Source of the DNA: an uncultured bacterium
GTDB lineage: Bacteria > Armatimonadota > UBA5829
DNA length: 64,000 bases
Direction of reading: 5' to 3'
Assembly: GCA_938074205.1 (NCBI GenBank)
Contig: CALJES010000001.1
Location: forward strand, 36,268 to 100,267
The notes below the pieces were generated by a model that was not told where the DNA came from, did no database searches, and saw only the letters and a list, made by a program, of their open reading frames with translations. The translations under genes were made by a program, and so were the position numbers. The first letter of the stretch is position 1. Each line of letters opens with the position of its first letter. Positions 1 to 64,000 of this stretch are shown here, piece after piece.

Positions 1-636
1 GAACCACTGCACGGGGAATGTTTTGTCCGCGCCTTTGCGAGCTTCGGCATCCTTACCACGCCTGAGGATTATCGCCAGGCGGTAACGATAAGCGGGTCCA
101 GTGTCAGAGATTACTTCTTGCGGCTGGGAGGCGATCCTAGCGATTGGGATCGAGTAAAGGGTCTTAAGGACTCTTATTTGGAGCAAATGATAGCAGATCG
201 GGATGTGCTTATGCCGGGAATCAGGAGGTTATTGGACGCACTACGTAGTCACGGCATTAGAACCGCTGTCGCAACATCAGCGCGCCGCCGGTCTCTTGAC
301 ATCATACTGGGTCAATATAGACTGCACGAGTGTTTTGACGCGCTTGTAACAAAAGACGATGCAGGAACGGAAAAGCCTGATCCTCAGTTATATCTCGTTG
401 CTGCGCAGAAACTCAATGTAAACCCTAAAGACTGTGTCGCGATAGAGGATTCTCCTAAAGGTATCACAGCAGCTAGCCGTGCTGGTATGAAATGCATTGC
501 CGTTATTACCCCTTCAACTGCCGATGCCGACCTTTCAATGGCTGACCTGGTGGTCGAATCCTTAGAAGCGATAGACCTAGAAGTGCTTCGCAAGGTTGTG
601 AAATCTAGTCGTCGGAACGGGCCGAGTAATTCCTAG
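1..636 (+). CDS. HAD-superfamily hydrolase (beta-phosphoglucomutase/phosphatase-like), 5' end outside window
   Basis: The frame of ORF 118..636 stays open back to base 1 (EPLHGECFVRAF...). HAD motifs TSARRR, KPDPQLY and EDSPKGITAASRAGMKCIAV are present. Confidence 0.8.
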   Translation, partial: EPLHGECFVRAFASFGILTTPEDYRQAVTISGSSVRDYFLRLGGDPSDWDRVKGLKDSYLEQMIADRDVLMPGIRRLLDALRSHGIRTAVATSARRRSLDIILGQYRLHECFDALVTKDDAGTEKPDPQLYLVAAQKLNVNPKDCVAIEDSPKGITAASRAGMKCIAVITPSTADADLSMADLVVESLEAIDLEVLRKVVKSSRRNGPSNS

Positions 637-667
637 CCGTCCAGTTGGAAACTGCTGATATCAGTCT

Positions 668-958
668 TCACCATAGAAGTTTCTGTGCGATATACCAAAG
701 CACAGCGCTTACGAACAGCGTGGGGATTAGGTAGCTAAGATCGCGGCGGGCCATCTTACGATCCTGCGGAGTACCAAAAAAGAGCAGCAACTCAGTTAGG
801 ATGAGCAAGATCGTCCCGACCATCACGAGCCACGGAGCAAGCGGAATCAGCGAGGGCAAAACGCCGCCCATTCCTGTAACAGCGAGCACTATGCTCCCGA
901 CAACCACAACAAGTATGACACCCGTTATGAGGACAAGCGAAGATATCATTTTAGGCAT
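668..958 (-). CDS. small integral membrane protein, unknown function
   Basis: 96-aa ORF with three hydrophobic spans (LVLITGVILVVVVGSIVLAV, LAPWLVMVGTILLILTELLLFF, LIPTLFVSAVLWYIA). Its start overlaps the stop of the upstream GTPase gene by 8 nt. No family recognised. Confidence 0.4.
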   Translation of the reverse strand: MPKMISSLVLITGVILVVVVGSIVLAVTGMGGVLPSLIPLAPWLVMVGTILLILTELLLFFGTPQDRKMARRDLSYLIPTLFVSAVLWYIAQKLLW

Positions 959-1943
959 GCAACTCCACTATGTATCCGTCCTGCAAGATGTGATCACGTG
1001 CAATCTGCGCGCCGTCTGGGATATCCCTACCCCACGCCTTGGCCATTCTAAGTTTTCGAACAAAGTCTTTGTGAACGGCCGCAGCGAAATCAATAAGCGT
1101 GCTGCCCACTTCGAGGGTAAAAGGCTTCTCTAAATCGGGCGGCTTTCCGGGTTGCTTGGCGTAGACCCTAATGATTCCTAGCGTGTGAAAAAGCGCGCGC
1201 CTTAAATCCTCCAAACCCTCACCGCTGAGTGCTGAGACTTCCTGCACAACAAATCGATCGCCGTACAACTCGATCAGCACACCGACATTTGCCTGCGCAT
1301 CCGGAATATCCACTTTGTTTGCAACAAGCAATGCCCGACGCGAGACTACACCCTGTTCACACACGTCTAACATCTCTTTGTTGCCAATCAGCCTGACGCG
1401 TGATTTCGCAATGTCGCTTACAAGACCTTCAATGTGGTCAAGAACGCATGGATCAGAAGCATCCAACACAATAGCAACGGCATCCGCATTTCTAGCCAGT
1501 GAAATAACCGAACGATCGCCGCCGCCCAGCGTCACCGGAGGTGTATCTATCAACTGAATCATTATGTCTTCGAACTCCATCATCCCGGGCAGCGGAGTAC
1601 GAGTTGTGTAAGGATATTCAGCGATTTCAGGACGGGCAGCAGTTAAACGAGCCAACAAGCTCGATTTCCCTGAATTTGGAGGTCCCACAAGGACTATCTG
1701 TCCGGCACCCTGCCTTGGCACATGGAACTCGTCATAACGTTTTCCGCGCTTGCCCTCCTGTTTTTCCTTGTTTCTGAGCTTGGATAGTCGACTCTTGATA
1801 TCGGCCTGCAGCTTTTCGGTGCCTTTGTGCTTAGGCAAAGTAGCGTACATCTCTTCGAGAGCTGCGATTTTCTCTTCAGTGGTTTTCGCCTCTCGATATT
1901 TTGCCTGAGCAGCTAGAAAGTCGGGCGTCAAGTTTGCAGGCAT
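951..1943 (-). CDS. DRG/Rbg-type GTP-binding protein with C-terminal TGS domain
   Basis: G1 GPPNSGKSS, G3 DTPP, G4 NKVD. The N-terminal helical segment (KLQADIKSRLSKLRNKEK) and C-terminal RVYAKQPGKPPDLEKPFTLEVGSTLIDFAAAVHKDF match the DRG layout rather than Obg, Era or YchF. Confidence 0.8.
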   Translation of the reverse strand: MPANLTPDFLAAQAKYREAKTTEEKIAALEEMYATLPKHKGTEKLQADIKSRLSKLRNKEKQEGKRGKRYDEFHVPRQGAGQIVLVGPPNSGKSSLLARLTAARPEIAEYPYTTRTPLPGMMEFEDIMIQLIDTPPVTLGGGDRSVISLARNADAVAIVLDASDPCVLDHIEGLVSDIAKSRVRLIGNKEMLDVCEQGVVSRRALLVANKVDIPDAQANVGVLIELYGDRFVVQEVSALSGEGLEDLRRALFHTLGIIRVYAKQPGKPPDLEKPFTLEVGSTLIDFAAAVHKDFVRKLRMAKAWGRDIPDGAQIARDHILQDGYIVELHA

Positions 1944-1998
1944 CGATTGCCTCCGGCTCCTGGCGACTGCATATATGCCTAACCCGCTGACAGAAACC

Positions 1999-2766
1999 TC
2001 AGAGCTTCACTTTGATCCCTTTTGATGCCATATATTCCTTGGCTTCACGAATAGTGTACTTGCCGTAATGGAACAACGACGCTACCAACACCGCAGAAGC
2101 CTTGCCTTCAACAACCGCTTGTACCAGGTGATCAAGAGTTCCAGCACCGCCAGAAGCAATTACCGGAATCGAAACAGCACTCGCTATTGCCCGAATCATA
2201 GGTATGTCGTAGCCGGCTTGCGTCCCGTCGGCATCCATGCTGGTCGGAAGTATAGATCCTGCCCCCAGATCCTCACACTGTTTCGCCCACGCGACGGCAT
2301 CTTTGCCTACAGGCGTTCTTCCGCCTTCTACCACGACTTCAAAACCAGACGGCATCTGTGAATTCTTGCGAGTGTCAATGGCGACGGCAATGCGCTCGCT
2401 ACCGAACTCAGCAGCGGCATCCTTGATAATCTGAGGATTCTTGACTGCTGCGGTGTTGATTGAGCATTTTGCCACTCCTAAGTCGAAGAGGTCTCGCATG
2501 TTATCCAGATTCCGAATGCCACCTCCAACTGTCAGCGGAACGTTTATCCGCTCGACCGTCCGACGAACAACGTCCAACAACGTCGTACGACCCTCCACAG
2601 TTGCGGTTATGTCGAGAAGTACTAGTTCGTCGGCGCCATCACTGCAGTATTTCTCGGCAACCTCTGCAGGATCGGCAATGTCACGCAGATTGACAAAGTT
2701 AACGCCCTTGACCAAACGCCCGTCTTTGGTGTCCAGACACGGTATGACCTTGACATAATCTACCAT
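1999..2766 (-). CDS. hisF: imidazole glycerol phosphate synthase, cyclase subunit HisF
   Basis: Full-length match by eye: VIPCLDTKDGRLVKGVNF, GADELVLLDITA, PLTVGGGIR, PVIASGGAG. Confidence 0.95.
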   Translation of the reverse strand: MVDYVKVIPCLDTKDGRLVKGVNFVNLRDIADPAEVAEKYCSDGADELVLLDITATVEGRTTLLDVVRRTVERINVPLTVGGGIRNLDNMRDLFDLGVAKCSINTAAVKNPQIIKDAAAEFGSERIAVAIDTRKNSQMPSGFEVVVEGGRTPVGKDAVAWAKQCEDLGAGSILPTSMDADGTQAGYDIPMIRAIASAVSIPVIASGGAGTLDHLVQAVVEGKASAVLVASLFHYGKYTIREAKEYMASKGIKVKL

Positions 2767-3047
2767 CTAACATCTCCTTGCAGGTTCATCACTGTTTTTA
2801 ATGTTAAATCCTAATCTGCCCTTGTGTCCACTGCCGAAAAATCTCGGGGCACGCTCAACCAGAGCTTCAATACCCTCAGATCAAGCACACACAGTAAGTA
2901 GACCAAGAAGCCGAGTTGCGCAAGCGTCATCCCCGAACCAATCTTGGAATCTGTAACTTACTCCGCGGGTTGCACTTGACCATGGTAACAGATATGTGCT
3001 AATCTGCGACGCACAGCGGCGCCACCGCAGCGAAAGGAGGATAGTGC

Positions 3048-3545
3048 TTGAGAACTTTTGATGACGCCATGGTGGCGGATTTCCTAAAAAGATCATATTT
3101 CGCGGTTGATGGGCTGTGGTTCGTCAAAGCGGAAGAGCGATTCGGCTTCGATGAAGCGATAGCTCTGGACGAAGCTGTCTGGGAGGTAATGAGCAAGATC
3201 CAAGCACGGAAGGCGCGCGCGGCTCTGGGGATCATAGGGAACTCCCTCGAAGATCTGGCGCAGGCATTTTCGCTGAAACTAACTGCCGAAGGATACGATT
3301 ACGATTTCGACATTGACACATCAGCAGCCACATTCACTATTCGCACATGTCCTTGGTACGAAATCCTGAAATCAAGCGGGCGCACGCATATAGCTGAGAC
3401 CATCGCAGAGCGAATATGCAAGCGCGAGTTTGCAGGCTGGATCCGAGAGTTCGAGCAGGATGTGGGAGTGCACTTTGACGGTCGCCTATGCGTGCCGAGC
3501 GAGGAGTGCGACACTTGCCGAGTAGTTTTCAGTCGATCTTCTTAA
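3048..3545 (+). CDS. hypothetical cytosolic protein
   Basis: 165-aa ORF with AGGAGG 7 nt upstream of TTG 3048. Compositionally protein-like (DGLWFVKAEERFGFDEAIALDEAVW). Family not recognised with confidence. Confidence 0.5.
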   Translation: MRTFDDAMVADFLKRSYFAVDGLWFVKAEERFGFDEAIALDEAVWEVMSKIQARKARAALGIIGNSLEDLAQAFSLKLTAEGYDYDFDIDTSAATFTIRTCPWYEILKSSGRTHIAETIAERICKREFAGWIREFEQDVGVHFDGRLCVPSEECDTCRVVFSRSS

Positions 3546-4509
3546 GAGGCCGCGGATGCTCGCCTACGATCCGCTCGAAGTTGGTGTGATATATCATTTC
3601 AAGCACATCAGCAGGCAAGTGAAGCCCGCGTATTATACCGTCCTCTGGCTGCCCCAATAGTTCGTCAGCTCCTTCGGGCACATGAAACTCATCCCCAGTT
3701 TCCAAAAAGCGCTTCACTATTCCCGCGCGATGTGCAGCCTGTTCTAGGTTAAGACAATCCTCGATATCCGTACCGAAGATTATTCGGCGCGAGTAAGTGA
3801 GGAAGAAATCTCGGGACTCATTGGGATTCCTGGATAGGTTGTAGAGTAGCTCTATTCCGGGCGCGAGATCGAAGTGAACGTTTGCGTAGCGATCAAGTAA
3901 GCCCGCTGCCCTGGGCAAGTCATTTGAGAGAAACATGAAGTGCGCAAACGTAACCATTAGCCCAGGGTGGCGTGACAAAACGTTCTCAACTTCAGCAAGA
4001 ATCTCTTCGTAGGAAGGAAACGTCTCGTCGTAGCCCCAACCTTTCTGGGCTGCCCATTTCGGGGTCAGACGCGGCACCCAGAACTCCGGCGGATCTGCAG
4101 CGTGCCATACTATTGGAACGCCTGTCTGCTCCGCGTAGGCGAAAAACGGCTCGAAATAATCGCTGTCGGCGGGAATCCCCAGTGCCTTTCTGCTGTCTGG
4201 CTTAGTTTCGAGAAGCTTAATCCCATCCGCACCTCGGTCGATTAAGACACGCACTTGTTCATCTAGCGGCAGTGCGCTGAATCCCTCTGTAGAACCTGAG
4301 CTACGCGCCGAATGGTCCAGAGCGGCAAATACGTAGAACCGGTCTGGAAATGCTGCTTTTGCCGCAAACGCAGCAGCATTGGAGTTGGAGTCATAATGGA
4401 GGCAAACAATCCCCATTCGCTCAGCGCCGATGTGCCGACATATGGCGGCGAGACTTGCGGCACGTTCCGCACGCCGAAGATGCACGTGTGAGTCGATTAG
4501 CTTGGTCAC
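3529..4509 (-). CDS. amidohydrolase-family (TIM-barrel metal-dependent) hydrolase
   Basis: LIDSHVHL metal-binding start, later HAADPPEF and FGTDIED. Start set at GTG 4509 because the first 34 codons of ORF 3529..4611 are Arg/Pro-rich and unlikely to be coding. Confidence 0.7.
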   Translation of the reverse strand: MTKLIDSHVHLRRAERAASLAAICRHIGAERMGIVCLHYDSNSNAAAFAAKAAFPDRFYVFAALDHSARSSGSTEGFSALPLDEQVRVLIDRGADGIKLLETKPDSRKALGIPADSDYFEPFFAYAEQTGVPIVWHAADPPEFWVPRLTPKWAAQKGWGYDETFPSYEEILAEVENVLSRHPGLMVTFAHFMFLSNDLPRAAGLLDRYANVHFDLAPGIELLYNLSRNPNESRDFFLTYSRRIIFGTDIEDCLNLEQAAHRAGIVKRFLETGDEFHVPEGADELLGQPEDGIIRGLHLPADVLEMIYHTNFERIVGEHPRPLKKID

Positions 4510-4726
4510 TGTGCATTCCCCCCGCAAGGTTTTCTTCGACGGTACTGGCAAATCCTTTGTCCTGGATTGTCTTGGGCGATTGCAGGTGAAATTAGTACGG
4601 GTTGGAGGCAAGCTAGATCCGACTCGTTCAGGTCATCCAACCGACCCCACTCCACTTCTCTCTTCTCGGGCATATTGTTGTGAGTTGTTCGGCAGCGGTG
4701 GTACAATTTTGGTGGTAGGTGAAAAA

Positions 4727-6682
4727 GTGGTGGAGAACAACGCAGCCGCAGAATCGCCAATCGAAGAACTGGAGTGGGCAAACCTGAGTGACAGGTGCCC
4801 GGCGTCTATTCGAGAAAAGCTCGCCCTACTACCTGACTCCCCCGGATGTTATCTCATGAAAAACTCCCAAGGGGAGATCATTTACGTCGGCAAAGCAAAG
4901 TCCCTTCGCAATCGCGTCCGCTCCTATTTTCAACTAGGTGCTGAACACACGCGCCGAATTCGGCGAATGGTATACGAGGTCGCAGACCTTGATTGGATAG
5001 TGACCGACTCCGAACTAGAAGCACTTATTCTCGAATCAAACCTCATCAAGAAATACCGCCCTACCTATAATGTGCGCCTCCGAGATGACAAGAGCTATCC
5101 GTACATTGCCGTCACACTCAGCGAAGAGTGGCCGCGGGTTGTATATATGCGCAAACTGCGTATGATGCCCAAGGAAAAGGACAAGTATTTCGGACCTTAT
5201 ACGGACACAGAAGCGGTCCGCGACACAATGCGACTGATAAGGCGTGTTTTTCGAGTACCCTGCGGGTGGAAACATCCAGAGCAGTCTCGTGGCAAGGCAT
5301 GCATGTACTACCACATCGGTCAGTGCACTGGCGTATGCGTTGGAAAGATTTCCAAAGAAGAATACGTGCGGGTCATCGGAGACGTAATGGAATTTCTCGA
5401 GGGACACACAGACGACCTGGTTAGGCGTCTTACCCAACAAATGGAAGAAGCTGCGGAAAACCTTGAGTTCGAGAAAGCTGCTAGGATTCGAGATCAGATA
5501 AGGTCAATTCAAACTGTGTCGGCAAAGCAGAAAGTCGTGTCGACGTCTCTGGAAGATCAGGATGTGGTGGTGGTTGTATCCGATGAATACAACACGGTGG
5601 CACAGATGTTCTTTGTGCGCGCTGGCAAACTCGTCGGTCAGGAGCACTTCCTGCTTGAGAACGCGAGCGGTGAAGATCTTGCCGAGTGTCTACGCGGGTT
5701 TATTCAGCAGTATTATGACAGAGCAGCATATGTCCCCCGTGAAGTGTTGGTAAGCGAGGAAATCCAAGATGCCCAAGTCTTAGAAGACTGGCTCCGAAAA
5801 AAGCGAGGAAAAAAAGTCGAGTTGATTTGTCCGAAGCGCGGCGAGAAAAAGGCGCTGGTTGACATGGCGAGAAAAAACGCTGAGCTTGTTCTCAAGCAGG
5901 TCAAGCTAAAAATGTCAACAGATGAGCAAGCACGGCTCGAACAACTTGCTGCTCTCCAGCAGGCGATTGGTGCTCCTGCGCTACCACGGCGCATTGAAGC
6001 ATACGACGTTTCTAACATTCAAGGACAGTATACGGTAGCATCCTTGGTGGTATTCGAGGACGGGCAGCCTAACAAGTCGCACTACAGGAAGTTCAAAATT
6101 AAGACCTCCGACGGTACTCCTGACGACTACGCTGCAATGAAAGAAGCTGTACTTCGCAGGCTTACCGGTAGGTTGCGTCAGACGGAAGCATTTGCAGATT
6201 TGCCAGACCTGTTCTTGATTGACGGAGGCAAAGGACAACTCAACGCAGCGCTTGAAGCTCTCAGACAAGGTTGCGAAGATGCCGCGGAGTATGAGCAGAG
6301 CATGGTAATTGGTTTGGCAAAGAAAAACGAGGAAATATACAAACCTGATGATCCGAACCCGATCATACTGCCGAAACACTCGAAAGCGCTGCATTTAATT
6401 CAGCGCGTTCGCGACGAGGCACACCGATTCGCCATAACGTATCACAGAACCGCCCGAGACAAGGCTATGAAGGTGTCCGTGCTTAATTCGATCCCTGGCG
6501 TAGGCCCAAAGCGTCGCCGCGCTCTGATCAGACATTTCGGCTCTGTTGAAGCATTGAGAAACGCTTCCCTGGAAGAAATTCAAGCCGTGCCATCCATCGA
6601 CAAACGCACTGCGCAGCAGGTATACGAGTTTTTCAGTCGATTCAAAGAGGAAGAAGAGCCTACAAACAGACAAGATGAGTAA
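4727..6682 (+). CDS. uvrC: excinuclease ABC subunit C
   Basis: GIY-YIG N-terminus (PGCYLMKNSQGEIIYVGKAKSLRNRVRSYF), UVR motif (EFEKAARIRDQI) and C-terminal HhH pair (IPGVGPKRRRALIRHFGS). The ORF is open from 4430, but GTG 4727 behind AGGTGA gives a normal UvrC length. Confidence 0.9.
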   Translation: MVENNAAAESPIEELEWANLSDRCPASIREKLALLPDSPGCYLMKNSQGEIIYVGKAKSLRNRVRSYFQLGAEHTRRIRRMVYEVADLDWIVTDSELEALILESNLIKKYRPTYNVRLRDDKSYPYIAVTLSEEWPRVVYMRKLRMMPKEKDKYFGPYTDTEAVRDTMRLIRRVFRVPCGWKHPEQSRGKACMYYHIGQCTGVCVGKISKEEYVRVIGDVMEFLEGHTDDLVRRLTQQMEEAAENLEFEKAARIRDQIRSIQTVSAKQKVVSTSLEDQDVVVVVSDEYNTVAQMFFVRAGKLVGQEHFLLENASGEDLAECLRGFIQQYYDRAAYVPREVLVSEEIQDAQVLEDWLRKKRGKKVELICPKRGEKKALVDMARKNAELVLKQVKLKMSTDEQARLEQLAALQQAIGAPALPRRIEAYDVSNIQGQYTVASLVVFEDGQPNKSHYRKFKIKTSDGTPDDYAAMKEAVLRRLTGRLRQTEAFADLPDLFLIDGGKGQLNAALEALRQGCEDAAEYEQSMVIGLAKKNEEIYKPDDPNPIILPKHSKALHLIQRVRDEAHRFAITYHRTARDKAMKVSVLNSIPGVGPKRRRALIRHFGSVEALRNASLEEIQAVPSIDKRTAQQVYEFFSRFKEEEEPTNRQDE

Positions 6683-7262
6683 TCTTCGATCGAATTCAGA
6701 CCACGAACCCATCTACTATGGTGTCGTCGACACGAAGCTCGGCTCGATAGGATTGATAGGACGTGGACCGAAGCTCTTTCGTTTGCTCAAGCCCGCAGAA
6801 TCCAAGAAATCCGCGCTCGAAAACATAAAGAGCGTACTGCTCGAACCAGCACTGGAAGACCTGGGGGCCTTTGGTGATTTACCAGAAAGGCTGCAGCATT
6901 ATTTCGAGGGAAATCGTACATGCTTTGATAACATTGCGATTGATTTGAGGGAGTACAGAGATTTCCAGGTAAAAATCATACTAGCCGCCAGGAGGATACC
7001 TTATGGCTCAGTGGTAACATACAGTGAGCTGGCTCGAATGGCAGGATTTGAAAAAGCGGCACGGGCAGCGGGTCAGGCAATGGCAAGAAACAGAACACCG
7101 ATAATAGTACCGTGCCACCGAGTCGTACGCGCTGACGGATGTCCAGGCGGTTTTGCCTGGGGAAGTCAATGGAAGATGACACTGCTTGAACTTGAGTGTT
7201 CATCACAATTACAAATAGACAAGCAGGTTGAAATAAGAAGTCAGTTGGACTCATATTTATAG
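6675..7262 (+). CDS. ogt: methylated-DNA--protein-cysteine methyltransferase
   Basis: Active-site PCHRVV (IIVPCHRVVRADG) and upstream YSELARMAG helix. 8-nt overlap with the uvrC stop. Confidence 0.9.
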   Translation: MSNLRSNSDHEPIYYGVVDTKLGSIGLIGRGPKLFRLLKPAESKKSALENIKSVLLEPALEDLGAFGDLPERLQHYFEGNRTCFDNIAIDLREYRDFQVKIILAARRIPYGSVVTYSELARMAGFEKAARAAGQAMARNRTPIIVPCHRVVRADGCPGGFAWGSQWKMTLLELECSSQLQIDKQVEIRSQLDSYL

Positions 7263-7273
7263 GCGATTGCTCT

Positions 7274-7630
7274 ATGCTGAAACGTTGGTTGCTGCACTGG
7301 TTGACAGGGTTCGTGGCCGTTTGGATTGCCGCCTGGCTCGCGAAGCGAATAGGGCTGCTACTAGGATGGCCCAACGTTTGGCGGATGGTGATCTTTGTGC
7401 CTGTCTTAGGATGCGTAAACTCGTTGATCGGACCGTTTCTCAGGATGATTTCACTTCCGATAACCTGCTTGACGTTTGGGCTTTTCGGGTTCGTAGTAAA
7501 CGCACTGGTTTTCTGGTTGGCAGGCATTCTCACAGGAGCCGTAATGAACTTCTGGAGCGCTCTTTTTGGATCGATAGTGGTAACATTCGCCGGCGGAATT
7601 ATCAGTAGGCTGATTAAGGAAATCTCTTGA
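7274..7630 (+). CDS. DUF360-type four-TM membrane protein (annotated elsewhere as phage holin family 4_2)
   Basis: 118 aa with four hydrophobic spans. GFVVNALVFWLAGIL is typical of this family. Confidence 0.65.
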   Translation: MLKRWLLHWLTGFVAVWIAAWLAKRIGLLLGWPNVWRMVIFVPVLGCVNSLIGPFLRMISLPITCLTFGLFGFVVNALVFWLAGILTGAVMNFWSALFGSIVVTFAGGIISRLIKEIS

Positions 7631-8544
7631 GCAAGGATAGGAAACAACTGGTCATTATCACAGGCATGTCCGGGTCCGGAAAGTCAATGGCAATCAACAC
7701 TTTCGAAGACCTGGAGTTTTTCTGCATTGATAACTTACCGCCAAAATTGATCCCACAGACAATAGATCTTTGGTCTCCCCCGAACCAGGTTCAGAACGTC
7801 GCGATAGTAGCAGACGTTCGAGCCGGTCAGTTCTTCGATGATTTGCTGGAAGTGTGCAGATCACTGCGGGAAAGTAATCTGGAACATTTCCAGAGACCTG
7901 TTGTGCTGTTCTTGGACGCCTCGGATTCTGAGCTGATCAAGCGTTTCAAGGAAACGCGCCGCAAGCACCCGCTGGTCACTAGCGAACGTGGAATAAACGA
8001 AGCTATCCAACTGGAACGCAGTATGCTCGAGGACCTTAAGGAAAATGCCGACAAGATAATCGACACCACCAACTTGGAACCGGAAAACCTACGGCACTTG
8101 ATACGGGAATTCTTTGGCCCCGAGAAAACACAAGACCGCTTGATGATAGCAGTGGTCTCATTCGGTTTTAAGCACGGAGTTCCGCTGGATGCAGATCTCG
8201 TGTTTGACGTTCGTTTTCTGGCGAACCCGTTCTGGGTTCCCAATCTGAGGAATTTGAACGGAACTCATCCGGAAGTAGTACGGTACGTCCTCTCGGATCC
8301 TCTCACAGAACTTCTTCTCGAAAAGCTCTTTGACCTCACAGAATTTGCTATCCCACAGTACATTCGGGAAGGCAAGGCGTATCTCACCATTGCCATTGGG
8401 TGCACTGGTGGAAAGCATAGATCGGTTGTAATTGCCAACGAACTTGCGCGTTTCCTCGCCAGCCGGAATTACGTTGTTAGAGTAGAGCACAGAGATTTGC
8501 ATCAGGCGAGAGGACAGACAGATGCGCGTCCAACAACTATTTAG
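7627..8544 (+). CDS. rapZ: RNase adapter protein RapZ
   Basis: Walker A GMSGSGKS, FCIDNLP, C-terminal GCTGGKHRSV. The TTG start overlaps the upstream stop by 4 nt. Confidence 0.9.
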   Translation: MSKDRKQLVIITGMSGSGKSMAINTFEDLEFFCIDNLPPKLIPQTIDLWSPPNQVQNVAIVADVRAGQFFDDLLEVCRSLRESNLEHFQRPVVLFLDASDSELIKRFKETRRKHPLVTSERGINEAIQLERSMLEDLKENADKIIDTTNLEPENLRHLIREFFGPEKTQDRLMIAVVSFGFKHGVPLDADLVFDVRFLANPFWVPNLRNLNGTHPEVVRYVLSDPLTELLLEKLFDLTEFAIPQYIREGKAYLTIAIGCTGGKHRSVVIANELARFLASRNYVVRVEHRDLHQARGQTDARPTTI

Positions 8545-9823
8545 CAGTCTGAAATGGCTCTACCCGGGCATGCGGGTGAAACGCTGGCTTGTGCTGATCC
8601 CTATCGGACTCGCTTTTTCCATCGGGGGGGTAGTGCTGCTTGCTAATATCAGAATAGTCGACGTCCTGGGCACTGTGGGACGCGAAGCCTTTAGACTCTT
8701 TGGGCTTGATCTTACAAGACCTGCAGTGCAGATCCCCACAGGCATCGGACTTATAATTCTTGGGATTCTGCTGGTTTTCGTCAGCCTCAGACAAGTCGTT
8801 CGCTCGATAACGAGCGTGGTAAGTCCTGAAGCCCAAGGTAAACTTGCCGACGTCGTGTTTCAACGCCGATACCTAGCTCAAGGTGAACGGATTGTGGTGG
8901 TCGGCGGAGGCACGGGTCTTTCCACGATGCTGCGCGGTTTGAAGAAACACACTTCCAACATTGTGGCGGTGGTAACCGTTACAGACGATGGCGGTTCGTC
9001 TGGACGTCTGCAGCGTGAAATGGGCGTGCTGCCCCCGGGTGATATTCGGAACTGCCTGGTAGCACTCGCCGACGCAGAACCCATGATGACTAAACTGCTT
9101 CAGTACAGATTTGGGGATGAGACGGGAGGGTTGAGTGGTCACTCATTTGGTAACTTGCTGATTGCGGCAATGACCCAGATAACCGGAGACTTCGAGAAAG
9201 CCGTAAAGGAGACTTCCAGCATTCTTGCTATTCGAGGCCGAGTGCTGCCTTCCACTTTGGACAACGTGAAGCTCCAAGCAGAAATGACGGACGGAACTAT
9301 CGTGGAAGGCGAGACGAACATTACCAAGTCTACAGCTGCGATAAACCGTGTTATGCTAAACCCGCCGGATGTTAAACCTTTGGACGAAGCTCTGCGAGCC
9401 ATAGAGTTAGCTGACTGTATTGTCATTGGGCCCGGGAGCGTTTATACGAGCATTATTCCAAATCTTCTAGTGCGTGGCATACCGGAGGCTATTCACGAGT
9501 CGGACGCTGTAAAGGTCTATGTGTGCAATGTTATGACTCAGCCCGGGGAGACTGATGGCTATCGGGCATCAGACCACGTGAAAGCTGTTGCGAGTCACGC
9601 AAGGTGCCGAGTGTTTGACTATGTTTTGATTAACCAAGAAAAGCCTACGCAGGATTTGCTAGAGAAGTACGAGGCGGAGAAACAATACTTCGTTGAGCCC
9701 GATGCCGCGGCGGTACGAGAAATGGGCTATAGACCTGTAGTGGGCAACTACATAAGCCAGACGGACGTGGTTCGACATGACCCCGATAAGCTGGCTGAAG
9801 CGATACTCAAACTGGTATACTGA
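8522..9823 (+). CDS. yvcK: YvcK-family gluconeogenesis factor (UPF0052/CofD-like) with N-terminal membrane anchor
   Basis: VVVGGGTGLSTMLRGLK, VTDDGGSSGRLQ, GPGSVYTSIIPNLL. An extra ~110 N-terminal residues contain two TM spans. Confidence 0.9.
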   Translation: MRVQQLFSSLKWLYPGMRVKRWLVLIPIGLAFSIGGVVLLANIRIVDVLGTVGREAFRLFGLDLTRPAVQIPTGIGLIILGILLVFVSLRQVVRSITSVVSPEAQGKLADVVFQRRYLAQGERIVVVGGGTGLSTMLRGLKKHTSNIVAVVTVTDDGGSSGRLQREMGVLPPGDIRNCLVALADAEPMMTKLLQYRFGDETGGLSGHSFGNLLIAAMTQITGDFEKAVKETSSILAIRGRVLPSTLDNVKLQAEMTDGTIVEGETNITKSTAAINRVMLNPPDVKPLDEALRAIELADCIVIGPGSVYTSIIPNLLVRGIPEAIHESDAVKVYVCNVMTQPGETDGYRASDHVKAVASHARCRVFDYVLINQEKPTQDLLEKYEAEKQYFVEPDAAAVREMGYRPVVGNYISQTDVVRHDPDKLAEAILKLVY

Positions 9824-9850
9824 ACCCTGCACGACTTGTATTCGAGAAAG

Positions 9851-10462
9851 ATGACTAACAGGAGGTGTAAGCCGATACCTAAGAAGACCGTCATTCTCGC
9901 ATCAGCATCTCCTCGCCGAAGAGAGCTGCTTTCTCTCATCTTCTCAGAGTTCGAAGTGCATCCTAGCACGTTCGACGAAGCATCGGTTCCCCAAGAATTA
10001 GCCCCTAGTGATCACGTAACCTATTCAGCACGAAGCAAAGCAGCGGAGGTGTTCAATCACCACCCTAAAGCTTTGATCATAGCGGCAGATACCATTGTAG
10101 TTATAGACGACCAGATATTAGGCAAACCCGCAAATGAAGAGGACGCATACCGAATGCTTCAAAAGCTCAGCGGGCAGACGCATCAGGTTTATACTGGTAT
10201 AGCCGTAGCTGACGAGGGTGACATCTATACTGTGTGTGAGTGCACCGACGTGACTTTCAGAGAACTACCGGATGAACTAATCCGGCGATACATTGCAACA
10301 GGAGAACCTATGGACAAAGCTGGTGCTTACGCCATACAAGGCAGGGCATCTATGTTCGTGACCGGAATCCGCGGCTGTTTCTTCAACGTCGTGGGGCTGC
10401 CGGTAAGCCGACTGAGCCTACTGTTGGAAGACCTGGGCTATGAGGTGATGATGAACCACTAA
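9851..10462 (+). CDS. maf: Maf-family nucleoside triphosphate pyrophosphatase
   Basis: ILASASPRRRELL, AADTIVV, DKAGAYAIQG. ATG 9851 chosen within ORF 9836..10462. Confidence 0.9.
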   Translation: MTNRRCKPIPKKTVILASASPRRRELLSLIFSEFEVHPSTFDEASVPQELAPSDHVTYSARSKAAEVFNHHPKALIIAADTIVVIDDQILGKPANEEDAYRMLQKLSGQTHQVYTGIAVADEGDIYTVCECTDVTFRELPDELIRRYIATGEPMDKAGAYAIQGRASMFVTGIRGCFFNVVGLPVSRLSLLLEDLGYEVMMNH

Positions 10463-10510
10463 GTACTGTGTATTGTCAGTTGTTCCGAGTACTATGGGGA
10501 GATAATCGAA

Positions 10511-11551
10511 ATGAAGATGCTGGCTGCTGTTCTGCACGGGTTTAATGATCTACGATTGGAAGAACTACCTATTCCTGAAGTGAAGGAACCTGATGACGTG
10601 TTGGTGCGTGTGCGAGCTTGTGGGATTTGTGCTACAGACTACAAAGCCATACGAGGTATTCGGAGGAACGTAAGTTTCCCATCGATCCAAGGGCATGAAA
10701 TTAGCGGCGAGGTGGCGGCTACTGGATCAGCAGTCAAACACTTTCGAGAGGGAGATGCCGTTATAGTTCAGCCGCTGGGACACTGCGGAATATGCAATGA
10801 CTGCCGTGTCGGCAATACACATTACTGTCGTAACTCGTTTGTGCTGGGCGGCGACGGCCCGCCAGATGTCCGCAACGGCGGATTTGCGGAGTATGTTTTG
10901 ACGAAAGAGCACACCCTGTATCGTAAGCCTGAAAATGTTACATTTGACGAAGCTGCCATCACGGAACCACTTGCAGGAGCGTGGAAAGGAGTTATTCGGC
11001 ACAGCGAGATGCAGCTAGGCGATGATGTAGTTGTAGTGGGCACAGGCAGCATTGGATCGTTGTGCATTGCCGTAGCAAGAGCGGCAGGCGCAGCGAAGTT
11101 GATAGCTGTGGATACCAGTGATTTCGCACTTCGTAAGGCGGTTGAGTTCGGTGCTACTCACACGGTCAATTGCTCCAAAGAAGATGCCAAGGCCCGCATT
11201 TACGACATTATCCCGGAAGGGCCAGACCTTGTCGTTGAGGCGGCTGGGTCTATAGAGGCGGTAAGGTTGATGGTCAACTTGCTTCGGCGGGGTACGCGTT
11301 GGAACGTATTCGGCATAACGACCCACGAAAAATTCGAGCTGGACGGCGGCTTAGCCCATTTCCTGGAAGCGCGTATGGACTCAAGCTTCGGTACAACTAC
11401 CACCTCGATGATTAAGGCCATCAAGCTGCTCGAGAGTGGATTGGTGGACATCAGTAAGCTCATTACCCATCGGTTTCCACTGGCAAAGATTCACGAGGCA
11501 ATCAATCTGATGGAATCCCCGAATCGGAGCAAAATCATAGTGAATTCCTAG
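10511..11551 (+). CDS. zinc-dependent alcohol/polyol dehydrogenase (MDR family)
   Basis: GHEISGEV catalytic Zn motif, structural Zn cluster CGICNDCRVGNTHYC, Rossmann VVGTGSIGSL. Confidence 0.85.
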   Translation: MKMLAAVLHGFNDLRLEELPIPEVKEPDDVLVRVRACGICATDYKAIRGIRRNVSFPSIQGHEISGEVAATGSAVKHFREGDAVIVQPLGHCGICNDCRVGNTHYCRNSFVLGGDGPPDVRNGGFAEYVLTKEHTLYRKPENVTFDEAAITEPLAGAWKGVIRHSEMQLGDDVVVVGTGSIGSLCIAVARAAGAAKLIAVDTSDFALRKAVEFGATHTVNCSKEDAKARIYDIIPEGPDLVVEAAGSIEAVRLMVNLLRRGTRWNVFGITTHEKFELDGGLAHFLEARMDSSFGTTTTSMIKAIKLLESGLVDISKLITHRFPLAKIHEAINLMESPNRSKIIVNS

Positions 11552-11721
11552 GCGTGCTGTTTGGGAAGATGGTATTTATTCCTGATTTCGCTTTAGTATG
11601 TGGGTGTGTTATTGACTGATTCCAAGCTCGAGGATAGACTGAGGAAGGAAGACGTAAGTGTTTGCCACCGTAACTGCGATTGGCAAAAATAAGGTTCCCA
11701 ACCAAAAGGAGGAGATGAAAG

Positions 11722-12453
11722 ATGAACAGAATTATCATATTGTGCGCAGCGCTGAGCCTTCTGCTAATTTTTCCTGCTGCTGCGCAAGGGCTTTATGCTA
11801 CAGGGTTCGAACCGCCCACCTACACCGCAGGCGAATCGCTCAGCGGAGTTGACGGGTGGACACTGGTCAGCGGTTCGGCAAGCCAGGCAGTTATCCAATA
11901 TATCTAAGTCCACAGTGGCACTCAAGCGCTGGGAATCCAGCAACCGCCGACCGGGGGTACGGGTGCGGTGGCCTTAGTTCACGACTTTGCAAACTGGTCA
12001 AGCGGCGTGTTGGTCGTCCAGTTGTGGACAATGCCGGCTGATAATACTGACGCCACGGGCACCTGGATAGCAGTGGAACAGGACCGCAGCACGTCCAAGC
12101 GTAGTTCGTTGTTCGGATTCCGCAGCGGCGTGTTAGCCTACAATAACGGTGCTAGTTGGGTCAATTCGACAACACCATACAACCTGGGAGAGTGGTACAA
12201 ACTGACAGTGACAGGCGTGTTGAACTACGATACGAGGAAATGGGACTTTTACGTCAACGACGTTTTGTTTGCATCGAATCTCGGATTTTATCACACAGCT
12301 CATACCGCAGCCAACAACATCAGATTCTACAAAGGCACAAACAATGTAGGTATGGCAGTAGATGACCTGGAAATCATACCGGAACCATCTAGTGTGCTAG
12401 CTCTGCTAACCCGAATGCTGGGAGTCGTTGGCTGGCTACGCCGAAGTGCCTAA
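11722..12453 (+). pseudogene. PEP-CTERM-anchored LamG-like secreted protein interrupted by one in-frame TAA
   Basis: ORFs 11722..11907 and 11968..12453 are in the same frame and separated only by TAA 11905..11907 (AVIQYI*VHSGTQALGIQ). It has an N-terminal signal peptide (IILCAALSLLLIFPAAAQG). The C-terminal PEP-CTERM sorting signal is IPEPSSVLALLTRMLGVVGWLRRSA. Confidence 0.7.
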
Positions 12454-12486
12454 TTGATTCGATGCACAGCTGAGTCTAATGTGAGA

Positions 12487-12514
12487 GCCGCCCCGGGCAG
12501 TCTTGCGGGGCGGT
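12487..12514 (+). terminator. GC-rich hairpin after the PEP-CTERM gene (no U tract)
   Basis: GCCGCCCCG (12487..12495) pairs with CGGGGCGGT (12506..14) across a 10-nt loop. The downstream sequence is not T-rich, so terminator function is uncertain. Confidence 0.35.
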
Positions 12515-12543
12515 TCGAGTATGTGCTGGTGGGGGTTCGTCAG

Positions 12544-14363
12544 ATGTAGAGTAAGCTGCCAGTGATTTTACTAATCGGATTGCTGGGTGCTGCCACAGGT
12601 TCCGGCGCCGGGACCGTGACCGTCTGCCAGTGCAATATCTAAGACGGCGGGAAATGGACCGAACAAGACAAGTCACAAGTAACCCAAGACACGGCAAATC
12701 GCTTTGCCCAGTGGGTAGCCTCCGTAAACCCCCCGGGATCTGCATTCCCGCCAATAGCCGTAATAGGCATGCAAGAACTGATGACTGAAACTGACCGCAC
12801 CACCATTCAAAGCCTTTTGGAGCAGTACACCAGAGCGGCGTGGGAAAGCGCTCGCACGCCGCAAGGTGTAAACGGAACAAGCGGTATAGGAATGTTCTGG
12901 CGCACCGACATCTTGGAACACCGAGCGGAGTGGTACTTGGGAGAAAAGTCATTGAAGTCATCGACAACGGCTACGTGGCGAAGTTCGTAAGCAGACTTTT
13001 CAAAAAGCGATATTCCGATGAAGTGTTCGGATTCTTCACTGGCAAACTGATTTGGAGCAATGCAATACTAAAGGGCCATACCATCACGGAGGAAGAAAGA
13101 AGACAGGAAGCGGTGCGACTCAAGACTTGGATCAGGGAAGGAGAGCCGAATGCCCCGGGTATGTCGAACTTTCCGGGAACCGTTCGGGTAATAGCCTGCG
13201 ATCTTAATTCGGACACAGGCACGCCCACGTGGCAGGAAATGGATTTAGAGTATTCCGAACCTTCTAGCGAACACACGCATAACTCATTCTGGGGCACAAT
13301 AGGTTTAGACCTCTTCGGAAGACGACTCGACTACATCTGGTGGGATTATGACGCCTTTGCCAAGAGAGCAGGAGGCTTCGCATACGGTCCGCAGCGAAGT
13401 CCACATTTCGGATCTGATCACCGAGCGGTGTATGCTACTATAGAGCTCCATCCGGTAGATTTAACTCCCCCGACAGTAGCGATCACACAACCTGAAAATG
13501 GAGCCAGCGTAACAGGCACGGTCAAAGTCTCAGCAAACGCTTCGGATACATCAGGAATTCTGCAAGTAGAGTTTCTGGTAGACGGTGTAACCGTATGGAC
13601 GGATACGGTACCTCCGTATGAATTCGACTGGAATACTGCAGGCATGAGCCAAGACTACCATGTCCTAACTGCCATCGCCACCGATGCATCGTCTAATAGA
13701 GTAAAGGGGCAGTCTGCACAGGTTGTGGTCTGGGTCGGCCCGCCGGGAAGTGAACCTTCGATTACAAGTGCTCGTTCCAAGCCGAACGGGTCAATTGTGA
13801 GTGTGCGGAGCAAAGTTGTGACAGCTTCATTCGCCAACTACTTTTATATCGAGTAATCTACCAGAACCGCTGGAATCAAAGTGACTAACGTTACAACCTC
13901 TCCTGTAGTAGGCACGTTGGTAAACGTCACAGGTACGCTCAATACCCTTAACGGCGAAAGAGAGATCAGCGCGACAAGTGTAACTGAGGTCGGCGGCGCC
14001 CAAGTCCCTGAGCCTCTGGGGCTGACCAACAAGAATCTCGGAGGCGGTTCAGCGGGACCATACACGCCGGGAATATATGGCGCTCTTGGACCGAATAACA
14101 TCGGGCTGCTTGTCAGGTGCTGAGGTAAAGTTAAGGCGGTTGTCGGCACATATTATATGTATATTGACGACGGGTCCAAGCTGCGAGAAGGCTACGGATA
14201 TGAAGGTGTTCGTGTAGAAATATCAAGCATGACTGGATGGACGCCACAGAGTATAGGCAAATATGTCAGTATGACCGGTATCAGCAATACGTCGATGATT
14301 TCCGGCAAGATCCAAAGGCGGTTGAAGGTCCGGCAAGTATCGGACATACAAATATTGAACTGA
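12544..14363 (+). pseudogene. secreted EEP (endonuclease/exonuclease/phosphatase)-Ig-like-OB-like multidomain protein, disrupted by 4 in-frame stops and 1 frameshift
   Basis: My own translation in one frame gives M*SKLPVILLIGLLGAATGSGAGTVTVCQCNI*DGGKW...PIAVIGMQEL...GIGMFWRTD (TAG 12547, TAA 12640). The frame changes near the A-run at about 12942..12948 into ORF 12840..13856 (ends ...GSDHRAVYATIEL EEP tail plus Ig-like domain). TAA 13854 (FYIE*STRTAGIKV) and TGA 14121 (GLLVRC*GKV) join ORFs 13881..14123 and 14157..14363 in the same frame. An intact paralog is at 39970..41325. Confidence 0.7.
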
Positions 14364-14452
14364 TCAGGCTGACCTAACAGCTCTCACAGGGTAAAATGAA
14401 GGCGGAAGTTGTTCTACGGGATGTCCAAGTAACCAACCAGAGGGGGCAAATA

Positions 14453-15160
14453 ATGAAAGCAGTATATGTGCGCCACAACCACAATAGAGGCTTTACTCTC
14501 ATTGAGCTTCTAGTAGTTATAGCAATAATCGCTATCCTGGCAGCTATTCTGTTCCCGATCTTTGCACGCGTCAAACGGCAAGGACAGAAGACAAGCTGCG
14601 GGTCGAACCTGCAGCAGTTGTATAAGGCTATAACAATGTATGCAAACGATCGCAATGGGCGGCTGCCCCGCATTTGCGTGGTAGGAACCGACGGTTCTGA
14701 GAATTGGAACTACGCCAACTCTACTTTAAGATCGTCAAGCGGCATATATAAAGACCTTAGACCTTATGTTAAGAACGACAGCGTCTTCATCTGTCCTGGC
14801 GGCGGACTAAAGTGCGATTTCTTAAGCGACGGCACTCGATATGAAATCGACTACCGCTTCGCAGAAGCCATGAACTACTCCGAAGGCAAGCCTGTCCGCA
14901 CTAAAAGCTTGGATGAATGTAGGTTGCCGAAAAAGTTCTATGTTGTGAGTGACCGCCATAGCAACCATCACTACGCTTCAAATGACGAGTCGATGACGAA
15001 CTGGGTGATGCTGATGGTTATGGCGGACGGCCACTTAGCAAGCAACGTTAAGCCGTACGACGACCAGTGGCGTGATTCCCGAAAGCAGTTGAAATACAAC
15101 CACTGGGATTTCCCGAATTGCCACGCCGCTGACGTATTGGTAGCGGGTGAGTACTACTAG
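14453..15160 (+). CDS. prepilin-type N-terminal cleavage/methylation domain protein (pseudopilin-like, DUF1559-like)
   Basis: RGFTLIELLVVIAIIAILAAILFP signature. ATG 14453 lies behind AGGGGG. Confidence 0.85.
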   Translation: MKAVYVRHNHNRGFTLIELLVVIAIIAILAAILFPIFARVKRQGQKTSCGSNLQQLYKAITMYANDRNGRLPRICVVGTDGSENWNYANSTLRSSSGIYKDLRPYVKNDSVFICPGGGLKCDFLSDGTRYEIDYRFAEAMNYSEGKPVRTKSLDECRLPKKFYVVSDRHSNHHYASNDESMTNWVMLMVMADGHLASNVKPYDDQWRDSRKQLKYNHWDFPNCHAADVLVAGEYY

Positions 15161-15269
15161 TCGCTACTCTTGATGAAGAGAATTCCCTTCTTTCTCAGCT
15201 TGCGAGAGCATAGACACTCGCTTGCTAATCCGTGTTGTTGCGACTTCCCGCAAATCAAAATGGCGTTAT

Positions 15270-16826
15270 ATGCATAGAGCTCGTGATTTTCTGATTCCGG
15301 CACTAACTTGGTTAGTGCTTTGGCTTTTTGGCCAAGTTGGCGCCGCCTCGCAGTGGACGTTAATAACGATCCTGCATACCAACGACATTCACGGAAGCAT
15401 CATGCCTCGAGATGCCTCTAGCGGATTATCACGCGCCGCAACACTTGTCAAGCAGATCAGAAATAGCATGCCCAACGTTATACTGCTCGACGCGGGCGAC
15501 ATAATACACGGCACACCAGAAGACTACCTCAGCCGAGGAAAGGCAAGCATACTGGCTATGAACGCCGTGGAGTACGATGCGGCTGCTACTGGTAACCACG
15601 AATACGACTTTGGCCTGGATGTGCTAGAAGAAGTTGTCTCCACGGCAACGTTTCCCTTTCTAGCTGCCAACATAAAATCAGCGCCCGGAGGAGACTGGAA
15701 CAAAATAGCGCCGTACGCCATACTAAACGCCAACGATGTCAAAATAGGTGTTATCGGGCTCACCACCCTGGAAACTGTTTCGCTCCACTGGCCTGGCAGT
15801 ATAAAAGATATACGAATCGATGACCCGATTGCGACGGCGAAAAAACTCGTGCCGGAATTAAGGAAGTCAGTTGACGTGCTAGTGATACTGTCACATCTAG
15901 GAGCAGACCTGGATAGACTCCTGGCTCGAGAGGTGCAGGGCATCGACTTTATTGTCGGCGGTCACAGTCACACGGCAATTGAGCAATGGGAATGGATAGG
16001 CGATACGCTCATCGCCCAAACTGGCGCGTACTGCAAGGCACTAGGTCGGATCGACTTCATCATCCGCAAACAGGACACCAAAGCAGAGATATGGTCCGTC
16101 AACGGCAAGACGCGACGATGGAACGACTTGCCACGTCCACCACTGGGTGCAACTTATCCCAACGGACCGCTGGTCGCAGTCAACAACACAATTACGGAAG
16201 ACCAAGCAGTATTGAACGCTTATCTGCCCTTCCGAAGAAGTACCGACAGATACCTGTCATTGACTATAGGATATGCACGGACAGACATTCCTGGACGTGA
16301 ACCCGGCAAAGATGAATCGCCTTCGGCAAACTTGATGGCGGATGCGGTTCGTGAATTTGCCAAAAGCGACGTAGCGATAGTTGATGCCAATGCTGTGGGT
16401 TCACGAGGGCTTGCCAGAGGTCCTATACGCATAGAAAACCTTTACAATCTTGTCGGAGGCTACACGCGGCAGCACATAGTCGTTGCCAAGATACGCGGCC
16501 GCGAGTTGGTTCAAGCCATAAACGAAGGGTTCCGAAAGAAGAATGGTGTGAATATTGGCGTTTCGGGCGTGTCGATTCGGTGCCGATTGATAGACGGTGT
16601 GGTCCATGCAGAAGCCCTCATCATAGGTGGCAAGGACCTCGAGCCGGATCAATACTATACCGTGGCAGCCCAGGCGTACGTAATGATGAACCTGATGGAA
16701 GCTGCTAAGGATATTATCATTATGGCAGAGCCCCGTGAGACTACGCGGGAGGCATTGGTCGCCTACGTGCAAAATCACAAAGTTCTATATCCACCTGAAA
16801 GTGGACGGATTACCGTAGCCAAATAG
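15270..16826 (+). CDS. bifunctional metallophosphatase/5'-nucleotidase (UshA-like), secreted
   Basis: ILHTNDIHGS, DAGDIIHGT, GNHEYDFG, GGHSH, plus a C-terminal 5'-nucleotidase domain. The signal peptide starts from ATG 15270. Confidence 0.85.
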   Translation: MHRARDFLIPALTWLVLWLFGQVGAASQWTLITILHTNDIHGSIMPRDASSGLSRAATLVKQIRNSMPNVILLDAGDIIHGTPEDYLSRGKASILAMNAVEYDAAATGNHEYDFGLDVLEEVVSTATFPFLAANIKSAPGGDWNKIAPYAILNANDVKIGVIGLTTLETVSLHWPGSIKDIRIDDPIATAKKLVPELRKSVDVLVILSHLGADLDRLLAREVQGIDFIVGGHSHTAIEQWEWIGDTLIAQTGAYCKALGRIDFIIRKQDTKAEIWSVNGKTRRWNDLPRPPLGATYPNGPLVAVNNTITEDQAVLNAYLPFRRSTDRYLSLTIGYARTDIPGREPGKDESPSANLMADAVREFAKSDVAIVDANAVGSRGLARGPIRIENLYNLVGGYTRQHIVVAKIRGRELVQAINEGFRKKNGVNIGVSGVSIRCRLIDGVVHAEALIIGGKDLEPDQYYTVAAQAYVMMNLMEAAKDIIIMAEPRETTREALVAYVQNHKVLYPPESGRITVAK

Positions 16827-16853
16827 CTTACCCGCGACTTTTTTGGATTGGTT

Positions 16854-18167
16854 ATGGGAAGATCTGCAAGGATTGCACGAATTGCCGCAGTTGCGATAAT
16901 GCTTGTTTGCGCGGCATCGCTTGTTGGCTGTGGCAAACCTACTAAGAGTCAAGAACGCAAAGTTACGATCACGTTGGCTTGCTGGGAAGGTCCCGAGGGT
17001 TTGGCTTCCCTCACCAAGCTCCTCAATAGATATAAGAAAATGAATCCAAACGTAAGGATTGAGATCCAGCAAGTCCCAGGAAGCCAGTATTATCAAAGAC
17101 TCAAGATCCAGTTCGCTGCCGGCGTGGCGCCTGATATTATGCAGATGGCGTATGATCAACTGCCCAGCTTTGCTGCGCGCAACACGTTGGAACCTCTCGA
17201 CAGGCTCATCAAACGAGACAGGTTTCCCGTGAATGAGATGTTCCCTCAGCTGCTTCCTGCACTGAAATATAAAGGCAGGTTCTACGGTCTCCCCCGCGGG
17301 TGGACGACATTCGTGCTGTACTACAACAAAGACATGTTCAGAGAAGCAGGCGTTGCTTTTCCGCGGGAAGGCTGGACTTGGGATGATTTCCTCTACGCCT
17401 GCAAGAAGATCACAAAGGATGTGGATGGAGATGGTCGCATAGATCGATTCGGGTGCGATGCCCCGACCCAGGCTGATGGAATAGCGTTCTGGATATGGCA
17501 AAACGGCGGCCGCATGTTTACCCCTGATATGAAAAAATGCCTTCTGGACAGCCCTGAGGCAATAGAGGCAGTGCAATTCCTTGCTGATTGCCAGTACAAG
17601 TACAACGTGTTTCCGACTCCCGAACAAGCGCAAGACCTCGGCGGCGGCAGCGAAATGTTTCGAAATGGTCGCCAGGCAATGTTCATACAGGGTAGATGGG
17701 CATGCCTCGTTTTCCGCGGAGCCACCTATCCCGACGGTCGCAAGATCGACTGGGACGTTGCTCCTGTTCCTATGAGAAAAACAAAAGCGACAGTTCTCTT
17801 TGCAAACTGCTACGTGCTTCGGCGAAACGGTCCTAACCTCGAGGAAGCCTGGAAACTCATGAAGTGGCTTACCGGTTACGAGGGCCAGCGGCACCAGGCT
17901 CGAACCGGTCGAGATATGCCATCGTTCGTAAGGATAGCCAATTCACCTGATTTCTTGGATCCAGTGAACCCGCCTGAACACGACCGTATCTTTCTGGATG
18001 TTGCTAAGTATGCACGACCTCTCGAAGTCGACGCAAACACGGGAATAGTCAATCAGTTGATTACTAACGAGATAATGCAGATATTTACGGCGCGCAAGGA
18101 TGTCAAGCGCTCGATGACATCTCTTGCCGCAGCGATAAACCGTATCCAACAGCGGAGGACCAGATGA
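16854..18167 (+). CDS. sugar ABC transporter substrate-binding lipoprotein (family 1)
   Basis: Lipobox SLVGC. Family-1 SBP features (WEGPEG, YYNKDMF). Followed by two permease genes with 4-nt and 1-nt overlaps. Confidence 0.85.
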   Translation: MGRSARIARIAAVAIMLVCAASLVGCGKPTKSQERKVTITLACWEGPEGLASLTKLLNRYKKMNPNVRIEIQQVPGSQYYQRLKIQFAAGVAPDIMQMAYDQLPSFAARNTLEPLDRLIKRDRFPVNEMFPQLLPALKYKGRFYGLPRGWTTFVLYYNKDMFREAGVAFPREGWTWDDFLYACKKITKDVDGDGRIDRFGCDAPTQADGIAFWIWQNGGRMFTPDMKKCLLDSPEAIEAVQFLADCQYKYNVFPTPEQAQDLGGGSEMFRNGRQAMFIQGRWACLVFRGATYPDGRKIDWDVAPVPMRKTKATVLFANCYVLRRNGPNLEEAWKLMKWLTGYEGQRHQARTGRDMPSFVRIANSPDFLDPVNPPEHDRIFLDVAKYARPLEVDANTGIVNQLITNEIMQIFTARKDVKRSMTSLAAAINRIQQRRTR

Positions 18168-19069
18168 CCTCGCCAAGAAAGCCGCTTGCAAGAAGCGAGT
18201 CAGTGGCAGCGACGGGATTTCTTGCGCTGAGTTTTGTGGGTCTTTTGGTGTTTGCAATTGTGCCGATAGTGGGGGCGCTCGTTGTCAGTTTGCTCGACTG
18301 GGACATCCTGACTCCGCCGAGGTTTGTGGGTCTTGCTAACTACGCCGAAATCTGGCGCGAACTCACACAGGGCGACACGCTGCGGACCGTTCTCTTGAAT
18401 ACTATTTACTTTACCGCAGGCACCGTACCGCTTGCTATGGCTGTTTCACTAGCCATAGCTCTGCTGCTCAACCGGCGGCTGTGGGGCGTCGGAGTGTTCC
18501 GCGTAATCTACTTCCTGCCGACTGTAACAAGCATAGTGGCGCTGTCGATCGTCTGGCGGCTGATGTACAACCCGGATTACGGTATCATCAATCGATTCCT
18601 GCGGCTCTTTACATCCCATCCTCCGGGATGGCTGGCTGATCCAAACTGGGCAATGCCCGCCATCATAATTATGAGCGTATGGACCGGTTTGGGGTATAAC
18701 GCGATTCTCTATCTCGCCGGCCTGCAGGGGATAAGCTCGACATATTACGAAGCCGCGAAGATCGACGGAGCAAATGCTTGGCAATTGTTCCGACATGTAA
18801 CCTGGCCGCTGCTCTCACCTACCACGCTCTTTATCTTCACAATGTCCGTTATCAGTGGATTCCAAGTGTTTACACAGATATACATGATGACTGCCGGAAA
18901 GCCCACCCCGCAGACGATGGTCTACGTATATCACGTATATTCTGAGGCATTTACGTCGTTTAGGATGGGCTACGCATCAGCGTTGGCATTTGTGCTATTT
19001 CTCTTGATTCTCACCGTAACGCTAGCTCAGTTGTCAATCACTAAACGTTGGGTTTACTACGGCGGCTAA
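18164..19069 (+). CDS. carbohydrate ABC transporter permease (MalF-like)
   Basis: Six TM spans and an EAA-like loop (YEAAKIDGANAWQLFRHVTWPLL). Confidence 0.85.
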   Translation: MTSPRKPLARSESVAATGFLALSFVGLLVFAIVPIVGALVVSLLDWDILTPPRFVGLANYAEIWRELTQGDTLRTVLLNTIYFTAGTVPLAMAVSLAIALLLNRRLWGVGVFRVIYFLPTVTSIVALSIVWRLMYNPDYGIINRFLRLFTSHPPGWLADPNWAMPAIIIMSVWTGLGYNAILYLAGLQGISSTYYEAAKIDGANAWQLFRHVTWPLLSPTTLFIFTMSVISGFQVFTQIYMMTAGKPTPQTMVYVYHVYSEAFTSFRMGYASALAFVLFLLILTVTLAQLSITKRWVYYGG

Positions 19070-19899
19070 TGAAAAGACGTAGGGTTTTTGGAGACATTGC
19101 ATCATACGTAGTTCTGAGTGCCGTTGGCATAAGTATGCTTTTGCCATTCGGCTGGATGGTGGTCGCTTCACTGCGAGACAAGACAGAGTTCTTCACCCAG
19201 GCAAGCGGATTGTTTCCCTCCGGCGTTCACTGGGAAAACTACATACTAGCCTGGACGACGGTTCCATTTGGGGCGTTTTTCAAGAACAGTGTTATTGTAG
19301 CCGTGTGCGTTACGCTGGGCCAGTTGCTAACCAGCTCGCTTGCAGCTTACGCGTTCGCTCGGATGCGATTTAGAGGCAGAGAGGCTTTATTCATTGCCTA
19401 TTTGTCGACGATGATGGTGCCAACCCAGGTAACTATGATTCCGCTATTCATAATGATGGTGAAGCTGAAGTGGGTGGATTCCTATCTGGCGCTGATTGTT
19501 CCGTTTCTCGCCAGCGCCTACGGGTGCTTTCTACTACGTCAGTTCTTCTTGACGATTCCTCAAGAGCTAGAAGATGCTGCCAGAATTGACGGCTGTGGGC
19601 ATTGGTCTACGTATTGGCGAATTATCCTGCCGCTGTCGAAACCCGCACTTTCCGCGTTCGGCGTCATCGCATTTCTTGGAAGCTGGAACAGCTTCATCTG
19701 GCCATTGATCGTGATTAACCGCCCGACCATGAAGACCATACCGATTGGTTTGCAGTCCCTCCAGGGTTTCTATGGTGATGCGAACTGGGCAGTTCTGATG
19801 GCTGGTGCCGTGATTGCTGCACTGCCGATGCTGGTACTGTTCTTCCTGGCGCAGAAGCAGTTCATCGAGGGGATTACGCTTACGGGTTTGAAAGCTTAA
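19069..19899 (+). CDS. carbohydrate ABC transporter permease (MalG-like)
   Basis: EAA loop LEDAARIDGCGHWSTYWRIILPLSKP. The ATG shares one base with the upstream TAA (TAATG). Confidence 0.85.
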   Translation: MKRRRVFGDIASYVVLSAVGISMLLPFGWMVVASLRDKTEFFTQASGLFPSGVHWENYILAWTTVPFGAFFKNSVIVAVCVTLGQLLTSSLAAYAFARMRFRGREALFIAYLSTMMVPTQVTMIPLFIMMVKLKWVDSYLALIVPFLASAYGCFLLRQFFLTIPQELEDAARIDGCGHWSTYWRIILPLSKPALSAFGVIAFLGSWNSFIWPLIVINRPTMKTIPIGLQSLQGFYGDANWAVLMAGAVIAALPMLVLFFLAQKQFIEGITLTGLKA

Positions 19900-20161
19900 T
19901 GAACACAAGCTAGTTCCCTGACGATTTTCCGCAGCATGTGTCCATTGCCTCCTACCTACGGACAATGCACTCTAGCGCAAACGAGCGTATACGTTTACAC
20001 ACCTGAGCACCACCTCAACTTGCGTGCCCAGTGCCTCAGAAACCTCACATACCACCGTCACTTGTGAGGTCAAGCGGCTTAGATGTGGAATAACCTGACT
20101 GAGCGAAACTGGCCAACACAACACCCGACATCATTGTATCCGCGTTCGCGAAAGACGCAGC

Positions 20162-21442
20162 ATGACATCGCCGAAAAAAGGGAAATCCGAAAACGGTTTC
20201 CGTCAGCTCCAGTTAAATGCTGGAGAGTTGCTTGCCGCCCTTTCATACGCCACGGATATAACACCCTCAGCATCGCATTTCCACTCCTGGCGCGTAGCGT
20301 TGGTTGCCGAGCGCATAGCCCAGACGGTGCAAACTAACCATCGCCGGGACGTTTTTCTTGCCGGATTGATGCATGACATGGGTGCAGTAGGTGCCTATAG
20401 ACACATCACCCATTATCGCACCATCCGACAGCAGCTTGAGGACATACAGGTGCGTGCACATGCCCAGCGCGGAGCTGCAATGGTTGAATGGCTACCTGGA
20501 ATGCACGCTGTGTCCGAGTATATTGCCAACCACCACGAATGGTATAACGGCGGTGGATATCCTGAAGGTAAAGTTGGAAATCAGATCCCAATTGGCAGCC
20601 AAATGATTTTGATCGCCGACGTGCTTGATATAGTCGGATGCTTTCGATCGCTTGCTAGCCTACGGAGCACTCTGCCAAGTATGGCAGATCTCACCGGCTG
20701 TGCTTGGGGAAAAGAAATCTGGCAGACGTTTGTCCACTCGCTAGAAGACAGTGACTTTTGTGCCTCAATGGCTGATCCAGAGGCGTTGCCAGTCTTGATA
20801 AAAAATAAAGTATCAGAATTGGGGATACCCGAAACGCTAAACGGCGAAGAAGGGACTGAGCGCGTGCTACACCTCTTTGCCGCTTTGGTAGACCTTAAGG
20901 ATCCCTCTACTCTCGGGCACTCACTTCGGACAGCCAGGCGCGCTCGAAAACTGGCAGAATATCTGAAACTCAGCACTGAAGAGATGAAGATGGCTTATAG
21001 GGCAGGACTGGTTCACGACTGCGGTCGCCTGGGCATAGAAGGCAGTCTCCTGAACAAATCCGGCCGACTTACTGTAAAGGAAATGGATACTGTCCGAAAA
21101 CACGCAGAAATGACAATAAGGATTTTCGCCAGTTTACCCGACTGCCCCGACATGCACGATTTTGGGTATATAGCTGGTCACGATCATGAGCGGTGGGACG
21201 GTAAGGGATACCCTGATATGTTGGCAGGAGAAGACATCCCTCTGATTTCTAGGATCATAAGCGTGGTAGATGCTTACGATTCGATGGTGGCGTCCAATGA
21301 GTATCGGTTACTGACACCCAAAGGTGCACTGGTAAGGCTAGAGCAGAACGCTGGCTCGCAGTTCGATCCGCAGATCGTCAAGGTGATGATCGAAGCAGTC
21401 AAGAACGGACACATGGAAGAAGAAGTCAGACCCGCAGCATAA
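20162..21442 (+). CDS. tandem HD-GYP domain protein (putative cyclic-di-GMP phosphodiesterase)
   Basis: Domain 1: HSWRVA...GLMHDMG...HHEWYNGGGYP. Domain 2: HSLRTA...GLVHDCG...HDHERWDGKGYP. No receiver or sensor domain seen. Confidence 0.8.
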   Translation: MTSPKKGKSENGFRQLQLNAGELLAALSYATDITPSASHFHSWRVALVAERIAQTVQTNHRRDVFLAGLMHDMGAVGAYRHITHYRTIRQQLEDIQVRAHAQRGAAMVEWLPGMHAVSEYIANHHEWYNGGGYPEGKVGNQIPIGSQMILIADVLDIVGCFRSLASLRSTLPSMADLTGCAWGKEIWQTFVHSLEDSDFCASMADPEALPVLIKNKVSELGIPETLNGEEGTERVLHLFAALVDLKDPSTLGHSLRTARRARKLAEYLKLSTEEMKMAYRAGLVHDCGRLGIEGSLLNKSGRLTVKEMDTVRKHAEMTIRIFASLPDCPDMHDFGYIAGHDHERWDGKGYPDMLAGEDIPLISRIISVVDAYDSMVASNEYRLLTPKGALVRLEQNAGSQFDPQIVKVMIEAVKNGHMEEEVRPAA

Positions 21443-21461
21443 TTCTGCTCCCTCTCGTTTG

Positions 21462-22262
21462 TCAAATACCGGATAACATCTTGGGCGTTCGTGAGGAGAA
21501 TATGACATTGCGCGAATATCCTAGGCTGTCCAGCAAATCTTTTGCTATTTGATAACCGTCCGTAAGCCCGGAAGCTTTGTGCGCGTCAGCAGTAATTATC
21601 AAGGGGATATCCCGTGCCTGGGACATCTCTAGAATCTTCTTGGAAGGATAAATTTCGCGCGCAGGTTTAGTGAGCCCTGCTGTGTTAACTTCCACCACCA
21701 TACCCGCAGCAGATATAGCGTCTAGAGCTTCGCTGATTTCAGCCTCAAGATCTATACTTGGTCTCCACCCAAATTTCTTGTACAGATCCATATGACCCAC
21801 GATGTTAAAAAGTCGGCTTTCTGCAAGCTCTCTGATTCGCTGCCAATAACCTCTTACTATGTTGTTTCGATCCTCTTCCTTCAGGTTGTCCCAATGTTCC
21901 GGCGACTCATCTATCGGAAAATTGCCCAGAAAGTGCACTGAGCCAATGGTGTAATCGAGCGGATACCGTTGTAGTAAATCTGCAAGCAGAACGACAGTTT
22001 CCGGTTCATAATCGCATTCGAGGCCTAGGCGCACCTTTATCCTGTCCCCAACAACACGCTGAACATTATGTAGCTCTTCAAAGTACGAACCCAACCTGTC
22101 AACTGACATGCTCCACGATACATGACGACCAGGTTTAGGATATACCAAATGATCTGATATACCGATTTCATCCAAGCCCTGCTCGGCTGCTGCGGAGACT
22201 ATTTCCAAGACGGTGCTCTCACCGTCTGAATAGTTAGAATGAACGTGATATGACGTAATCAT
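21462..22262 (-). CDS. hisJ: PHP-family histidinol-phosphatase (HisJ type)
   Basis: MITSYHVHSNYSDGE start, GISDH, GSVH, ADAH metal-ligand pattern of PHP HolPases. Confidence 0.8.
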   Translation of the reverse strand: MITSYHVHSNYSDGESTVLEIVSAAAEQGLDEIGISDHLVYPKPGRHVSWSMSVDRLGSYFEELHNVQRVVGDRIKVRLGLECDYEPETVVLLADLLQRYPLDYTIGSVHFLGNFPIDESPEHWDNLKEEDRNNIVRGYWQRIRELAESRLFNIVGHMDLYKKFGWRPSIDLEAEISEALDAISAAGMVVEVNTAGLTKPAREIYPSKKILEMSQARDIPLIITADAHKASGLTDGYQIAKDLLDSLGYSRNVIFSSRTPKMLSGI

Positions 22263-22280
22263 TGTAGAAGTACAAGATGA

Positions 22281-22357
22281 TGGCGCGCCTGGAGGGACTC
22301 GAACCCCCGACCCTCTGATCCGAAGTCAGATGCTCTGATCCACTGAGCTACAGGCGC
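22281..22357 (-). tRNA. tRNA-Arg (anticodon TCG), CCA encoded
   Basis: The reverse complement folds as a cloverleaf. Acceptor GCGCCTG/CAGGCGC, D arm GCTCAGTGGATCAGAGC, anticodon stem TCTGA/TCAGA with loop CTTCGGA, T arm GGGGGTTCGAGTCCCTC, 3' GCCA. Confidence 0.9.
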
Positions 22358-22794
22358 GCATCTATAACAAGTATACCAACCCCCAACCACACAGTCAAAC
22401 GGCCTGGCGACTTACAAATGATGTCATACACGTTGTGCTGTAACTACAGAGAGTATGTGCACAAGCGTTATAAGATTCTGGCTTCCGACGGCAAATTTGA
22501 TGCGTACACCTTAATGTTACCATAGCCAAAATCCTCACCATCCCGCCATGCCGACCTCACACCACCACGATCCCAAGCTACACACGCAGGCTTGTCGGTA
22601 ACGGAGCCTGGCATCCTCACAAAGCACAATTCACTCGCTACCCGTGTAAAATAGTCAGCCTCTTGCCCTTCGGACGACAGATGCGATGTAATCGCTGTCT
22701 CATGTCAGCCACTGCAAACGACACCTATTTGTGCGAAAGCTGCAGACCACAAAATCCGAAGGTAAATTGATTCCTCAAAACCAATAAAGTAAGT

Positions 22795-25257
22795 ATGAGC
22801 ACTGAGTTAGTTGAGGGTGAATGGCGAGCATTTCAAGCTCCCGATGGTTATGAACCACGATTCAGTCCATTAGATCGACTTCCTTCAGAAATAGCCCGTG
22901 AGGCGGCAGGCGAAACCTGGAGCATTCTGAGCGTTCTCGCGCGGAAGCCCTGTCCTTACATAGTGAAGGCATACGACACCGCAAGTGGAACCGATTACAA
23001 CGCGGATTACTCTTGGCACGCCCTAGACAAGGAAAAGCTTTTCGACCTGCCCGGATCCGGCATGCTCGGGTTGGTAAACCCAAACTCCGATATCTATTTC
23101 GCATTCGGCTTCGGCGTCGGCTGCAAGAAGGTGAGCTATGAACTGAAGTTCCATCCGGTGGTGCACCTTGCTGACATGTTGATCTACAAAGTGGAACTTC
23201 AGGAAGATCTCGAATGCGAGGTCATCTTCCGATGTGCGACGTCGGATACGGTGATTGGCGCCGCAGTCTTACGAAACCTAGCAAATGAAGACCAGCTCGT
23301 AAATGTGGGCAACCTGTTTGGTAAGGAACCGCGTGACAATCCGCCTTATCAACGCTACGTACTTCCCCAGACACGCCATGGCTCCGGAGTAACAACCACA
23401 GCAGGTGGAATTGCTTGGATGGGAGCAATAGGCGATGGTAGGGCCGCTTTGGTTTGTTTGTACGAGTGGGCAAAAGGTGAGTGCGGTGGACGCAGGCTGC
23501 TGGCGACTGTGCTAGAGGTAGTTGGCGAACACTATGAGCCAGCTTTCTCTGAGAGACACACACCTCCACCAGGCACACTTGCGGGTGACAGGGCAGTGGT
23601 TGTACCTGCGCGTGGAACTGCCACTTTCGCACAGGCCCTCAATCTTAGGCGTTTCGCTCTTGAGGAAGTAGAAAATCCACCGCTAATGCCCCAGCTTTAC
23701 CGCAGAGAATCAGAAGAAGAAGCTGCGCAAGCTGGCTACAAATCTTGTGTGGAATCGCTAGCACAAGAGTGGGCATTGCTAATACAGCAAAGCGTGGAGC
23801 CTTACAAAGCATTTCCGAAGGTATCCCTTCCATCAAAAACCTGGGAAGCGGACTTTTATGCCTGCCTGGAACTCCCTCGGGCTTCAACATTTAGCCCTTA
23901 TGGTCTTCTGAAGCGGCCATTCTACAATTTCTGCCGAGTACATGCTCACGAACCGTACGGTTGGTGGACTTACGGTATGCACGCCCACGAATCGCTGTGC
24001 ACGCTTTTCAACAATGTGGTATACCCCACTCTATCAGCAGATTATCTGCGGGGACATCTATCGGAGCAGGATCCGAATGGCATGTACCCCTATGGAGTTA
24101 ACCATGCAGGACTTGACCCATATCATAAGGCGGGGACAGCAACTGCCCCACTCATCGTATGGGAAGCGTGGAACACATACCTATGGTCAGGCGATCGCCA
24201 GTTTCTCCAGGAGGCTTACGAATCCGGCAAACTTAACCACGAATGGTGGCTTTCTCACAGGAGTCCGCGCGGGGATGGGATATGCCGCTGGGGAGATTCT
24301 TCCGTAGAGAGCGTCAGAGATGATGATCACCTACCAACCTGGCAGGCAACAGGAGGTAGCCAGTATCAGGATGCACTCGATCTGAACTGCTATTTGCTGG
24401 TTCAGGAACGTACCTTGGCCGCGGTGGCAGGCGAACTGGGCCGTGAAGAAGAGGCTCTGCATTTTGCCAAAATGGCACAAGAACGTGCGAGGTTGATGAA
24501 CGAGCGTATGTGGCACCCTGAGGACAAACTTTACTACGGCAAAGGCGACGACCCGGCACGATGGGTGCGAGTCAAAGACATTTCGACATTCTTGCCCTTA
24601 TGGGCAGAACTTGCTCCTCAGGGCAGGTTTCAACGAATAGCTGAATTGGTAACCGACTCGGCGACATTCGGCACCCCTTACGGACCGCCAGTGCTTGCTG
24701 CAAATGAGCAAGGCTTCGGTCCTGAAGCTCACTGGTGCGGTGCAAACTGGGTTGAAATGACAATGTTCGTTGTCGATGGTCTGCGCCGCTACGGATATTA
24801 CCGCTTGGCTGCCAACGTGGCGTACAAGAACTGTAAGATGGTATTCGACGAGCTCGAGCGGTATGGTCATTTCCGTGAGTACTTCAATTCGATAACAGGA
24901 TCTGGCGCAGGACTCGCCGATTATATTTGGACCGGAATGCCTGCGTATTTCATAATCAATGCGTTCCTAGGCATCGAGCCCAAGCCTATGGGTATTTGGA
25001 TACTTCCGTCTCTGCCCGACGGCTGGTCACGTATAGAAATCGAGAATATTCACATTCGTGGAAAGCGCCTAAGTGTGCGCGTCAGGATAGACGAAACCCT
25101 AAACGAAACACTTGGTGCAATAGGGGGAAACTGTGTGCCAACGTTGAACCGACGCGGCGTATTTGTGCCGTGGGAGATTCTGACTGACGGGCTTTGCGTT
25201 GAAATAACACAACCGCGGTCATTAGCAGACGAACCTGTAGCGCCAGGTGATTTGTGA
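22795..25257 (+). CDS. (alpha/alpha)6-barrel glycoside hydrolase, GH63/trehalase-like
   Basis: C-terminal catalytic-domain hallmarks: RWGDSSVESVRDDD, LDLNCYLLVQERTLAAVAGELG, MWHPEDKLYY, GANWVEMTMFVVDGLRRYGY, REYFNSITG. Confidence 0.7.
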   Translation: MSTELVEGEWRAFQAPDGYEPRFSPLDRLPSEIAREAAGETWSILSVLARKPCPYIVKAYDTASGTDYNADYSWHALDKEKLFDLPGSGMLGLVNPNSDIYFAFGFGVGCKKVSYELKFHPVVHLADMLIYKVELQEDLECEVIFRCATSDTVIGAAVLRNLANEDQLVNVGNLFGKEPRDNPPYQRYVLPQTRHGSGVTTTAGGIAWMGAIGDGRAALVCLYEWAKGECGGRRLLATVLEVVGEHYEPAFSERHTPPPGTLAGDRAVVVPARGTATFAQALNLRRFALEEVENPPLMPQLYRRESEEEAAQAGYKSCVESLAQEWALLIQQSVEPYKAFPKVSLPSKTWEADFYACLELPRASTFSPYGLLKRPFYNFCRVHAHEPYGWWTYGMHAHESLCTLFNNVVYPTLSADYLRGHLSEQDPNGMYPYGVNHAGLDPYHKAGTATAPLIVWEAWNTYLWSGDRQFLQEAYESGKLNHEWWLSHRSPRGDGICRWGDSSVESVRDDDHLPTWQATGGSQYQDALDLNCYLLVQERTLAAVAGELGREEEALHFAKMAQERARLMNERMWHPEDKLYYGKGDDPARWVRVKDISTFLPLWAELAPQGRFQRIAELVTDSATFGTPYGPPVLAANEQGFGPEAHWCGANWVEMTMFVVDGLRRYGYYRLAANVAYKNCKMVFDELERYGHFREYFNSITGSGAGLADYIWTGMPAYFIINAFLGIEPKPMGIWILPSLPDGWSRIEIENIHIRGKRLSVRVRIDETLNETLGAIGGNCVPTLNRRGVFVPWEILTDGLCVEITQPRSLADEPVAPGDL

Positions 25258-25307
25258 TTGCGTAAACTGCTCTTATCGCGAGCCGACGCCGCTATGTGCG
25301 TCAGCTC

Positions 25308-25340
25308 CTTCTTGACTTCCTCTGAGCTCAAGAAGTTTTC
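25308..25340 (+). terminator. intrinsic terminator after the GH63-like gene
   Basis: CTTCTTGA (25308..15) pairs perfectly with TCAAGAAG (25328..35) across a 12-nt loop, followed by TTTT. Confidence 0.5.
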
Positions 25341-25359
25341 TCACGCCATAGGCATTGCT

Positions 25360-26232
25360 CTATAGCCTCGCTTTCCACAAGCTGAGCAATGCACCCAAGC
25401 CTTTACGGACATGGCTCGACGAACATGTCGGACACGCTCTAGCTTTACGCTCTGCAACAAACCGCATATCGACAGACACGTTTCCCTTTATCAAAGGGCA
25501 GTCCGCTGCCAAATGGAAGGCGCCGCACGAATCTAGAAAAACGCATCTCAGGTCAAAGTCGGACTCCAGTTCTGAAGTGTCTAGTGATAGTGCTCCTCGC
25601 CCGTCTTTTCCACCAGCGAACCGAGTCGCAGCCAGATTGACAGCGACAACGCTCTCAATTCCGACAAACGCCTTCAATGCAAAGGCGTACACGCGCATTG
25701 ACGCCCCAGTATTGGCAATGTCATCAATCAGAAGCGCTTGACCGCCAAGATTCGCGGGCCTCACAAACAAGTCCTGGGCAACATAACGGATCCGGTTTCG
25801 AAGTGCCTCAGCACCTGAAAGCTTATCCACAGTCCGCATCGGAGGTCTTGAGTCAGATCTGAAGAAAACCTGTGTGCAGTCTCTTGCACCAAGTCGGGTG
25901 CATAGCATGCTGGCAAGCAAGCTCATAGGTCTATACTGCTCCGGAACTGTTTCCGCTGAGCTCATCACTCGCACGACCCAGTCGAAATGTTGCTGGCCAA
26001 GACGACGCAATATCTGCTTGCAGTAAAAATCGGCTACGCGCATTACGTAGGGCCCATAGTCGTACACCGGCACGCATTCCTTGTACCCCTTAACGACTCT
26101 ACTTTCGAAACTCCGGTTGGAATACGGCCAGAAGGAACCTAGAAAGCAGATCTCGTCATAGTACTCCTCGCGAGAGAGTTCTTCGACGCTTACCGCAGCT
26201 CGAAGGCTGATTGGCAGATCTCGCCGAATCAC
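25360..26232 (-). CDS. type I phosphoribosyltransferase-fold protein with unknown N-terminal domain and Cys-rich C-terminus
   Basis: PRPP-binding loop ALLIDDIANTGASM. ~150-aa N-terminal region without recognisable motifs. C-terminal Cys pattern RCVFLDSC...DCP...ACPTC. The start overlaps the upstream stop (ATGA). Confidence 0.65.
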   Translation of the reverse strand: MIRRDLPISLRAAVSVEELSREEYYDEICFLGSFWPYSNRSFESRVVKGYKECVPVYDYGPYVMRVADFYCKQILRRLGQQHFDWVVRVMSSAETVPEQYRPMSLLASMLCTRLGARDCTQVFFRSDSRPPMRTVDKLSGAEALRNRIRYVAQDLFVRPANLGGQALLIDDIANTGASMRVYAFALKAFVGIESVVAVNLAATRFAGGKDGRGALSLDTSELESDFDLRCVFLDSCGAFHLAADCPLIKGNVSVDMRFVAERKARACPTCSSSHVRKGLGALLSLWKARL

Positions 26233-27023
26233 GGGGCGTTCCTTGTCGCAAAGTAATCATAGACTGCTTTTGACACGCGCGAGATAGTAAGGTGGGCATC
26301 CCCAGTGCTGCGTGCACCTTTGGTAAAGACAGCGATTGCATAGCGGAAGCCAGGTCCGGTCACTATACCGCAGTCGTGAAATATACCTTCTCGGGAGCCA
26401 GTCTTGTTCGCCAGTCTTGCCTCTTCCGGTAAGAACAGACCGAGGCGCGACGTTTCCTGCTGATGACTTAGCATATCCAGTGCTTTTTCGTCCCACTCGC
26501 CACCGACGGCTTCCTTCCGGGCAATCCGTACCAGCAAATCGGCGATTTCGGCTGCCGTGCACACGTTGTCTAGTCCTTTGTCGATGGCTTCCCAATCATA
26601 CATTTTTCGGCGCAGTGCCGTCTGGTTGTAGCCCATCGATCGAAGGGTTTGATTCACACTTTCAACGCCTATGATGTCCATGACTATGTTCGTGGCAGTA
26701 TTGTCGCTCACAATAATCATCAACCAAAGCAAGTCCATGATCGTAAGCTTCACTCCAGCATGCAAGTACCGAAGTACTCCCGATCCTCTGACTCTCTGCT
26801 CATCATTCAAGATAATCTCCCGGTCAAGATCGATCGCACCATCCCGTGCTTGCATGAGGGCTTCCACAAGCATCGGCACCTTGATTATGCTCGCAGACGA
26901 CATTACTTCCCGATCATTAATCGATATATCGCCTGCGTTTTCGATGTTTCTGACTGCGACGGACACCATTCCGCCGCAGCCAGCAGCAATCTGCACAATA
27001 GATTCTTGAAGTCCTAGTTCCAT
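26229..27023 (-). CDS. class A beta-lactamase-like serine hydrolase, no signal peptide
   Basis: SxxK (SASIIK), SDN (VSDNTATN) and KTG (NKTGS) motifs in canonical order. The N-terminus MELGLQESIVQIAAG lacks a secretion signal. Confidence 0.75.
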   Translation of the reverse strand: MELGLQESIVQIAAGCGGMVSVAVRNIENAGDISINDREVMSSASIIKVPMLVEALMQARDGAIDLDREIILNDEQRVRGSGVLRYLHAGVKLTIMDLLWLMIIVSDNTATNIVMDIIGVESVNQTLRSMGYNQTALRRKMYDWEAIDKGLDNVCTAAEIADLLVRIARKEAVGGEWDEKALDMLSHQQETSRLGLFLPEEARLANKTGSREGIFHDCGIVTGPGFRYAIAVFTKGARSTGDAHLTISRVSKAVYDYFATRNAP

Positions 27024-27156
27024 CGCACCCTCAGAACCTGATTCTGGATTAGACGATATAGTCTTTACTACCTGCTCTTTTGTTGATTAGGAATCAAACT
27101 GCTCTGATAGGAATCTTCTGAACATCAGTAGGCGCGCAGAATCTGCATGGACGAAG

Positions 27157-27186
27157 TTGACACGCCTACCGATAAGAAAGTATAGT
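27157..27186 (+). promoter_or_regulatory. sigma70-like promoter for the esterase gene
   Basis: TTGACA (27157..62), 18-nt spacer, TATAGT (27181..86), 55 nt upstream of the GTG at 27241. Confidence 0.45.
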
Positions 27187-27240
27187 TTGCTTCAGTTATG
27201 ACTCGCCTGCATACCTACGTCTCTAGAAAGCACTATTATC

Positions 27241-28668
27241 GTGAGGTGTGAAGCTGTGTATCATAAGGCATCATTACTGGTTATTATCCTCGGACTTGGA
27301 CCGTCGCTCGCGGCTGCTGTTAAGCCAAACGGCCTATTTACCGACAATGCCGTGCTTCAGCAGGGTATCAGCGTACCGATCTGGGGCACCGCCGACATCG
27401 GTGAGCGTGTTACAGTAAAGTTTGCTGGTCAGACTGTTTCCACGACCGCCAAAAACGGCAAATGGATGGTCTGGTTGAAACCCATGGCGGCTGGTGGGCC
27501 CTATACGATGACAGTATCCGCGTCCAACACCGTCGACCTCAAGAATATAATGGTGGGAGAGGTGTGGATCGCAAGCGGACAGTCCAATATGCAGTGGCCT
27601 CTTGCCCAAACGCTCGATGCTGAGCGCGCAATAGCATCCGCAAACGATCCCCTTCTTCGCCTGTATACTGTTCCACGAGTGCCGGCGGCAGAGCCGAAGA
27701 CTGACGTGGCTGGAAAATGGGAAGAGTGTACACCTGATGCAGCCCGAAATTTCTCGGCGGTTGCGTATTACTTCGCCCGGAGCCTTCGTCAGGCACTGGA
27801 CGTGCCAGTCGGAATCATCCATACATCTTGGGGTGGAACCCGTGTTGAAGCGTGGACGTCACTAGCTGTATTGCAATCCGACCCAGACTTTACCGAATCG
27901 ATTGGTGGGATAAAGGACTACGGCACCAACCAAAATCACCCGGCCGCATTGTACAACGGGATGATTGCCCCGCTCATACCTTACGCGATTCGCGGTTCGA
28001 TATGGTATCAGGGCGAGTCCAATGCTCGTCAGGCGTATAGATATGAAAAGCGGCTCACTAGCATGATCGCGAACTGGCGAAAAGAGTGGGGCCAGGGAGA
28101 TTTTCCTTTTCTAATGGTTCAGCTGGCTCCCTATGGCAAGGTTACCTCCGAACCAGGTGATTCAAGTTGGGCGGAACTTAGAGAAGCTCAGTTAATGACT
28201 TCACTTCACTGCTCGAAAACTGCAGTGGTTGTAACGCTGGATGTAGGTGACCCCAATGACATTCACCCTAAGAACAAACAGCCGGTCGGAGAACGATTGG
28301 CGCTTGCAGCGCGGGCAGTGGCATACGGGGAAAACGTAGACTACAAGGGACCGAGACTAGGAAGTATGGTTGTGAAAGGTAGTCGCGCGGTGCTTGAGTT
28401 CACTGACACAGGAGGAGGTTTGGAAGCAGTCGGTGGACCACTGACCGGATTCACCGTTGCAGGACCCGACCGCAAGTTCTACAACGCTCGAGCCACTATC
28501 TTTGGAAACAGAGTCGTCGTATCAAGTCCGGAAGTACCAAATCCTGTGGCAGTGCGTTACGCCTGGGCAGATGCTCCAGTGGCAAATCTATTTGGGAAAA
28601 ACGGTTTACCCGCTTCTCCTTTCAGAACCGACGACTGGCCGTTCAGCACTGCACTTGCGGCCAAGTAG
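27241..28668 (+). CDS. sialate O-acetylesterase-family (SASA/SGNH-like) carbohydrate esterase, secreted
   Basis: Signal peptide. GEVWIASGQSNMQWPL catalytic Ser block, GIIHTSWGGTRVEAW, IWYQGESN. Confidence 0.8.
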   Translation: MRCEAVYHKASLLVIILGLGPSLAAAVKPNGLFTDNAVLQQGISVPIWGTADIGERVTVKFAGQTVSTTAKNGKWMVWLKPMAAGGPYTMTVSASNTVDLKNIMVGEVWIASGQSNMQWPLAQTLDAERAIASANDPLLRLYTVPRVPAAEPKTDVAGKWEECTPDAARNFSAVAYYFARSLRQALDVPVGIIHTSWGGTRVEAWTSLAVLQSDPDFTESIGGIKDYGTNQNHPAALYNGMIAPLIPYAIRGSIWYQGESNARQAYRYEKRLTSMIANWRKEWGQGDFPFLMVQLAPYGKVTSEPGDSSWAELREAQLMTSLHCSKTAVVVTLDVGDPNDIHPKNKQPVGERLALAARAVAYGENVDYKGPRLGSMVVKGSRAVLEFTDTGGGLEAVGGPLTGFTVAGPDRKFYNARATIFGNRVVVSSPEVPNPVAVRYAWADAPVANLFGKNGLPASPFRTDDWPFSTALAAK

Positions 28669-28767
28669 GGCGGTTCAAGCTTGCCGTATTATGAGATAGT
28701 TGCACACTTGCTCTCGCCAAAGCAATGCTAATCTTCGATTTTTGGCGGCAGCGGAATTATAGATACA

Positions 28768-30231
28768 TCACCGCGATACCTGGGCTGAGCTCTCGAGCTC
28801 GCTTTCTTTGATCGCCGCCCAATAATACTCTCGGTTTTTGATACAACCTGGGTCGGGGGCTGTAAAATCGCCAAAATAGGCGTAAGCTCTTGCCCGGCAT
28901 CCACCACACACTGCTGAATACTCACAAATGCCACAGTGGCCTTTTAAGCCTTTGTGGTCAGCAAGAGACTTTAGTAGCTCGTTTTGTTTCCACACATCTG
29001 CAATACTATCACGAGTAATATGACCGATGTTCACATCTGGCATGTACACGCAAGGTGTAATTCTGCCGTCAGGTTGCAGTGCCAAATAAGCCCTACCGAC
29101 TCCACAACCGCCGATAATTTCAGCGAGCACACTAAGGTGTTGAGCGCGGCCTGGTCCCGTGTGGGCTAGCGGCATATACTCTGGGTGACCCTGCTCACAA
29201 CACATTCTTCCGAGTTGCGGAGCAGTTGAGCACAGCGACCCGCCAGACGCCGCGTAATCATACATCATCTGAAGAGCTTCTTCACGCTGCTCAGGCGTCA
29301 GGTCTAACGCAATGTTCCGGTGTCCTCTGCCTGTGGGAATGAAGTTGTACACCATAACCTTGTCGACGCCCAGTTCGCTAGCGAGAGCAAACACTTGTGG
29401 AAGCAATTGGTAATTCTGTCTAGTCACTGTGAAAGATAGCACGGTGGAAACCGACGTGCTGCTTAGCCTTTTGATTCCCTCGACAGTCCTTTGCCACGAC
29501 CCACTGACCCCGCGGAACTCATCGTGGATCTCGCTTGTTGGTGCGTCCAAGCTTATCCCCGCATAGGCAAACTCGAGATCGGCGAGCCTAGCCGCTACTT
29601 CATCAGTGATCAACGTACCGTTTGTGTTGAGCGACAAATAGATTCCCCGAGATCGAGCTGCCTCTGCAACTTTCCAGAAGTGCGGGTCCATTAACGGCTC
29701 ACCGCCAGAAAATGAGAGCGTGGGCACCATGCTGTTGGCGATTTGCTCTACGACTTCAAGCTTTTGCTCCAAAGTAAGCTCGCCGAGGTGTTGCCCACTA
29801 CGAAGCGGCCCGGCATCTTGATAGCAGTGACGACATCTTAGGTTGCATCGCCATGTGAGGTTCCAGACCACCATAAGCGGCGCATAGAACCGCTGCGGTG
29901 TTTGGACTCCATAGTCCCTGATTGTCAACAACACGTTTGTTATAGTGCGCCTTATGTCGGTGTGCCTTAACGCCTCCTTGAACCTCTCAGGCTGAATTCC
30001 TAGTCCCTCGCGCAAAGCGTCCAGAACGCGGCAGGCTGCTTGGAAGCTAATCCAGGAAAGTGCTGCAGGTTTTTGAGGATAGCAGTCAAGCAGGTGTTGA
30101 ACTTTGAAAACCCCGTCGCTGGTTTCCAAAAGTTCATTTATCACGCTCTTCGAAATGGGGTTTTCCAACAACCAACGCAGCTTGATCAGGTTGAGAGCTT
30201 CCTTGCCCTTCTTGAGAACTAAGAGCCCCAT
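28768..30231 (-). CDS. radical SAM/SPASM-domain enzyme (AhbD/NirJ-like core) with ~110-aa N-terminal extension
   Basis: CNLRCRHCY radical SAM cluster, GGEPL, FIPTGRG. SPASM Cys motifs GGCGVG...PC... and CGICEYSAVCGGCRARAY. Start uncertain (ATG 30231 or GTG 30144); either overlaps the upstream gene end at 30134. Confidence 0.8.
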   Translation of the reverse strand: MGLLVLKKGKEALNLIKLRWLLENPISKSVINELLETSDGVFKVQHLLDCYPQKPAALSWISFQAACRVLDALREGLGIQPERFKEALRHTDIRRTITNVLLTIRDYGVQTPQRFYAPLMVVWNLTWRCNLRCRHCYQDAGPLRSGQHLGELTLEQKLEVVEQIANSMVPTLSFSGGEPLMDPHFWKVAEAARSRGIYLSLNTNGTLITDEVAARLADLEFAYAGISLDAPTSEIHDEFRGVSGSWQRTVEGIKRLSSTSVSTVLSFTVTRQNYQLLPQVFALASELGVDKVMVYNFIPTGRGHRNIALDLTPEQREEALQMMYDYAASGGSLCSTAPQLGRMCCEQGHPEYMPLAHTGPGRAQHLSVLAEIIGGCGVGRAYLALQPDGRITPCVYMPDVNIGHITRDSIADVWKQNELLKSLADHKGLKGHCGICEYSAVCGGCRARAYAYFGDFTAPDPGCIKNREYYWAAIKESELESSAQVSR

Positions 30232-31579
30232 GCAAATCACCTCCAAAACTTTCATCTGCCGTCAACGTGGCGGGTTCAATGTCGATGGTCCCATTCTCTG
30301 ATTTATCGAGCCATTGCCCGACACGGCTTCGGTATGCGAGGTTCGTAAACCACACAAACGGACGTGATGCCAACCTGCAGCCCAACCTGCGGATTATCGA
30401 ACCGTATGAGTAAATGCGCCCATAAGCCCACTTAAAACCTTCAAGAAGTTTTTCGGGACTTAGCTTTGCGGGCTTGTATACTACGTGGGAGCCATCATAC
30501 AGGCTCCAGCGTGTCTCTACAATCCTACCTTGGTTGTAGAGTTCTCTATACAACCTAGTCCCTGGGAATGGAGTCAGTATAGAAAGCTGTGCAACATCAA
30601 CGCCAGCATTTTCGACGAACTCTACAGTCTTCTCAAACACATCTTCGCCGTCGTCGTCAAAACCAAACACGAAAGAGGCAACAACAGCGATACCTAATTC
30701 GTGGAGCATCTCAATTGCCCGCTCGTACTCCTGCCTACGGTTCATCTTCTTACCCATTCGCGCCAGGGTTTCATCGGATAGTGTTTCCATTCCCACAAAG
30801 AGACCAACGCAACCAGAGTCCGAAGCCATCCTAATTATGTCGGGGTTCTTGAGCATGGTAAGAGAAGCCTGGCCCACCCACCGTTTTCCAAGGGGGCGGA
30901 GTGCGGTAAATAGACTCCTCGCATATCCCGTATGCCCAATAATGTTGTCGTCAACAAATAGTACAAACCTGCCAGGCAAGTTCTTGATCTCTTCCACAAC
31001 CAAATCGATAGGACGCACCCTATAAGTGCCTCCAAAGAATGATGTAACAGAGCAGAACGCACAGTTATATGGACAACCACGGGTAGTTTGTATCGTATTT
31101 GCAAGTAAATAGTTTCGAGGATTGATAAGATTGCGCCTAGGAATTGGGATACTGGAAGGGTCTGGCCTAGTATTGCCCGTGTAGAACTTGCGCAGTTCAC
31201 CTCGGCGAAAGTCACTTATAACTGACTCCCACTTGCCCTCAGCTTCACCTATGACTACGGCATCAGCGTGGGCAGCTGCTTCATGGGGAAGAGCAGTTGC
31301 ATGAACTCCACCTATCACGATCGTTTTTCCGTGCTCACGAAAACTATCCGCTATTTCGTAAGCGCGGTCTGCGGCAGCAGTGGTCGCTGTTATCCCCACA
31401 AGGTCACCTGCAGACTCGAAGTCTATGTTTTGGCAAGATTCATCTACGATTTCGACCTCGACGTCTGCTGGGGTGAGAGCGGCGACGGTCATAAGTGAAA
31501 GCGGCGGGAACAAGGGCTTTGAGCTCTTGGAGCGTGAATCTTTTTCCCCGGCGCAGGGAACAATTAAAGTCACCTTCAT
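30134..31579 (-). CDS. B12-binding-domain radical SAM protein (class B)
   Basis: N-terminal cobalamin-binding Rossmann-like region (DLVGITATTAAADRAYEIA, VIGGVHATA). RGCPYNCAFCSV cluster motif. ATG 31579 lies behind GGGTGGGG. Confidence 0.85.
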   Translation of the reverse strand: MKVTLIVPCAGEKDSRSKSSKPLFPPLSLMTVAALTPADVEVEIVDESCQNIDFESAGDLVGITATTAAADRAYEIADSFREHGKTIVIGGVHATALPHEAAAHADAVVIGEAEGKWESVISDFRRGELRKFYTGNTRPDPSSIPIPRRNLINPRNYLLANTIQTTRGCPYNCAFCSVTSFFGGTYRVRPIDLVVEEIKNLPGRFVLFVDDNIIGHTGYARSLFTALRPLGKRWVGQASLTMLKNPDIIRMASDSGCVGLFVGMETLSDETLARMGKKMNRRQEYERAIEMLHELGIAVVASFVFGFDDDGEDVFEKTVEFVENAGVDVAQLSILTPFPGTRLYRELYNQGRIVETRWSLYDGSHVVYKPAKLSPEKLLEGFKWAYGRIYSYGSIIRRLGCRLASRPFVWFTNLAYRSRVGQWLDKSENGTIDIEPATLTADESFGGDLHGALSSQEGQGSSQPDQAALVVGKPHFEERDK

Positions 31580-31859
31580 AAGCACCCCACCCTAGCTCAT
31601 TCTAACCGACCAGCTGCCACCTCAGCACATTGGACCTAGTTACGATGCCAACGTAAAACAAGGAACCAGTTGTCACAGCTACGACATTCACTGAAACCTG
31701 AGTAATCTCTACATCTTACCACCCGAACTCCTCGTCAGCAGCCACCTCATTCCCAACTCGATCTCATTGAATCGATGCTGAAAAAAGCTCCCTCCCGAGC
31801 CGGATGATCATTATATGGCTCAGAAGCCTTAATCGGCGTATTACGTTACTACACGCTAG

Positions 31860-32117
31860 TTATTCACCACCGCAGCAACAGCTAGATCTTGAATCTTGTC
31901 TTGCTTGCGGAGAAGCCAAACGCTCGTCTGTATACTTATCCATGTTTTCGTCGCCTGCCTTGCGCACCATCCTGGCAATGTTAACAGCATTACGAATTTC
32001 AGAATCGGTAGCACCCGCTTTACGTGCCTCCTCCAAATGATAATCCAGGCAAGGCTGACATTTTGCCACTACCGAAGCGGCTATTGCAATCAGCTCAGTT
32101 GTTTTCGGGTCTAGCAT
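31860..32117 (-). CDS. carboxymuconolactone decarboxylase/AhpD-like protein with C-terminal CCCGGE tail
   Basis: AhpD-type CxxC-H (KCQPCLDYH). A ~20-aa polar tail ends in SSCCCGGE. Confidence 0.75.
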   Translation of the reverse strand: MLDPKTTELIAIAASVVAKCQPCLDYHLEEARKAGATDSEIRNAVNIARMVRKAGDENMDKYTDERLASPQARQDSRSSCCCGGE

Positions 32118-32134
32118 TATTTTCCTCCTTCTTG

Positions 32135-32506
32135 CTAAGTTATTGCACCCTGCATACTATCGACTGCTCGCTTAATCTCTTGAAATACCTCTTCGGTGTC
32201 CCGCAGCCCCATTCGTATGGGTATCCAATGGTTCTCGTCCATCGGAACACCAGCTCTACTGAAACCGTTAGCGAGAAGTTTCATTTGCTTCTTCTCATCA
32301 CAAGCAGGTGTGATATAAACAGCATCCGGTTTCAACAGATCGGCCATCAGTGCTTCGCCATTCTCTTCGCATAGCCTCGGATGCATCACTAAGTAACTAT
32401 GTGGAAGCTCAAGCCGGATGCGCTCAGCTAACTCCCAGAAATCTATTTTCGCCATGCTTGGACAAACGCCGCTGCACGTACACATCAGAATAACAACCTT
32501 TTTCAT
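32135..32506 (-). CDS. small Cys-rich protein of unknown function (N-terminal MCTCSGVC; loosely HdrA/MvhD-like)
   Basis: 123-aa ORF, 42 nt after acr3 and 17 nt before the CMD gene. It has 6 Cys in total: MCTCSGVC (3), RLCEE, TPAC and one other. Confidence 0.55.
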   Translation of the reverse strand: MKKVVILMCTCSGVCPSMAKIDFWELAERIRLELPHSYLVMHPRLCEENGEALMADLLKPDAVYITPACDEKKQMKLLANGFSRAGVPMDENHWIPIRMGLRDTEEVFQEIKRAVDSMQGAIT

Positions 32507-32548
32507 ACAATTTCCTCCATCTAAGTTTTAACACTGAGTATATGCTGT

Positions 32549-33616
32549 TCAAACTTGCGCGCTGAGACGGTCCGGTGAAAAGTACGTTCGCCGGAAATAC
32601 AAAGCTACATTTACCAAACTGATCAATACAGGCACTTCTACCAAAGGACCGATCACCGCAGCAAACGCCTGCCCCGAATCTATTCCAAATACAGCAACTG
32701 CCACCGCTATAGCGAGCTCGAAGTTGTTGCTCGCAGCTGTAAACGAAAGCGTAGTAGATTTTTGATAACCAGCACCTACCTTGGCACTCATGTAGAAGCT
32801 TACAAGGAACATTACCACAAAGTAAATGAGCAAAGGCACAGCTACCCTTACTACATCTAAAGGCAGACGCACTATGTAATCGCCTTTCAAAGAGAACATC
32901 ACTACTATTGTAAACAACAAAGCTACCAATGTGATCGGGCTTATGCGAGGAATGAAGCGTCTTTCGTACCAGTCTCGGCCCTTCGTTTTCAGTCCAACTA
33001 CACGGCTCAATATTCCAGCGATAAACGGCACCCCAAGATATATGAAAACGCTTTTCGCTATTTCGCCAATAGTTACCTCAACCACACTCCCCTTAAGACC
33101 GAAAAGCGGGGGCAGTTTGGTAACGAACACGTAGGCGTACAACGAGTAAAACAGCACTTGGAATATCGAATTAAACGCTACAAGGCCGGCTGCATACTCT
33201 CTGTCACCGTCAGCAAGGTCGTTCCAAACGATTACCATTGCTATGCATCTGGCAAGTCCTATCATAATGAGGCCGACCATAAGCTCAGTATATGTTCTTA
33301 GGAAGAGAATTGCCAGCAAAAACATTAGGATAGGCCCGACAATCCAGTTCTGAAACAGCGATAATGCCAGGACTCGCCAGTCACGAAAAACGTCGCCAAG
33401 CTCTTCGTATCGCACCTTCGCAAGAGGCGGATACATCATAAGTATTAGGCCGACCGCTATTGGAATATTCGTAGTGCCTATGGAAAAACGGTTCCAAAAG
33501 TCGGCTATAGTGGGCACCGCGTAGCCAGCTATTACCCCAGCTGCCATAGAAAGGAATATCCAAAGAGTAAGGTAACGATCGAGGAATGAAAGCCTTTTTG
33601 CAACTGCATCAGTCAT
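32549..33616 (-). CDS. acr3: ACR3-family arsenite efflux transporter
   Basis: [13 protein letters not shown] start and ten TM spans. The start overlaps the arsC stop by 8 nt. Confidence 0.9.
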
Positions 33617-34040
33617 CTTTTCTGCAACCCCCAGTTATTTCCGCTATCAGATTTTCGACTTTGCTTTTGATCTCATCTCGAATCAGGCGCACTTTCTCTA
33701 TAGGTTGTCCTTTAGGATCCTCCAAACCCCAGTCCTCAGTTGGGATGAGCGATGCCGGACACAATCCTTCGGTATCAACGCCGCATCCCATCGTGACAAT
33801 CCGATCTGCCGACTCAACCATCTCAAGAGTAAGAAGTTTCGGATAGTGGCCAGACATATCATAGCCGATCTCTCTCATTGCCTCGACCACGGTAGGATTT
33901 AAATCTTCGGCCGGTAGTGTGCCGGCTGATTGCGCTTCGATTTTACCCGCACCAAGTCTTTTGGCAAACGCTTCAGCCATTTGACTACGGCCTGAATTGT
34001 GCACGCAAACGAAAATCACTTTCTTTGTCTTTTTCGCCAT
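33609..34040 (-). CDS. arsC: arsenate reductase, thioredoxin-coupled LMW-PTP type
   Basis: P-loop [12 protein letters not shown] (CX5R) plus the downstream Cys pair in [12 protein letters not shown]. Confidence 0.9.
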
Positions 34041-34049
34041 TGCAAAACC

Positions 34050-35090
34050 TCACAAAAATCTCTGATACTGCACCATAAGAGTGTCATCGTCTAGCTCTGT
34101 AGATTTTTCTCGCTTGAAAACGTAGTTGACCTGCAACTTTTCAAAATCACCCCTAATGTGCCAGTTCAAACCTACTGTTGACCAGGCAATATCTTTGGAA
34201 TCAATGACGAAACGGTTTGGATCGAACACCTCGTATCGTGCCGCGAGAGCAACTCGCCTCGATACAAACCCTGAATACTGCACGTAGTACCCTTCCGCGC
34301 TAAGATCGGGAATACCCGCATCGCCTCCCAAGTAGCGTGCGCGAAGATACTCGGCCCGCATTGACCAAAACTCAGTTTCCAAAGCTGCCGCAAGATCTGA
34401 TCGCGCGTCGCGCCCTCGAAAACGCCGATACGCAATCGGCGCTCCTGGAAGCTGAGCTGTAAAATCCATGTTGCGGTCGTATCTAAATGCTGCGGCGAGC
34501 TCCGTATGAAACAGCAATCCAGGTGCCACGTACTTTTCGTAAATCGTTCGACCAGCCAACAGGGGGCCATTTCCAGCGAAACTTTGGTTCGCACCGTTAC
34601 CGTCAAACAATCCCAAAGCAACACCTACCGAACCTAGAGTTGTATCCCACTGGATGCCGCGACCGCGTGCAAAAGAATTGCCCACACTGCCAAACGGAAT
34701 CAGCCTATCAGTGGACTGCGCCCTATCTATCACAGCCAGTTTCCAATCTGGCGTAAATCGCTCCATGCCGAAAGGAGGTTTAAACTGGCCGAGCGTGATA
34801 CGTGTACGCCCCAACGACCTTGTCAAACTGAACTCTTGAATAGTAAAGCCATCCGTAGCGCTTCGATTGTTGGTCTTGTAAAGCAGTTGGACATAGTATT
34901 GCCAGTCTCGAGCAAATACTCCCTGACCATATAGTTTCAGCCTTCTTAGCCCAAGATACCCCTTCAGGTCTTCAGCATTCGTGTAACGAAGTTGAAAGTA
35001 GCTTACCCACTTGTTCCCCGCTGGCCAAACAGCCTGCTGACACGCTGTCAGTAAGGCTAAACACAACATGGAATACAATGGCAGGTTCAC
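34050..35090 (-). CDS. outer-membrane beta-barrel porin, phosphate-selective OprO/OprP-like
   Basis: Signal peptide LCLALLTACQQA, GQFKPPFGMERF block, alternating beta-strand pattern, C-terminal aromatic residue (QRFL). GTG 35090 overlaps the cytochrome TGA (GTGA). Confidence 0.6.
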   Translation of the reverse strand: MNLPLYSMLCLALLTACQQAVWPAGNKWVSYFQLRYTNAEDLKGYLGLRRLKLYGQGVFARDWQYYVQLLYKTNNRSATDGFTIQEFSLTRSLGRTRITLGQFKPPFGMERFTPDWKLAVIDRAQSTDRLIPFGSVGNSFARGRGIQWDTTLGSVGVALGLFDGNGANQSFAGNGPLLAGRTIYEKYVAPGLLFHTELAAAFRYDRNMDFTAQLPGAPIAYRRFRGRDARSDLAAALETEFWSMRAEYLRARYLGGDAGIPDLSAEGYYVQYSGFVSRRVALAARYEVFDPNRFVIDSKDIAWSTVGLNWHIRGDFEKLQVNYVFKREKSTELDDDTLMVQYQRFL

Positions 35091-36820
35091 TTTTGCGCCT
35101 CCACGACACTGCGCTTTAAGCCAACGTGCTGCCACATCGGCACTGTAATCGGGCGTCCGTAAGCATCAAAAGGATCTAAGATAACAGGTGAATTGAAGAA
35201 AGGAGAATCAACGGTGTGGCAATCTTTACAACCACCTGCCCCTAGCGCTTTGCTTGCCGGCGAGACGTTGTGGCTGAATGTCCACCTCAAAGGCTGAGCT
35301 TGAGGATGGTATCGAATTGAGATTAGCCTATCCCCACTCAACTGCCAAACTCGGTTGCCTTTCACATAAACCGGCGATATATGGGCAAAGCGACCACCGG
35401 CCAAAACCTCACGAATAGCCCGAAGCATTGCAGTTATCTCGATTTCGGTGTTGGCTTCGGGTTTGCCGTCACCGTTATCATCGTTGATAGCATCCTTGAC
35501 CTTCTCATAGGCTTTCGCGGTTTCTGAGAGGAACAGCGGATGAACGATCCCTCCTATCCGATTTCCCCACCATACGGGAAGGAGAGCATTTCCGGAATAG
35601 ATTTTGCCGTCCCTAAGCCTAAAATAGGCCGGAGTCCACTTTCCGGTCTCACCGTACTTCTTAGCTCCTTTTACCGTAGGAAGACCGGCTGCAACACCAG
35701 TAGTAGTATCAACGGTACCTACAGCGGCGACATTATGCTCGGTCACGTGACAGGTGACGCAGGCAATCCTGGCCAGATGAGATTTTGGAATAGACTTGTG
35801 AGTCGGCCGAGACTTGGAACCAGCACCCATGTGGCATCCCTCGCAGGAAAGAGTTGGGTCGTCGAGCTCATTGTGAAGCATTACGTCGTTGGAACGACCT
35901 TTGCGAATTTGGTGGTCGGGACCTGCCGTATGGCAAGTTATACACTGCATTCCCGCCGAGGTATGTACGTCGGTCTGCCGGTTGTCATACCAGACGTGAC
36001 CACGCTTCTTTACCTCTGCTTCACCATGACAAAGAAGGCAATTTGAATCTCCAGGACGACCAATCTTGAGGCTAATAGTATTATCCTTGTTAAAGAGCCA
36101 CTTCTTATAGAGGACCTTCGGAGAATCTCCGTTCTTGACCGATCCTTCGACTATCCCCAACCCTGCACCCGCAGTGGCAGACCACTTAAAGTTCGCTTTT
36201 GAAAGCTGATCGCGCCGAGCTTCTCCATCATATCCCGAAAGATGGCACATCAAGCAATCTATCTCAACGACTCCGGATTTGTGCCAAGCCGCCCTGTGGT
36301 AGTCGCCATCAAGACTGTTAGCCAGTTCAGGATGTTTTGCCTGTCTGATATCGTATCGCAGGCCATCACGATCTCGCTCCATCGGCCCTCCGCCCACGTG
36401 ACAGAACCCACAAGCCTGCGAGTATTCATAAGGTGTCATAGCAACATGCTGGGCAGAAGGATTCCTTTTCTTTGCAACCCACAGGTAGGACATATGTATC
36501 TGTCGGCCAAACATCCCATCTGAAGATGCCCAAGGTCTGCCTATCTTGAGACCGTAGTCATCAGATATTCTGTCTGCTCCTAGCTGGACGTGGTAACTCT
36601 TCGATATCAAATCGTAGTCGTGACACGAACCACATGTTTGCTTGGGACTATAGGGCTGAGGATTAGAGGAGTTGGGGTCGATCGGTTTTCCTTCACAGTC
36701 AAGCAGTTCAATCGCAGGATGTGACGAGTAGTTCGCCGAACCATAGCCAATAGTCACCCAAATAACGGCGGCCACAATTGGCAACCACAGCACGCTCAGA
36801 AGTGGAAAACCTTTATCCAT
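35087..36820 (-). CDS. membrane-anchored octaheme c-type cytochrome
   Basis: Eight CxxCH motifs (CGSCH, CGFCH, CLMCH, CLLCH, CITCH, CEGCH, CVTCH, CKDCH). N-terminal anchor FPLLSVLWLPIVAAVIWV. ATG 36820 lies behind GGGAGGTG. Confidence 0.85.
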   Translation of the reverse strand: MDKGFPLLSVLWLPIVAAVIWVTIGYGSANYSSHPAIELLDCEGKPIDPNSSNPQPYSPKQTCGSCHDYDLISKSYHVQLGADRISDDYGLKIGRPWASSDGMFGRQIHMSYLWVAKKRNPSAQHVAMTPYEYSQACGFCHVGGGPMERDRDGLRYDIRQAKHPELANSLDGDYHRAAWHKSGVVEIDCLMCHLSGYDGEARRDQLSKANFKWSATAGAGLGIVEGSVKNGDSPKVLYKKWLFNKDNTISLKIGRPGDSNCLLCHGEAEVKKRGHVWYDNRQTDVHTSAGMQCITCHTAGPDHQIRKGRSNDVMLHNELDDPTLSCEGCHMGAGSKSRPTHKSIPKSHLARIACVTCHVTEHNVAAVGTVDTTTGVAAGLPTVKGAKKYGETGKWTPAYFRLRDGKIYSGNALLPVWWGNRIGGIVHPLFLSETAKAYEKVKDAINDDNGDGKPEANTEIEITAMLRAIREVLAGGRFAHISPVYVKGNRVWQLSGDRLISIRYHPQAQPLRWTFSHNVSPASKALGAGGCKDCHTVDSPFFNSPVILDPFDAYGRPITVPMWQHVGLKRSVVEAQK

Positions 36821-37083
36821 CTGGACACCTCCCGTTACCCCTCTATTCAAGCTGTTTTCCTAGTACTTCGCAAAATCGCATTGACACTCACACAACTTCA
36901 AGACATTGGAACATCTTGCTAGAAAACTGAGCTATCTTGGCACAGACCGCGCCGACGGAATAATTCCTCATCCCCTCACACAAGCACCACCGGGGCTGTG
37001 CTGTGAAGTATGCTCGAAATACACATATGTCCGATAAGCAACGCAAAAATGCAAGCCAGACTAGAATGTTTCGCCGGACTCAT

Positions 37084-37662
37084 CTACCTCGCTTTCGATG
37101 GCTTGTCGAGATCTATTCCCTGATCCCTGAACTTACGCAAGATGTCCTGTTTGGAATAGAATCCCTCGTGCCTAAAGAACTCCTCGCCCTTTTCATCAAA
37201 GAAGATCTGCGTGGGGATTACTCTTATACCATACTTGCGTGCAGCATCTGGATTTTCCCATACGTCTATGAACTCCACCTTGAGTTTGCCTTTGTACTCC
37301 CGCGCCAGCTCCTCAAGAATGGGAGCCATCATCTTACACGGGATACACTTAGTTGCCCCAAGATCCAGCAGCCGCGGCAGCTGCTTTGTCACCGACTTCG
37401 TCGGCTGTTTGGTAGGACTACTCTTATGAGCTGTGCTCTTGCTCTCTGTTGTTTTCTTTCTAGGAGCCGACTTCGACTGCTGCTTGGACTCCTTCGTTTT
37501 GGGCGAGCTTTTCTCCGACGAAGGCTTTGCCTTCGCCCTGCTTTGACTGGCAGTCTTCGTCTTAGTGCTGCCTGTAGTTGACTGCACCGAAGGTGCTTGA
37601 CACCAGGTGAACAAGAAAACGGCGACCACCGCTGCAATAAATATGCGGAGCTGCCTAGACAT
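37084..37662 (-). CDS. exported thioredoxin-fold protein with long Lys/Ser/Thr-rich linker
   Basis: N-terminal anchor IFIAAVVAVFLFTW, ~80-aa low-complexity K/S/T region, then a Trx fold with CIPC (GATKCIPCKMMAPILEEL...VIPTQIFF). Confidence 0.8.
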   Translation of the reverse strand: MSRQLRIFIAAVVAVFLFTWCQAPSVQSTTGSTKTKTASQSRAKAKPSSEKSSPKTKESKQQSKSAPRKKTTESKSTAHKSSPTKQPTKSVTKQLPRLLDLGATKCIPCKMMAPILEELAREYKGKLKVEFIDVWENPDAARKYGIRVIPTQIFFDEKGEEFFRHEGFYSKQDILRKFRDQGIDLDKPSKAR

Positions 37663-37699
37663 TTTTACCTCCTCGAAGCATACAAAGTGCTATTGCTTT

Positions 37700-37933
37700 C
37701 TACCCGATCATCTGTTTCAGCTCCTCCAGGCTCGGCACTCGACCAGCCACCTTGACCTGACCGTCAACTGCCAGCGCAGGTGTCATCATGACGCCAAAAG
37801 ACATAATTTTCGATATGTCGGTCACTTTTTCGATTTCATAATCAATCCCAAGAGACTTAGCCGCCTCCTCAGCCAACTGAGCAAGCTTTTGACATTTGGG
37901 ACATCCTGTGCCCAGTATTTGCAGTTTCTTCAT
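37700..37933 (-). CDS. small thioredoxin-like protein (redox-active disulfide protein 2 type)
   Basis: 77 aa. MKKLQILGTGCPKCQ CxxC start, typical partner of DUF318/ArsP-like permeases. Confidence 0.85.
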   Translation of the reverse strand: MKKLQILGTGCPKCQKLAQLAEEAAKSLGIDYEIEKVTDISKIMSFGVMMTPALAVDGQVKVAGRVPSLEELKQMIG

Positions 37934-37981
37934 AGACAGCTACCTCCTTTGATATAAAGATCTAACTCCAATGGCCATCGT

Positions 37982-39283
37982 CTAACCATATATAGATCCA
38001 AAAACCAGCCCCGCGATTGTGGAAAGCACGACGACTAACACAATAAACACCAGTGTTTTGCGCAATCCCATAACCTTGCCGATAACGAGCATACTTGGAA
38101 GCGACAAAGCTGGTCCAGCCAATAGCAATGCTAAAGCCGGTCCTTTACCCATGCCGCTTCCCAGCAAACCCTGAACGATAGGAACTTCGGTTAGAGTGGC
38201 GAAATACATAAGCGCACCAGCTACCGAGGCAAACAAGTTAGATGTGAGCGAGTTGCCTCCCACAGCCGCGCTCACCCACTGCGATGGTATTAGACCCTCG
38301 CGGCCCGGTCTGCCTAGCATTGCCCCAGAAACTAGCACGCCAACTAACAAAAGCGGGAGTATCTGCTTAGCGAATCCCCAAGTAGATGCGAACCACTCTC
38401 CTGCCTCACCTTTATCAGTACTGGTTATTATCGACAAGCCAACGATTGCCACCGTAAAGGGCACTAAGGGATAAGAGCGGACTATCAAGGCAACGAGAGC
38501 TGTCGCAACACCAGCTAACAGAACCTTCCACCAGTCTACGGAGTACCAAATCACCAGCACGAAACCAAACACGATTGCTGTCAAGCTGGTTAACCACCAT
38601 TTCGCGGAATATATCGCGTAAAACACACCAGTATGCTGAACAGGTTTACCCCAATTGGCAAAGACTAGAACCGCTATCATAGAACCGAAGTAAATAACAT
38701 TTTGCCAAAGGGGTCTTTTCACCTCCGGCTCAGGCATGTCCATCTGCGCCTCAGCTTTCTGAAGCTCCTCGTTGCGGAAGAAAAAATGCATGGCAAGCCC
38801 AATTATTAAGCTGAATGATACTGCCAAAACAGCTCTTGCAATACCTATCTCTGGTCCTAGTATACGAGCCGTGAGAATAATAGCCAACACGTTTATGGCA
38901 GGTCCGGAATACAAGAACGCACACGCCGGTCCCAATCCGGCGCCCATGCGATAAATGCCCGCAAAGAGCGGCAAAACTGTACACGAACACACTGCAAGAA
39001 CCGAACCTGATACTGACGCTACTCCATAGGCGAGAGTCTTTTTTGCCCGTGCTCCTAGATATTTCATAACCGACGCTTGGCTCACAAAAACAGCAATGGC
39101 ACCAGCTATGAAAAACGCAGGTACTAAACACAAGATTACGTGTTCGCGGGCGTACCACCGCACAAGATGAAGAGATTCTCTGATCGCATTGTCGAATCTG
39201 GGGTTGCCTACTGGCAGGTAGTAGCAAGCCAAGAATACGAGAATGATTAGGAGCAACTTACGCCATTCGTTTTTCCAACTCAT
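37982..39283 (-). CDS. DUF318/ArsP-like permease
   Basis: Polytopic membrane protein with the conserved CSC motif (SVLAVCSCTVLPLF). Sits directly after arsR. Confidence 0.75.
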   Translation of the reverse strand: MSWKNEWRKLLLIILVFLACYYLPVGNPRFDNAIRESLHLVRWYAREHVILCLVPAFFIAGAIAVFVSQASVMKYLGARAKKTLAYGVASVSGSVLAVCSCTVLPLFAGIYRMGAGLGPACAFLYSGPAINVLAIILTARILGPEIGIARAVLAVSFSLIIGLAMHFFFRNEELQKAEAQMDMPEPEVKRPLWQNVIYFGSMIAVLVFANWGKPVQHTGVFYAIYSAKWWLTSLTAIVFGFVLVIWYSVDWWKVLLAGVATALVALIVRSYPLVPFTVAIVGLSIITSTDKGEAGEWFASTWGFAKQILPLLLVGVLVSGAMLGRPGREGLIPSQWVSAAVGGNSLTSNLFASVAGALMYFATLTEVPIVQGLLGSGMGKGPALALLLAGPALSLPSMLVIGKVMGLRKTLVFIVLVVVLSTIAGLVFGSIYG

Positions 39284-39410
39284 TGCGTATGCTCCTTACC
39301 ATTTGAACCGAGTGAACTTTTTAAAGTGGGTGAAATGTGGCCATTTGGCAAAATCGTCAAGATTGGTCCTCCTTTTCATACCCCATTGTCGTTAATTGGA
39401 AAACCTAAAT

Positions 39411-39731
39411 CTACTCCGCCAGCGCCAATTGCTCTTCAGCCGTCGCGCGCAGCACGGACTCGACACAGTCGGAAAATTCGAGGATGCAAGGGCAACGTAG
39501 CGAGTAAAATACTTGGGAACCTTCCTTGCGGTCCTGAACTATGCCCACACTCTTTAAGAGCGCAAGGTGCTTAGAAACCGTAGAAACATCGGCGCCGACC
39601 ATCTGTGTAAGCTCACAAACGCACCTCTCGCCGCGAGATAACTCAGAAACAAGGAACAGACGCGTCGGGTGAGCCATCGCCTTGATTATGCGCACCCGTG
39701 CTTCATATTTGGCCCGGGTTCTCTCGTCCAC
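39411..39731 (-). CDS. arsR: ArsR/SmtB-family metalloregulator
   Basis: Winged HTH with CVC metalloid site (ELSRGERCVCELTQMVG) and HPTRLFLVSEL. Confidence 0.9.
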   Translation of the reverse strand: MDERTRAKYEARVRIIKAMAHPTRLFLVSELSRGERCVCELTQMVGADVSTVSKHLALLKSVGIVQDRKEGSQVFYSLRCPCILEFSDCVESVLRATAEEQLALAE

Positions 39732-39751
39732 TGTCTATCCTCCAAATGAAT

Positions 39752-39791
39752 CAGCATTTGCAATTATAGCCAAATCGCCAAATGCTGTCAA
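39752..39791 (-). promoter_or_regulatory. consensus sigma70 promoter overlapped by a 9-bp inverted repeat (candidate ArsR operator)
   Basis: On the minus strand: TTGACA (39791..39786), 17-nt spacer, TATAAT (39768..39763). The perfect inverted repeat CAGCATTTG (39752..60) / CAAATGCTG (39779..87) brackets the -10 and overlaps the -35. It lies 21 nt upstream of the arsR ATG. Confidence 0.6.
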
Positions 39792-39969
39792 TACTAATTG
39801 TAAGAAATCCGATGCACTACCCAGGGCACAATCTGGAAGCGCGGGGATCTAGTTTCATATTCCGCTTCTTATATGCGCTAGAAAATGCAAAAAATTTGAT
39901 GGGAGGCTTGACTCGGCTTGTTAAGCGTGCTACTATTACTGAAAAAGTAGCACCAACGGAGGTATTGTT

Positions 39970-41325
39970 ATGGTGAGAAGGGAGCGACAAATTATTATTT
40001 TGATTTTGGCAGTGTTTTTGTTTGCAGCAGGCTGCTCCACTGCGGACACGATCTGGGACTACGAAGCAGTAAATTCCATAGGACGAGGGATCCATCCCAA
40101 AGTTAACGCCGATGCAAGCGATCCGGCAAACCGAGTGACTGTGGAAGGGGTAGTAATCGGCGGATCCCACGAGATCCTCAACCCTGGCCCTCCGGCAGGC
40201 ATGGGAATTCAATATACGCTTTTCATCCAGGACGACACTAGCGATCGGGGCGGTATCCAGGTATGGGCCGGTTCGTGGTTCTACGGAGATCCTATGTGGA
40301 CTGACCTAAGACAGACGGATTATATCGATGTTCAGCCCGGTGACAGAGTACGAGTTACTGGCTTCCTTTCGGACGCTGGGAGAGGTAAAGTCGTAATAAA
40401 CCACAGACACTCAAATAACCCTGATTTAGTTTTCCACGTGGAGATTCTCGGACATCCGGGAATGCCGGACCCTGTGCTTATCAACTCAGTCTCGGAGTGC
40501 AACTACTTTGACGAAACTCGATCTGGCGGCGGAGAATTCTACCAAACGCGCTGGGTGATGCTTCACGGTGTATTGTTAGGCCCAGGGAACTGGGTAAACA
40601 ACTCCCTACTTACAATCTCAGACACGACTGGGGCCGTTGGCTTGCTGTTATCAGCTAGGGGAAACTTCACTGGTAACCCAAAGCCAGACTTCCCCATAAG
40701 CGTCGTAGGAATATTCGACCAAGAAGACACTACTTCCCCACATACTGAAGGTTATCGGATTTGGGTAAAGAAACAAGAAGACGTAGCACGAGCTATCAAC
40801 CACTGCCGCGAAGTTAGACTTTGTTCGGCAGGCGAAATGTCGGCTTTAGTAGGTAAGGTTGTCTCTCGTGTGTATCCCGGCTTTTTCTACGTGCAGGATG
40901 AGACGCGCACAGGCGGAGTTAGAATTGATAGTTCTAAGATTGTCAGCCCCGGCGATCGGATCTGCGTTCACGGGCAGGTTAGTAACATAAATAACGAGAA
41001 GACTCTGAACCCCCGTTATCTAATAATCCAGAACAGTGGCGGAGCCCCGAAGCCAATCGGCGTCACCAGCCGAGAACTCTGGTGCAGCAGTGGTTTGGAT
41101 GTATACGGCCTATTGGTAAGGTGTGTTTGTGTAGTAAAAGAGTATCAAGGCAACGGCTCCTACTTACTGACCGACGACGCTGGAAGAACCATCAAAGCTC
41201 AGACTTATGGGTTTGACTTGCCAGAGAATGGAACCAGAGTAGCTGTGAACGCGGTGGTCGCTCAATCAGAAGGCGTTCCCATGCTACTAATTGCTTCAGC
41301 TTCTGACGTGGAGGTCATAAACTAG
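39970..41325 (+). CDS. secreted lipoprotein with repeated OB-like domains (intact paralog of the C-terminal part of the 12544..14363 pseudogene)
   Basis: Lipobox FAAGC. It shares FFYVQDETRTGGVRI with FYIE*STRTAGIKV in the pseudogene. It also shares YGLLVRCVCVV...LLTDDAG with IGLLVRC*GKV...YIDDGS. Confidence 0.7.
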   Translation: MVRRERQIIILILAVFLFAAGCSTADTIWDYEAVNSIGRGIHPKVNADASDPANRVTVEGVVIGGSHEILNPGPPAGMGIQYTLFIQDDTSDRGGIQVWAGSWFYGDPMWTDLRQTDYIDVQPGDRVRVTGFLSDAGRGKVVINHRHSNNPDLVFHVEILGHPGMPDPVLINSVSECNYFDETRSGGGEFYQTRWVMLHGVLLGPGNWVNNSLLTISDTTGAVGLLLSARGNFTGNPKPDFPISVVGIFDQEDTTSPHTEGYRIWVKKQEDVARAINHCREVRLCSAGEMSALVGKVVSRVYPGFFYVQDETRTGGVRIDSSKIVSPGDRICVHGQVSNINNEKTLNPRYLIIQNSGGAPKPIGVTSRELWCSSGLDVYGLLVRCVCVVKEYQGNGSYLLTDDAGRTIKAQTYGFDLPENGTRVAVNAVVAQSEGVPMLLIASASDVEVIN

Positions 41326-41329
41326 ATAA

Positions 41330-42013
41330 ATGAAATCAGGGCAAAACTCGCCGCAGTCCTCCGAGCGAGGGTTCACACTAATTGAACTATTGGCTGTGAT
41401 CGCCATTATTGCGCTGCTGGCGGCCGTGCTCACGCCAGTATATATCAGTGCCAAGCTCAAAGCGAAGATTTCAAGGGTCCACTCGGATTTACGACAGGTT
41501 GGAATCGCAATCGAAGCCTATAAAGAGGACTGCGGCGGTTTGCCGCCTGTGCGAGAGTCGTGTGCTGAAAATTCGGCTATAGACTATTTCGAGATGCCTC
41601 GCGAGCTCTATAAAATGCGGTATATTTCCGCGCACAGGCTCCTCGACCCGTTCAACACTGTTCGAGATGAAAATGGGATAGACCAGGGCCGAATGTACAA
41701 ATATAACGCCATAGGCTGGGGATATTCCAACAACAGTAAGACGACGTTTGCTATGTGGATACCGATCGACTACCCGATTAGCGAAAAACAGTGCGCACTC
41801 TATTATCTCAGTAGGGGACAGATTTATCGCTATCCTGAAAAGAAACCATGCGATGCGCCAATCCGATGGGCAGTATGGAGCGTAGGTCCTGCCGGAGATC
41901 CTGGTTGGCAGCAAGCTGGATACCGAAAGCTCCCGGTTCCCAAGAGTGAATGGTACCCCTACAATCCTAAAGGGATCATAGTTCGACTTAGCGATGGAAG
42001 GAGTTCCCCATAG
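41330..42013 (+). CDS. prepilin-type N-terminal cleavage/methylation domain protein (pseudopilin-like)
   Basis: RGFTLIELLAVIAIIALLAAVLTP. Starts 4 nt after the lipoprotein gene. Confidence 0.85.
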   Translation: MKSGQNSPQSSERGFTLIELLAVIAIIALLAAVLTPVYISAKLKAKISRVHSDLRQVGIAIEAYKEDCGGLPPVRESCAENSAIDYFEMPRELYKMRYISAHRLLDPFNTVRDENGIDQGRMYKYNAIGWGYSNNSKTTFAMWIPIDYPISEKQCALYYLSRGQIYRYPEKKPCDAPIRWAVWSVGPAGDPGWQQAGYRKLPVPKSEWYPYNPKGIIVRLSDGRSSP

Positions 42014-42014
42014 C

Positions 42015-42554
42015 ATGAACTACTCTGCGCGAGATATTTCTATAGGAGGGTTATTCGGCGCGTTGGGGGTTGCCATTCCAATGCTTTTCCACGCCGTTGG
42101 GTTAGGGAAGGCGTTTTTGCCAATGCATCTGCCGATTCTCGTGTGCGGCTTTCTGGTTTCACTACCAGCTGCATTTGCGGTCGGCGTAGTAACCCCTATA
42201 GCGTCCTCGGCTCTTACCGGAATGCCACCACTTATTCCCACCGCACTGCTGATGACATTGGAGCTTGCCGCGTTGGCTGTAACTGCAGGTATATGCTATC
42301 GTGTTCTTCGGCTGCCAACAGTAGTATCAGTGATACTAGCATTGATATCGGCCAGGGTAGTAGGTGCCCTAGAACTATTAGCCTTGGCTCCTTTGATGAA
42401 CCTGAAAGCCTGTTTGACAATGTATCTTACGCAATCTGTTTTAATGAGCCTACCGGGGTTGGTATTGCAGCTTATAGCAGCACCGCTGGTCATTGCGGCA
42501 ATAAACCGCGCCACACATTCACATGGCCCACTTGCAGGGAAGGAGACAACATGA
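42015..42554 (+). CDS. ECF-transporter substrate-capture (S) component-like membrane protein
   Basis: ~180 aa with six hydrophobic helices. Followed by EcfT and EcfA genes. ATG 42015 is 1 nt after the upstream TAG. Confidence 0.55.
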   Translation: MNYSARDISIGGLFGALGVAIPMLFHAVGLGKAFLPMHLPILVCGFLVSLPAAFAVGVVTPIASSALTGMPPLIPTALLMTLELAALAVTAGICYRVLRLPTVVSVILALISARVVGALELLALAPLMNLKACLTMYLTQSVLMSLPGLVLQLIAAPLVIAAINRATHSHGPLAGKETT

Positions 42555-42979
42555 AAGAATTCACAGATCTTGAATTTGCCAAGTCATATCATGGGCATTT
42601 AGGCCCATTTTTGATAATAGGAATAAAAATGGGAAACAGAGCAATTCGGGAACTACGGCCTGAAAGTTGCTTTCGACTCGAAGCGCATGTTTACTGTCCA
42701 GACTCGCCCCCTCCCTCATGTGTAATCGACGGCATACAACTCTCAACCGGCTGCACAATGGGCAAGAGGAACATCAGCCACACGGTAACACCTGGAGAAG
42801 TAAGAGTAGTAGTGACTAACAAGGATACTGGCCGCTCAGTCGAACTCAGTCTTAAACAAGAATTCAAGTACCAAGCCGAACAGGTGCTCAAAGACGCCGA
42901 CGAGGAAGAAGCATCGAAGTTTTGCTGGAATGCGACCGATGACGAAATCTTCACAACACGCAGTCTGAGCATATGCTAA
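42551..42979 (+). CDS. FmdE-like domain protein
   Basis: FAKSYHGHLGPFLIIGIKMG and SCVIDGIQLSTGCTMGKRN blocks typical of the FmdE/FwdE family. ATGA overlap with the S component. Long ORF 42143..42979 trimmed to ATG 42551 behind AGGAGA. Confidence 0.65.
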   Translation: MKEFTDLEFAKSYHGHLGPFLIIGIKMGNRAIRELRPESCFRLEAHVYCPDSPPPSCVIDGIQLSTGCTMGKRNISHTVTPGEVRVVVTNKDTGRSVELSLKQEFKYQAEQVLKDADEEEASKFCWNATDDEIFTTRSLSIC

Positions 42980-43668
42980 GATCTGCGATTACAAAATCGC
43001 ATCCGCACGTTCGAGTGTATTGCGCATTACTTTTGGCAGGATCGGCTGCAGCCTGGTCTTCACCGTACCGTCTCGCAGCAATCGGCGCGATTGCCTTGCT
43101 TTCGGCAACAGCCTGTGGAGCAAGAGCACGCAAGCTGGCTTTAGGCATAGTGCCAACCGCATCACTGATATTGGGCGTTTTAGCGCTTGCACTTGTGTCC
43201 AGAATGTCCTTTTCTGAGATAAAGATTTTACCGATAGCCATTTTTGCAGCCAGGTGCTGGATTGCTTACACAGTGGCTGCTGGGCTGTCCGCAAGCACTC
43301 ACTACGCTGACGCCATCGCTGCCTTGGAGCGACTTCATGTGCCAACAATTTTCACATCAGTCGCGTACGGTATTTGCAGATGGTTTGAGGTGGTGCGAGA
43401 TGAGGCGATAAACGCTAACATGGCGCGCATTCTTAGAGGAGGCCACTTAAAGAAACGACTCGAACAGATAAAAGATATTGCGACTATATCTGCAGCAGTC
43501 ATGGCCCGCTCCTACCTGCGAGCGGAACGCGTGGCGACCGCGATGGAGTGCAGGGGATTCAGGGGTCAACTGATGCGACTGACCAGCGAGCCGATGCGCA
43601 CGCATGACCTATTCTTGCTGTCTACTTGTGCAATTATTCTTCTGACGCTCTGGCTAGTCCTGCCGTGA
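42973..43668 (+). CDS. energy-coupling factor transporter transmembrane (T) component, CbiQ/EcfT-like
   Basis: Five to six TM helices. Arg-rich coupling segment (ARSYLRAERVATAMECRGF). 7-nt overlap with the FmdE-like gene. Confidence 0.65.
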   Translation: MLRSAITKSHPHVRVYCALLLAGSAAAWSSPYRLAAIGAIALLSATACGARARKLALGIVPTASLILGVLALALVSRMSFSEIKILPIAIFAARCWIAYTVAAGLSASTHYADAIAALERLHVPTIFTSVAYGICRWFEVVRDEAINANMARILRGGHLKKRLEQIKDIATISAAVMARSYLRAERVATAMECRGFRGQLMRLTSEPMRTHDLFLLSTCAIILLTLWLVLP

Positions 43669-44381
43669 CTCCCACTCATTCACTTTCCGTCGAGGTTACT
43701 AACCTGAGTGTGCGATATCCGGACGGCCGTTTGGCGCTGCAGGATATATCGTTCTGCATTGGAGCGGGAGAGTCTGTGGCAATTCTTGGAGCGAATGGAG
43801 CAGGCAAAAGCACGCTCTTGCTTGCACTCGTCGGCGTTATCCCCGCTCAAGGAGTCGTCCGTTTCGGTGACCTGGTGCTATCTCCTGCCACACTTCAAGA
43901 CGTGCGGCGATGTGTGCAGTTGGTTTTCCAAAACCCGGATGACCAACTCTTTATGCCGCTTGTGCGCGACGATGTAGCTTTTGGACCGCTTAGCTTTGGA
44001 ATCCCAGTCCAAGACGTGCCCGCGATTGTAGGTGAAGTTCTCGAATCTGTAGGTCTAGACGGATTCGAGAATCGAAACCCACACAGTTTGAGCCTTGGAG
44101 AAAAAAAGCGAGTCGCGATAGCAGCGGTGCTCGCGTGCAAACCCCAGGTAATCCTACTTGACGAGCCTTCTGCCGGTTTAGACGCGCCGGGCAGACGTCA
44201 GCTTGTGGAGGTCTTGCGCTCAATGGAAGCGACGAAACTCATAGCAACCCACGACCTGGAATTCGCCCGGGTGGTATGCAGTCACGCTGTCATTCTTCAG
44301 TCTGGTAGAGTACGCGCTGAAGGCCCAATTGAGTGCCTGCTTTCTGACGAGGTGATGCTCTACGAGTGCGGCCTGTGCTAA
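43665..44381 (+). CDS. ECF/ABC transporter ATP-binding protein (CbiO/EcfA-like)
   Basis: Walker A GANGAGKST, signature LSLGEKKRVAIA, Walker B ILLDEP. GTG 43665 overlaps the EcfT TGA (GTGA). Confidence 0.85.
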   Translation: MTPTHSLSVEVTNLSVRYPDGRLALQDISFCIGAGESVAILGANGAGKSTLLLALVGVIPAQGVVRFGDLVLSPATLQDVRRCVQLVFQNPDDQLFMPLVRDDVAFGPLSFGIPVQDVPAIVGEVLESVGLDGFENRNPHSLSLGEKKRVAIAAVLACKPQVILLDEPSAGLDAPGRRQLVEVLRSMEATKLIATHDLEFARVVCSHAVILQSGRVRAEGPIECLLSDEVMLYECGLC

Positions 44382-44394
44382 CGCCGACATCGTG

Positions 44395-46215
44395 TTATGC
44401 CCGTTCGAGGTTGGATCGTAAATCCTTGAGACGACACAAAGCAGATTCTATAGCGACAGCTTCAGAATCAACAGCCTCGGCCTGCTCGCGTCTTTTTGTA
44501 TAGGCTGCCTCTATGGCCCCGCGAGTAGCCCGGGCTGCCTCATTGTACTGGTTCTCAATCTGCTGACCAAACTTTCTAAACGTCTCTTCTAAGTTTTGGA
44601 GAGAGGGCCAACGGACATTCTCGACGTTTTGACCGACGATCGAATCTATCTCGTGTTCAAGTCTGCGCAGCGCCCGTGCTTTCCGAACGCGCGCAGGCAG
44701 AAGACTGTCGAAAAAACCGGCCGGCAATAGGCTCAGTGTGCAAGACCACTCATGCGTTACCCAGTAAGGCCGGTGTCTTACGTCAACCCATTCGCTTTCT
44801 GCGCTGGGTGGGTATTCCACTTCAAACAACTCCGCCGCGGTACTGTATATGCTTTCTACCAAGTCATTGGCTTGTTTCTTGTGCCTGGAGAAGACCTCAC
44901 TCGTTCTGTTCTTCAAATCACGAGAAAGACGGGCAAGCTCGCGATCAAACAGTTTAGGCACCTCTTCCGCCGCCAAATTTCGGAGGGACACTTCATCCAA
45001 TTCACGTTGCTGACTGGCTGCGGCCTCTATCAAAGTCTTTCTAAGTACTGTCCGAGCCTCTTTTCGGAGCCGCGAAGCCTGCTCTTCTAAAAACGCTCTC
45101 GCACGCTTGCGGTCTCCTTCGAGCATGTCGAGCTGCGCAACGCATCGTTCTCTCAGCTCAGCCAGTTTTTCGCCTAGTATCTGCAACCTCCGTTCGAGAT
45201 CCTCTGTAGGCAGACGTAGCGTCTTGAGAGAAAACTCCAGCTGCATTATCGCTTCCGATATAACGCGCGCAGCTTTGCGGGCAACAGCAGTTTCAAGCGA
45301 CTTACGCTTTTCCTTTGAAAGGAACTCAATAAGCTCACTCTCGATTCGCTCCATCCCGCTGCGCGCCCATTTGGCTAAATCACCCTCAATTCTCGCTTCC
45401 ATAGCCACTCTGGCTGAGACGCAGAATATAGGCTGCTGACCAACCCTTTCCGCGTGGTCTTTGAGGGCCCTTTTTACGAAAGACACAGCCTGCTCTAATT
45501 CGCCTTCGGTAATATAGTCAATCTTGTTTACAACAAGGAATACACGGGTCGTTGCGTCAACGACCCTATTTAGGAAATCAATCTCAATTTCTGTTACTGG
45601 GGGCTCCGGAGACGTAACAAACAACGCAGCATCACATTGAGACAAAAAATCTAACGTGGTTTGAGTGTTGTGTTTGTATGTTGAGCCTATTCCGGGAGTA
45701 TCAATAAGCACTACGCCCATCTGCAACAACGTTGAAGGGTAATTCACCCACACCTCTTGGATGCCACGATAATTGTTGGGATTGTGCTCTTCAGTGACGT
45801 AATCCTCAAGAAATCTACGAAGCTCGTCGGCAGTTACATTTTCGACTCTCTCGCCAACTTCGCCAGATTTGAGCATCACAGTTGCGGATGCAGTCGAGCC
45901 GTATTCCAGGAATGTAGGTATTGCAGTGAGTGGAATAATGGATGTTGGCAGTATATCCGCACCTAGAAGTGCATTAAGTACAGTGCTCTTGCCTCGCTTG
46001 AACTGCCCCAAAACAGCAAGATGGAAACGCTCTTCTTCGAGTCGATCCAACAGCACCTGCAACTCGTTAGGAAAAGGCCAGTAATCGGTGCCAAACCTCT
46101 GTAGAACTCTCAACGCTTCCTTAATAATAGAAGCTACCGTCAGTTCGGCTTTATCGCAGTCAGCTGTCGTTGCAAGACTCGAAGGATATTCACTATTCTC
46201 AGCATACCCAATCAT
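44395..46215 (-). CDS. bacterial dynamin-like GTPase
   Basis: G1 GQFKRGKST, G3 DTPGIGS, G4 NKID, followed by ~350 aa of heptad-rich helical stalk. Apparently monocistronic. Confidence 0.8.
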   Translation of the reverse strand: MIGYAENSEYPSSLATTADCDKAELTVASIIKEALRVLQRFGTDYWPFPNELQVLLDRLEEERFHLAVLGQFKRGKSTVLNALLGADILPTSIIPLTAIPTFLEYGSTASATVMLKSGEVGERVENVTADELRRFLEDYVTEEHNPNNYRGIQEVWVNYPSTLLQMGVVLIDTPGIGSTYKHNTQTTLDFLSQCDAALFVTSPEPPVTEIEIDFLNRVVDATTRVFLVVNKIDYITEGELEQAVSFVKRALKDHAERVGQQPIFCVSARVAMEARIEGDLAKWARSGMERIESELIEFLSKEKRKSLETAVARKAARVISEAIMQLEFSLKTLRLPTEDLERRLQILGEKLAELRERCVAQLDMLEGDRKRARAFLEEQASRLRKEARTVLRKTLIEAAASQQRELDEVSLRNLAAEEVPKLFDRELARLSRDLKNRTSEVFSRHKKQANDLVESIYSTAAELFEVEYPPSAESEWVDVRHRPYWVTHEWSCTLSLLPAGFFDSLLPARVRKARALRRLEHEIDSIVGQNVENVRWPSLQNLEETFRKFGQQIENQYNEAARATRGAIEAAYTKRREQAEAVDSEAVAIESALCRLKDLRSNLERA

Positions 46216-46418
46216 TATGTCGTCCCCCTACTTCGACGGTTAGGAACCCTAACACAGACAAAAGAAAAACCCCCGCCGGCCGCTTGTCCGAGCAGGAGTC
46301 ATCAGTCTTTCAGACGGTTTTGGGGGACTCCATCCCCGTCTGTGTGTTCGTATATATTATACCTTACTCCGCTGCAAATTGGAAAGACTCAATGAGATGG
46401 CGTACCATACTAAGGGCT

Positions 46419-47339
46419 TTACACCGAGGTTGTAAGCTCTTTCTCGAACTGCCAGAATATGCGGCTCACGACTGCGTTGGCAACCTTGGAATAGAAGTAT
46501 AGCGGCCCTACTGAATTGATCTCGCAGACGGGGTAGCCTTTCGCTTTCATATCTTGCAAGCACTTTAGAAATGTAACAGAGCCTATTCCGGTCCCCCGCA
46601 TGCTTTCGGTAGTACCCATCGGACCAAACCACCCTGGGCGCACACCGTCGTAGCATGCAAAAGCCACAAAACGCCCGTCTTCCCAACGCTTTCCGACGAA
46701 AACAGCTATTGGGTCCATAGTCGCTGCTCTCATAACCTGATACTGCCAACCGGCTGACCAACCATCCTCCGCCATCCACTGGCGGAACCTTTCTATTTCA
46801 TCAGCCCTAAGTCGCTCAACGATAATGCCCTGCTTAGCAAGCCTCTCTTCCAAATCGCGAGTACACCAATCTGATGCACCAAGGTCAACGTCCATGTTGA
46901 ACGCTTCGCCGTACCGCTTGTAGCCTCTTCTGAGCAGGAATGCGCATGCAACTGTGTAGCGCGGATCTACGCCAGGCAGAAGGTAGTTGGGTCTGGTGAA
47001 ACCTACATTGACGGACCGCACTCCCATTTCCGCAAGCTTTCCTTCGACGCGACTGATCAACGCAGAGCCGATACCCTGATTCCGGAACTCGCTATCTACA
47101 GCAAAAAACTTTATGCCGCCGTTCCGATTTTGGTTGTCTTGCCTAGATACTGCGACTATCAAACCGCAGGGCTTGCCATTTTGAACAGCAAGTAAAGCGA
47201 GGTCTGGATCGTAATCGGGATCCCCTATCGTGTTATGCTTGAACTGATCAATAGTTGTCTGATCATACACAAGATTGCGGTTGAGAACCTCGAGTCCTTC
47301 GTCAAGATTAGAATCGGTTAGGCTAACGTATTCAATCAT
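46419..47339 (-). CDS. tandem GNAT-domain N-acetyltransferase
   Basis: Two acetyl-CoA loops (FRNQGIGSALI and MRGTGIGSVTF). ATGA overlap with the upstream hydrolase gene. Confidence 0.8.
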   Translation of the reverse strand: MIEYVSLTDSNLDEGLEVLNRNLVYDQTTIDQFKHNTIGDPDYDPDLALLAVQNGKPCGLIVAVSRQDNQNRNGGIKFFAVDSEFRNQGIGSALISRVEGKLAEMGVRSVNVGFTRPNYLLPGVDPRYTVACAFLLRRGYKRYGEAFNMDVDLGASDWCTRDLEERLAKQGIIVERLRADEIERFRQWMAEDGWSAGWQYQVMRAATMDPIAVFVGKRWEDGRFVAFACYDGVRPGWFGPMGTTESMRGTGIGSVTFLKCLQDMKAKGYPVCEINSVGPLYFYSKVANAVVSRIFWQFEKELTTSV

Positions 47340-49468
47340 TTTACATACCGCAGCAATATGCTGTCTCCTTTGCGCATTCCTACATAGTAGTCATTGGTAC
47401 GTAATTCCTGCCCGGATATGGACTCAATTACGCGAAAACTGCTTCGAAGTCGGACGTGCTTCGAACCGTTTGCGCACGAGTGTATACCCACGACCCCGTT
47501 GCCTACTGCCACAATGTCACCCGTGTCACAGTATATGTGCACACCAGCCTGCTCGGCAATATCACGCAGTAGCGACGCCGGCAATTGCAGAACGCCTGAG
47601 TATACGCTGGTCCAGCCTCCAATCTTCTTGGCCGCAACAGCAATATGGCCTCCTGAAGTATATCGTGCCAGAACTTGGACATCGGGGTCTTCGACTGCAA
47701 ACGATGGGTCCAAGCCGCCATGGTGCGCATCAAACGAGGTCCCGTCTGCCAATGTTATTCTCCCGTCCGCTTGCGCATCCTCCACAAGCTTAATACCGGT
47801 AACCTCATAGATATTTCCGACCGCGGTCTTGCCATTACGCACGATGCCCGAAGCATACATCCAAACCAGTGTGCATCCCTTTCTGCATGCATACCTTCGA
47901 ATGCCTCTGATTTGGTGCTTGTCAAGAGCGAATGTGTCCAAGAAAATGTACACTCTCGCAGGAGGAACACGGCCGTCCACCAAGTCATCAAGTAAGTATA
48001 TGCCACACGGCGCCCCGATGCGATACCACTCGCGACGGAATAATCCCAGTAACACGTTTCCTAATACACCTGACCGAGAAAGATAAAAGCAGCTTTTCTC
48101 ATCCACGATAACAGCTATCTCCGGACGGTACCTCTCCGCAGTCGTCATAATCGACTCGTATTCCTGCTTTAAGCACCCAAGAAACTGCCATAGTTCGTCG
48201 GTGGAGTACCAACCCCTGCCATAAAGGTCCATCCACCAAAGTGCTGCTCCCCTAGTTACTACGTGTGAGAAGTTGCGCGTGAGCACTCCCTTAGTCTCCT
48301 GCATATTCTGCATATAAACAACAGGATCATCAGGACTCTTGCAGCCAAGGTGTGTTCGTGTGTCGTCCTCGACAAGCCAAATTTTGCCTCCGAGGTGTAC
48401 TGAATCCACGGGTGCCATAAAGAAGCCGCCACCCCCCGGACCCCTATCAAGATAACTAACTGGCGAGCATACAATGTCTACGTACCTCGACATCAGCAAT
48501 CTTCGCAGCCCCAGATGGCCGCTCGACTGAATGCCTCGCGGAACGCCCGCAAGTTCAAAGTGATACCCATAAAACACCACTGCCAACTTGTTTGGTGTAG
48601 TTTCCTTAACAACTCTACAGAAGTACTCGACGATGTCCGCCATAGATTGGTTTTGAAATTCGTCGAAATCGAAGCACTTCTGCTGCGCAGGAAGCTGCCG
48701 AAATGAACCGCGTCCCTGTGCACGCTCCTGCTCAGTAGGAACATCAGCTGAATTTAGAGTTATCGTGCGTTCGCCCCAAGCTTTGCGGAGGTTTTGGTCT
48801 GTACCGTACTTTGACTTCAGGAACTGCCTGAATGCAAGCTGTGTCGGCGTCTCAAAACCGGCTTCGCGACCCTCCCAAATTCGGTCAAAGAACCATTCGC
48901 CGGTATTCTGACCGCACGGATGATAACCGACTATATGATTCGAATACTTACGCTCAAGATGCCTAATAAGCGATCTCAGGTGCTTGGTAGCAGCATCACG
49001 CCAAATCTTTGAGTAGATACTAGCGATGCCACGAGATCCGTCGGCATATAACATTAGCTCGTCAGGATACTGTTCACGCCACCATTGTGGAGGCCACGAC
49101 AAGCCCAAACGAGGAATGACTAGGACGCTGGGATTTACCTCAATTGCAGCATCCATGCGCCTATCTACTTCCGTGTAGTCGTATGATTCTCCATCGCGCG
49201 GCCAAGGCATGGGAAGAGGAAAGGAGATGATATTCACTCCATACTTGCCTGCAGAAGCAATTTCGGCAATCTGAACAGAGCGAAATTGCTCTTCGGTATC
49301 AAAATTCACAAAGAAAACTATCGGTGGTATTCGCTTGCCATTTATGAATAATGCGGGTCCGGACGACACCAGGCGTATCTGTGCCTGAATTTCCGACGCC
49401 ATCGCATGTGCGACGATAATACAGGGGAGCCACAATGCCACTATCACAAACGCTGTCCAACAGTTCAC
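47336..49468 (-). CDS. secreted TIM-barrel glycoside hydrolase, GH42-like
   Basis: YDYTEVDRRMDAAIEVNPSVLVIPRLGLSWPPQWWREQYPDE resembles the GH42 N-terminal barrel. GTG 49468 gives the signal peptide MNCWTAFVIVALWLPCIIVAHA. The ORF is open up to 49771, but that part is not protein-like. Confidence 0.5.
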   Translation of the reverse strand: MNCWTAFVIVALWLPCIIVAHAMASEIQAQIRLVSSGPALFINGKRIPPIVFFVNFDTEEQFRSVQIAEIASAGKYGVNIISFPLPMPWPRDGESYDYTEVDRRMDAAIEVNPSVLVIPRLGLSWPPQWWREQYPDELMLYADGSRGIASIYSKIWRDAATKHLRSLIRHLERKYSNHIVGYHPCGQNTGEWFFDRIWEGREAGFETPTQLAFRQFLKSKYGTDQNLRKAWGERTITLNSADVPTEQERAQGRGSFRQLPAQQKCFDFDEFQNQSMADIVEYFCRVVKETTPNKLAVVFYGYHFELAGVPRGIQSSGHLGLRRLLMSRYVDIVCSPVSYLDRGPGGGGFFMAPVDSVHLGGKIWLVEDDTRTHLGCKSPDDPVVYMQNMQETKGVLTRNFSHVVTRGAALWWMDLYGRGWYSTDELWQFLGCLKQEYESIMTTAERYRPEIAVIVDEKSCFYLSRSGVLGNVLLGLFRREWYRIGAPCGIYLLDDLVDGRVPPARVYIFLDTFALDKHQIRGIRRYACRKGCTLVWMYASGIVRNGKTAVGNIYEVTGIKLVEDAQADGRITLADGTSFDAHHGGLDPSFAVEDPDVQVLARYTSGGHIAVAAKKIGGWTSVYSGVLQLPASLLRDIAEQAGVHIYCDTGDIVAVGNGVVGIHSCANGSKHVRLRSSFRVIESISGQELRTNDYYVGMRKGDSILLRYVK

Positions 49469-49563
49469 ATGATACTTATTTCGACAGAGCAAAAATGTGC
49501 CTTCATCGACCGTGGTCGGCTTCGGCGTGCGAGCTTGCTTACTTGAGCTACAGACAACTCTTC

Positions 49564-49623
49564 GATAGAATTGTCTATCAATTATCGATCGTCTTTGGGC
49601 GTGATCGATCGTCTTTGGACGTA
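49564..49623. repeat. 6-bp inverted repeat followed by a tandem 20-nt direct repeat in the hydrolase upstream region
   Basis: GATAGA-ATTG-TCTATC (49564..79). Then ATCGATCGTCTTTGGGCGTG (49584..603) and ATCGATCGTCTTTGGACGTA (49604..623), 18/20 identical. Confidence 0.7.
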
Positions 49624-49739
49624 CCGTACTTGGGTGACGCACGGTGAAACGGTATAGGCTGGGAAAGCTCATATATGAGAACAAGCTCTCGTCGGCAAAA
49701 GATGTGAAATATTTCCGACTAGTAATCCAAGTTCTAATC

Positions 49740-50267
49740 TTAATTGCCGGTTGTGCCAGCTGTCGAATCATCCGAACGAGCGGGTGAGGGTATCGTCACG
49801 CCCTGCCAGGGTCTTGTACGTGATTCGAGCAACTTGCTTAATGCCGTCTTCTGTTCTTCCGTAAGCAAGCTCTTAATCGCAACAAGAGCTTTAACCAGCT
49901 CCTCAGCTATGGCCGATTCGGTCTTGCTCACCTTTTCGAATGCTGCATTCAGCTGCCTTTCATCAGTGGCAGGATTAGCAAGAGCGAGCACGAATTCCTT
50001 TGTGGCCTGCCGCTGCTGGTCAATTTTGGGCTTCATTGCCTCCTCAGTCTGCCTAAGAATCTCCGTGATCTTGTTGACTTGCTCATCTGTCAAGCTGAGA
50101 TCTTTTGTAAGACGAGGAACGGCCGCTTGTCTTACGAAGCGCAATGCCATAAGGGCGCACGGACTTGGCTCGAGTCTGGCAACTGGAGAAGCACTCTGAG
50201 CAAAAGCTGCAGCGGGTAACAGAACCAGCACGGACACTAGAATCTTGACGACTGAAGTCCTAAACAT
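49740..50267 (-). CDS. periplasmic Spy/CpxP-family (LTxxQ) protein
   Basis: Signal peptide from ATG 50267 (MFRTSVVKILVSVLVLLPAAAFA). LTxxQ repeats LSLTDEQVNKI and LLTEEQKTAL. Confidence 0.7.
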   Translation of the reverse strand: MFRTSVVKILVSVLVLLPAAAFAQSASPVARLEPSPCALMALRFVRQAAVPRLTKDLSLTDEQVNKITEILRQTEEAMKPKIDQQRQATKEFVLALANPATDERQLNAAFEKVSKTESAIAEELVKALVAIKSLLTEEQKTALSKLLESRTRPWQGVTIPSPARSDDSTAGTTGN

Positions 50268-50289
50268 TGCCTCCGCGTCCTCCCGACAG

Positions 50290-50928
50290 TTAGAACAGTG
50301 TGAGTTTAGGTTCTTTCTTCGCTTCAATCACTTTCCGTCGTGCCGCCTCAATGTCAGCGATCAGCAGGGATTTCCCGCCGTCGTAATTCTCGCCCATCTG
50401 CCGTAAGATGTAGGCCGGATGTAGAGCTGCAATAGCGTAACGTGCGTACTTCGTCGGGAAGAATTTCCCGCGCTCTTGCGTCATTTTGAAATCTTTCTTG
50501 ATAATGAACTTCGCTGCCGGTGCACCCAGACACAGTATAACGAGAGGCTGGATAACCTCAATCTGCCGTTCCAACCACGGAGTGCATGCCTCAACCTCCG
50601 CTGCGGTAGGTGGACGGTTGCGCACCCTGCCATTCTCAATTATGCAAGCACGGCATTTCAACACGTTGCATATGTAGACGTGGCGTCTTGTTATTCTGCA
50701 AGCGGCCAACGCCTCGTCTAGCAGCGCCCCTGCCCTACCGACAAACGGGCGGCCGGTAGCGTCTTCGGTTTCACCTGGACCTTCTCCCACTAGCATTAGT
50801 GGGGCTTCCGGATTCCCTTCTCCAAAGACCACGTTGCGCCGCGTTTCGGCCAGCGGGCACCTAGTGCATCTTTCGCATTCGAGTCTCAACTGTTCGAGGG
50901 CTTCGGCTGCACACACTTCCATTGCCAT
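50290..50928 (-). CDS. uracil-DNA glycosylase, family 4
   Basis: Fe-S Cys CERCTRCPL, motif A GEGPGETEDATGRPFVGRAG, motif B ALHPAYIL. Confidence 0.9.
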   Translation of the reverse strand: MAMEVCAAEALEQLRLECERCTRCPLAETRRNVVFGEGNPEAPLMLVGEGPGETEDATGRPFVGRAGALLDEALAACRITRRHVYICNVLKCRACIIENGRVRNRPPTAAEVEACTPWLERQIEVIQPLVILCLGAPAAKFIIKKDFKMTQERGKFFPTKYARYAIAALHPAYILRQMGENYDGGKSLLIADIEAARRKVIEAKKEPKLTLF

Positions 50929-50943
50929 TTCTGACCTCGGGAA

Positions 50944-51426
50944 TCAGAACCTCGATTTGAGTTTCGCATAAGTAACTTGCAGCGCTTCGGGTATGACCTT
51001 CACGTCGGCAAGAACAGGCATGAAATTTGTGTCCCCATTCCAACGTGGAACTATGTGCAGGTGCACATGGTCTGCTATGCCAGCACCGGCAGCGGTTCCA
51101 ATGTTCATGCCAACGTTGAAGCCATCAGGGCTGCAGACTTCTGACAAGACCTTAATACTCTTCTTGGTCAGCTGCATTAGCTCTAAGTTCTCATCATCGG
51201 AAAGTTCGCTTATGCTGGGAACGTGGCGATACGGAGCAACCAACAAGTGCCCGTTGGAGTACGGGTACGCATTCATTATCACGAACGCCAACCTACCGCG
51301 GCAGAGGATGAGCCGACGTTCGTCATCGTCCTCCGATGGAAAACGACAAAAAATGCAGCCTTCCTCCTTTTCAGAGACTATGTACTCGAGGCGCCAAGGG
51401 GCCCAAAGCTGCTTCATAGCTTCCAA
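50944..51426 (-). CDS. HIT-family nucleotide hydrolase/transferase
   Basis: Histidine triad HVHLHIVPRW. N-terminal WAPWRLEYI. Confidence 0.85.
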   Translation of the reverse strand: MEAMKQLWAPWRLEYIVSEKEEGCIFCRFPSEDDDERRLILCRGRLAFVIMNAYPYSNGHLLVAPYRHVPSISELSDDENLELMQLTKKSIKVLSEVCSPDGFNVGMNIGTAAGAGIADHVHLHIVPRWNGDTNFMPVLADVKVIPEALQVTYAKLKSRF

Positions 51427-51610
51427 CTCCTCATCAGGACAGGCATAATCTACATGATTTGACCCTTGTCGTCAACCACTTTCGGGCACAAGAACACGAC
51501 TTACCAAGCGCAGGGACGTTTCGAAGTGCCTTGTTCAACATTCAAGTAGTTGTGGTTCAAGCGGAGTGAGTACGACACTAGGACCAACGTTTTACGAACC
51601 GTAGTCGAAA

Positions 51611-51640
51611 TTGACTATGGGGAAAACACGGTGATATCAT
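51611..51640 (+). promoter_or_regulatory. extended -10 promoter upstream of the radical SAM-rng pair
   Basis: TTGACT (51611..16), 18-nt spacer ending in TG-A, then TATCAT (51635..40), 85 nt upstream of ATG 51725. Confidence 0.4.
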
Positions 51641-51724
51641 GCCGCCAGAGGCAAAAAGCTGTAGCCGAATCCCGCATTTCTGCCTCGTGCTCATTGCACC
51701 GCTCAGAACAACAGGCACTAAAGT

Positions 51725-54277
51725 ATGACACCAGCAACCGAGCACTCAAATCTGCGAGACCGACTTCAGGAAATCCTGCCCCATGTCACCAAACCCTCAA
51801 GATACATCGGCGGAGAACTGAACTCGATTGTCAAGCCTATCGATAGCGTCAACGTAAGGGTTGCCCTAGCGTTCCCCGACATATATGAAGTCGGAATGTC
51901 CAACTTGGGTCTGCAGATTCTTTACCACGTACTCAACGCCATGGAGGACGTCTGCGCAGAACGCGTCTTCGCGCCAGCGCAGGATATGAGAACAGAGATG
52001 CGGCGCAGTAATTTGCCATTATTCTCGCTTGAAAGCACTTCACTCGTAAAGAACTTCGACATAGTGGGGTTCTCACTTGCCTATGAACTAACCTACACCA
52101 CGGTTCTCGAAATGCTCGACCTGGCTGGAATCCCACTGCGATCGACTGAGCGCGACGAATCCGATCCAATCGTGATAGCAGGCGGACACTGTGCGACGAA
52201 TCCGGAACCGATGGCCGAATTCATAGACGCCTTCGTTATAGGTGATGGAGAAGAAGTGGTGCTGGAAATTGCTGAAGCGATCAGGAGCCACAAAGGGAAT
52301 AGATCAGCTGTCCTTCGAGCACTTTCTAAAACCGAAGGTGTTTACGTGCCTGCCATTGGCACGCCAGCAAAGATAAGTGCCCGCCGGGTGACTAATCTAG
52401 AACGAACCCCTTATCCAGTTGAACCGGTGGTTCCACACACTGAGATCGTTCACGACAGAGCAGCTGTTGAGATAATGCGAGGCTGCACAAGAGGATGCCG
52501 CTTCTGCCAAGCAGGAATGATAACACGACCGGTTCGAGAGAGGTCTCTTTCCACACTAGTACGTCAAGCCAGTGAAATCATCGCGAACACCGGTTACGAT
52601 GAAATAGCGCTGACGTCGCTTTCTAGCGCTGACTACTCTCAGATTGACGATTTGGTCAAAATCCTAATGGACACCTTTGAACCATGCAAGGTTGGTGTTT
52701 CTCTGCCAAGCCTTCGAGCTGATGCAGAATGTGTACGATTGGCGAGTGAGATACAGCGTGTCAGAAAGAGCGGCCTGACATTTGCGCCAGAAGCAGGTAC
52801 ACAGCGCCTTAGAAACGTGATCAACAAGAATGTAAGCGAGGAGGATCTTCTGCGTGCAGTTAGCGCTGCTGTCGAAGCAGGTTGGAGGCGCGTCAAGCTA
52901 TACTTTATGATAGGATTGCCCACCGAAACTGAAGAGGATATTGTAGGCATTGCGGAACTTGTGAACAAGGTATTGGAAGTCGGCAAGAAGCATGGGAAGC
53001 CGATGAGCATTTCATTGACCATCTCACCCTTTGTACCGAAACCCCACACTCCCTTCCAATGGCGCGGAATGACTCCCCCTGAAGAATTGGAACGGCGAAT
53101 ATCAGCGCTCAGGAAACTAATCCGAAGCAAGAACGTCGTTCTAAACTGGCATGACCCGGCTGCCAGCCGCATCGAAGCAGCTCTAGCTCGAGGGGACCGC
53201 GCTGTCGGCAAGGTGATATATGAATCCTGGGCGCGAGGGGGTTACCTCGAGCAAGACTATTTCGAAGCCAATCGCTGGCTGGAAGCTTTTGACGCTGCAG
53301 GATTGAAAATCGACGATTATGCAAATAGGCTTATCCCCTATAATGAGCCGCTGCCGTGGGATCACATAGATACCGGAGTGTCGAAAAGTTTCCTGATATC
53401 CGAAGACAAAAGGGCTGCTCGAGGAGAAACGACCCCAGACTGCCGGTGGGACGGCTGTGTCGGTTGCGGATTGCGGTGCCCCTCGCCAACCACGGAGCAG
53501 GCTTACAGTCCGGTGCGACCGGCTCAAGTGCCTGGCACGCAGTGTCAATCATCCAGAGACGACATCTCGGCAAGTAAGAATTTCTGGGATGCGTTTTGCG
53601 TTTTCGAGAAGCGGGACCAAGCGAGATGGTTGGGGCATTTGGACGTTGCCAGGGCTTTTGAGAGAGCGGTGCGCATGTCTGGCTTGAATGTGGAGTACAG
53701 CCAGGGCTTTAACCCCCGGCCGCGCATATCTTTTCCGTCGGCGCTACCTCTAGGTGCCACAGGAGAGAACGAACTAGTGACAATTAGGTTAAAAACGCCG
53801 TATTCACCGCAAGATTTCATGGATGCTATCAACAGCCACTTACCGACCGGAATCCGTGTTGTATCGACTACTATTCGAAAAGGCAGTCATAAGCTGCCAA
53901 CAATTCGCGCCTCAGAGTATCTGGTTACTGTTGACCTGCCAGAAGGAACCACCTTAGAAGACGCAAAGAACGCGGTGAACCAATTGATGTCACTGCCGGT
54001 AATAGTTCACGAACGTCACTCCAACCACAAGATGCGGACGATAGACCTACGATCGGGAATCGAATCGCTCACTGTGTGTGCAAGCACGACAGCCGGCGGT
54101 TCGGTGCTTCGAATGATTCTACCCCAACTGGATTTCGCTGTAAAACCATCCGAAGTAGTAGAGTGCCTGTGCAATCTCTTGCCCGGGATAAGAATCCGAT
54201 CGATCCACAGGAAGCGCCTCATAACGAAGGAAATCGAGCACAAGAAGCGTAACCGCGGACCATCTACAAATCAGTGA
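51725..54277 (+). CDS. TIGR03960-type B12-binding-like radical SAM protein fused to a TIGR03936/DUF2344-type domain
   Basis: MRGCTRGCRFCQAGMITRP cluster motif. The C-terminal ~230 aa (FEKRDQARWLGHLDVARAFERAVRMSGL...GFNPRPRISF) is the DUF2344 module. Confidence 0.8.
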   Translation: MTPATEHSNLRDRLQEILPHVTKPSRYIGGELNSIVKPIDSVNVRVALAFPDIYEVGMSNLGLQILYHVLNAMEDVCAERVFAPAQDMRTEMRRSNLPLFSLESTSLVKNFDIVGFSLAYELTYTTVLEMLDLAGIPLRSTERDESDPIVIAGGHCATNPEPMAEFIDAFVIGDGEEVVLEIAEAIRSHKGNRSAVLRALSKTEGVYVPAIGTPAKISARRVTNLERTPYPVEPVVPHTEIVHDRAAVEIMRGCTRGCRFCQAGMITRPVRERSLSTLVRQASEIIANTGYDEIALTSLSSADYSQIDDLVKILMDTFEPCKVGVSLPSLRADAECVRLASEIQRVRKSGLTFAPEAGTQRLRNVINKNVSEEDLLRAVSAAVEAGWRRVKLYFMIGLPTETEEDIVGIAELVNKVLEVGKKHGKPMSISLTISPFVPKPHTPFQWRGMTPPEELERRISALRKLIRSKNVVLNWHDPAASRIEAALARGDRAVGKVIYESWARGGYLEQDYFEANRWLEAFDAAGLKIDDYANRLIPYNEPLPWDHIDTGVSKSFLISEDKRAARGETTPDCRWDGCVGCGLRCPSPTTEQAYSPVRPAQVPGTQCQSSRDDISASKNFWDAFCVFEKRDQARWLGHLDVARAFERAVRMSGLNVEYSQGFNPRPRISFPSALPLGATGENELVTIRLKTPYSPQDFMDAINSHLPTGIRVVSTTIRKGSHKLPTIRASEYLVTVDLPEGTTLEDAKNAVNQLMSLPVIVHERHSNHKMRTIDLRSGIESLTVCASTTAGGSVLRMILPQLDFAVKPSEVVECLCNLLPGIRIRSIHRKRLITKEIEHKKRNRGPSTNQ

Positions 54278-54359
54278 GATAAGATGCAAAACAGCTTTGC
54301 TAACAGACCCAATGAACCAGGTTTTAAGGCACCCTAGGCAAGAAAGGAAGTGACGCGGA

Positions 54360-56075
54360 GTGTCCAAGGAAATCCTAGTAAACGTCGACAGTCGAGAAAC
54401 GCGCGTGGCAATCATTGAGTCTGGAAAGCTCGTTGAGCTTGCAGTCGAACGTGAGGAGCGAGTCGTTGGAAGCATCTACAAGTGTAAAGTTGTCAACGTC
54501 CTAGCGGGAATGGACGCCGCTTTTGTTGACATCGGACTAGAGCGAAACGCTTTCTTGTATGTGGGAGATGTTCTCCCAGATACCGATGAAGAGTTCCCAG
54601 CAGTGCGAAAAGAATACGGGCGCCCTATGAGCATCAAGGATGTACTAAAGCCTGGCCAGGAACTGCTTGTTCAGGTGGTAAAGGGTCCGCGGGGAACGAA
54701 AGGTGCACGCGTATCGACGAGGATAGCCCTTCCGGGGCGGTACTTGGTTCTAATGCCAGACGCGGACAACGTCGGTGTATCTCGCAAGATCGAAATTGAT
54801 GGCGAGCGAGAGCGACTCAGAAAACTAGCCGAAATGATGAGGCAACCTGGGTTCGGTCTTATAGTGCGCACCGAAGCGGAAAGCCGAAGTGAAGCCGAAC
54901 TCCGCAAGGATTTGGACTTTCTAATGCGGATGTGGAACCAAATACAGGAAAAAGCGGCAAAGATTTCGGCGCCTGGATTGGTTCATCAGGATTTGAGCCT
55001 CGTATACAAGACTATTCGAGACTCATTCAGCTCAGATGTAAGCAAAATGATCATTGATTCGCCGGTGGAATATGAGAAAGCGATGGAGCTAGTGGAGCTG
55101 CTCTCACCGAAAATGAAGTCTCGACTGCATCTTTACGATGAGCCAGAGCCCATATTCGAGAGATATGGCGTAGAACGGGAGATTGAAGATCTGCTTCGAC
55201 GGACAGTGTGGCTGAAATCAGGCGGGCACGTAACTTTCGACCTCACTGAAGCGCTTACGGCAGTAGACGTTAACACTGGCAAGTTTGTTGGAACCACTAG
55301 CCTTTCCGATACAATCTTGCGCACAAACCTCGAGGCCGTAGTTGAAATATCCAGGCAGCTACGACTGCGCGACATCGGAGGGATAATCGTTATTGATTTC
55401 ATCGATATGTCCTCAGTCAAAGACCGCCAAAAGGTAGTAAGCGCCCTGGAAAAGGAGCTGCAAAAGGACCGGACACGAACCAAGATTTGCCATATCAGCC
55501 CATTGGGCCTCGTTGAGATGACGCGAAAGCGAACAGGCGAAACTCTCGTCGAAATTATGACCGAACCGTGCCCTTATTGCCAAGGAAGGGGACGGGTAGA
55601 AAGCGCGCAGACAGTGAGTCTAAAAATTGAACGGGAACTGCGGCGGTCAGTAATAGAATCCGATGATGAAGCTTTTCTGGTGAACGCCCATCCTGAGGTA
55701 GCCATGCACTTGGTCGGTAGTATGGGCAAAGTGATCGACGAAATCGAGCGCCGTATAAAACGGGCGGTGTATGTACGGGCAAATGAATCCATGCACATCG
55801 AACAGTACGATATTATCCCAGGTGACATGCAAGAGCTGGATCGACACCTGCTTCCCTGGAAGCAGGGGGACATAGTAGAATGCCAAGTAGTAGTAAACCC
55901 ATTTGCCAGTTTGCCCAGGGCAAGCGCTTGGTTGGATGGTTACCTCGTCGATCTGGAAAACGGCGGAAAATACATAGGCAAACGCGCGAAGGTGAAGCTT
56001 ACGGCGGTCAACCGATCTTACGCCTGCGGCCAAGTATTAAGCGATAAGCTTGTTGACAAGGTTGTCGCTTCGTGA
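54360..56075 (+). CDS. rng: Rne/Rng-family ribonuclease (RNase G-like)
   Basis: N-terminal S1 domain (GSIYKCKVVNVLAGMDAAFVDIG), DNase I-like and Zn-link CPYCQGRG. GTG start. Confidence 0.9.
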   Translation: MSKEILVNVDSRETRVAIIESGKLVELAVEREERVVGSIYKCKVVNVLAGMDAAFVDIGLERNAFLYVGDVLPDTDEEFPAVRKEYGRPMSIKDVLKPGQELLVQVVKGPRGTKGARVSTRIALPGRYLVLMPDADNVGVSRKIEIDGERERLRKLAEMMRQPGFGLIVRTEAESRSEAELRKDLDFLMRMWNQIQEKAAKISAPGLVHQDLSLVYKTIRDSFSSDVSKMIIDSPVEYEKAMELVELLSPKMKSRLHLYDEPEPIFERYGVEREIEDLLRRTVWLKSGGHVTFDLTEALTAVDVNTGKFVGTTSLSDTILRTNLEAVVEISRQLRLRDIGGIIVIDFIDMSSVKDRQKVVSALEKELQKDRTRTKICHISPLGLVEMTRKRTGETLVEIMTEPCPYCQGRGRVESAQTVSLKIERELRRSVIESDDEAFLVNAHPEVAMHLVGSMGKVIDEIERRIKRAVYVRANESMHIEQYDIIPGDMQELDRHLLPWKQGDIVECQVVVNPFASLPRASAWLDGYLVDLENGGKYIGKRAKVKLTAVNRSYACGQVLSDKLVDKVVAS

Positions 56076-56096
56076 TAGGATATTATGCGTGGAAAG

Positions 56097-56120
56097 GGGG
56101 CATTGGCATGCCAATGCCCC
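56097..56120. terminator. perfect 24-nt palindrome after rng
   Basis: GGGGCATTGGCA/TGCCAATGCCCC. No clear U tract on either side. Confidence 0.4.
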
Positions 56121-56177
56121 ACTTACTCACTTAGGATGCGGATAGAGCAAAGAGATACTTAACACGGGGGTGTTAAA

Positions 56178-56489
56178 GTGTACGCCATAGTTCAGGCTGG
56201 AGGCAAGCAATACAAGGTTACGAACAATGAGGTCATATCTGTTAACCGACTTGCCGTACCAGAGGGAGAGGAAATCGTACTGGACCGTGTGTTGCTGGTT
56301 GCGAAAGATGGCGGAGTTCAAATAGGCACCCCGTTCGTGCCGGGGGCAAAAGTAGTTGGCCAGGTGGTTCGTCACTACAAGGGCCGCAAGATTCGCGGAT
56401 TTACGTATAAGCCCAAAAAGGATGAGCGCCGACGATTTGGACACAGGCAGCTTTTGACATCGGTAGTAATAAAAGAGATACAAGCATAA
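56178..56489 (+). CDS. rplU: 50S ribosomal protein L21
   Basis: MYAIVQAGGKQYKV start. GTG initiation. Confidence 0.95.
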   Translation: MYAIVQAGGKQYKVTNNEVISVNRLAVPEGEEIVLDRVLLVAKDGGVQIGTPFVPGAKVVGQVVRHYKGRKIRGFTYKPKKDERRRFGHRQLLTSVVIKEIQA

Positions 56490-56563
56490 TGCTCTTAGTG
56501 TATTGTTATCCTGGGTCTGCTCGGTCATATTGATCGGTGCAGACGCGTTTTGGAGGTGGGCAT

Positions 56564-56821
56564 ATGGCTCATAAGAAAGGTGTTGGCAGTACTAGAAATG
56601 GAAGAGATAGTAATCCTAAGCGCTTGGGCGTGAAGGAATTCGCGGGCCAAATAGTAAAGGCGGGTAGCATCTTAGTTCGCCAGCGAGGAACACCCTTCCA
56701 TCCCGGACGTAACGTAGGGAAAGGCAAAGATGACACACTCTTCGCACTGGTTGACGGTGTAGTAAAGTTCGAAAGTTCAGGTGGCAGGAAGTGCGTGAGT
56801 GTGTATCCAACGTCAGGCTAG
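56564..56821 (+). CDS. rpmA: 50S ribosomal protein L27
   Basis: [27 protein letters not shown] 56564 lies behind GGAGGTG. No N-terminal propeptide. Confidence 0.95.
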
Positions 56822-56943
56822 ACTAAGCACGCAGCTTAAGCCTAAGGTCCGTGGCTGTAGTATTAGGGCTGATACAAGCCAGGAAATTTCTGAAAACGTA
56901 GTCAACTTAGTCTGGTCCTGCACAACTTAGACTTTGGACCTTG

Positions 56944-56988
56944 CGAGGAAGGAAAGCGCCCAAGGGCATTTCCTTCCTCGTTGCTTTT
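56944..56988 (+). terminator. strong intrinsic terminator after rplU-rpmA
   Basis: 12-bp perfect stem CGAGGAAGGAAA (56944..55) / TTTCCTTCCTCG (56969..80) with a 13-nt loop, followed by TTGCTTTT. Confidence 0.75.
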
Positions 56989-57028
56989 GGAACCCTTGAA
57001 AGAGTCCGTAAGAAAGCGGGTGATTACA

Positions 57029-58258
57029 ATGACAAGATGGCCGTTGTACACAGCTGGCGTGGTGCTAGTCGGCATCGCCGCAACAACCTTTATGACCAGC
57101 CGACCGTCTTCCGCACCAGAGCGCAGAATACCTGTGAATCAGGCGCTGACAAAAGCCACCACCCAGTTTGGTTTTCGAGTTCTTAAACAACTCGCTGACG
57201 AATACGAAGGAAAGAATGTATTCATCTCACCTACCAGTATCTCAATAGCACTTTGTATGACTTATAACGGCGCTGCTGGCGAAACAAAGCGCGCGATGGC
57301 CAAAGTTTTGGAGCTGAATAGCTTGAGCTTACAGGAAATAAACAGCGCCTCAAAAAACCTTCTTGAAAATATGCAGGCGCCGGGCAAAGGGGTAACGATT
57401 CATTTCGCGAATTCACTGTGGGCGCGTAAGGACATCGAGTTCAAACCAGCGTTCATCGACACCAATCGCCGATATTACCGGGCAAAGGTAAGCGTTCTAG
57501 ATTTTGCAAGTCCTGAAACTCCAAAAACTATCAATAAGTGGGTGGACGTTCAAACTCACGGTCGGATCAAAGACATAGTGAAACTGATCGATGCCAACAC
57601 CGTACTTTTTCTGGTAAATGCAATATACTTCAATGGTATGTGGCAAGTAAAATTTGATCCTAAAGACACCCATCCTGCGGAATTCTTTCTACCCAATGGA
57701 TTTACAAAGACGGTGCGCATGATGTACCGCCGCGGCAGAATAAAGTATTTGCCTGGCGAGGGATTTGCCGCTGTGAAATTGCCATATGGCGAGGGAAGGT
57801 TCAGCATGTACATCTTCCTGCCCAGCAAGGATTCCAGTCTGAGGGAATTCTGCAATAAACTCGAAGTAGGGACTTGGAACAAGTGGATGAAAAGCTTTCA
57901 CAGCGTTGAATGTGACCTGTCGATGCCAAAGTTCAGAATAGAATATGAGGCCGAACTAACTGAGGCACTATCGGCTTTGGGAATGGCAATAGCATTCGAC
58001 ACTAATCGAGCAGATTTCAGAAACATGTTACCCTTCTCACCCCCGTCCAACGCCTACATAAATAGCGTCCTGCACAAAACGTTCGTAGAAGTAAGCGAAA
58101 AAGGCACTGAAGCGGCAGGGGCAACAAAGGTCGAAATTACATTATCAATTGCGGAGCCTGCAGTATCGTTCACGGTAGACAGGCCTTTCTTTTGCGCTAT
58201 AACAGATGACTTTACGGGCGCTGTGTTGTTCGCGGGCTTGATCTATGAACCAACGTAG
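57029..58258 (+). CDS. serpin-family protease inhibitor with N-terminal signal/anchor
   Basis: Serpin core (ISPTSISIALCMTYNGA, NAIYFNGMW). Inhibitory-type hinge EKGTEAAGAT and FTVDRPFF shutter/C-terminal block. Confidence 0.85.
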   Translation: MTRWPLYTAGVVLVGIAATTFMTSRPSSAPERRIPVNQALTKATTQFGFRVLKQLADEYEGKNVFISPTSISIALCMTYNGAAGETKRAMAKVLELNSLSLQEINSASKNLLENMQAPGKGVTIHFANSLWARKDIEFKPAFIDTNRRYYRAKVSVLDFASPETPKTINKWVDVQTHGRIKDIVKLIDANTVLFLVNAIYFNGMWQVKFDPKDTHPAEFFLPNGFTKTVRMMYRRGRIKYLPGEGFAAVKLPYGEGRFSMYIFLPSKDSSLREFCNKLEVGTWNKWMKSFHSVECDLSMPKFRIEYEAELTEALSALGMAIAFDTNRADFRNMLPFSPPSNAYINSVLHKTFVEVSEKGTEAAGATKVEITLSIAEPAVSFTVDRPFFCAITDDFTGAVLFAGLIYEPT

Positions 58259-58296
58259 CTTTAAATAAATGACCATATCTAGGCACTTTACTGTAG

Positions 58297-60694
<2,398 letters not shown>

Positions 60695-60729
60695 GCATAC
60701 AATAGCATTTAACTTTTTAGGAGTTGGGT

Positions 60730-61977
60730 ATGAGCGAGGTTGAGAGAAAATGCCGCGAGGCAAAGATCGCTACTGCAAAGCTCGCGACCATAGGTAGCAG
60801 TGTCAAGGACAAAGCCCTGCTTTCAATCGCCGAATCTCTGGAGCGGCAAAAACAAGTTATTCTCGATGCAAATGCGCGGGATGTAAAAACAGCTGAGGAA
60901 CGCGGCATCAGGGGAGCAGTGTTGAAGCGCCTGACACTTGACGACAAGAAGATTGCCCAGATGACCGATGGTGTTCGACAAATAGCATCTCTGCGGGATC
61001 CGGTCGGCGAAACAATCGAGGGTTACATTAGACCTAACGGGATGGAAGTGCGAAGGATCCGCGTTCCTCTGGGAGTAATTGGCATAATCTACGAGTCGAG
61101 ACCCAACGTAACAGTAGATGCTGCAGCTTTGTGTATAAAAGCTGGCAATGCGGTCGTATTGAGAGGCGGCTCCGAAGCAATCAATTCAAATCTGGCACTT
61201 GCAGGTATAATTCGAGATACGTTGGCCGCAAACGGCCTACCTGCAGAGGCTGTTCAGATAATCGAAACAACCGACAGATCTGCCGCACTTGAACTGATGA
61301 AAATGAAGGGTTATGTAGATTGCCTGATACCTCGAGGCGGCAAAAGCTTGATTCAGAGTGTGATCGAAAATGCCACTGTTCCAGTAATAGAGCACCTTGA
61401 CGGCAACTGTCACGTTTATGTAGATGGGGCTGCAAACCTAGCAATGGCAGAGGAAATAGTGATGAATGCCAAGCTGCAGAACCCGGGCGTGTGCAACGCG
61501 ATGGAAACACTATTGGTAAGCGAAGCAATTGCGGCAGAGTTCCTACCTAGAGTCTGCAAACGTTTGACAGACGCTGGTGTGGAACTTAGAGGCTGCGAAA
61601 AGACACGGCAGCTGGTTCCCGGCATAAAAGAAGCAACTGAAGAAGATTGGTTCACAGAGTATCTGGACTTGATTCTTGCCGTGAAGGTGGTAACTGGTCT
61701 AGATGAAGCCATCAGTCACATTAACACATATGGCAGCCACCACTCGGATGCTATAGTTACAGAGGATTATTCGGCAGCCAGGCGTTTTTCTAACGAGATA
61801 GACTCAGCTTGTGTTTTCGTCAACGTATCTACGCGCTTTTCGGACGGGTACGAATTCGGAAAAGGCGCGGAGATGGGAATCAGCACTCAAAAGCTTCACG
61901 CGCGCGGGCCGATGGGAGTTGAAGAGATCACAACATACAAGTACGTAGTCACCGGCAATGGTCAAATCCGGCAGTAG
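60730..61977 (+). CDS. proA: glutamate-5-semialdehyde dehydrogenase
   Basis: PLGVIGIIYESRPNVT, GNAVVLRGGSEA, NPGVCNAMETLLV, HGSHHSDAIVT. Confidence 0.95.
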   Translation: MSEVERKCREAKIATAKLATIGSSVKDKALLSIAESLERQKQVILDANARDVKTAEERGIRGAVLKRLTLDDKKIAQMTDGVRQIASLRDPVGETIEGYIRPNGMEVRRIRVPLGVIGIIYESRPNVTVDAAALCIKAGNAVVLRGGSEAINSNLALAGIIRDTLAANGLPAEAVQIIETTDRSAALELMKMKGYVDCLIPRGGKSLIQSVIENATVPVIEHLDGNCHVYVDGAANLAMAEEIVMNAKLQNPGVCNAMETLLVSEAIAAEFLPRVCKRLTDAGVELRGCEKTRQLVPGIKEATEEDWFTEYLDLILAVKVVTGLDEAISHINTYGSHHSDAIVTEDYSAARRFSNEIDSACVFVNVSTRFSDGYEFGKGAEMGISTQKLHARGPMGVEEITTYKYVVTGNGQIRQ

Positions 61978-62584
61978 CACAACCCTGCGAATCGGCATAA
62001 TGGGCGGAACTTTTGACCCAATACATATTGGGCACCTAATACTTGCTGAGGAGGCTTGGCAGCAATTCAGTCTGGACGTTGTACTTTTTGTGCCGGCCGG
62101 TGACCCACCGCATAAAAGTGGCAGAGTAGAAGCGCGTGGGAAAGATCGGCTGGAGATGGTCAAACTTGCCGTTAACGACAATGATCACTTCGAATATTCC
62201 ACTATGGAACTGGATCGCACTGGTCCCTCGTATACGATAGACACACTTCGTGAACTTCGGAAGCTACTAGGCGAATCGGCACAAATGTACCTGCTTATAG
62301 GAACCGACGAAGCCAGGAATTTGATGACGTGGCATGATCCATATGGTATTCAAGAGCTCGCCACGATTGCGGTTGCAGATCGACCGAATTACACTTTTGA
62401 AAGTGCGGCGCGACGGTTGCCCGAAAATCTTGCAAGTGGTCTAGTAAGGCTTAGGACTCCACGCCTGGACATATCATCGACCGATATTCGCCGACGCGTT
62501 AAAGCAAATCTTTCAATCAGGTATTTGGTTCCCCGCGCGGTGGAAACTTATATTTTGGACAAGTGCCTTTACGGGAATAGTTGA
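61958..62584 (+). CDS. nadD: nicotinate-nucleotide adenylyltransferase
   Basis: GIMGGTFDPIHIGHL (T/HxGH) and ISSTDIRRR. Confidence 0.9.
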   Translation: MVKSGSSTTLRIGIMGGTFDPIHIGHLILAEEAWQQFSLDVVLFVPAGDPPHKSGRVEARGKDRLEMVKLAVNDNDHFEYSTMELDRTGPSYTIDTLRELRKLLGESAQMYLLIGTDEARNLMTWHDPYGIQELATIAVADRPNYTFESAARRLPENLASGLVRLRTPRLDISSTDIRRRVKANLSIRYLVPRAVETYILDKCLYGNS

Positions 62585-63816
62585 TGAAAGGCATATCGTG
62601 GAAAATAGCGGTTGCGGTAATACTGTTAGGGTCTGCAATAGGTGTTGCACTTGGTACTTTCCTTGCTGTCTGGCTGCCGACAATGAAAGCAACCGGCACA
62701 GACCTGGTCGACGTATTCGGATCCGCTTTCCATGGCCAACGATATGTGCGAATCCTAATGATAGGTGAAGACGATACGGCCATTCGCAACAAAAACGCAC
62801 GCGGACTTTCAGACACGTTGGTCATAGTTGCGCTCGACACTCAAACCAAGGAAATACGCGCAATATCCATTCCGCGAGACACACGCGTTGAGATACCAGG
62901 GCATGGTTACTGTAAGATTAACGCAGCTCACGCTTTCGGAGGCCCGCAACTTACAAAGCAAGTAGTAGAGAATATTTTGGGAGTTCCTATAGATTACTAC
63001 ATAAAGACAAATACACGCGGTCTTCGAGGACTGGTGGACCTTCTCGGTGGCGTATACATAAAAATCGAAAAAGATATGTACTACGTAGATCGCCGAGGTG
63101 GGCTTTATATTAACCTGAAGGCGAAGCCTGAAAAACAACTTCTAAACGGCCGGCAAGCTGAAGGATACGTTCGGTTTCGACACGACGCTTTCGGTGACAG
63201 CGGGTACCGAATCGTAAAAGGCAGGAAGGTGCCAGCTGGAAGAATAGTTCGTCAGCAAATATTCATGCGAGCCCTTGCAAACAGAATCCTAAGCCTTCCT
63301 ACGAAAAGAGAAAGAGCGCGAGTCCTACAAACTGCCTACGAACGCGGATATATAGTGAGTGATCTTAACCTGAAGGACTGGGATCAACTGGCGGATCTGA
63401 TCAAAGATTTCAAGCCAGAAGAAATGAAGATGGCTATTCTGCCGGGAAGACCCGGTAACATCGGCGGAGTCAGCTATTGGCTACCCGACTTCACAGAGGC
63501 CAGGCAAGTGATCGCAGAGATGCTACTGTTCCAAGAGCCTAATCCTACGGTCGAAGTTCTCAACGGAAGTGGTGTACCTGGGGCAGCTAGAAAAATAGCT
63601 GAGAAACTAGCTGAAGCCGGTTACCAGGTGATGCGCACCGACAACGCTCCGAAATCAGACTATTACCAATCAATGATTATCACACACAAAGGGAAGACTG
63701 AACCGGTTATGCGGCTTGCGGAGCTAGTCGGTTGCAACCTGATTATCGAAGATGGAACACCGCCGAAGGGCGCAGATGTCACAATCATTGTAGGAAAAAG
63801 CCAAGTGACGCCGTGA
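62584..63816 (+). CDS. LytR-CpsA-Psr (LCP) family protein with C-terminal LytR_C domain
   Basis: N-terminal TM. LMIGEDDTAIRNKNARGLSDTLVIVALD, INAAHAFGGPQL, and later VEVLNGSGVPGAARKIAEKLAEAGY. Confidence 0.85.
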   Translation: MKGISWKIAVAVILLGSAIGVALGTFLAVWLPTMKATGTDLVDVFGSAFHGQRYVRILMIGEDDTAIRNKNARGLSDTLVIVALDTQTKEIRAISIPRDTRVEIPGHGYCKINAAHAFGGPQLTKQVVENILGVPIDYYIKTNTRGLRGLVDLLGGVYIKIEKDMYYVDRRGGLYINLKAKPEKQLLNGRQAEGYVRFRHDAFGDSGYRIVKGRKVPAGRIVRQQIFMRALANRILSLPTKRERARVLQTAYERGYIVSDLNLKDWDQLADLIKDFKPEEMKMAILPGRPGNIGGVSYWLPDFTEARQVIAEMLLFQEPNPTVEVLNGSGVPGAARKIAEKLAEAGYQVMRTDNAPKSDYYQSMIITHKGKTEPVMRLAELVGCNLIIEDGTPPKGADVTIIVGKSQVTP

Positions 63817-63920
63817 GTGATATGCGAGAAGCTAGCTGGTAAGGTCCTACATCCGCTTCAGGCGTTACAATAAGCCAAAAAGCTAGAATAAGATCCTTTT
63901 CAACTGGAGGAGAAAAAACT

Positions 63921-64000
63921 ATCGAGACTCAAGAGAAGCTTCGAATAGTACAAGAGATATTGAGTGAGAAAAAGGCAGAGGATGTTGAGGTTATCGAGGT
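63921..64000 (+). CDS. rsfS: probable ribosome silencing factor RsfS, 5' fragment (runs off window)
   Basis: The in-frame IETQEKLRIVQEILSEKKAEDVEVIEV resembles the RsfS N-terminus and follows nadD/LCP as in many genomes. GGAGGA is at 63906. No canonical start was found (ATC 63921 or TTG 63960), so the start is uncertain. Confidence 0.4.
   Translation, partial: METQEKLRIVQEILSEKKAEDVEVIE

Follow-up and report, generated by a model that had tools for sequence, protein, structure and literature searches.

An uncharacterized octaheme c-type cytochrome and an OprP/OprO-like porin encoded in an arsenic resistance island: a possible envelope branch of arsenic metabolism

Introduction

The described periplasmic arsenic redox systems, ArrAB, AioAB, and ArxAB, are molybdopterin enzymes whose genes lie within or beside ars islands. 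The arr genes of Shewanella ANA-3, for example, adjoin ars genes and are regulated by ArsR. On the transport side, OprP and OprO of Pseudomonas aeruginosa are phosphate- and diphosphate-selective porins. A cytochrome associated with arsenate reduction in Desulfomicrobium Ben-RB is reportedly membrane bound and of the c type; to our knowledge, its gene has never been identified. PMC9751042, citing the original study (Macy 2000), ascribes arsenate reduction in that strain to a cytochrome, independent of Arr and ArsC, and states that neither ArrA nor ArsC was found. Pairs of CcdA and a thioredoxin are known from ars operons that have no cytochrome (PMC2963123).

The locus described here lies in a 64-kb stretch of DNA, the whole of which is referred to as the window. 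An octaheme c-type cytochrome gene and a porin gene sit there within a string of arsenic resistance genes. We analyzed the products, the regulatory sequences, and the genomic context of relatives, and weighed what the pair might do.

Gene content and regulation of the locus

The features, from promoter to last gene, were as follows.

39752..39791, minus strand: likely operon promoter and ArsR operator, TTGACA-17-TATAAT plus an inverted repeat
39411..39731, minus strand: arsR, ArsR/SmtB repressor (PF01022 HTH_5, E=1e-13), with a CVC motif read in the translation as ERCVCEL
37982..39283, minus strand: ArsP_1-family permease, 433 aa (PF03773, E=6.5e-68), with a CSC motif in the membrane
37700..37933, minus strand: small cytoplasmic thioredoxin-like protein of the ArsE/MTH895 family, Thioredoxin_3 (PF13192, E=1e-28; TIGR00412, 112.7 bits against a cut-off of 62)
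37084..37662, minus strand: membrane-tethered extracytoplasmic thioredoxin (PF00085, E=3e-15), with a CIPC active site
36821..37083, minus strand: intergenic gap, a deletion scar by comparison with relatives that carry CcdA, DUF169, and a split ArsP
35087..36820, minus strand: octaheme c-type cytochrome, 577 aa, with eight CxxCH motifs, an N-terminal helix, and a beta-rich C-terminal half
34050..35090, minus strand: porin of the OprP/OprO superfamily, 346 aa (PF07396, AF2 model, Foldseek)
33609..34040, minus strand: arsC, arsenate reductase of the LMW-PTP type (PF01451, LMWPc, E=9e-24)
32549..33616, minus strand: acr3, arsenite efflux permease (TIGR00832, 461 bits against a cut-off of 283)
32135..32506, minus strand: Cys-rich protein, 123 aa, family unassigned, with an ArsD-like MCTCSGVC motif
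31860..32117, minus strand: CMD/AhpD-like small protein (PF02627, E=5e-15), the last gene of the string common to the window and locus L001

The Pfam and NCBIfam matches confirmed the layout proposed in the first-pass annotation, with arsR, ArsP, and two thioredoxins upstream of the pair and arsC-acr3 downstream, all on one strand. The canonical set of ArsR, LMWPc-type ArsC, and Acr3 is co-oriented in the window, and arsC starts 9 nt after the porin stop codon. The ArsC product fell below the cut-offs of the NCBIfam arsenate reductase models and has no signal peptide visible in its sequence. The Cys-rich protein matched no Pfam or NCBIfam model, and its likeness to the ArsD Cys motif was weak and local (E=0.005); its gene is kept after acr3 or arsR in L001, L081, L085, and L097, usually with a ferredoxin downstream of it. 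The CMD gene has the same place in L001/L082, and another was seen in the ars operon of L261. The earlier claim that no molybdoenzyme is present held for the nine window ORFs of at least 450 aa that were scanned, none of which was a molybdopterin oxidoreductase; three further ORFs of that size were the cytochrome and two radical-SAM proteins. The radical-SAM genes were found in the window only and not in the islands of relatives.

The only strong promoter was a sigma-70 consensus matching at 12 of 12 positions (39791-39763), upstream of arsR. A perfect inverted repeat, CAGCATTTG-N18-CAAATGCTG (39752-39787), brackets and overlaps this consensus and occurs once in the window, against a chance expectation of 0.03 matches. 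From these sequence features we infer that ArsR regulates the operon. The gap upstream of the cytochrome gene, given earlier as 233 nt and as a possible site of an arsenic-independent promoter, showed neither a promoter match on the coding strand nor a terminator, and the arsR operator is not repeated there. Alignment of the window with L001 runs as far as 36933 and resumes from 36727; the skipped segment, L001 positions 1260-4000, holds CcdA, DUF169, ArsPa, and ArsPb. CcdA lies directly upstream of the cytochrome gene in nine close relatives, and tblastn (1e-4) found no CcdA/DsbD homologue anywhere in the window. By this comparison, the window genome has evidently lost the CcdA that its relatives hold, and it has kept the cytochrome, the thioredoxin, and the porin.

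The octaheme cytochrome and its thioredoxin partner

The ORF translation bore out the eight CxxCH motifs first reported for the cytochrome (exactly CGSCH, CGFCH, CLMCH, CLLCH, CITCH, CEGCH, CVTCH, and CKDCH) and showed a single hydrophobic helix at the N terminus, MDKGFPLLSVLWLPIVAAVIWVTIGYG, which may be a membrane anchor, as first read, or a cleaved signal. The gene starts with ATG, with an alternative TTG at 36850, and is the only CxxCH-rich ORF in the window. Nearly all full-length close relatives retain the eight motifs. No curated family covers the protein. TIGR04315 gave 47.6 bits against a cut-off of 375, with only residues 194-372 aligning, to model positions 94-254; a Pfam match to MtrC/MtrF domain II/IV reached 28.5 bits, below the cut-off of 30; and NF040943 (ExtM) gave 17.8 bits against 800. 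A PDB sequence search returned no match below E=0.008. The family thus has weak, partial similarities to tetrathionate reductase, NrfA/NrfB, and MtrC-type hemes, and it did not group with any enzyme of established function, a grouping that the first-pass annotation had named as refuting its proposal. We found no paper on it in the published literature. By these searches, the cytochrome belongs to an unannotated and uncharacterized family.

Because the AF2 model of the cytochrome was poor (pLDDT 63), heme ligation was inferred from the alignment alone, which comprised 121 family sequences. H77, H286, H303, H341, H348, and H517 were His wherever the residue was present. Column 34 was His in 96 sequences and Cys in 18, and columns 109 and 275 carried His in about 48 sequences, among them those of the window's clade. 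In that clade, the invariant His residues would be enough for eight bis-His hemes. The alignment showed no conserved free cysteine there, and the cytochrome has no CxxCK motif. With neither Cys nor Sec and no obvious open heme site, the window-clade protein may therefore be a mere electron wire. In a sister clade, one variable column was occupied by Cys at 24 loci and by an in-frame TGA codon at 15, and we read this site as Cys or selenocysteine.

In the tethered thioredoxin, about 70 aa of linker rich in Ser, Lys, and Thr separate a hydrophobic N terminus from the domain with the CIPC site, which resembles the CxPC of reductive thioredoxins of the ResA/TlpA type. A CIPC thioredoxin domain is joined to the cytochrome C terminus in two relatives (P0035 and P0049, loci L008 and L010), and this fusion marks the tethered thioredoxin as the closest functional partner of the cytochrome.

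The porin and its junction with the cytochrome gene

The junction reads ...GCG CAA AAG TGA, with the porin GTG at 35090..35088, and the GTGA overlap of stop and start was as first described. A 4-nt overlap of the two genes occurs in the window, L082, L085, and L138; the GTG start draws support from the L082 and L085 porins, whose own starts lie at the matching position. The two genes are predicted to be translationally coupled.

The next gene had been read as an OprO/OprP-like beta-barrel, and several lines agreed with this. The product matched PF07396 (Porin_O_P) with 53 bits against a cut-off of 20.9 (E=4e-14, residues 48-351), as did all of the homologues found (63/63), and it bears GQFKPPFGMERFT. 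The AF2 model had 16 strands (pLDDT 91.4, pTM 0.85), and Foldseek placed OprP first (2o4v, E=3e-16, TM 0.71) and OprO second (4rjw). Residues were mapped by profile alignment to OprO. The ladder arginines R59/R60 of OprP/OprO correspond to R49/R50 of the porin and are invariant in the subfamily, K121 corresponds to R111 and stays basic, and D114 corresponds to K104. At the central site, S124 is replaced by P/S, S125 by D, and K126 by W. The modeled protein is a 16-strand outer-membrane barrel of the OprP/OprO type with an apparently altered central binding site, and its predicted role is that of an outer-membrane anion channel. About two-thirds of the members of this porin subfamily adjoin ars genes. 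The first-pass annotation had missed the differing central phosphate-binding residues, as well as the thioredoxin partnership and the CcdA that lies between thioredoxin and cytochrome in relatives.

Recurrence among relatives

The genomic contexts of relatives came from metagenome-assembled genomes (MAGs), many of them related, with ORFs called in the present analysis. The upstream genes arsR, ArsP, and Trx3 were present in all 15 informative loci whose cytochrome shares 52% identity or more (Armatimonadota) and in none of the 26 loci at 35 to 46% identity (L014-L037, L039, L040). The latter contained no ars genes at all and served as an internal control (Fisher p ~1e-11 for close versus 35 to 46% loci, computed with 16 rather than 15). 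Pfam-labeled operons agreed with the ars linkage of the close relatives. Judged by sizes and Pfam matches, the 35 to 46% loci mostly encode fusions of about 850 aa with cytochrome b; these combine the octaheme domain with PF01292, and a connection with the quinone pool is thereby implied. More distant relatives of the cytochrome also occurred in full ars islands with ArsA/D, ArsH, ArsM, ArsC, and Acr3.

The adjacency of cytochrome and porin first noted in the window proved to be conserved. The pair was found in at least 13 genomes of several lineages, in the order cytochrome-porin in the window, L001/L082, L002+L086, L085, and L138 and in the reverse order in six loci (L053, L100, L106, L110, L111, and L113). 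The longer string ArsPa-ArsPb-cytochrome-porin is present in L082, in L085, and, interrupted by a contig break, in L002+L086, and ArsPa-ArsPb-porin-cytochrome was seen in L111 and L113; the upstream ArsPb is also translationally coupled to the cytochrome. Some family members pair with another outer-membrane barrel, Alginate_exp. Linkage to ars genes recurred between cytochromes that are 32 to 37% identical, in different phyla, gene orders, and porin families. The lineages were Armatimonadota, Acidobacteriota including Bryobacterales, and MAGs labeled Nitrospira, Planctomycetota, Abyssobacteria, and Deltaproteobacteria/Desulfobacterium. Linkage of cytochrome and thioredoxin, with or without CcdA, likewise recurred in ars islands of several phyla.

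Other arrangements were also observed. The cassette had no visible ars genes in L138, where an RND pump was present, or in L053; these loci, together with the 35 to 46% loci, indicate that the cytochrome family is not arsenic specific by nature. L097 carries Trx-CcdA-porin-arsC-acr3 without a cytochrome, and the island of L081 has no porin. Some loci contained a ChrA-type chromate transporter or a rhodanese, and TauE was seen beside porins; rhodanese genes also adjoin some of the distant cytochrome relatives. No pst or pho genes were present in any locus examined.

Discussion

The pair had been proposed to form an arsenic module. None of the three outcomes named beforehand as refuting it was encountered. 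The link of both genes to ars genes stood up strongly across several phyla; the functional part of the claim, action on arsenic upstream of ArsC/Acr3, was unsupported. Our best explanation, to which we give a probability of roughly 40%, is that the cytochrome and the porin form the envelope branch of a single arsenic island under ArsR control in an Armatimonadota genome and take part in a periplasmic redox step. The occurrence of the pair beside arsenic genes in several phyla suggests an envelope step that uses no molybdenum and is as yet undescribed. An anionic arsenical would cross the outer membrane via the porin and, in the periplasm, gain or lose two electrons. This chemistry would be thiol based, relying in the window clade on the CIPC thioredoxin tethered beside, or fused to, the cytochrome and in the sister clade on the Cys or selenocysteine within the cytochrome itself. 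The window-clade cytochrome would then be an electron wire, its eight hemes linking the redox site to a membrane or thiol electron pool; in relatives, the route to that pool might be a fused cytochrome b, a multihelix membrane domain, or CcdA. The preferred direction would be reduction of a pentavalent species (arsenate, methylarsenate, or thioarsenate), which would make the module a molybdenum-free counterpart of Arr. The reverse would be nearly as likely, with trivalent arsenicals from ArsP/Acr3 being oxidized and the anion leaving via the porin.

Some points weigh against this reading, among them the wire-like features of the window-clade cytochrome, the CcdA-thioredoxin pairs of ars operons that have no cytochrome, and the loci without ars genes. 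We know of no precedent for heme-linked arsenic redox chemistry, and single-electron steps between As(V), As(IV), and As(III) are unfavorable. ArsC is cytoplasmic, and detoxification would seem not to need a second, periplasmic reductase. A broader proposal, which we consider somewhat unlikely, is that these cytochromes supply the redox core of a periplasmic arsenic oxidoreductase that is widespread and independent of molybdenum, working with the CIPC thioredoxin in the window clade or with its own Cys/Sec in the sister clade and served by a dedicated outer-membrane anion channel. If true, it would be the missing enzyme for the arsenate reduction or respiration that is associated with cytochromes and independent of Arr; alternatively, it would oxidize exported As(III) or methyl-As(III) anaerobically.

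The leading alternative, unlikely in our estimate, is thiol homeostasis, in which the cytochrome and the thioredoxin, joined in relatives by CcdA, would set the redox state of periplasmic cysteines while As(III) is pumped into that compartment, and the cytochrome would not touch the arsenical. The thioredoxin might reduce the CxxCH motifs of the apocytochrome, a 16-cysteine protein, or keep an As(III)-binding CxxC reduced, or disulfide exchange might draw electrons from the hemes or pass them on to these; the porin would serve separately to let an anion in or out. In cytochrome c maturation, CcdA plus thioredoxin forms the classical reductive branch, the CIPC site resembles that of reductive ResA/TlpA-type thioredoxins, and the known CcdA-thioredoxin pairs of ars operons could serve maturation or thiol protection instead. 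The L097 island without a cytochrome fits as well, and all-bis-His hemes, which are possible in the window clade, would suit a pure electron carrier. However, this explanation does not account for the presence of an octaheme cytochrome in the operon, for translational coupling of the porin in several lineages, or for the quinone-linked cytochrome b domain and Cys/Sec site of relatives, and in the window genome the cytochrome, thioredoxin, and porin outlasted CcdA.

It is slightly less probable still that the cassette acts on another oxyanion and merely shares metalloid islands and ArsR-type regulation. Candidates would be antimonate/antimonite, selenite, tellurite, thiosulfate/tetrathionate/sulfite, chromate, or phosphate; in one version, a phosphate-selective porin would aid phosphate uptake under arsenate stress alongside a general respiratory cytochrome. 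ArsR-family regulators are established to sense many ligands, the closest structural match of the porin is the phosphate-specific OprP, and the family similarities listed above, the L138 cassette, and the ChrA, rhodanese, and TauE neighbors would all be accommodated. Yet the usual neighbors are specifically those of arsenic (ArsC, Acr3 above its equivalog cut-off, ArsA/D, ArsH, ArsM, and ArsP), and this linkage holds across several lineages. The changes at the OprP phosphate site (S125 and K126) and the lack of pst/pho genes in every locus examined also argue against it.

That the pair is a functionally unrelated passenger in a variable ars island, with the association explained by island mobility and by common ancestry of closely related MAGs, seems improbable. 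The island does vary, with CcdA, DUF169, and ArsPab missing from the window, the porin missing from L081, and the radical-SAM genes confined to the window, and many contexts came from related MAGs. Against this, the association recurs between divergent cytochromes in other phyla, orders, and porin families, the cytochrome is coupled both to ArsPb upstream and to the porin downstream, and the 26 control loci had no ars genes. A conduit of the Mtr/Pcc type, with the cytochrome inside the barrel passing electrons across the outer membrane to extracellular acceptors, would fit the adjacent, coupled genes and the subthreshold MtrC/MtrF match but is very improbable and effectively refuted by the size of the barrel and the 16 strands of its AF2 model (346 residues, OprP/OmpF-like, with a pore too narrow for a heme protein, where MtrB-type sheaths have about 26 strands). 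The 577-aa cytochrome with its N-terminal helix of the inner-membrane type and the absence from the window of a second cytochrome as outer-face partner also speak against it.

Comparison with known systems

The preferred reading, an envelope branch of the arsenic island, can be set against several described systems. Adjacent genes for a barrel and a multiheme cytochrome in a metalloid context are shared with the Mtr/Pcc systems and the Geobacter Ext cluster. The latter, with the porin-like protein ExtI, a rhodanese, and cytochromes, has been implicated in selenite and tellurite reduction, and its rhodanese recalls those beside some distant relatives; unlike in those systems, the window's 16-strand OprP-type barrel could not sheath a cytochrome, and there is no outer-surface cytochrome. 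Relatives at 35 to 46% identity share the architecture of FdnI/HydC-type cytochrome b fusions such as Geobacter CbcL, which we take to be an inner-membrane multiheme cytochrome fused to cytochrome b and liken by description rather than by sequence, whereas the window cytochrome lacks the cytochrome b domain and has one N-terminal helix and a thioredoxin partner. Compared with the octaheme and His/Cys-heme enzymes OTR, NrfA, MccA, TsdA, and SoxAX, the protein has eight c hemes, and its stretch of hemes 3 to 7 aligns weakly to OTR and NrfA/NrfB; the sister clade's Cys/Sec, where the window clade has His, recalls His/Cys-ligated catalytic hemes. All scores were nevertheless far below the family cut-offs, and CxxCK is absent. 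The likeness to the Ben-RB cytochrome is purely circumstantial.

With OprP/OprO, the porin has in common PF07396, 16 strands, R59/R60, and the basic K121 position, but it is only about 17 to 20% identical, about 65 to 80 residues shorter, and differs at the central-site residues D114 (K), S125 (D), and K126 (W); OprP/OprO belong to Pho regulons, whereas the porin is encoded in ars islands. Like ArrAB, AioAB, and ArxAB, the candidate module would carry out periplasmic arsenic redox chemistry from within an ars island, but it would do so with hemes and thiols only, with no molybdopterin ORF of at least 450 aa in the window. The locus also resembles described ars operons with thioredoxin and CcdA, which share arsR-ArsP-Trx3 (ArsE-like)-thioredoxin with the window and, in the same order, DGC and CcdA with its relatives. 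Those operons have neither cytochrome nor porin, whereas islands of the window type place an octaheme cytochrome after this block, sometimes fused to it.

An arsenic-resistance gene string containing the cytochrome and the porin

The octaheme cytochrome and the porin are encoded within a string of minus-strand genes that begins with arsR.

Genes of the arsenic-resistance string, in the direction of transcription
39731-39411, minus strand, arsR, the first gene
39283-37982, minus strand, ArsP_1 permease
37933-37700, minus strand, small Thioredoxin_3/ArsE-like protein
37662-37084, minus strand, thioredoxin of 192 aa with a hydrophobic N terminus and a Ser/Lys/Thr-rich linker of ∼70 residues
233-nt gap between the thioredoxin and cytochrome genes
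36820-35087, minus strand, cytochrome
35090-34050, minus strand, porin
34040-33609, minus strand, arsC
33616-32549, minus strand, acr3
32506-32135, minus strand, 123-aa Cys-rich protein
32117-31860, minus strand, CMD/AhpD-like protein

The cytochrome's CxxCH motifs number exactly eight, as in the first-pass annotation, and no other ORF of the 64-kb window is multiheme. The GTGA overlap between the cytochrome stop and the porin start is genuine; homologous porins from two other genomes have an equivalent start and the same 4-nt overlap. The close spacing of arsC, starting 9 nt past the porin stop, also holds, and the reported absence of a molybdoenzyme was borne out among all window ORFs of at least 450 aa. 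The window is syntenic with two Armatimonadota MAG contigs at 70 to 75% nucleotide identity and so most likely derives from this phylum. It carries a genuine ars operon.

A sigma-70 promoter matching the consensus at 12 of 12 positions (TTGACA-17-TATAAT; 39752-39791, minus strand) lies upstream of arsR and is the only strong promoter of the string. Overlapping it is an inverted repeat, with perfect 9-nt arms 18 nt apart, that is unique within the window and is a candidate ArsR operator. Neither this repeat nor any other perfect repeat was conserved upstream of arsR in relatives. The first-pass annotation had raised the prospect of a separate promoter in the gap before the cytochrome gene, but the gap has no match to a coding-strand promoter and neither a terminator nor a second operator. 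Since the sole strong promoter is at arsR and the gap is free of such signals, the simplest reading of the sequence would be a single ArsR-controlled transcript.

The 123-aa protein (32135-32506, minus strand) starts with MKKVVILMCTCSGVC, resembling the Cys motif of the ArsD metallochaperone (BLASTP, weak, E=0.005); Pfam and NCBIfam searches gave no match. Its gene is succeeded in relatives by one for a ∼90-aa ferredoxin, which is missing from the window. It may represent an uncharacterized As(III)-binding protein family. Past the ars string (28768-31585, minus strand) are a B12-binding radical-SAM gene and a radical-SAM/SPASM gene, whose ORFs as called overlap by 122 nt. The SPASM protein is NirJ/AhbD-like, under every cut-off, and homologs of the B12-binding protein with 37 to 38% identity occur within ∼7 kb of the cytochrome at two loci of relatives (L058 and L061). 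Both genes were left out of the module because they are missing at the syntenic locus L001 of a relative.

The porin

The porin matches Pfam Porin_O_P over threshold, and a profile built from four of its relatives found OprO in the PDB (E=6e-10). An AF2 model made with 33 homologs (pLDDT 91.4, pTM 0.85) has 16 strands, and its top structural matches are OprP (2o4v, E=3e-16, TM 0.71) and then OprO. Judging from sequence and model, the porin is a compact, divergent channel of the OprP/OprO superfamily. In the profile alignment, the OprO ladder residues R59/R60 correspond to R49/R50, which are invariant across the porin subfamily, and the position of OprO K121 is an Arg. Other central-site positions differ from OprO (D114 to K, S125 to D, and K126 to W). 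Anion selectivity is thus predicted to be probably retained, while a phosphate-specific site cannot be assumed, given the altered central site. That the porin is a solute channel is firm. A conduit of the Mtr/Pcc type was rejected because a 16-strand barrel is too small to enclose the cytochrome.

Past the hydrophobic leader of the porin is a lipobox-like LLTA-C (35020-35090, minus strand), with LIVG-C in the relative's locus L082 (5638-5700), so that a lipid-anchored barrel is a possibility. An in-frame GTG at 35135, upstream of the porin start, would give an extra basic N-region.

A cytochrome family with three clades

The first-pass annotation had named the tetrathionate-reductase octahemes as a family for comparison; the window cytochrome scored 47.6 bits against TIGR04315, far under its cut-off of 375. 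Pfam and NCBIfam scans across all three cytochrome clades gave generic multiheme domains only, and a PDB sequence profile search gave only marginal NrfA/NrfB matches (E≥0.008). No curated family covers the cytochrome, and its exact sequence has no entry in the contig index. Its AF2 model, from a 35-sequence alignment, was poor (pLDDT 63) and had no Foldseek match in the PDB under E=0.46, so the fold is not assignable.

An exhaustive profile search (E≤1e-30) gave 366 clusters at 50% identity, two of which make up the window's clade. The homologs fall into clades A, B, and C, with boundaries drawn from a fast MAFFT alignment. Clade A, to which the window protein belongs, comprises proteins of 575 to 590 aa with at least 52% identity, some with a C-terminal thioredoxin domain; nearly all are from Armatimonadota/Chthonomonadales MAGs, and one is from a MAG labeled Anaerolineae. 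Clade B proteins (∼850 aa) carry a fused FdnI-type cytochrome b (PF01292), and members of the large clade C often have a multihelix membrane domain at the C terminus.

Across a 121-sequence alignment, H77, H286, H303, H341, H348, and H517 are His wherever the residue is present. Three columns distinguish the clades, and clade A has His at all of them. Clade B shares the His of column 34 but has Tyr at 108/109 and Phe at 275; clade C has Cys at 34, Cys or an in-frame TGA at 108/109, and Ala at 275. Clade A has enough invariant His for eight bis-His hemes, the ligation we infer, and has no conserved free Cys in the alignment. These features suggest a role in electron transfer and do not mark the protein as an obvious catalyst.

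The in-frame TGA occurs in 15 relatives (L038 10232, L047 10232, L075 10238, L029 10295, L041 to L045, L052, L056, L065, L069, L074, and L079) at the very codon that specifies Cys in 24 others, within the motif GG[NR]W[C/U]SP; this position corresponds in the alignment to residues 108/109 (I-H) of the cytochrome in the window. All 15 in-frame stops in this column are TGA, and ∼20 nt past each one lies a conserved hairpin of the CCGCCAGUUGGCGG type, centered on a conserved CAGUUGGC core. Because of this, the TGA likely encodes selenocysteine, and these relatives probably represent a multiheme selenocysteine cytochrome that has escaped annotation, with the variants probably flagging an active-site position. 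Minimum-free-energy folds of the SECIS-like region were no better than shuffles, and folding energies alone were not significant. A degenerate DNA pattern for GGxW[C/U]SP, run over genome contigs, gave 120 loci, mostly unrelated.

Gene contexts in relatives

Neighborhoods were compared for the best 80 cytochrome loci in species-representative genomes. All 15 informative clade A loci have arsR, an ArsP_1 permease, and a small thioredoxin upstream of the cytochrome, whereas none of 26 loci at 35 to 46% identity, the clade B range, has ars genes (L014 to L037, L039, and L040; Fisher p of ∼1e-11, computed with 16 clade A loci, not 15). Clade C cytochromes are often inside full arsenic islands (ArsA, ArsD, ArsH, ArsM, ArsC, and Acr3), as were all three further clade C proteins looked up. 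These contexts are nearly all from MAG contigs, with many annotations being our own ORF calls and tblastn/phmmer matches; "ArsM" matches in particular may be generic methyltransferases.

Pfam-labeled operons of relatives (ArsPa and ArsPb, split ArsP permease; Trx3, small Thioredoxin_3/ArsE-like protein)
arsR-ArsP-Trx3-Trx-CcdA-cytochrome-arsC-acr3
Trx-CcdA-DUF169-ArsPa-ArsPb-cytochrome-porin-arsC-acr3
arsR-ArsP-Trx3-DUF6951-cytochrome-methyltransferase-arsC-acr3-Trx-CcdA
arsR-123aa-ferredoxin-ArsPa-ArsPb-cytochrome-porin

The second operon repeats the cytochrome-porin-arsC-acr3 order, whose recurrence the first-pass annotation had proposed as a check. The cytochrome precedes the porin with a 4-nt overlap in the window, L082, L085, and L138; in L002/L086, where it also comes first, a contig break separates the two genes. 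The porin comes first in L053, L100, L106, L110, L111, and L113, and the two genes are a few kilobases apart at most in L104, L105, and L107. In a search begun from the porin, ars genes were no more than 6 kb away for about two-thirds of its subfamily, the ars-linked members being from Armatimonadota, Acidobacteriota, MAGs labeled Nitrospirae and Deferribacteres, and others. Often in Acidobacteriota, and also in Nitrospirae-labeled MAGs, the porin subfamily occurs with arsR, an FmdE-like/zf-dksA protein, and a TauE/SafE-type anion exporter but with no cytochrome (L089 to L099, L102, L103, and L118 to L121). Directly upstream of some clade C or distant cytochromes, an Alginate_exp (AlgE-like) barrel gene takes the place of Porin_O_P (L063 8353-9831, L259 6563-7984, L044, L045, L073, and L078). 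That the cytochrome-porin pair belongs to an arsenic island is firm.

Rhodanese, AcrB-type RND pumps, and a ChrA-type transporter recur close to the distant relatives with Alginate_exp. In L137 (8426-10047), which is syntenic with L085, a 192-aa ORF with no Pfam match overlaps the porin start by 4 nt at the place expected for the cytochrome and may be a remnant of the cytochrome gene or a replacement for it. A Bryobacterales arsenic island (L105, 11767-12975) has, directly downstream of the cytochrome, an ArsM-like methyltransferase fused to a C-terminal Thioredoxin_3/ArsE-like domain. A tblastn "porin" match in L004 was spurious, the porin ORF being absent there.

Thioredoxin and CcdA

Nine clade A loci have CcdA immediately upstream of the cytochrome. 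Two clade A cytochromes (P0035, L008 10001-11944; P0049, L010 9751-11610) are fused to a C-terminal thioredoxin domain, and in both a cleavable-looking signal peptide replaces the hydrophobic anchor. The fused domain has a CIPC motif identical to that of the membrane-tethered thioredoxin in the window, which gives a Rosetta-stone link between the thioredoxin and cytochrome genes. We regard a working partnership of the cytochrome with the CIPC thioredoxin as firm, and likewise that the cytochrome faces the periplasm. Compared to syntenic L001, the window is missing ∼2.7 kb carrying CcdA, DUF169, and the split ArsPa/b between the thioredoxin and the cytochrome (36728-36932); on this alignment, the 233-nt gap is the remnant of that loss. 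A search of all 64 kb of the window turned up no CcdA/DsbD homolog. The idea that ArsPa/ArsPb form a DsbD-like thiol relay was abandoned because the split proteins of L082 lack a membrane cysteine pair.

Proposed function and alternatives

The gene string is an ars island whose envelope branch is undescribed; the probability that this branch is a new type of arsenic oxidoreductase is substantial, at about a quarter. Two-electron arsenic chemistry normally requires molybdenum or thiols, and one-electron heme steps via As(IV) are very unfavorable. For these reasons we would assign the chemistry to thiols, with the CIPC thioredoxin serving in clade A, the Cys/Sec site doing so in clade C, and the hemes acting as a wire to the quinone or thiol pool. 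As to direction, we prefer, only slightly, reduction of a pentavalent oxyanion entering via the porin. This is favored because the CcdA/thioredoxin partners are reductive, because bis-His hemes usually have low potential, and because arr genes, found beside ars operons, set a precedent. It is also favored by a report on Desulfomicrobium Ben-RB, as cited in PMC9751042, in which arsenate reduction was attributed to a cytochrome.

Slightly less preferred is the opposite direction, in which exported trivalent arsenicals are oxidized and the resulting anion exits via the porin. Oxidation is favored by the ArsPa-ArsPb-cytochrome-porin gene order, which runs from inside to outside, by the frequent association of the porin with inner-membrane exporters, by the co-occurrence of ArsM and ArsH, and by FdnI-type cytochromes b usually running in the quinone-reducing direction. 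A rival to both directions is a role in thiol protection or maturation, for which CcdA and thioredoxin in ars operons without the cytochrome speak (L097; PMC2963123). The thioredoxin/CcdA/ArsE block has been noted earlier without a function; a 2010 description of CcdA/thioredoxin genes in ars operons left their role open, and periplasmic thiol protection, if true, would account for them. Another rival is that the cassette acts on a different oxyanion, and the L138 cassette is accompanied by an RND pump with no ars genes visible. The last is that the pair are passenger genes with no functional link to the island.

Comparison with known arsenic systems

A full-text literature search did not find the cytochrome or the porin described as a component of an ars island, and literature on cytochromes, porins, CcdA, or selenocysteine with arsenic yielded no paper on a cytochrome-porin cassette. 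By each family's own thresholds, the window cytochrome is outside the OTR, NrfA, Mtr, and Ext families. Several isolates respire or reduce arsenate without arr, an old puzzle that would become testable with concrete candidate genes. To our knowledge, the arsenic redox enzymes described are all molybdoenzymes (Arr, Aio, and Arx) or cytoplasmic thiol reductases (ArsC), and ars operons are regarded as units of cytoplasmic detoxification. A recurring multiheme cytochrome with a dedicated outer-membrane channel, in islands of Armatimonadota, Acidobacteriota, and several other lineages, would bring an envelope-level step, linked to electron transport, to arsenic handling.
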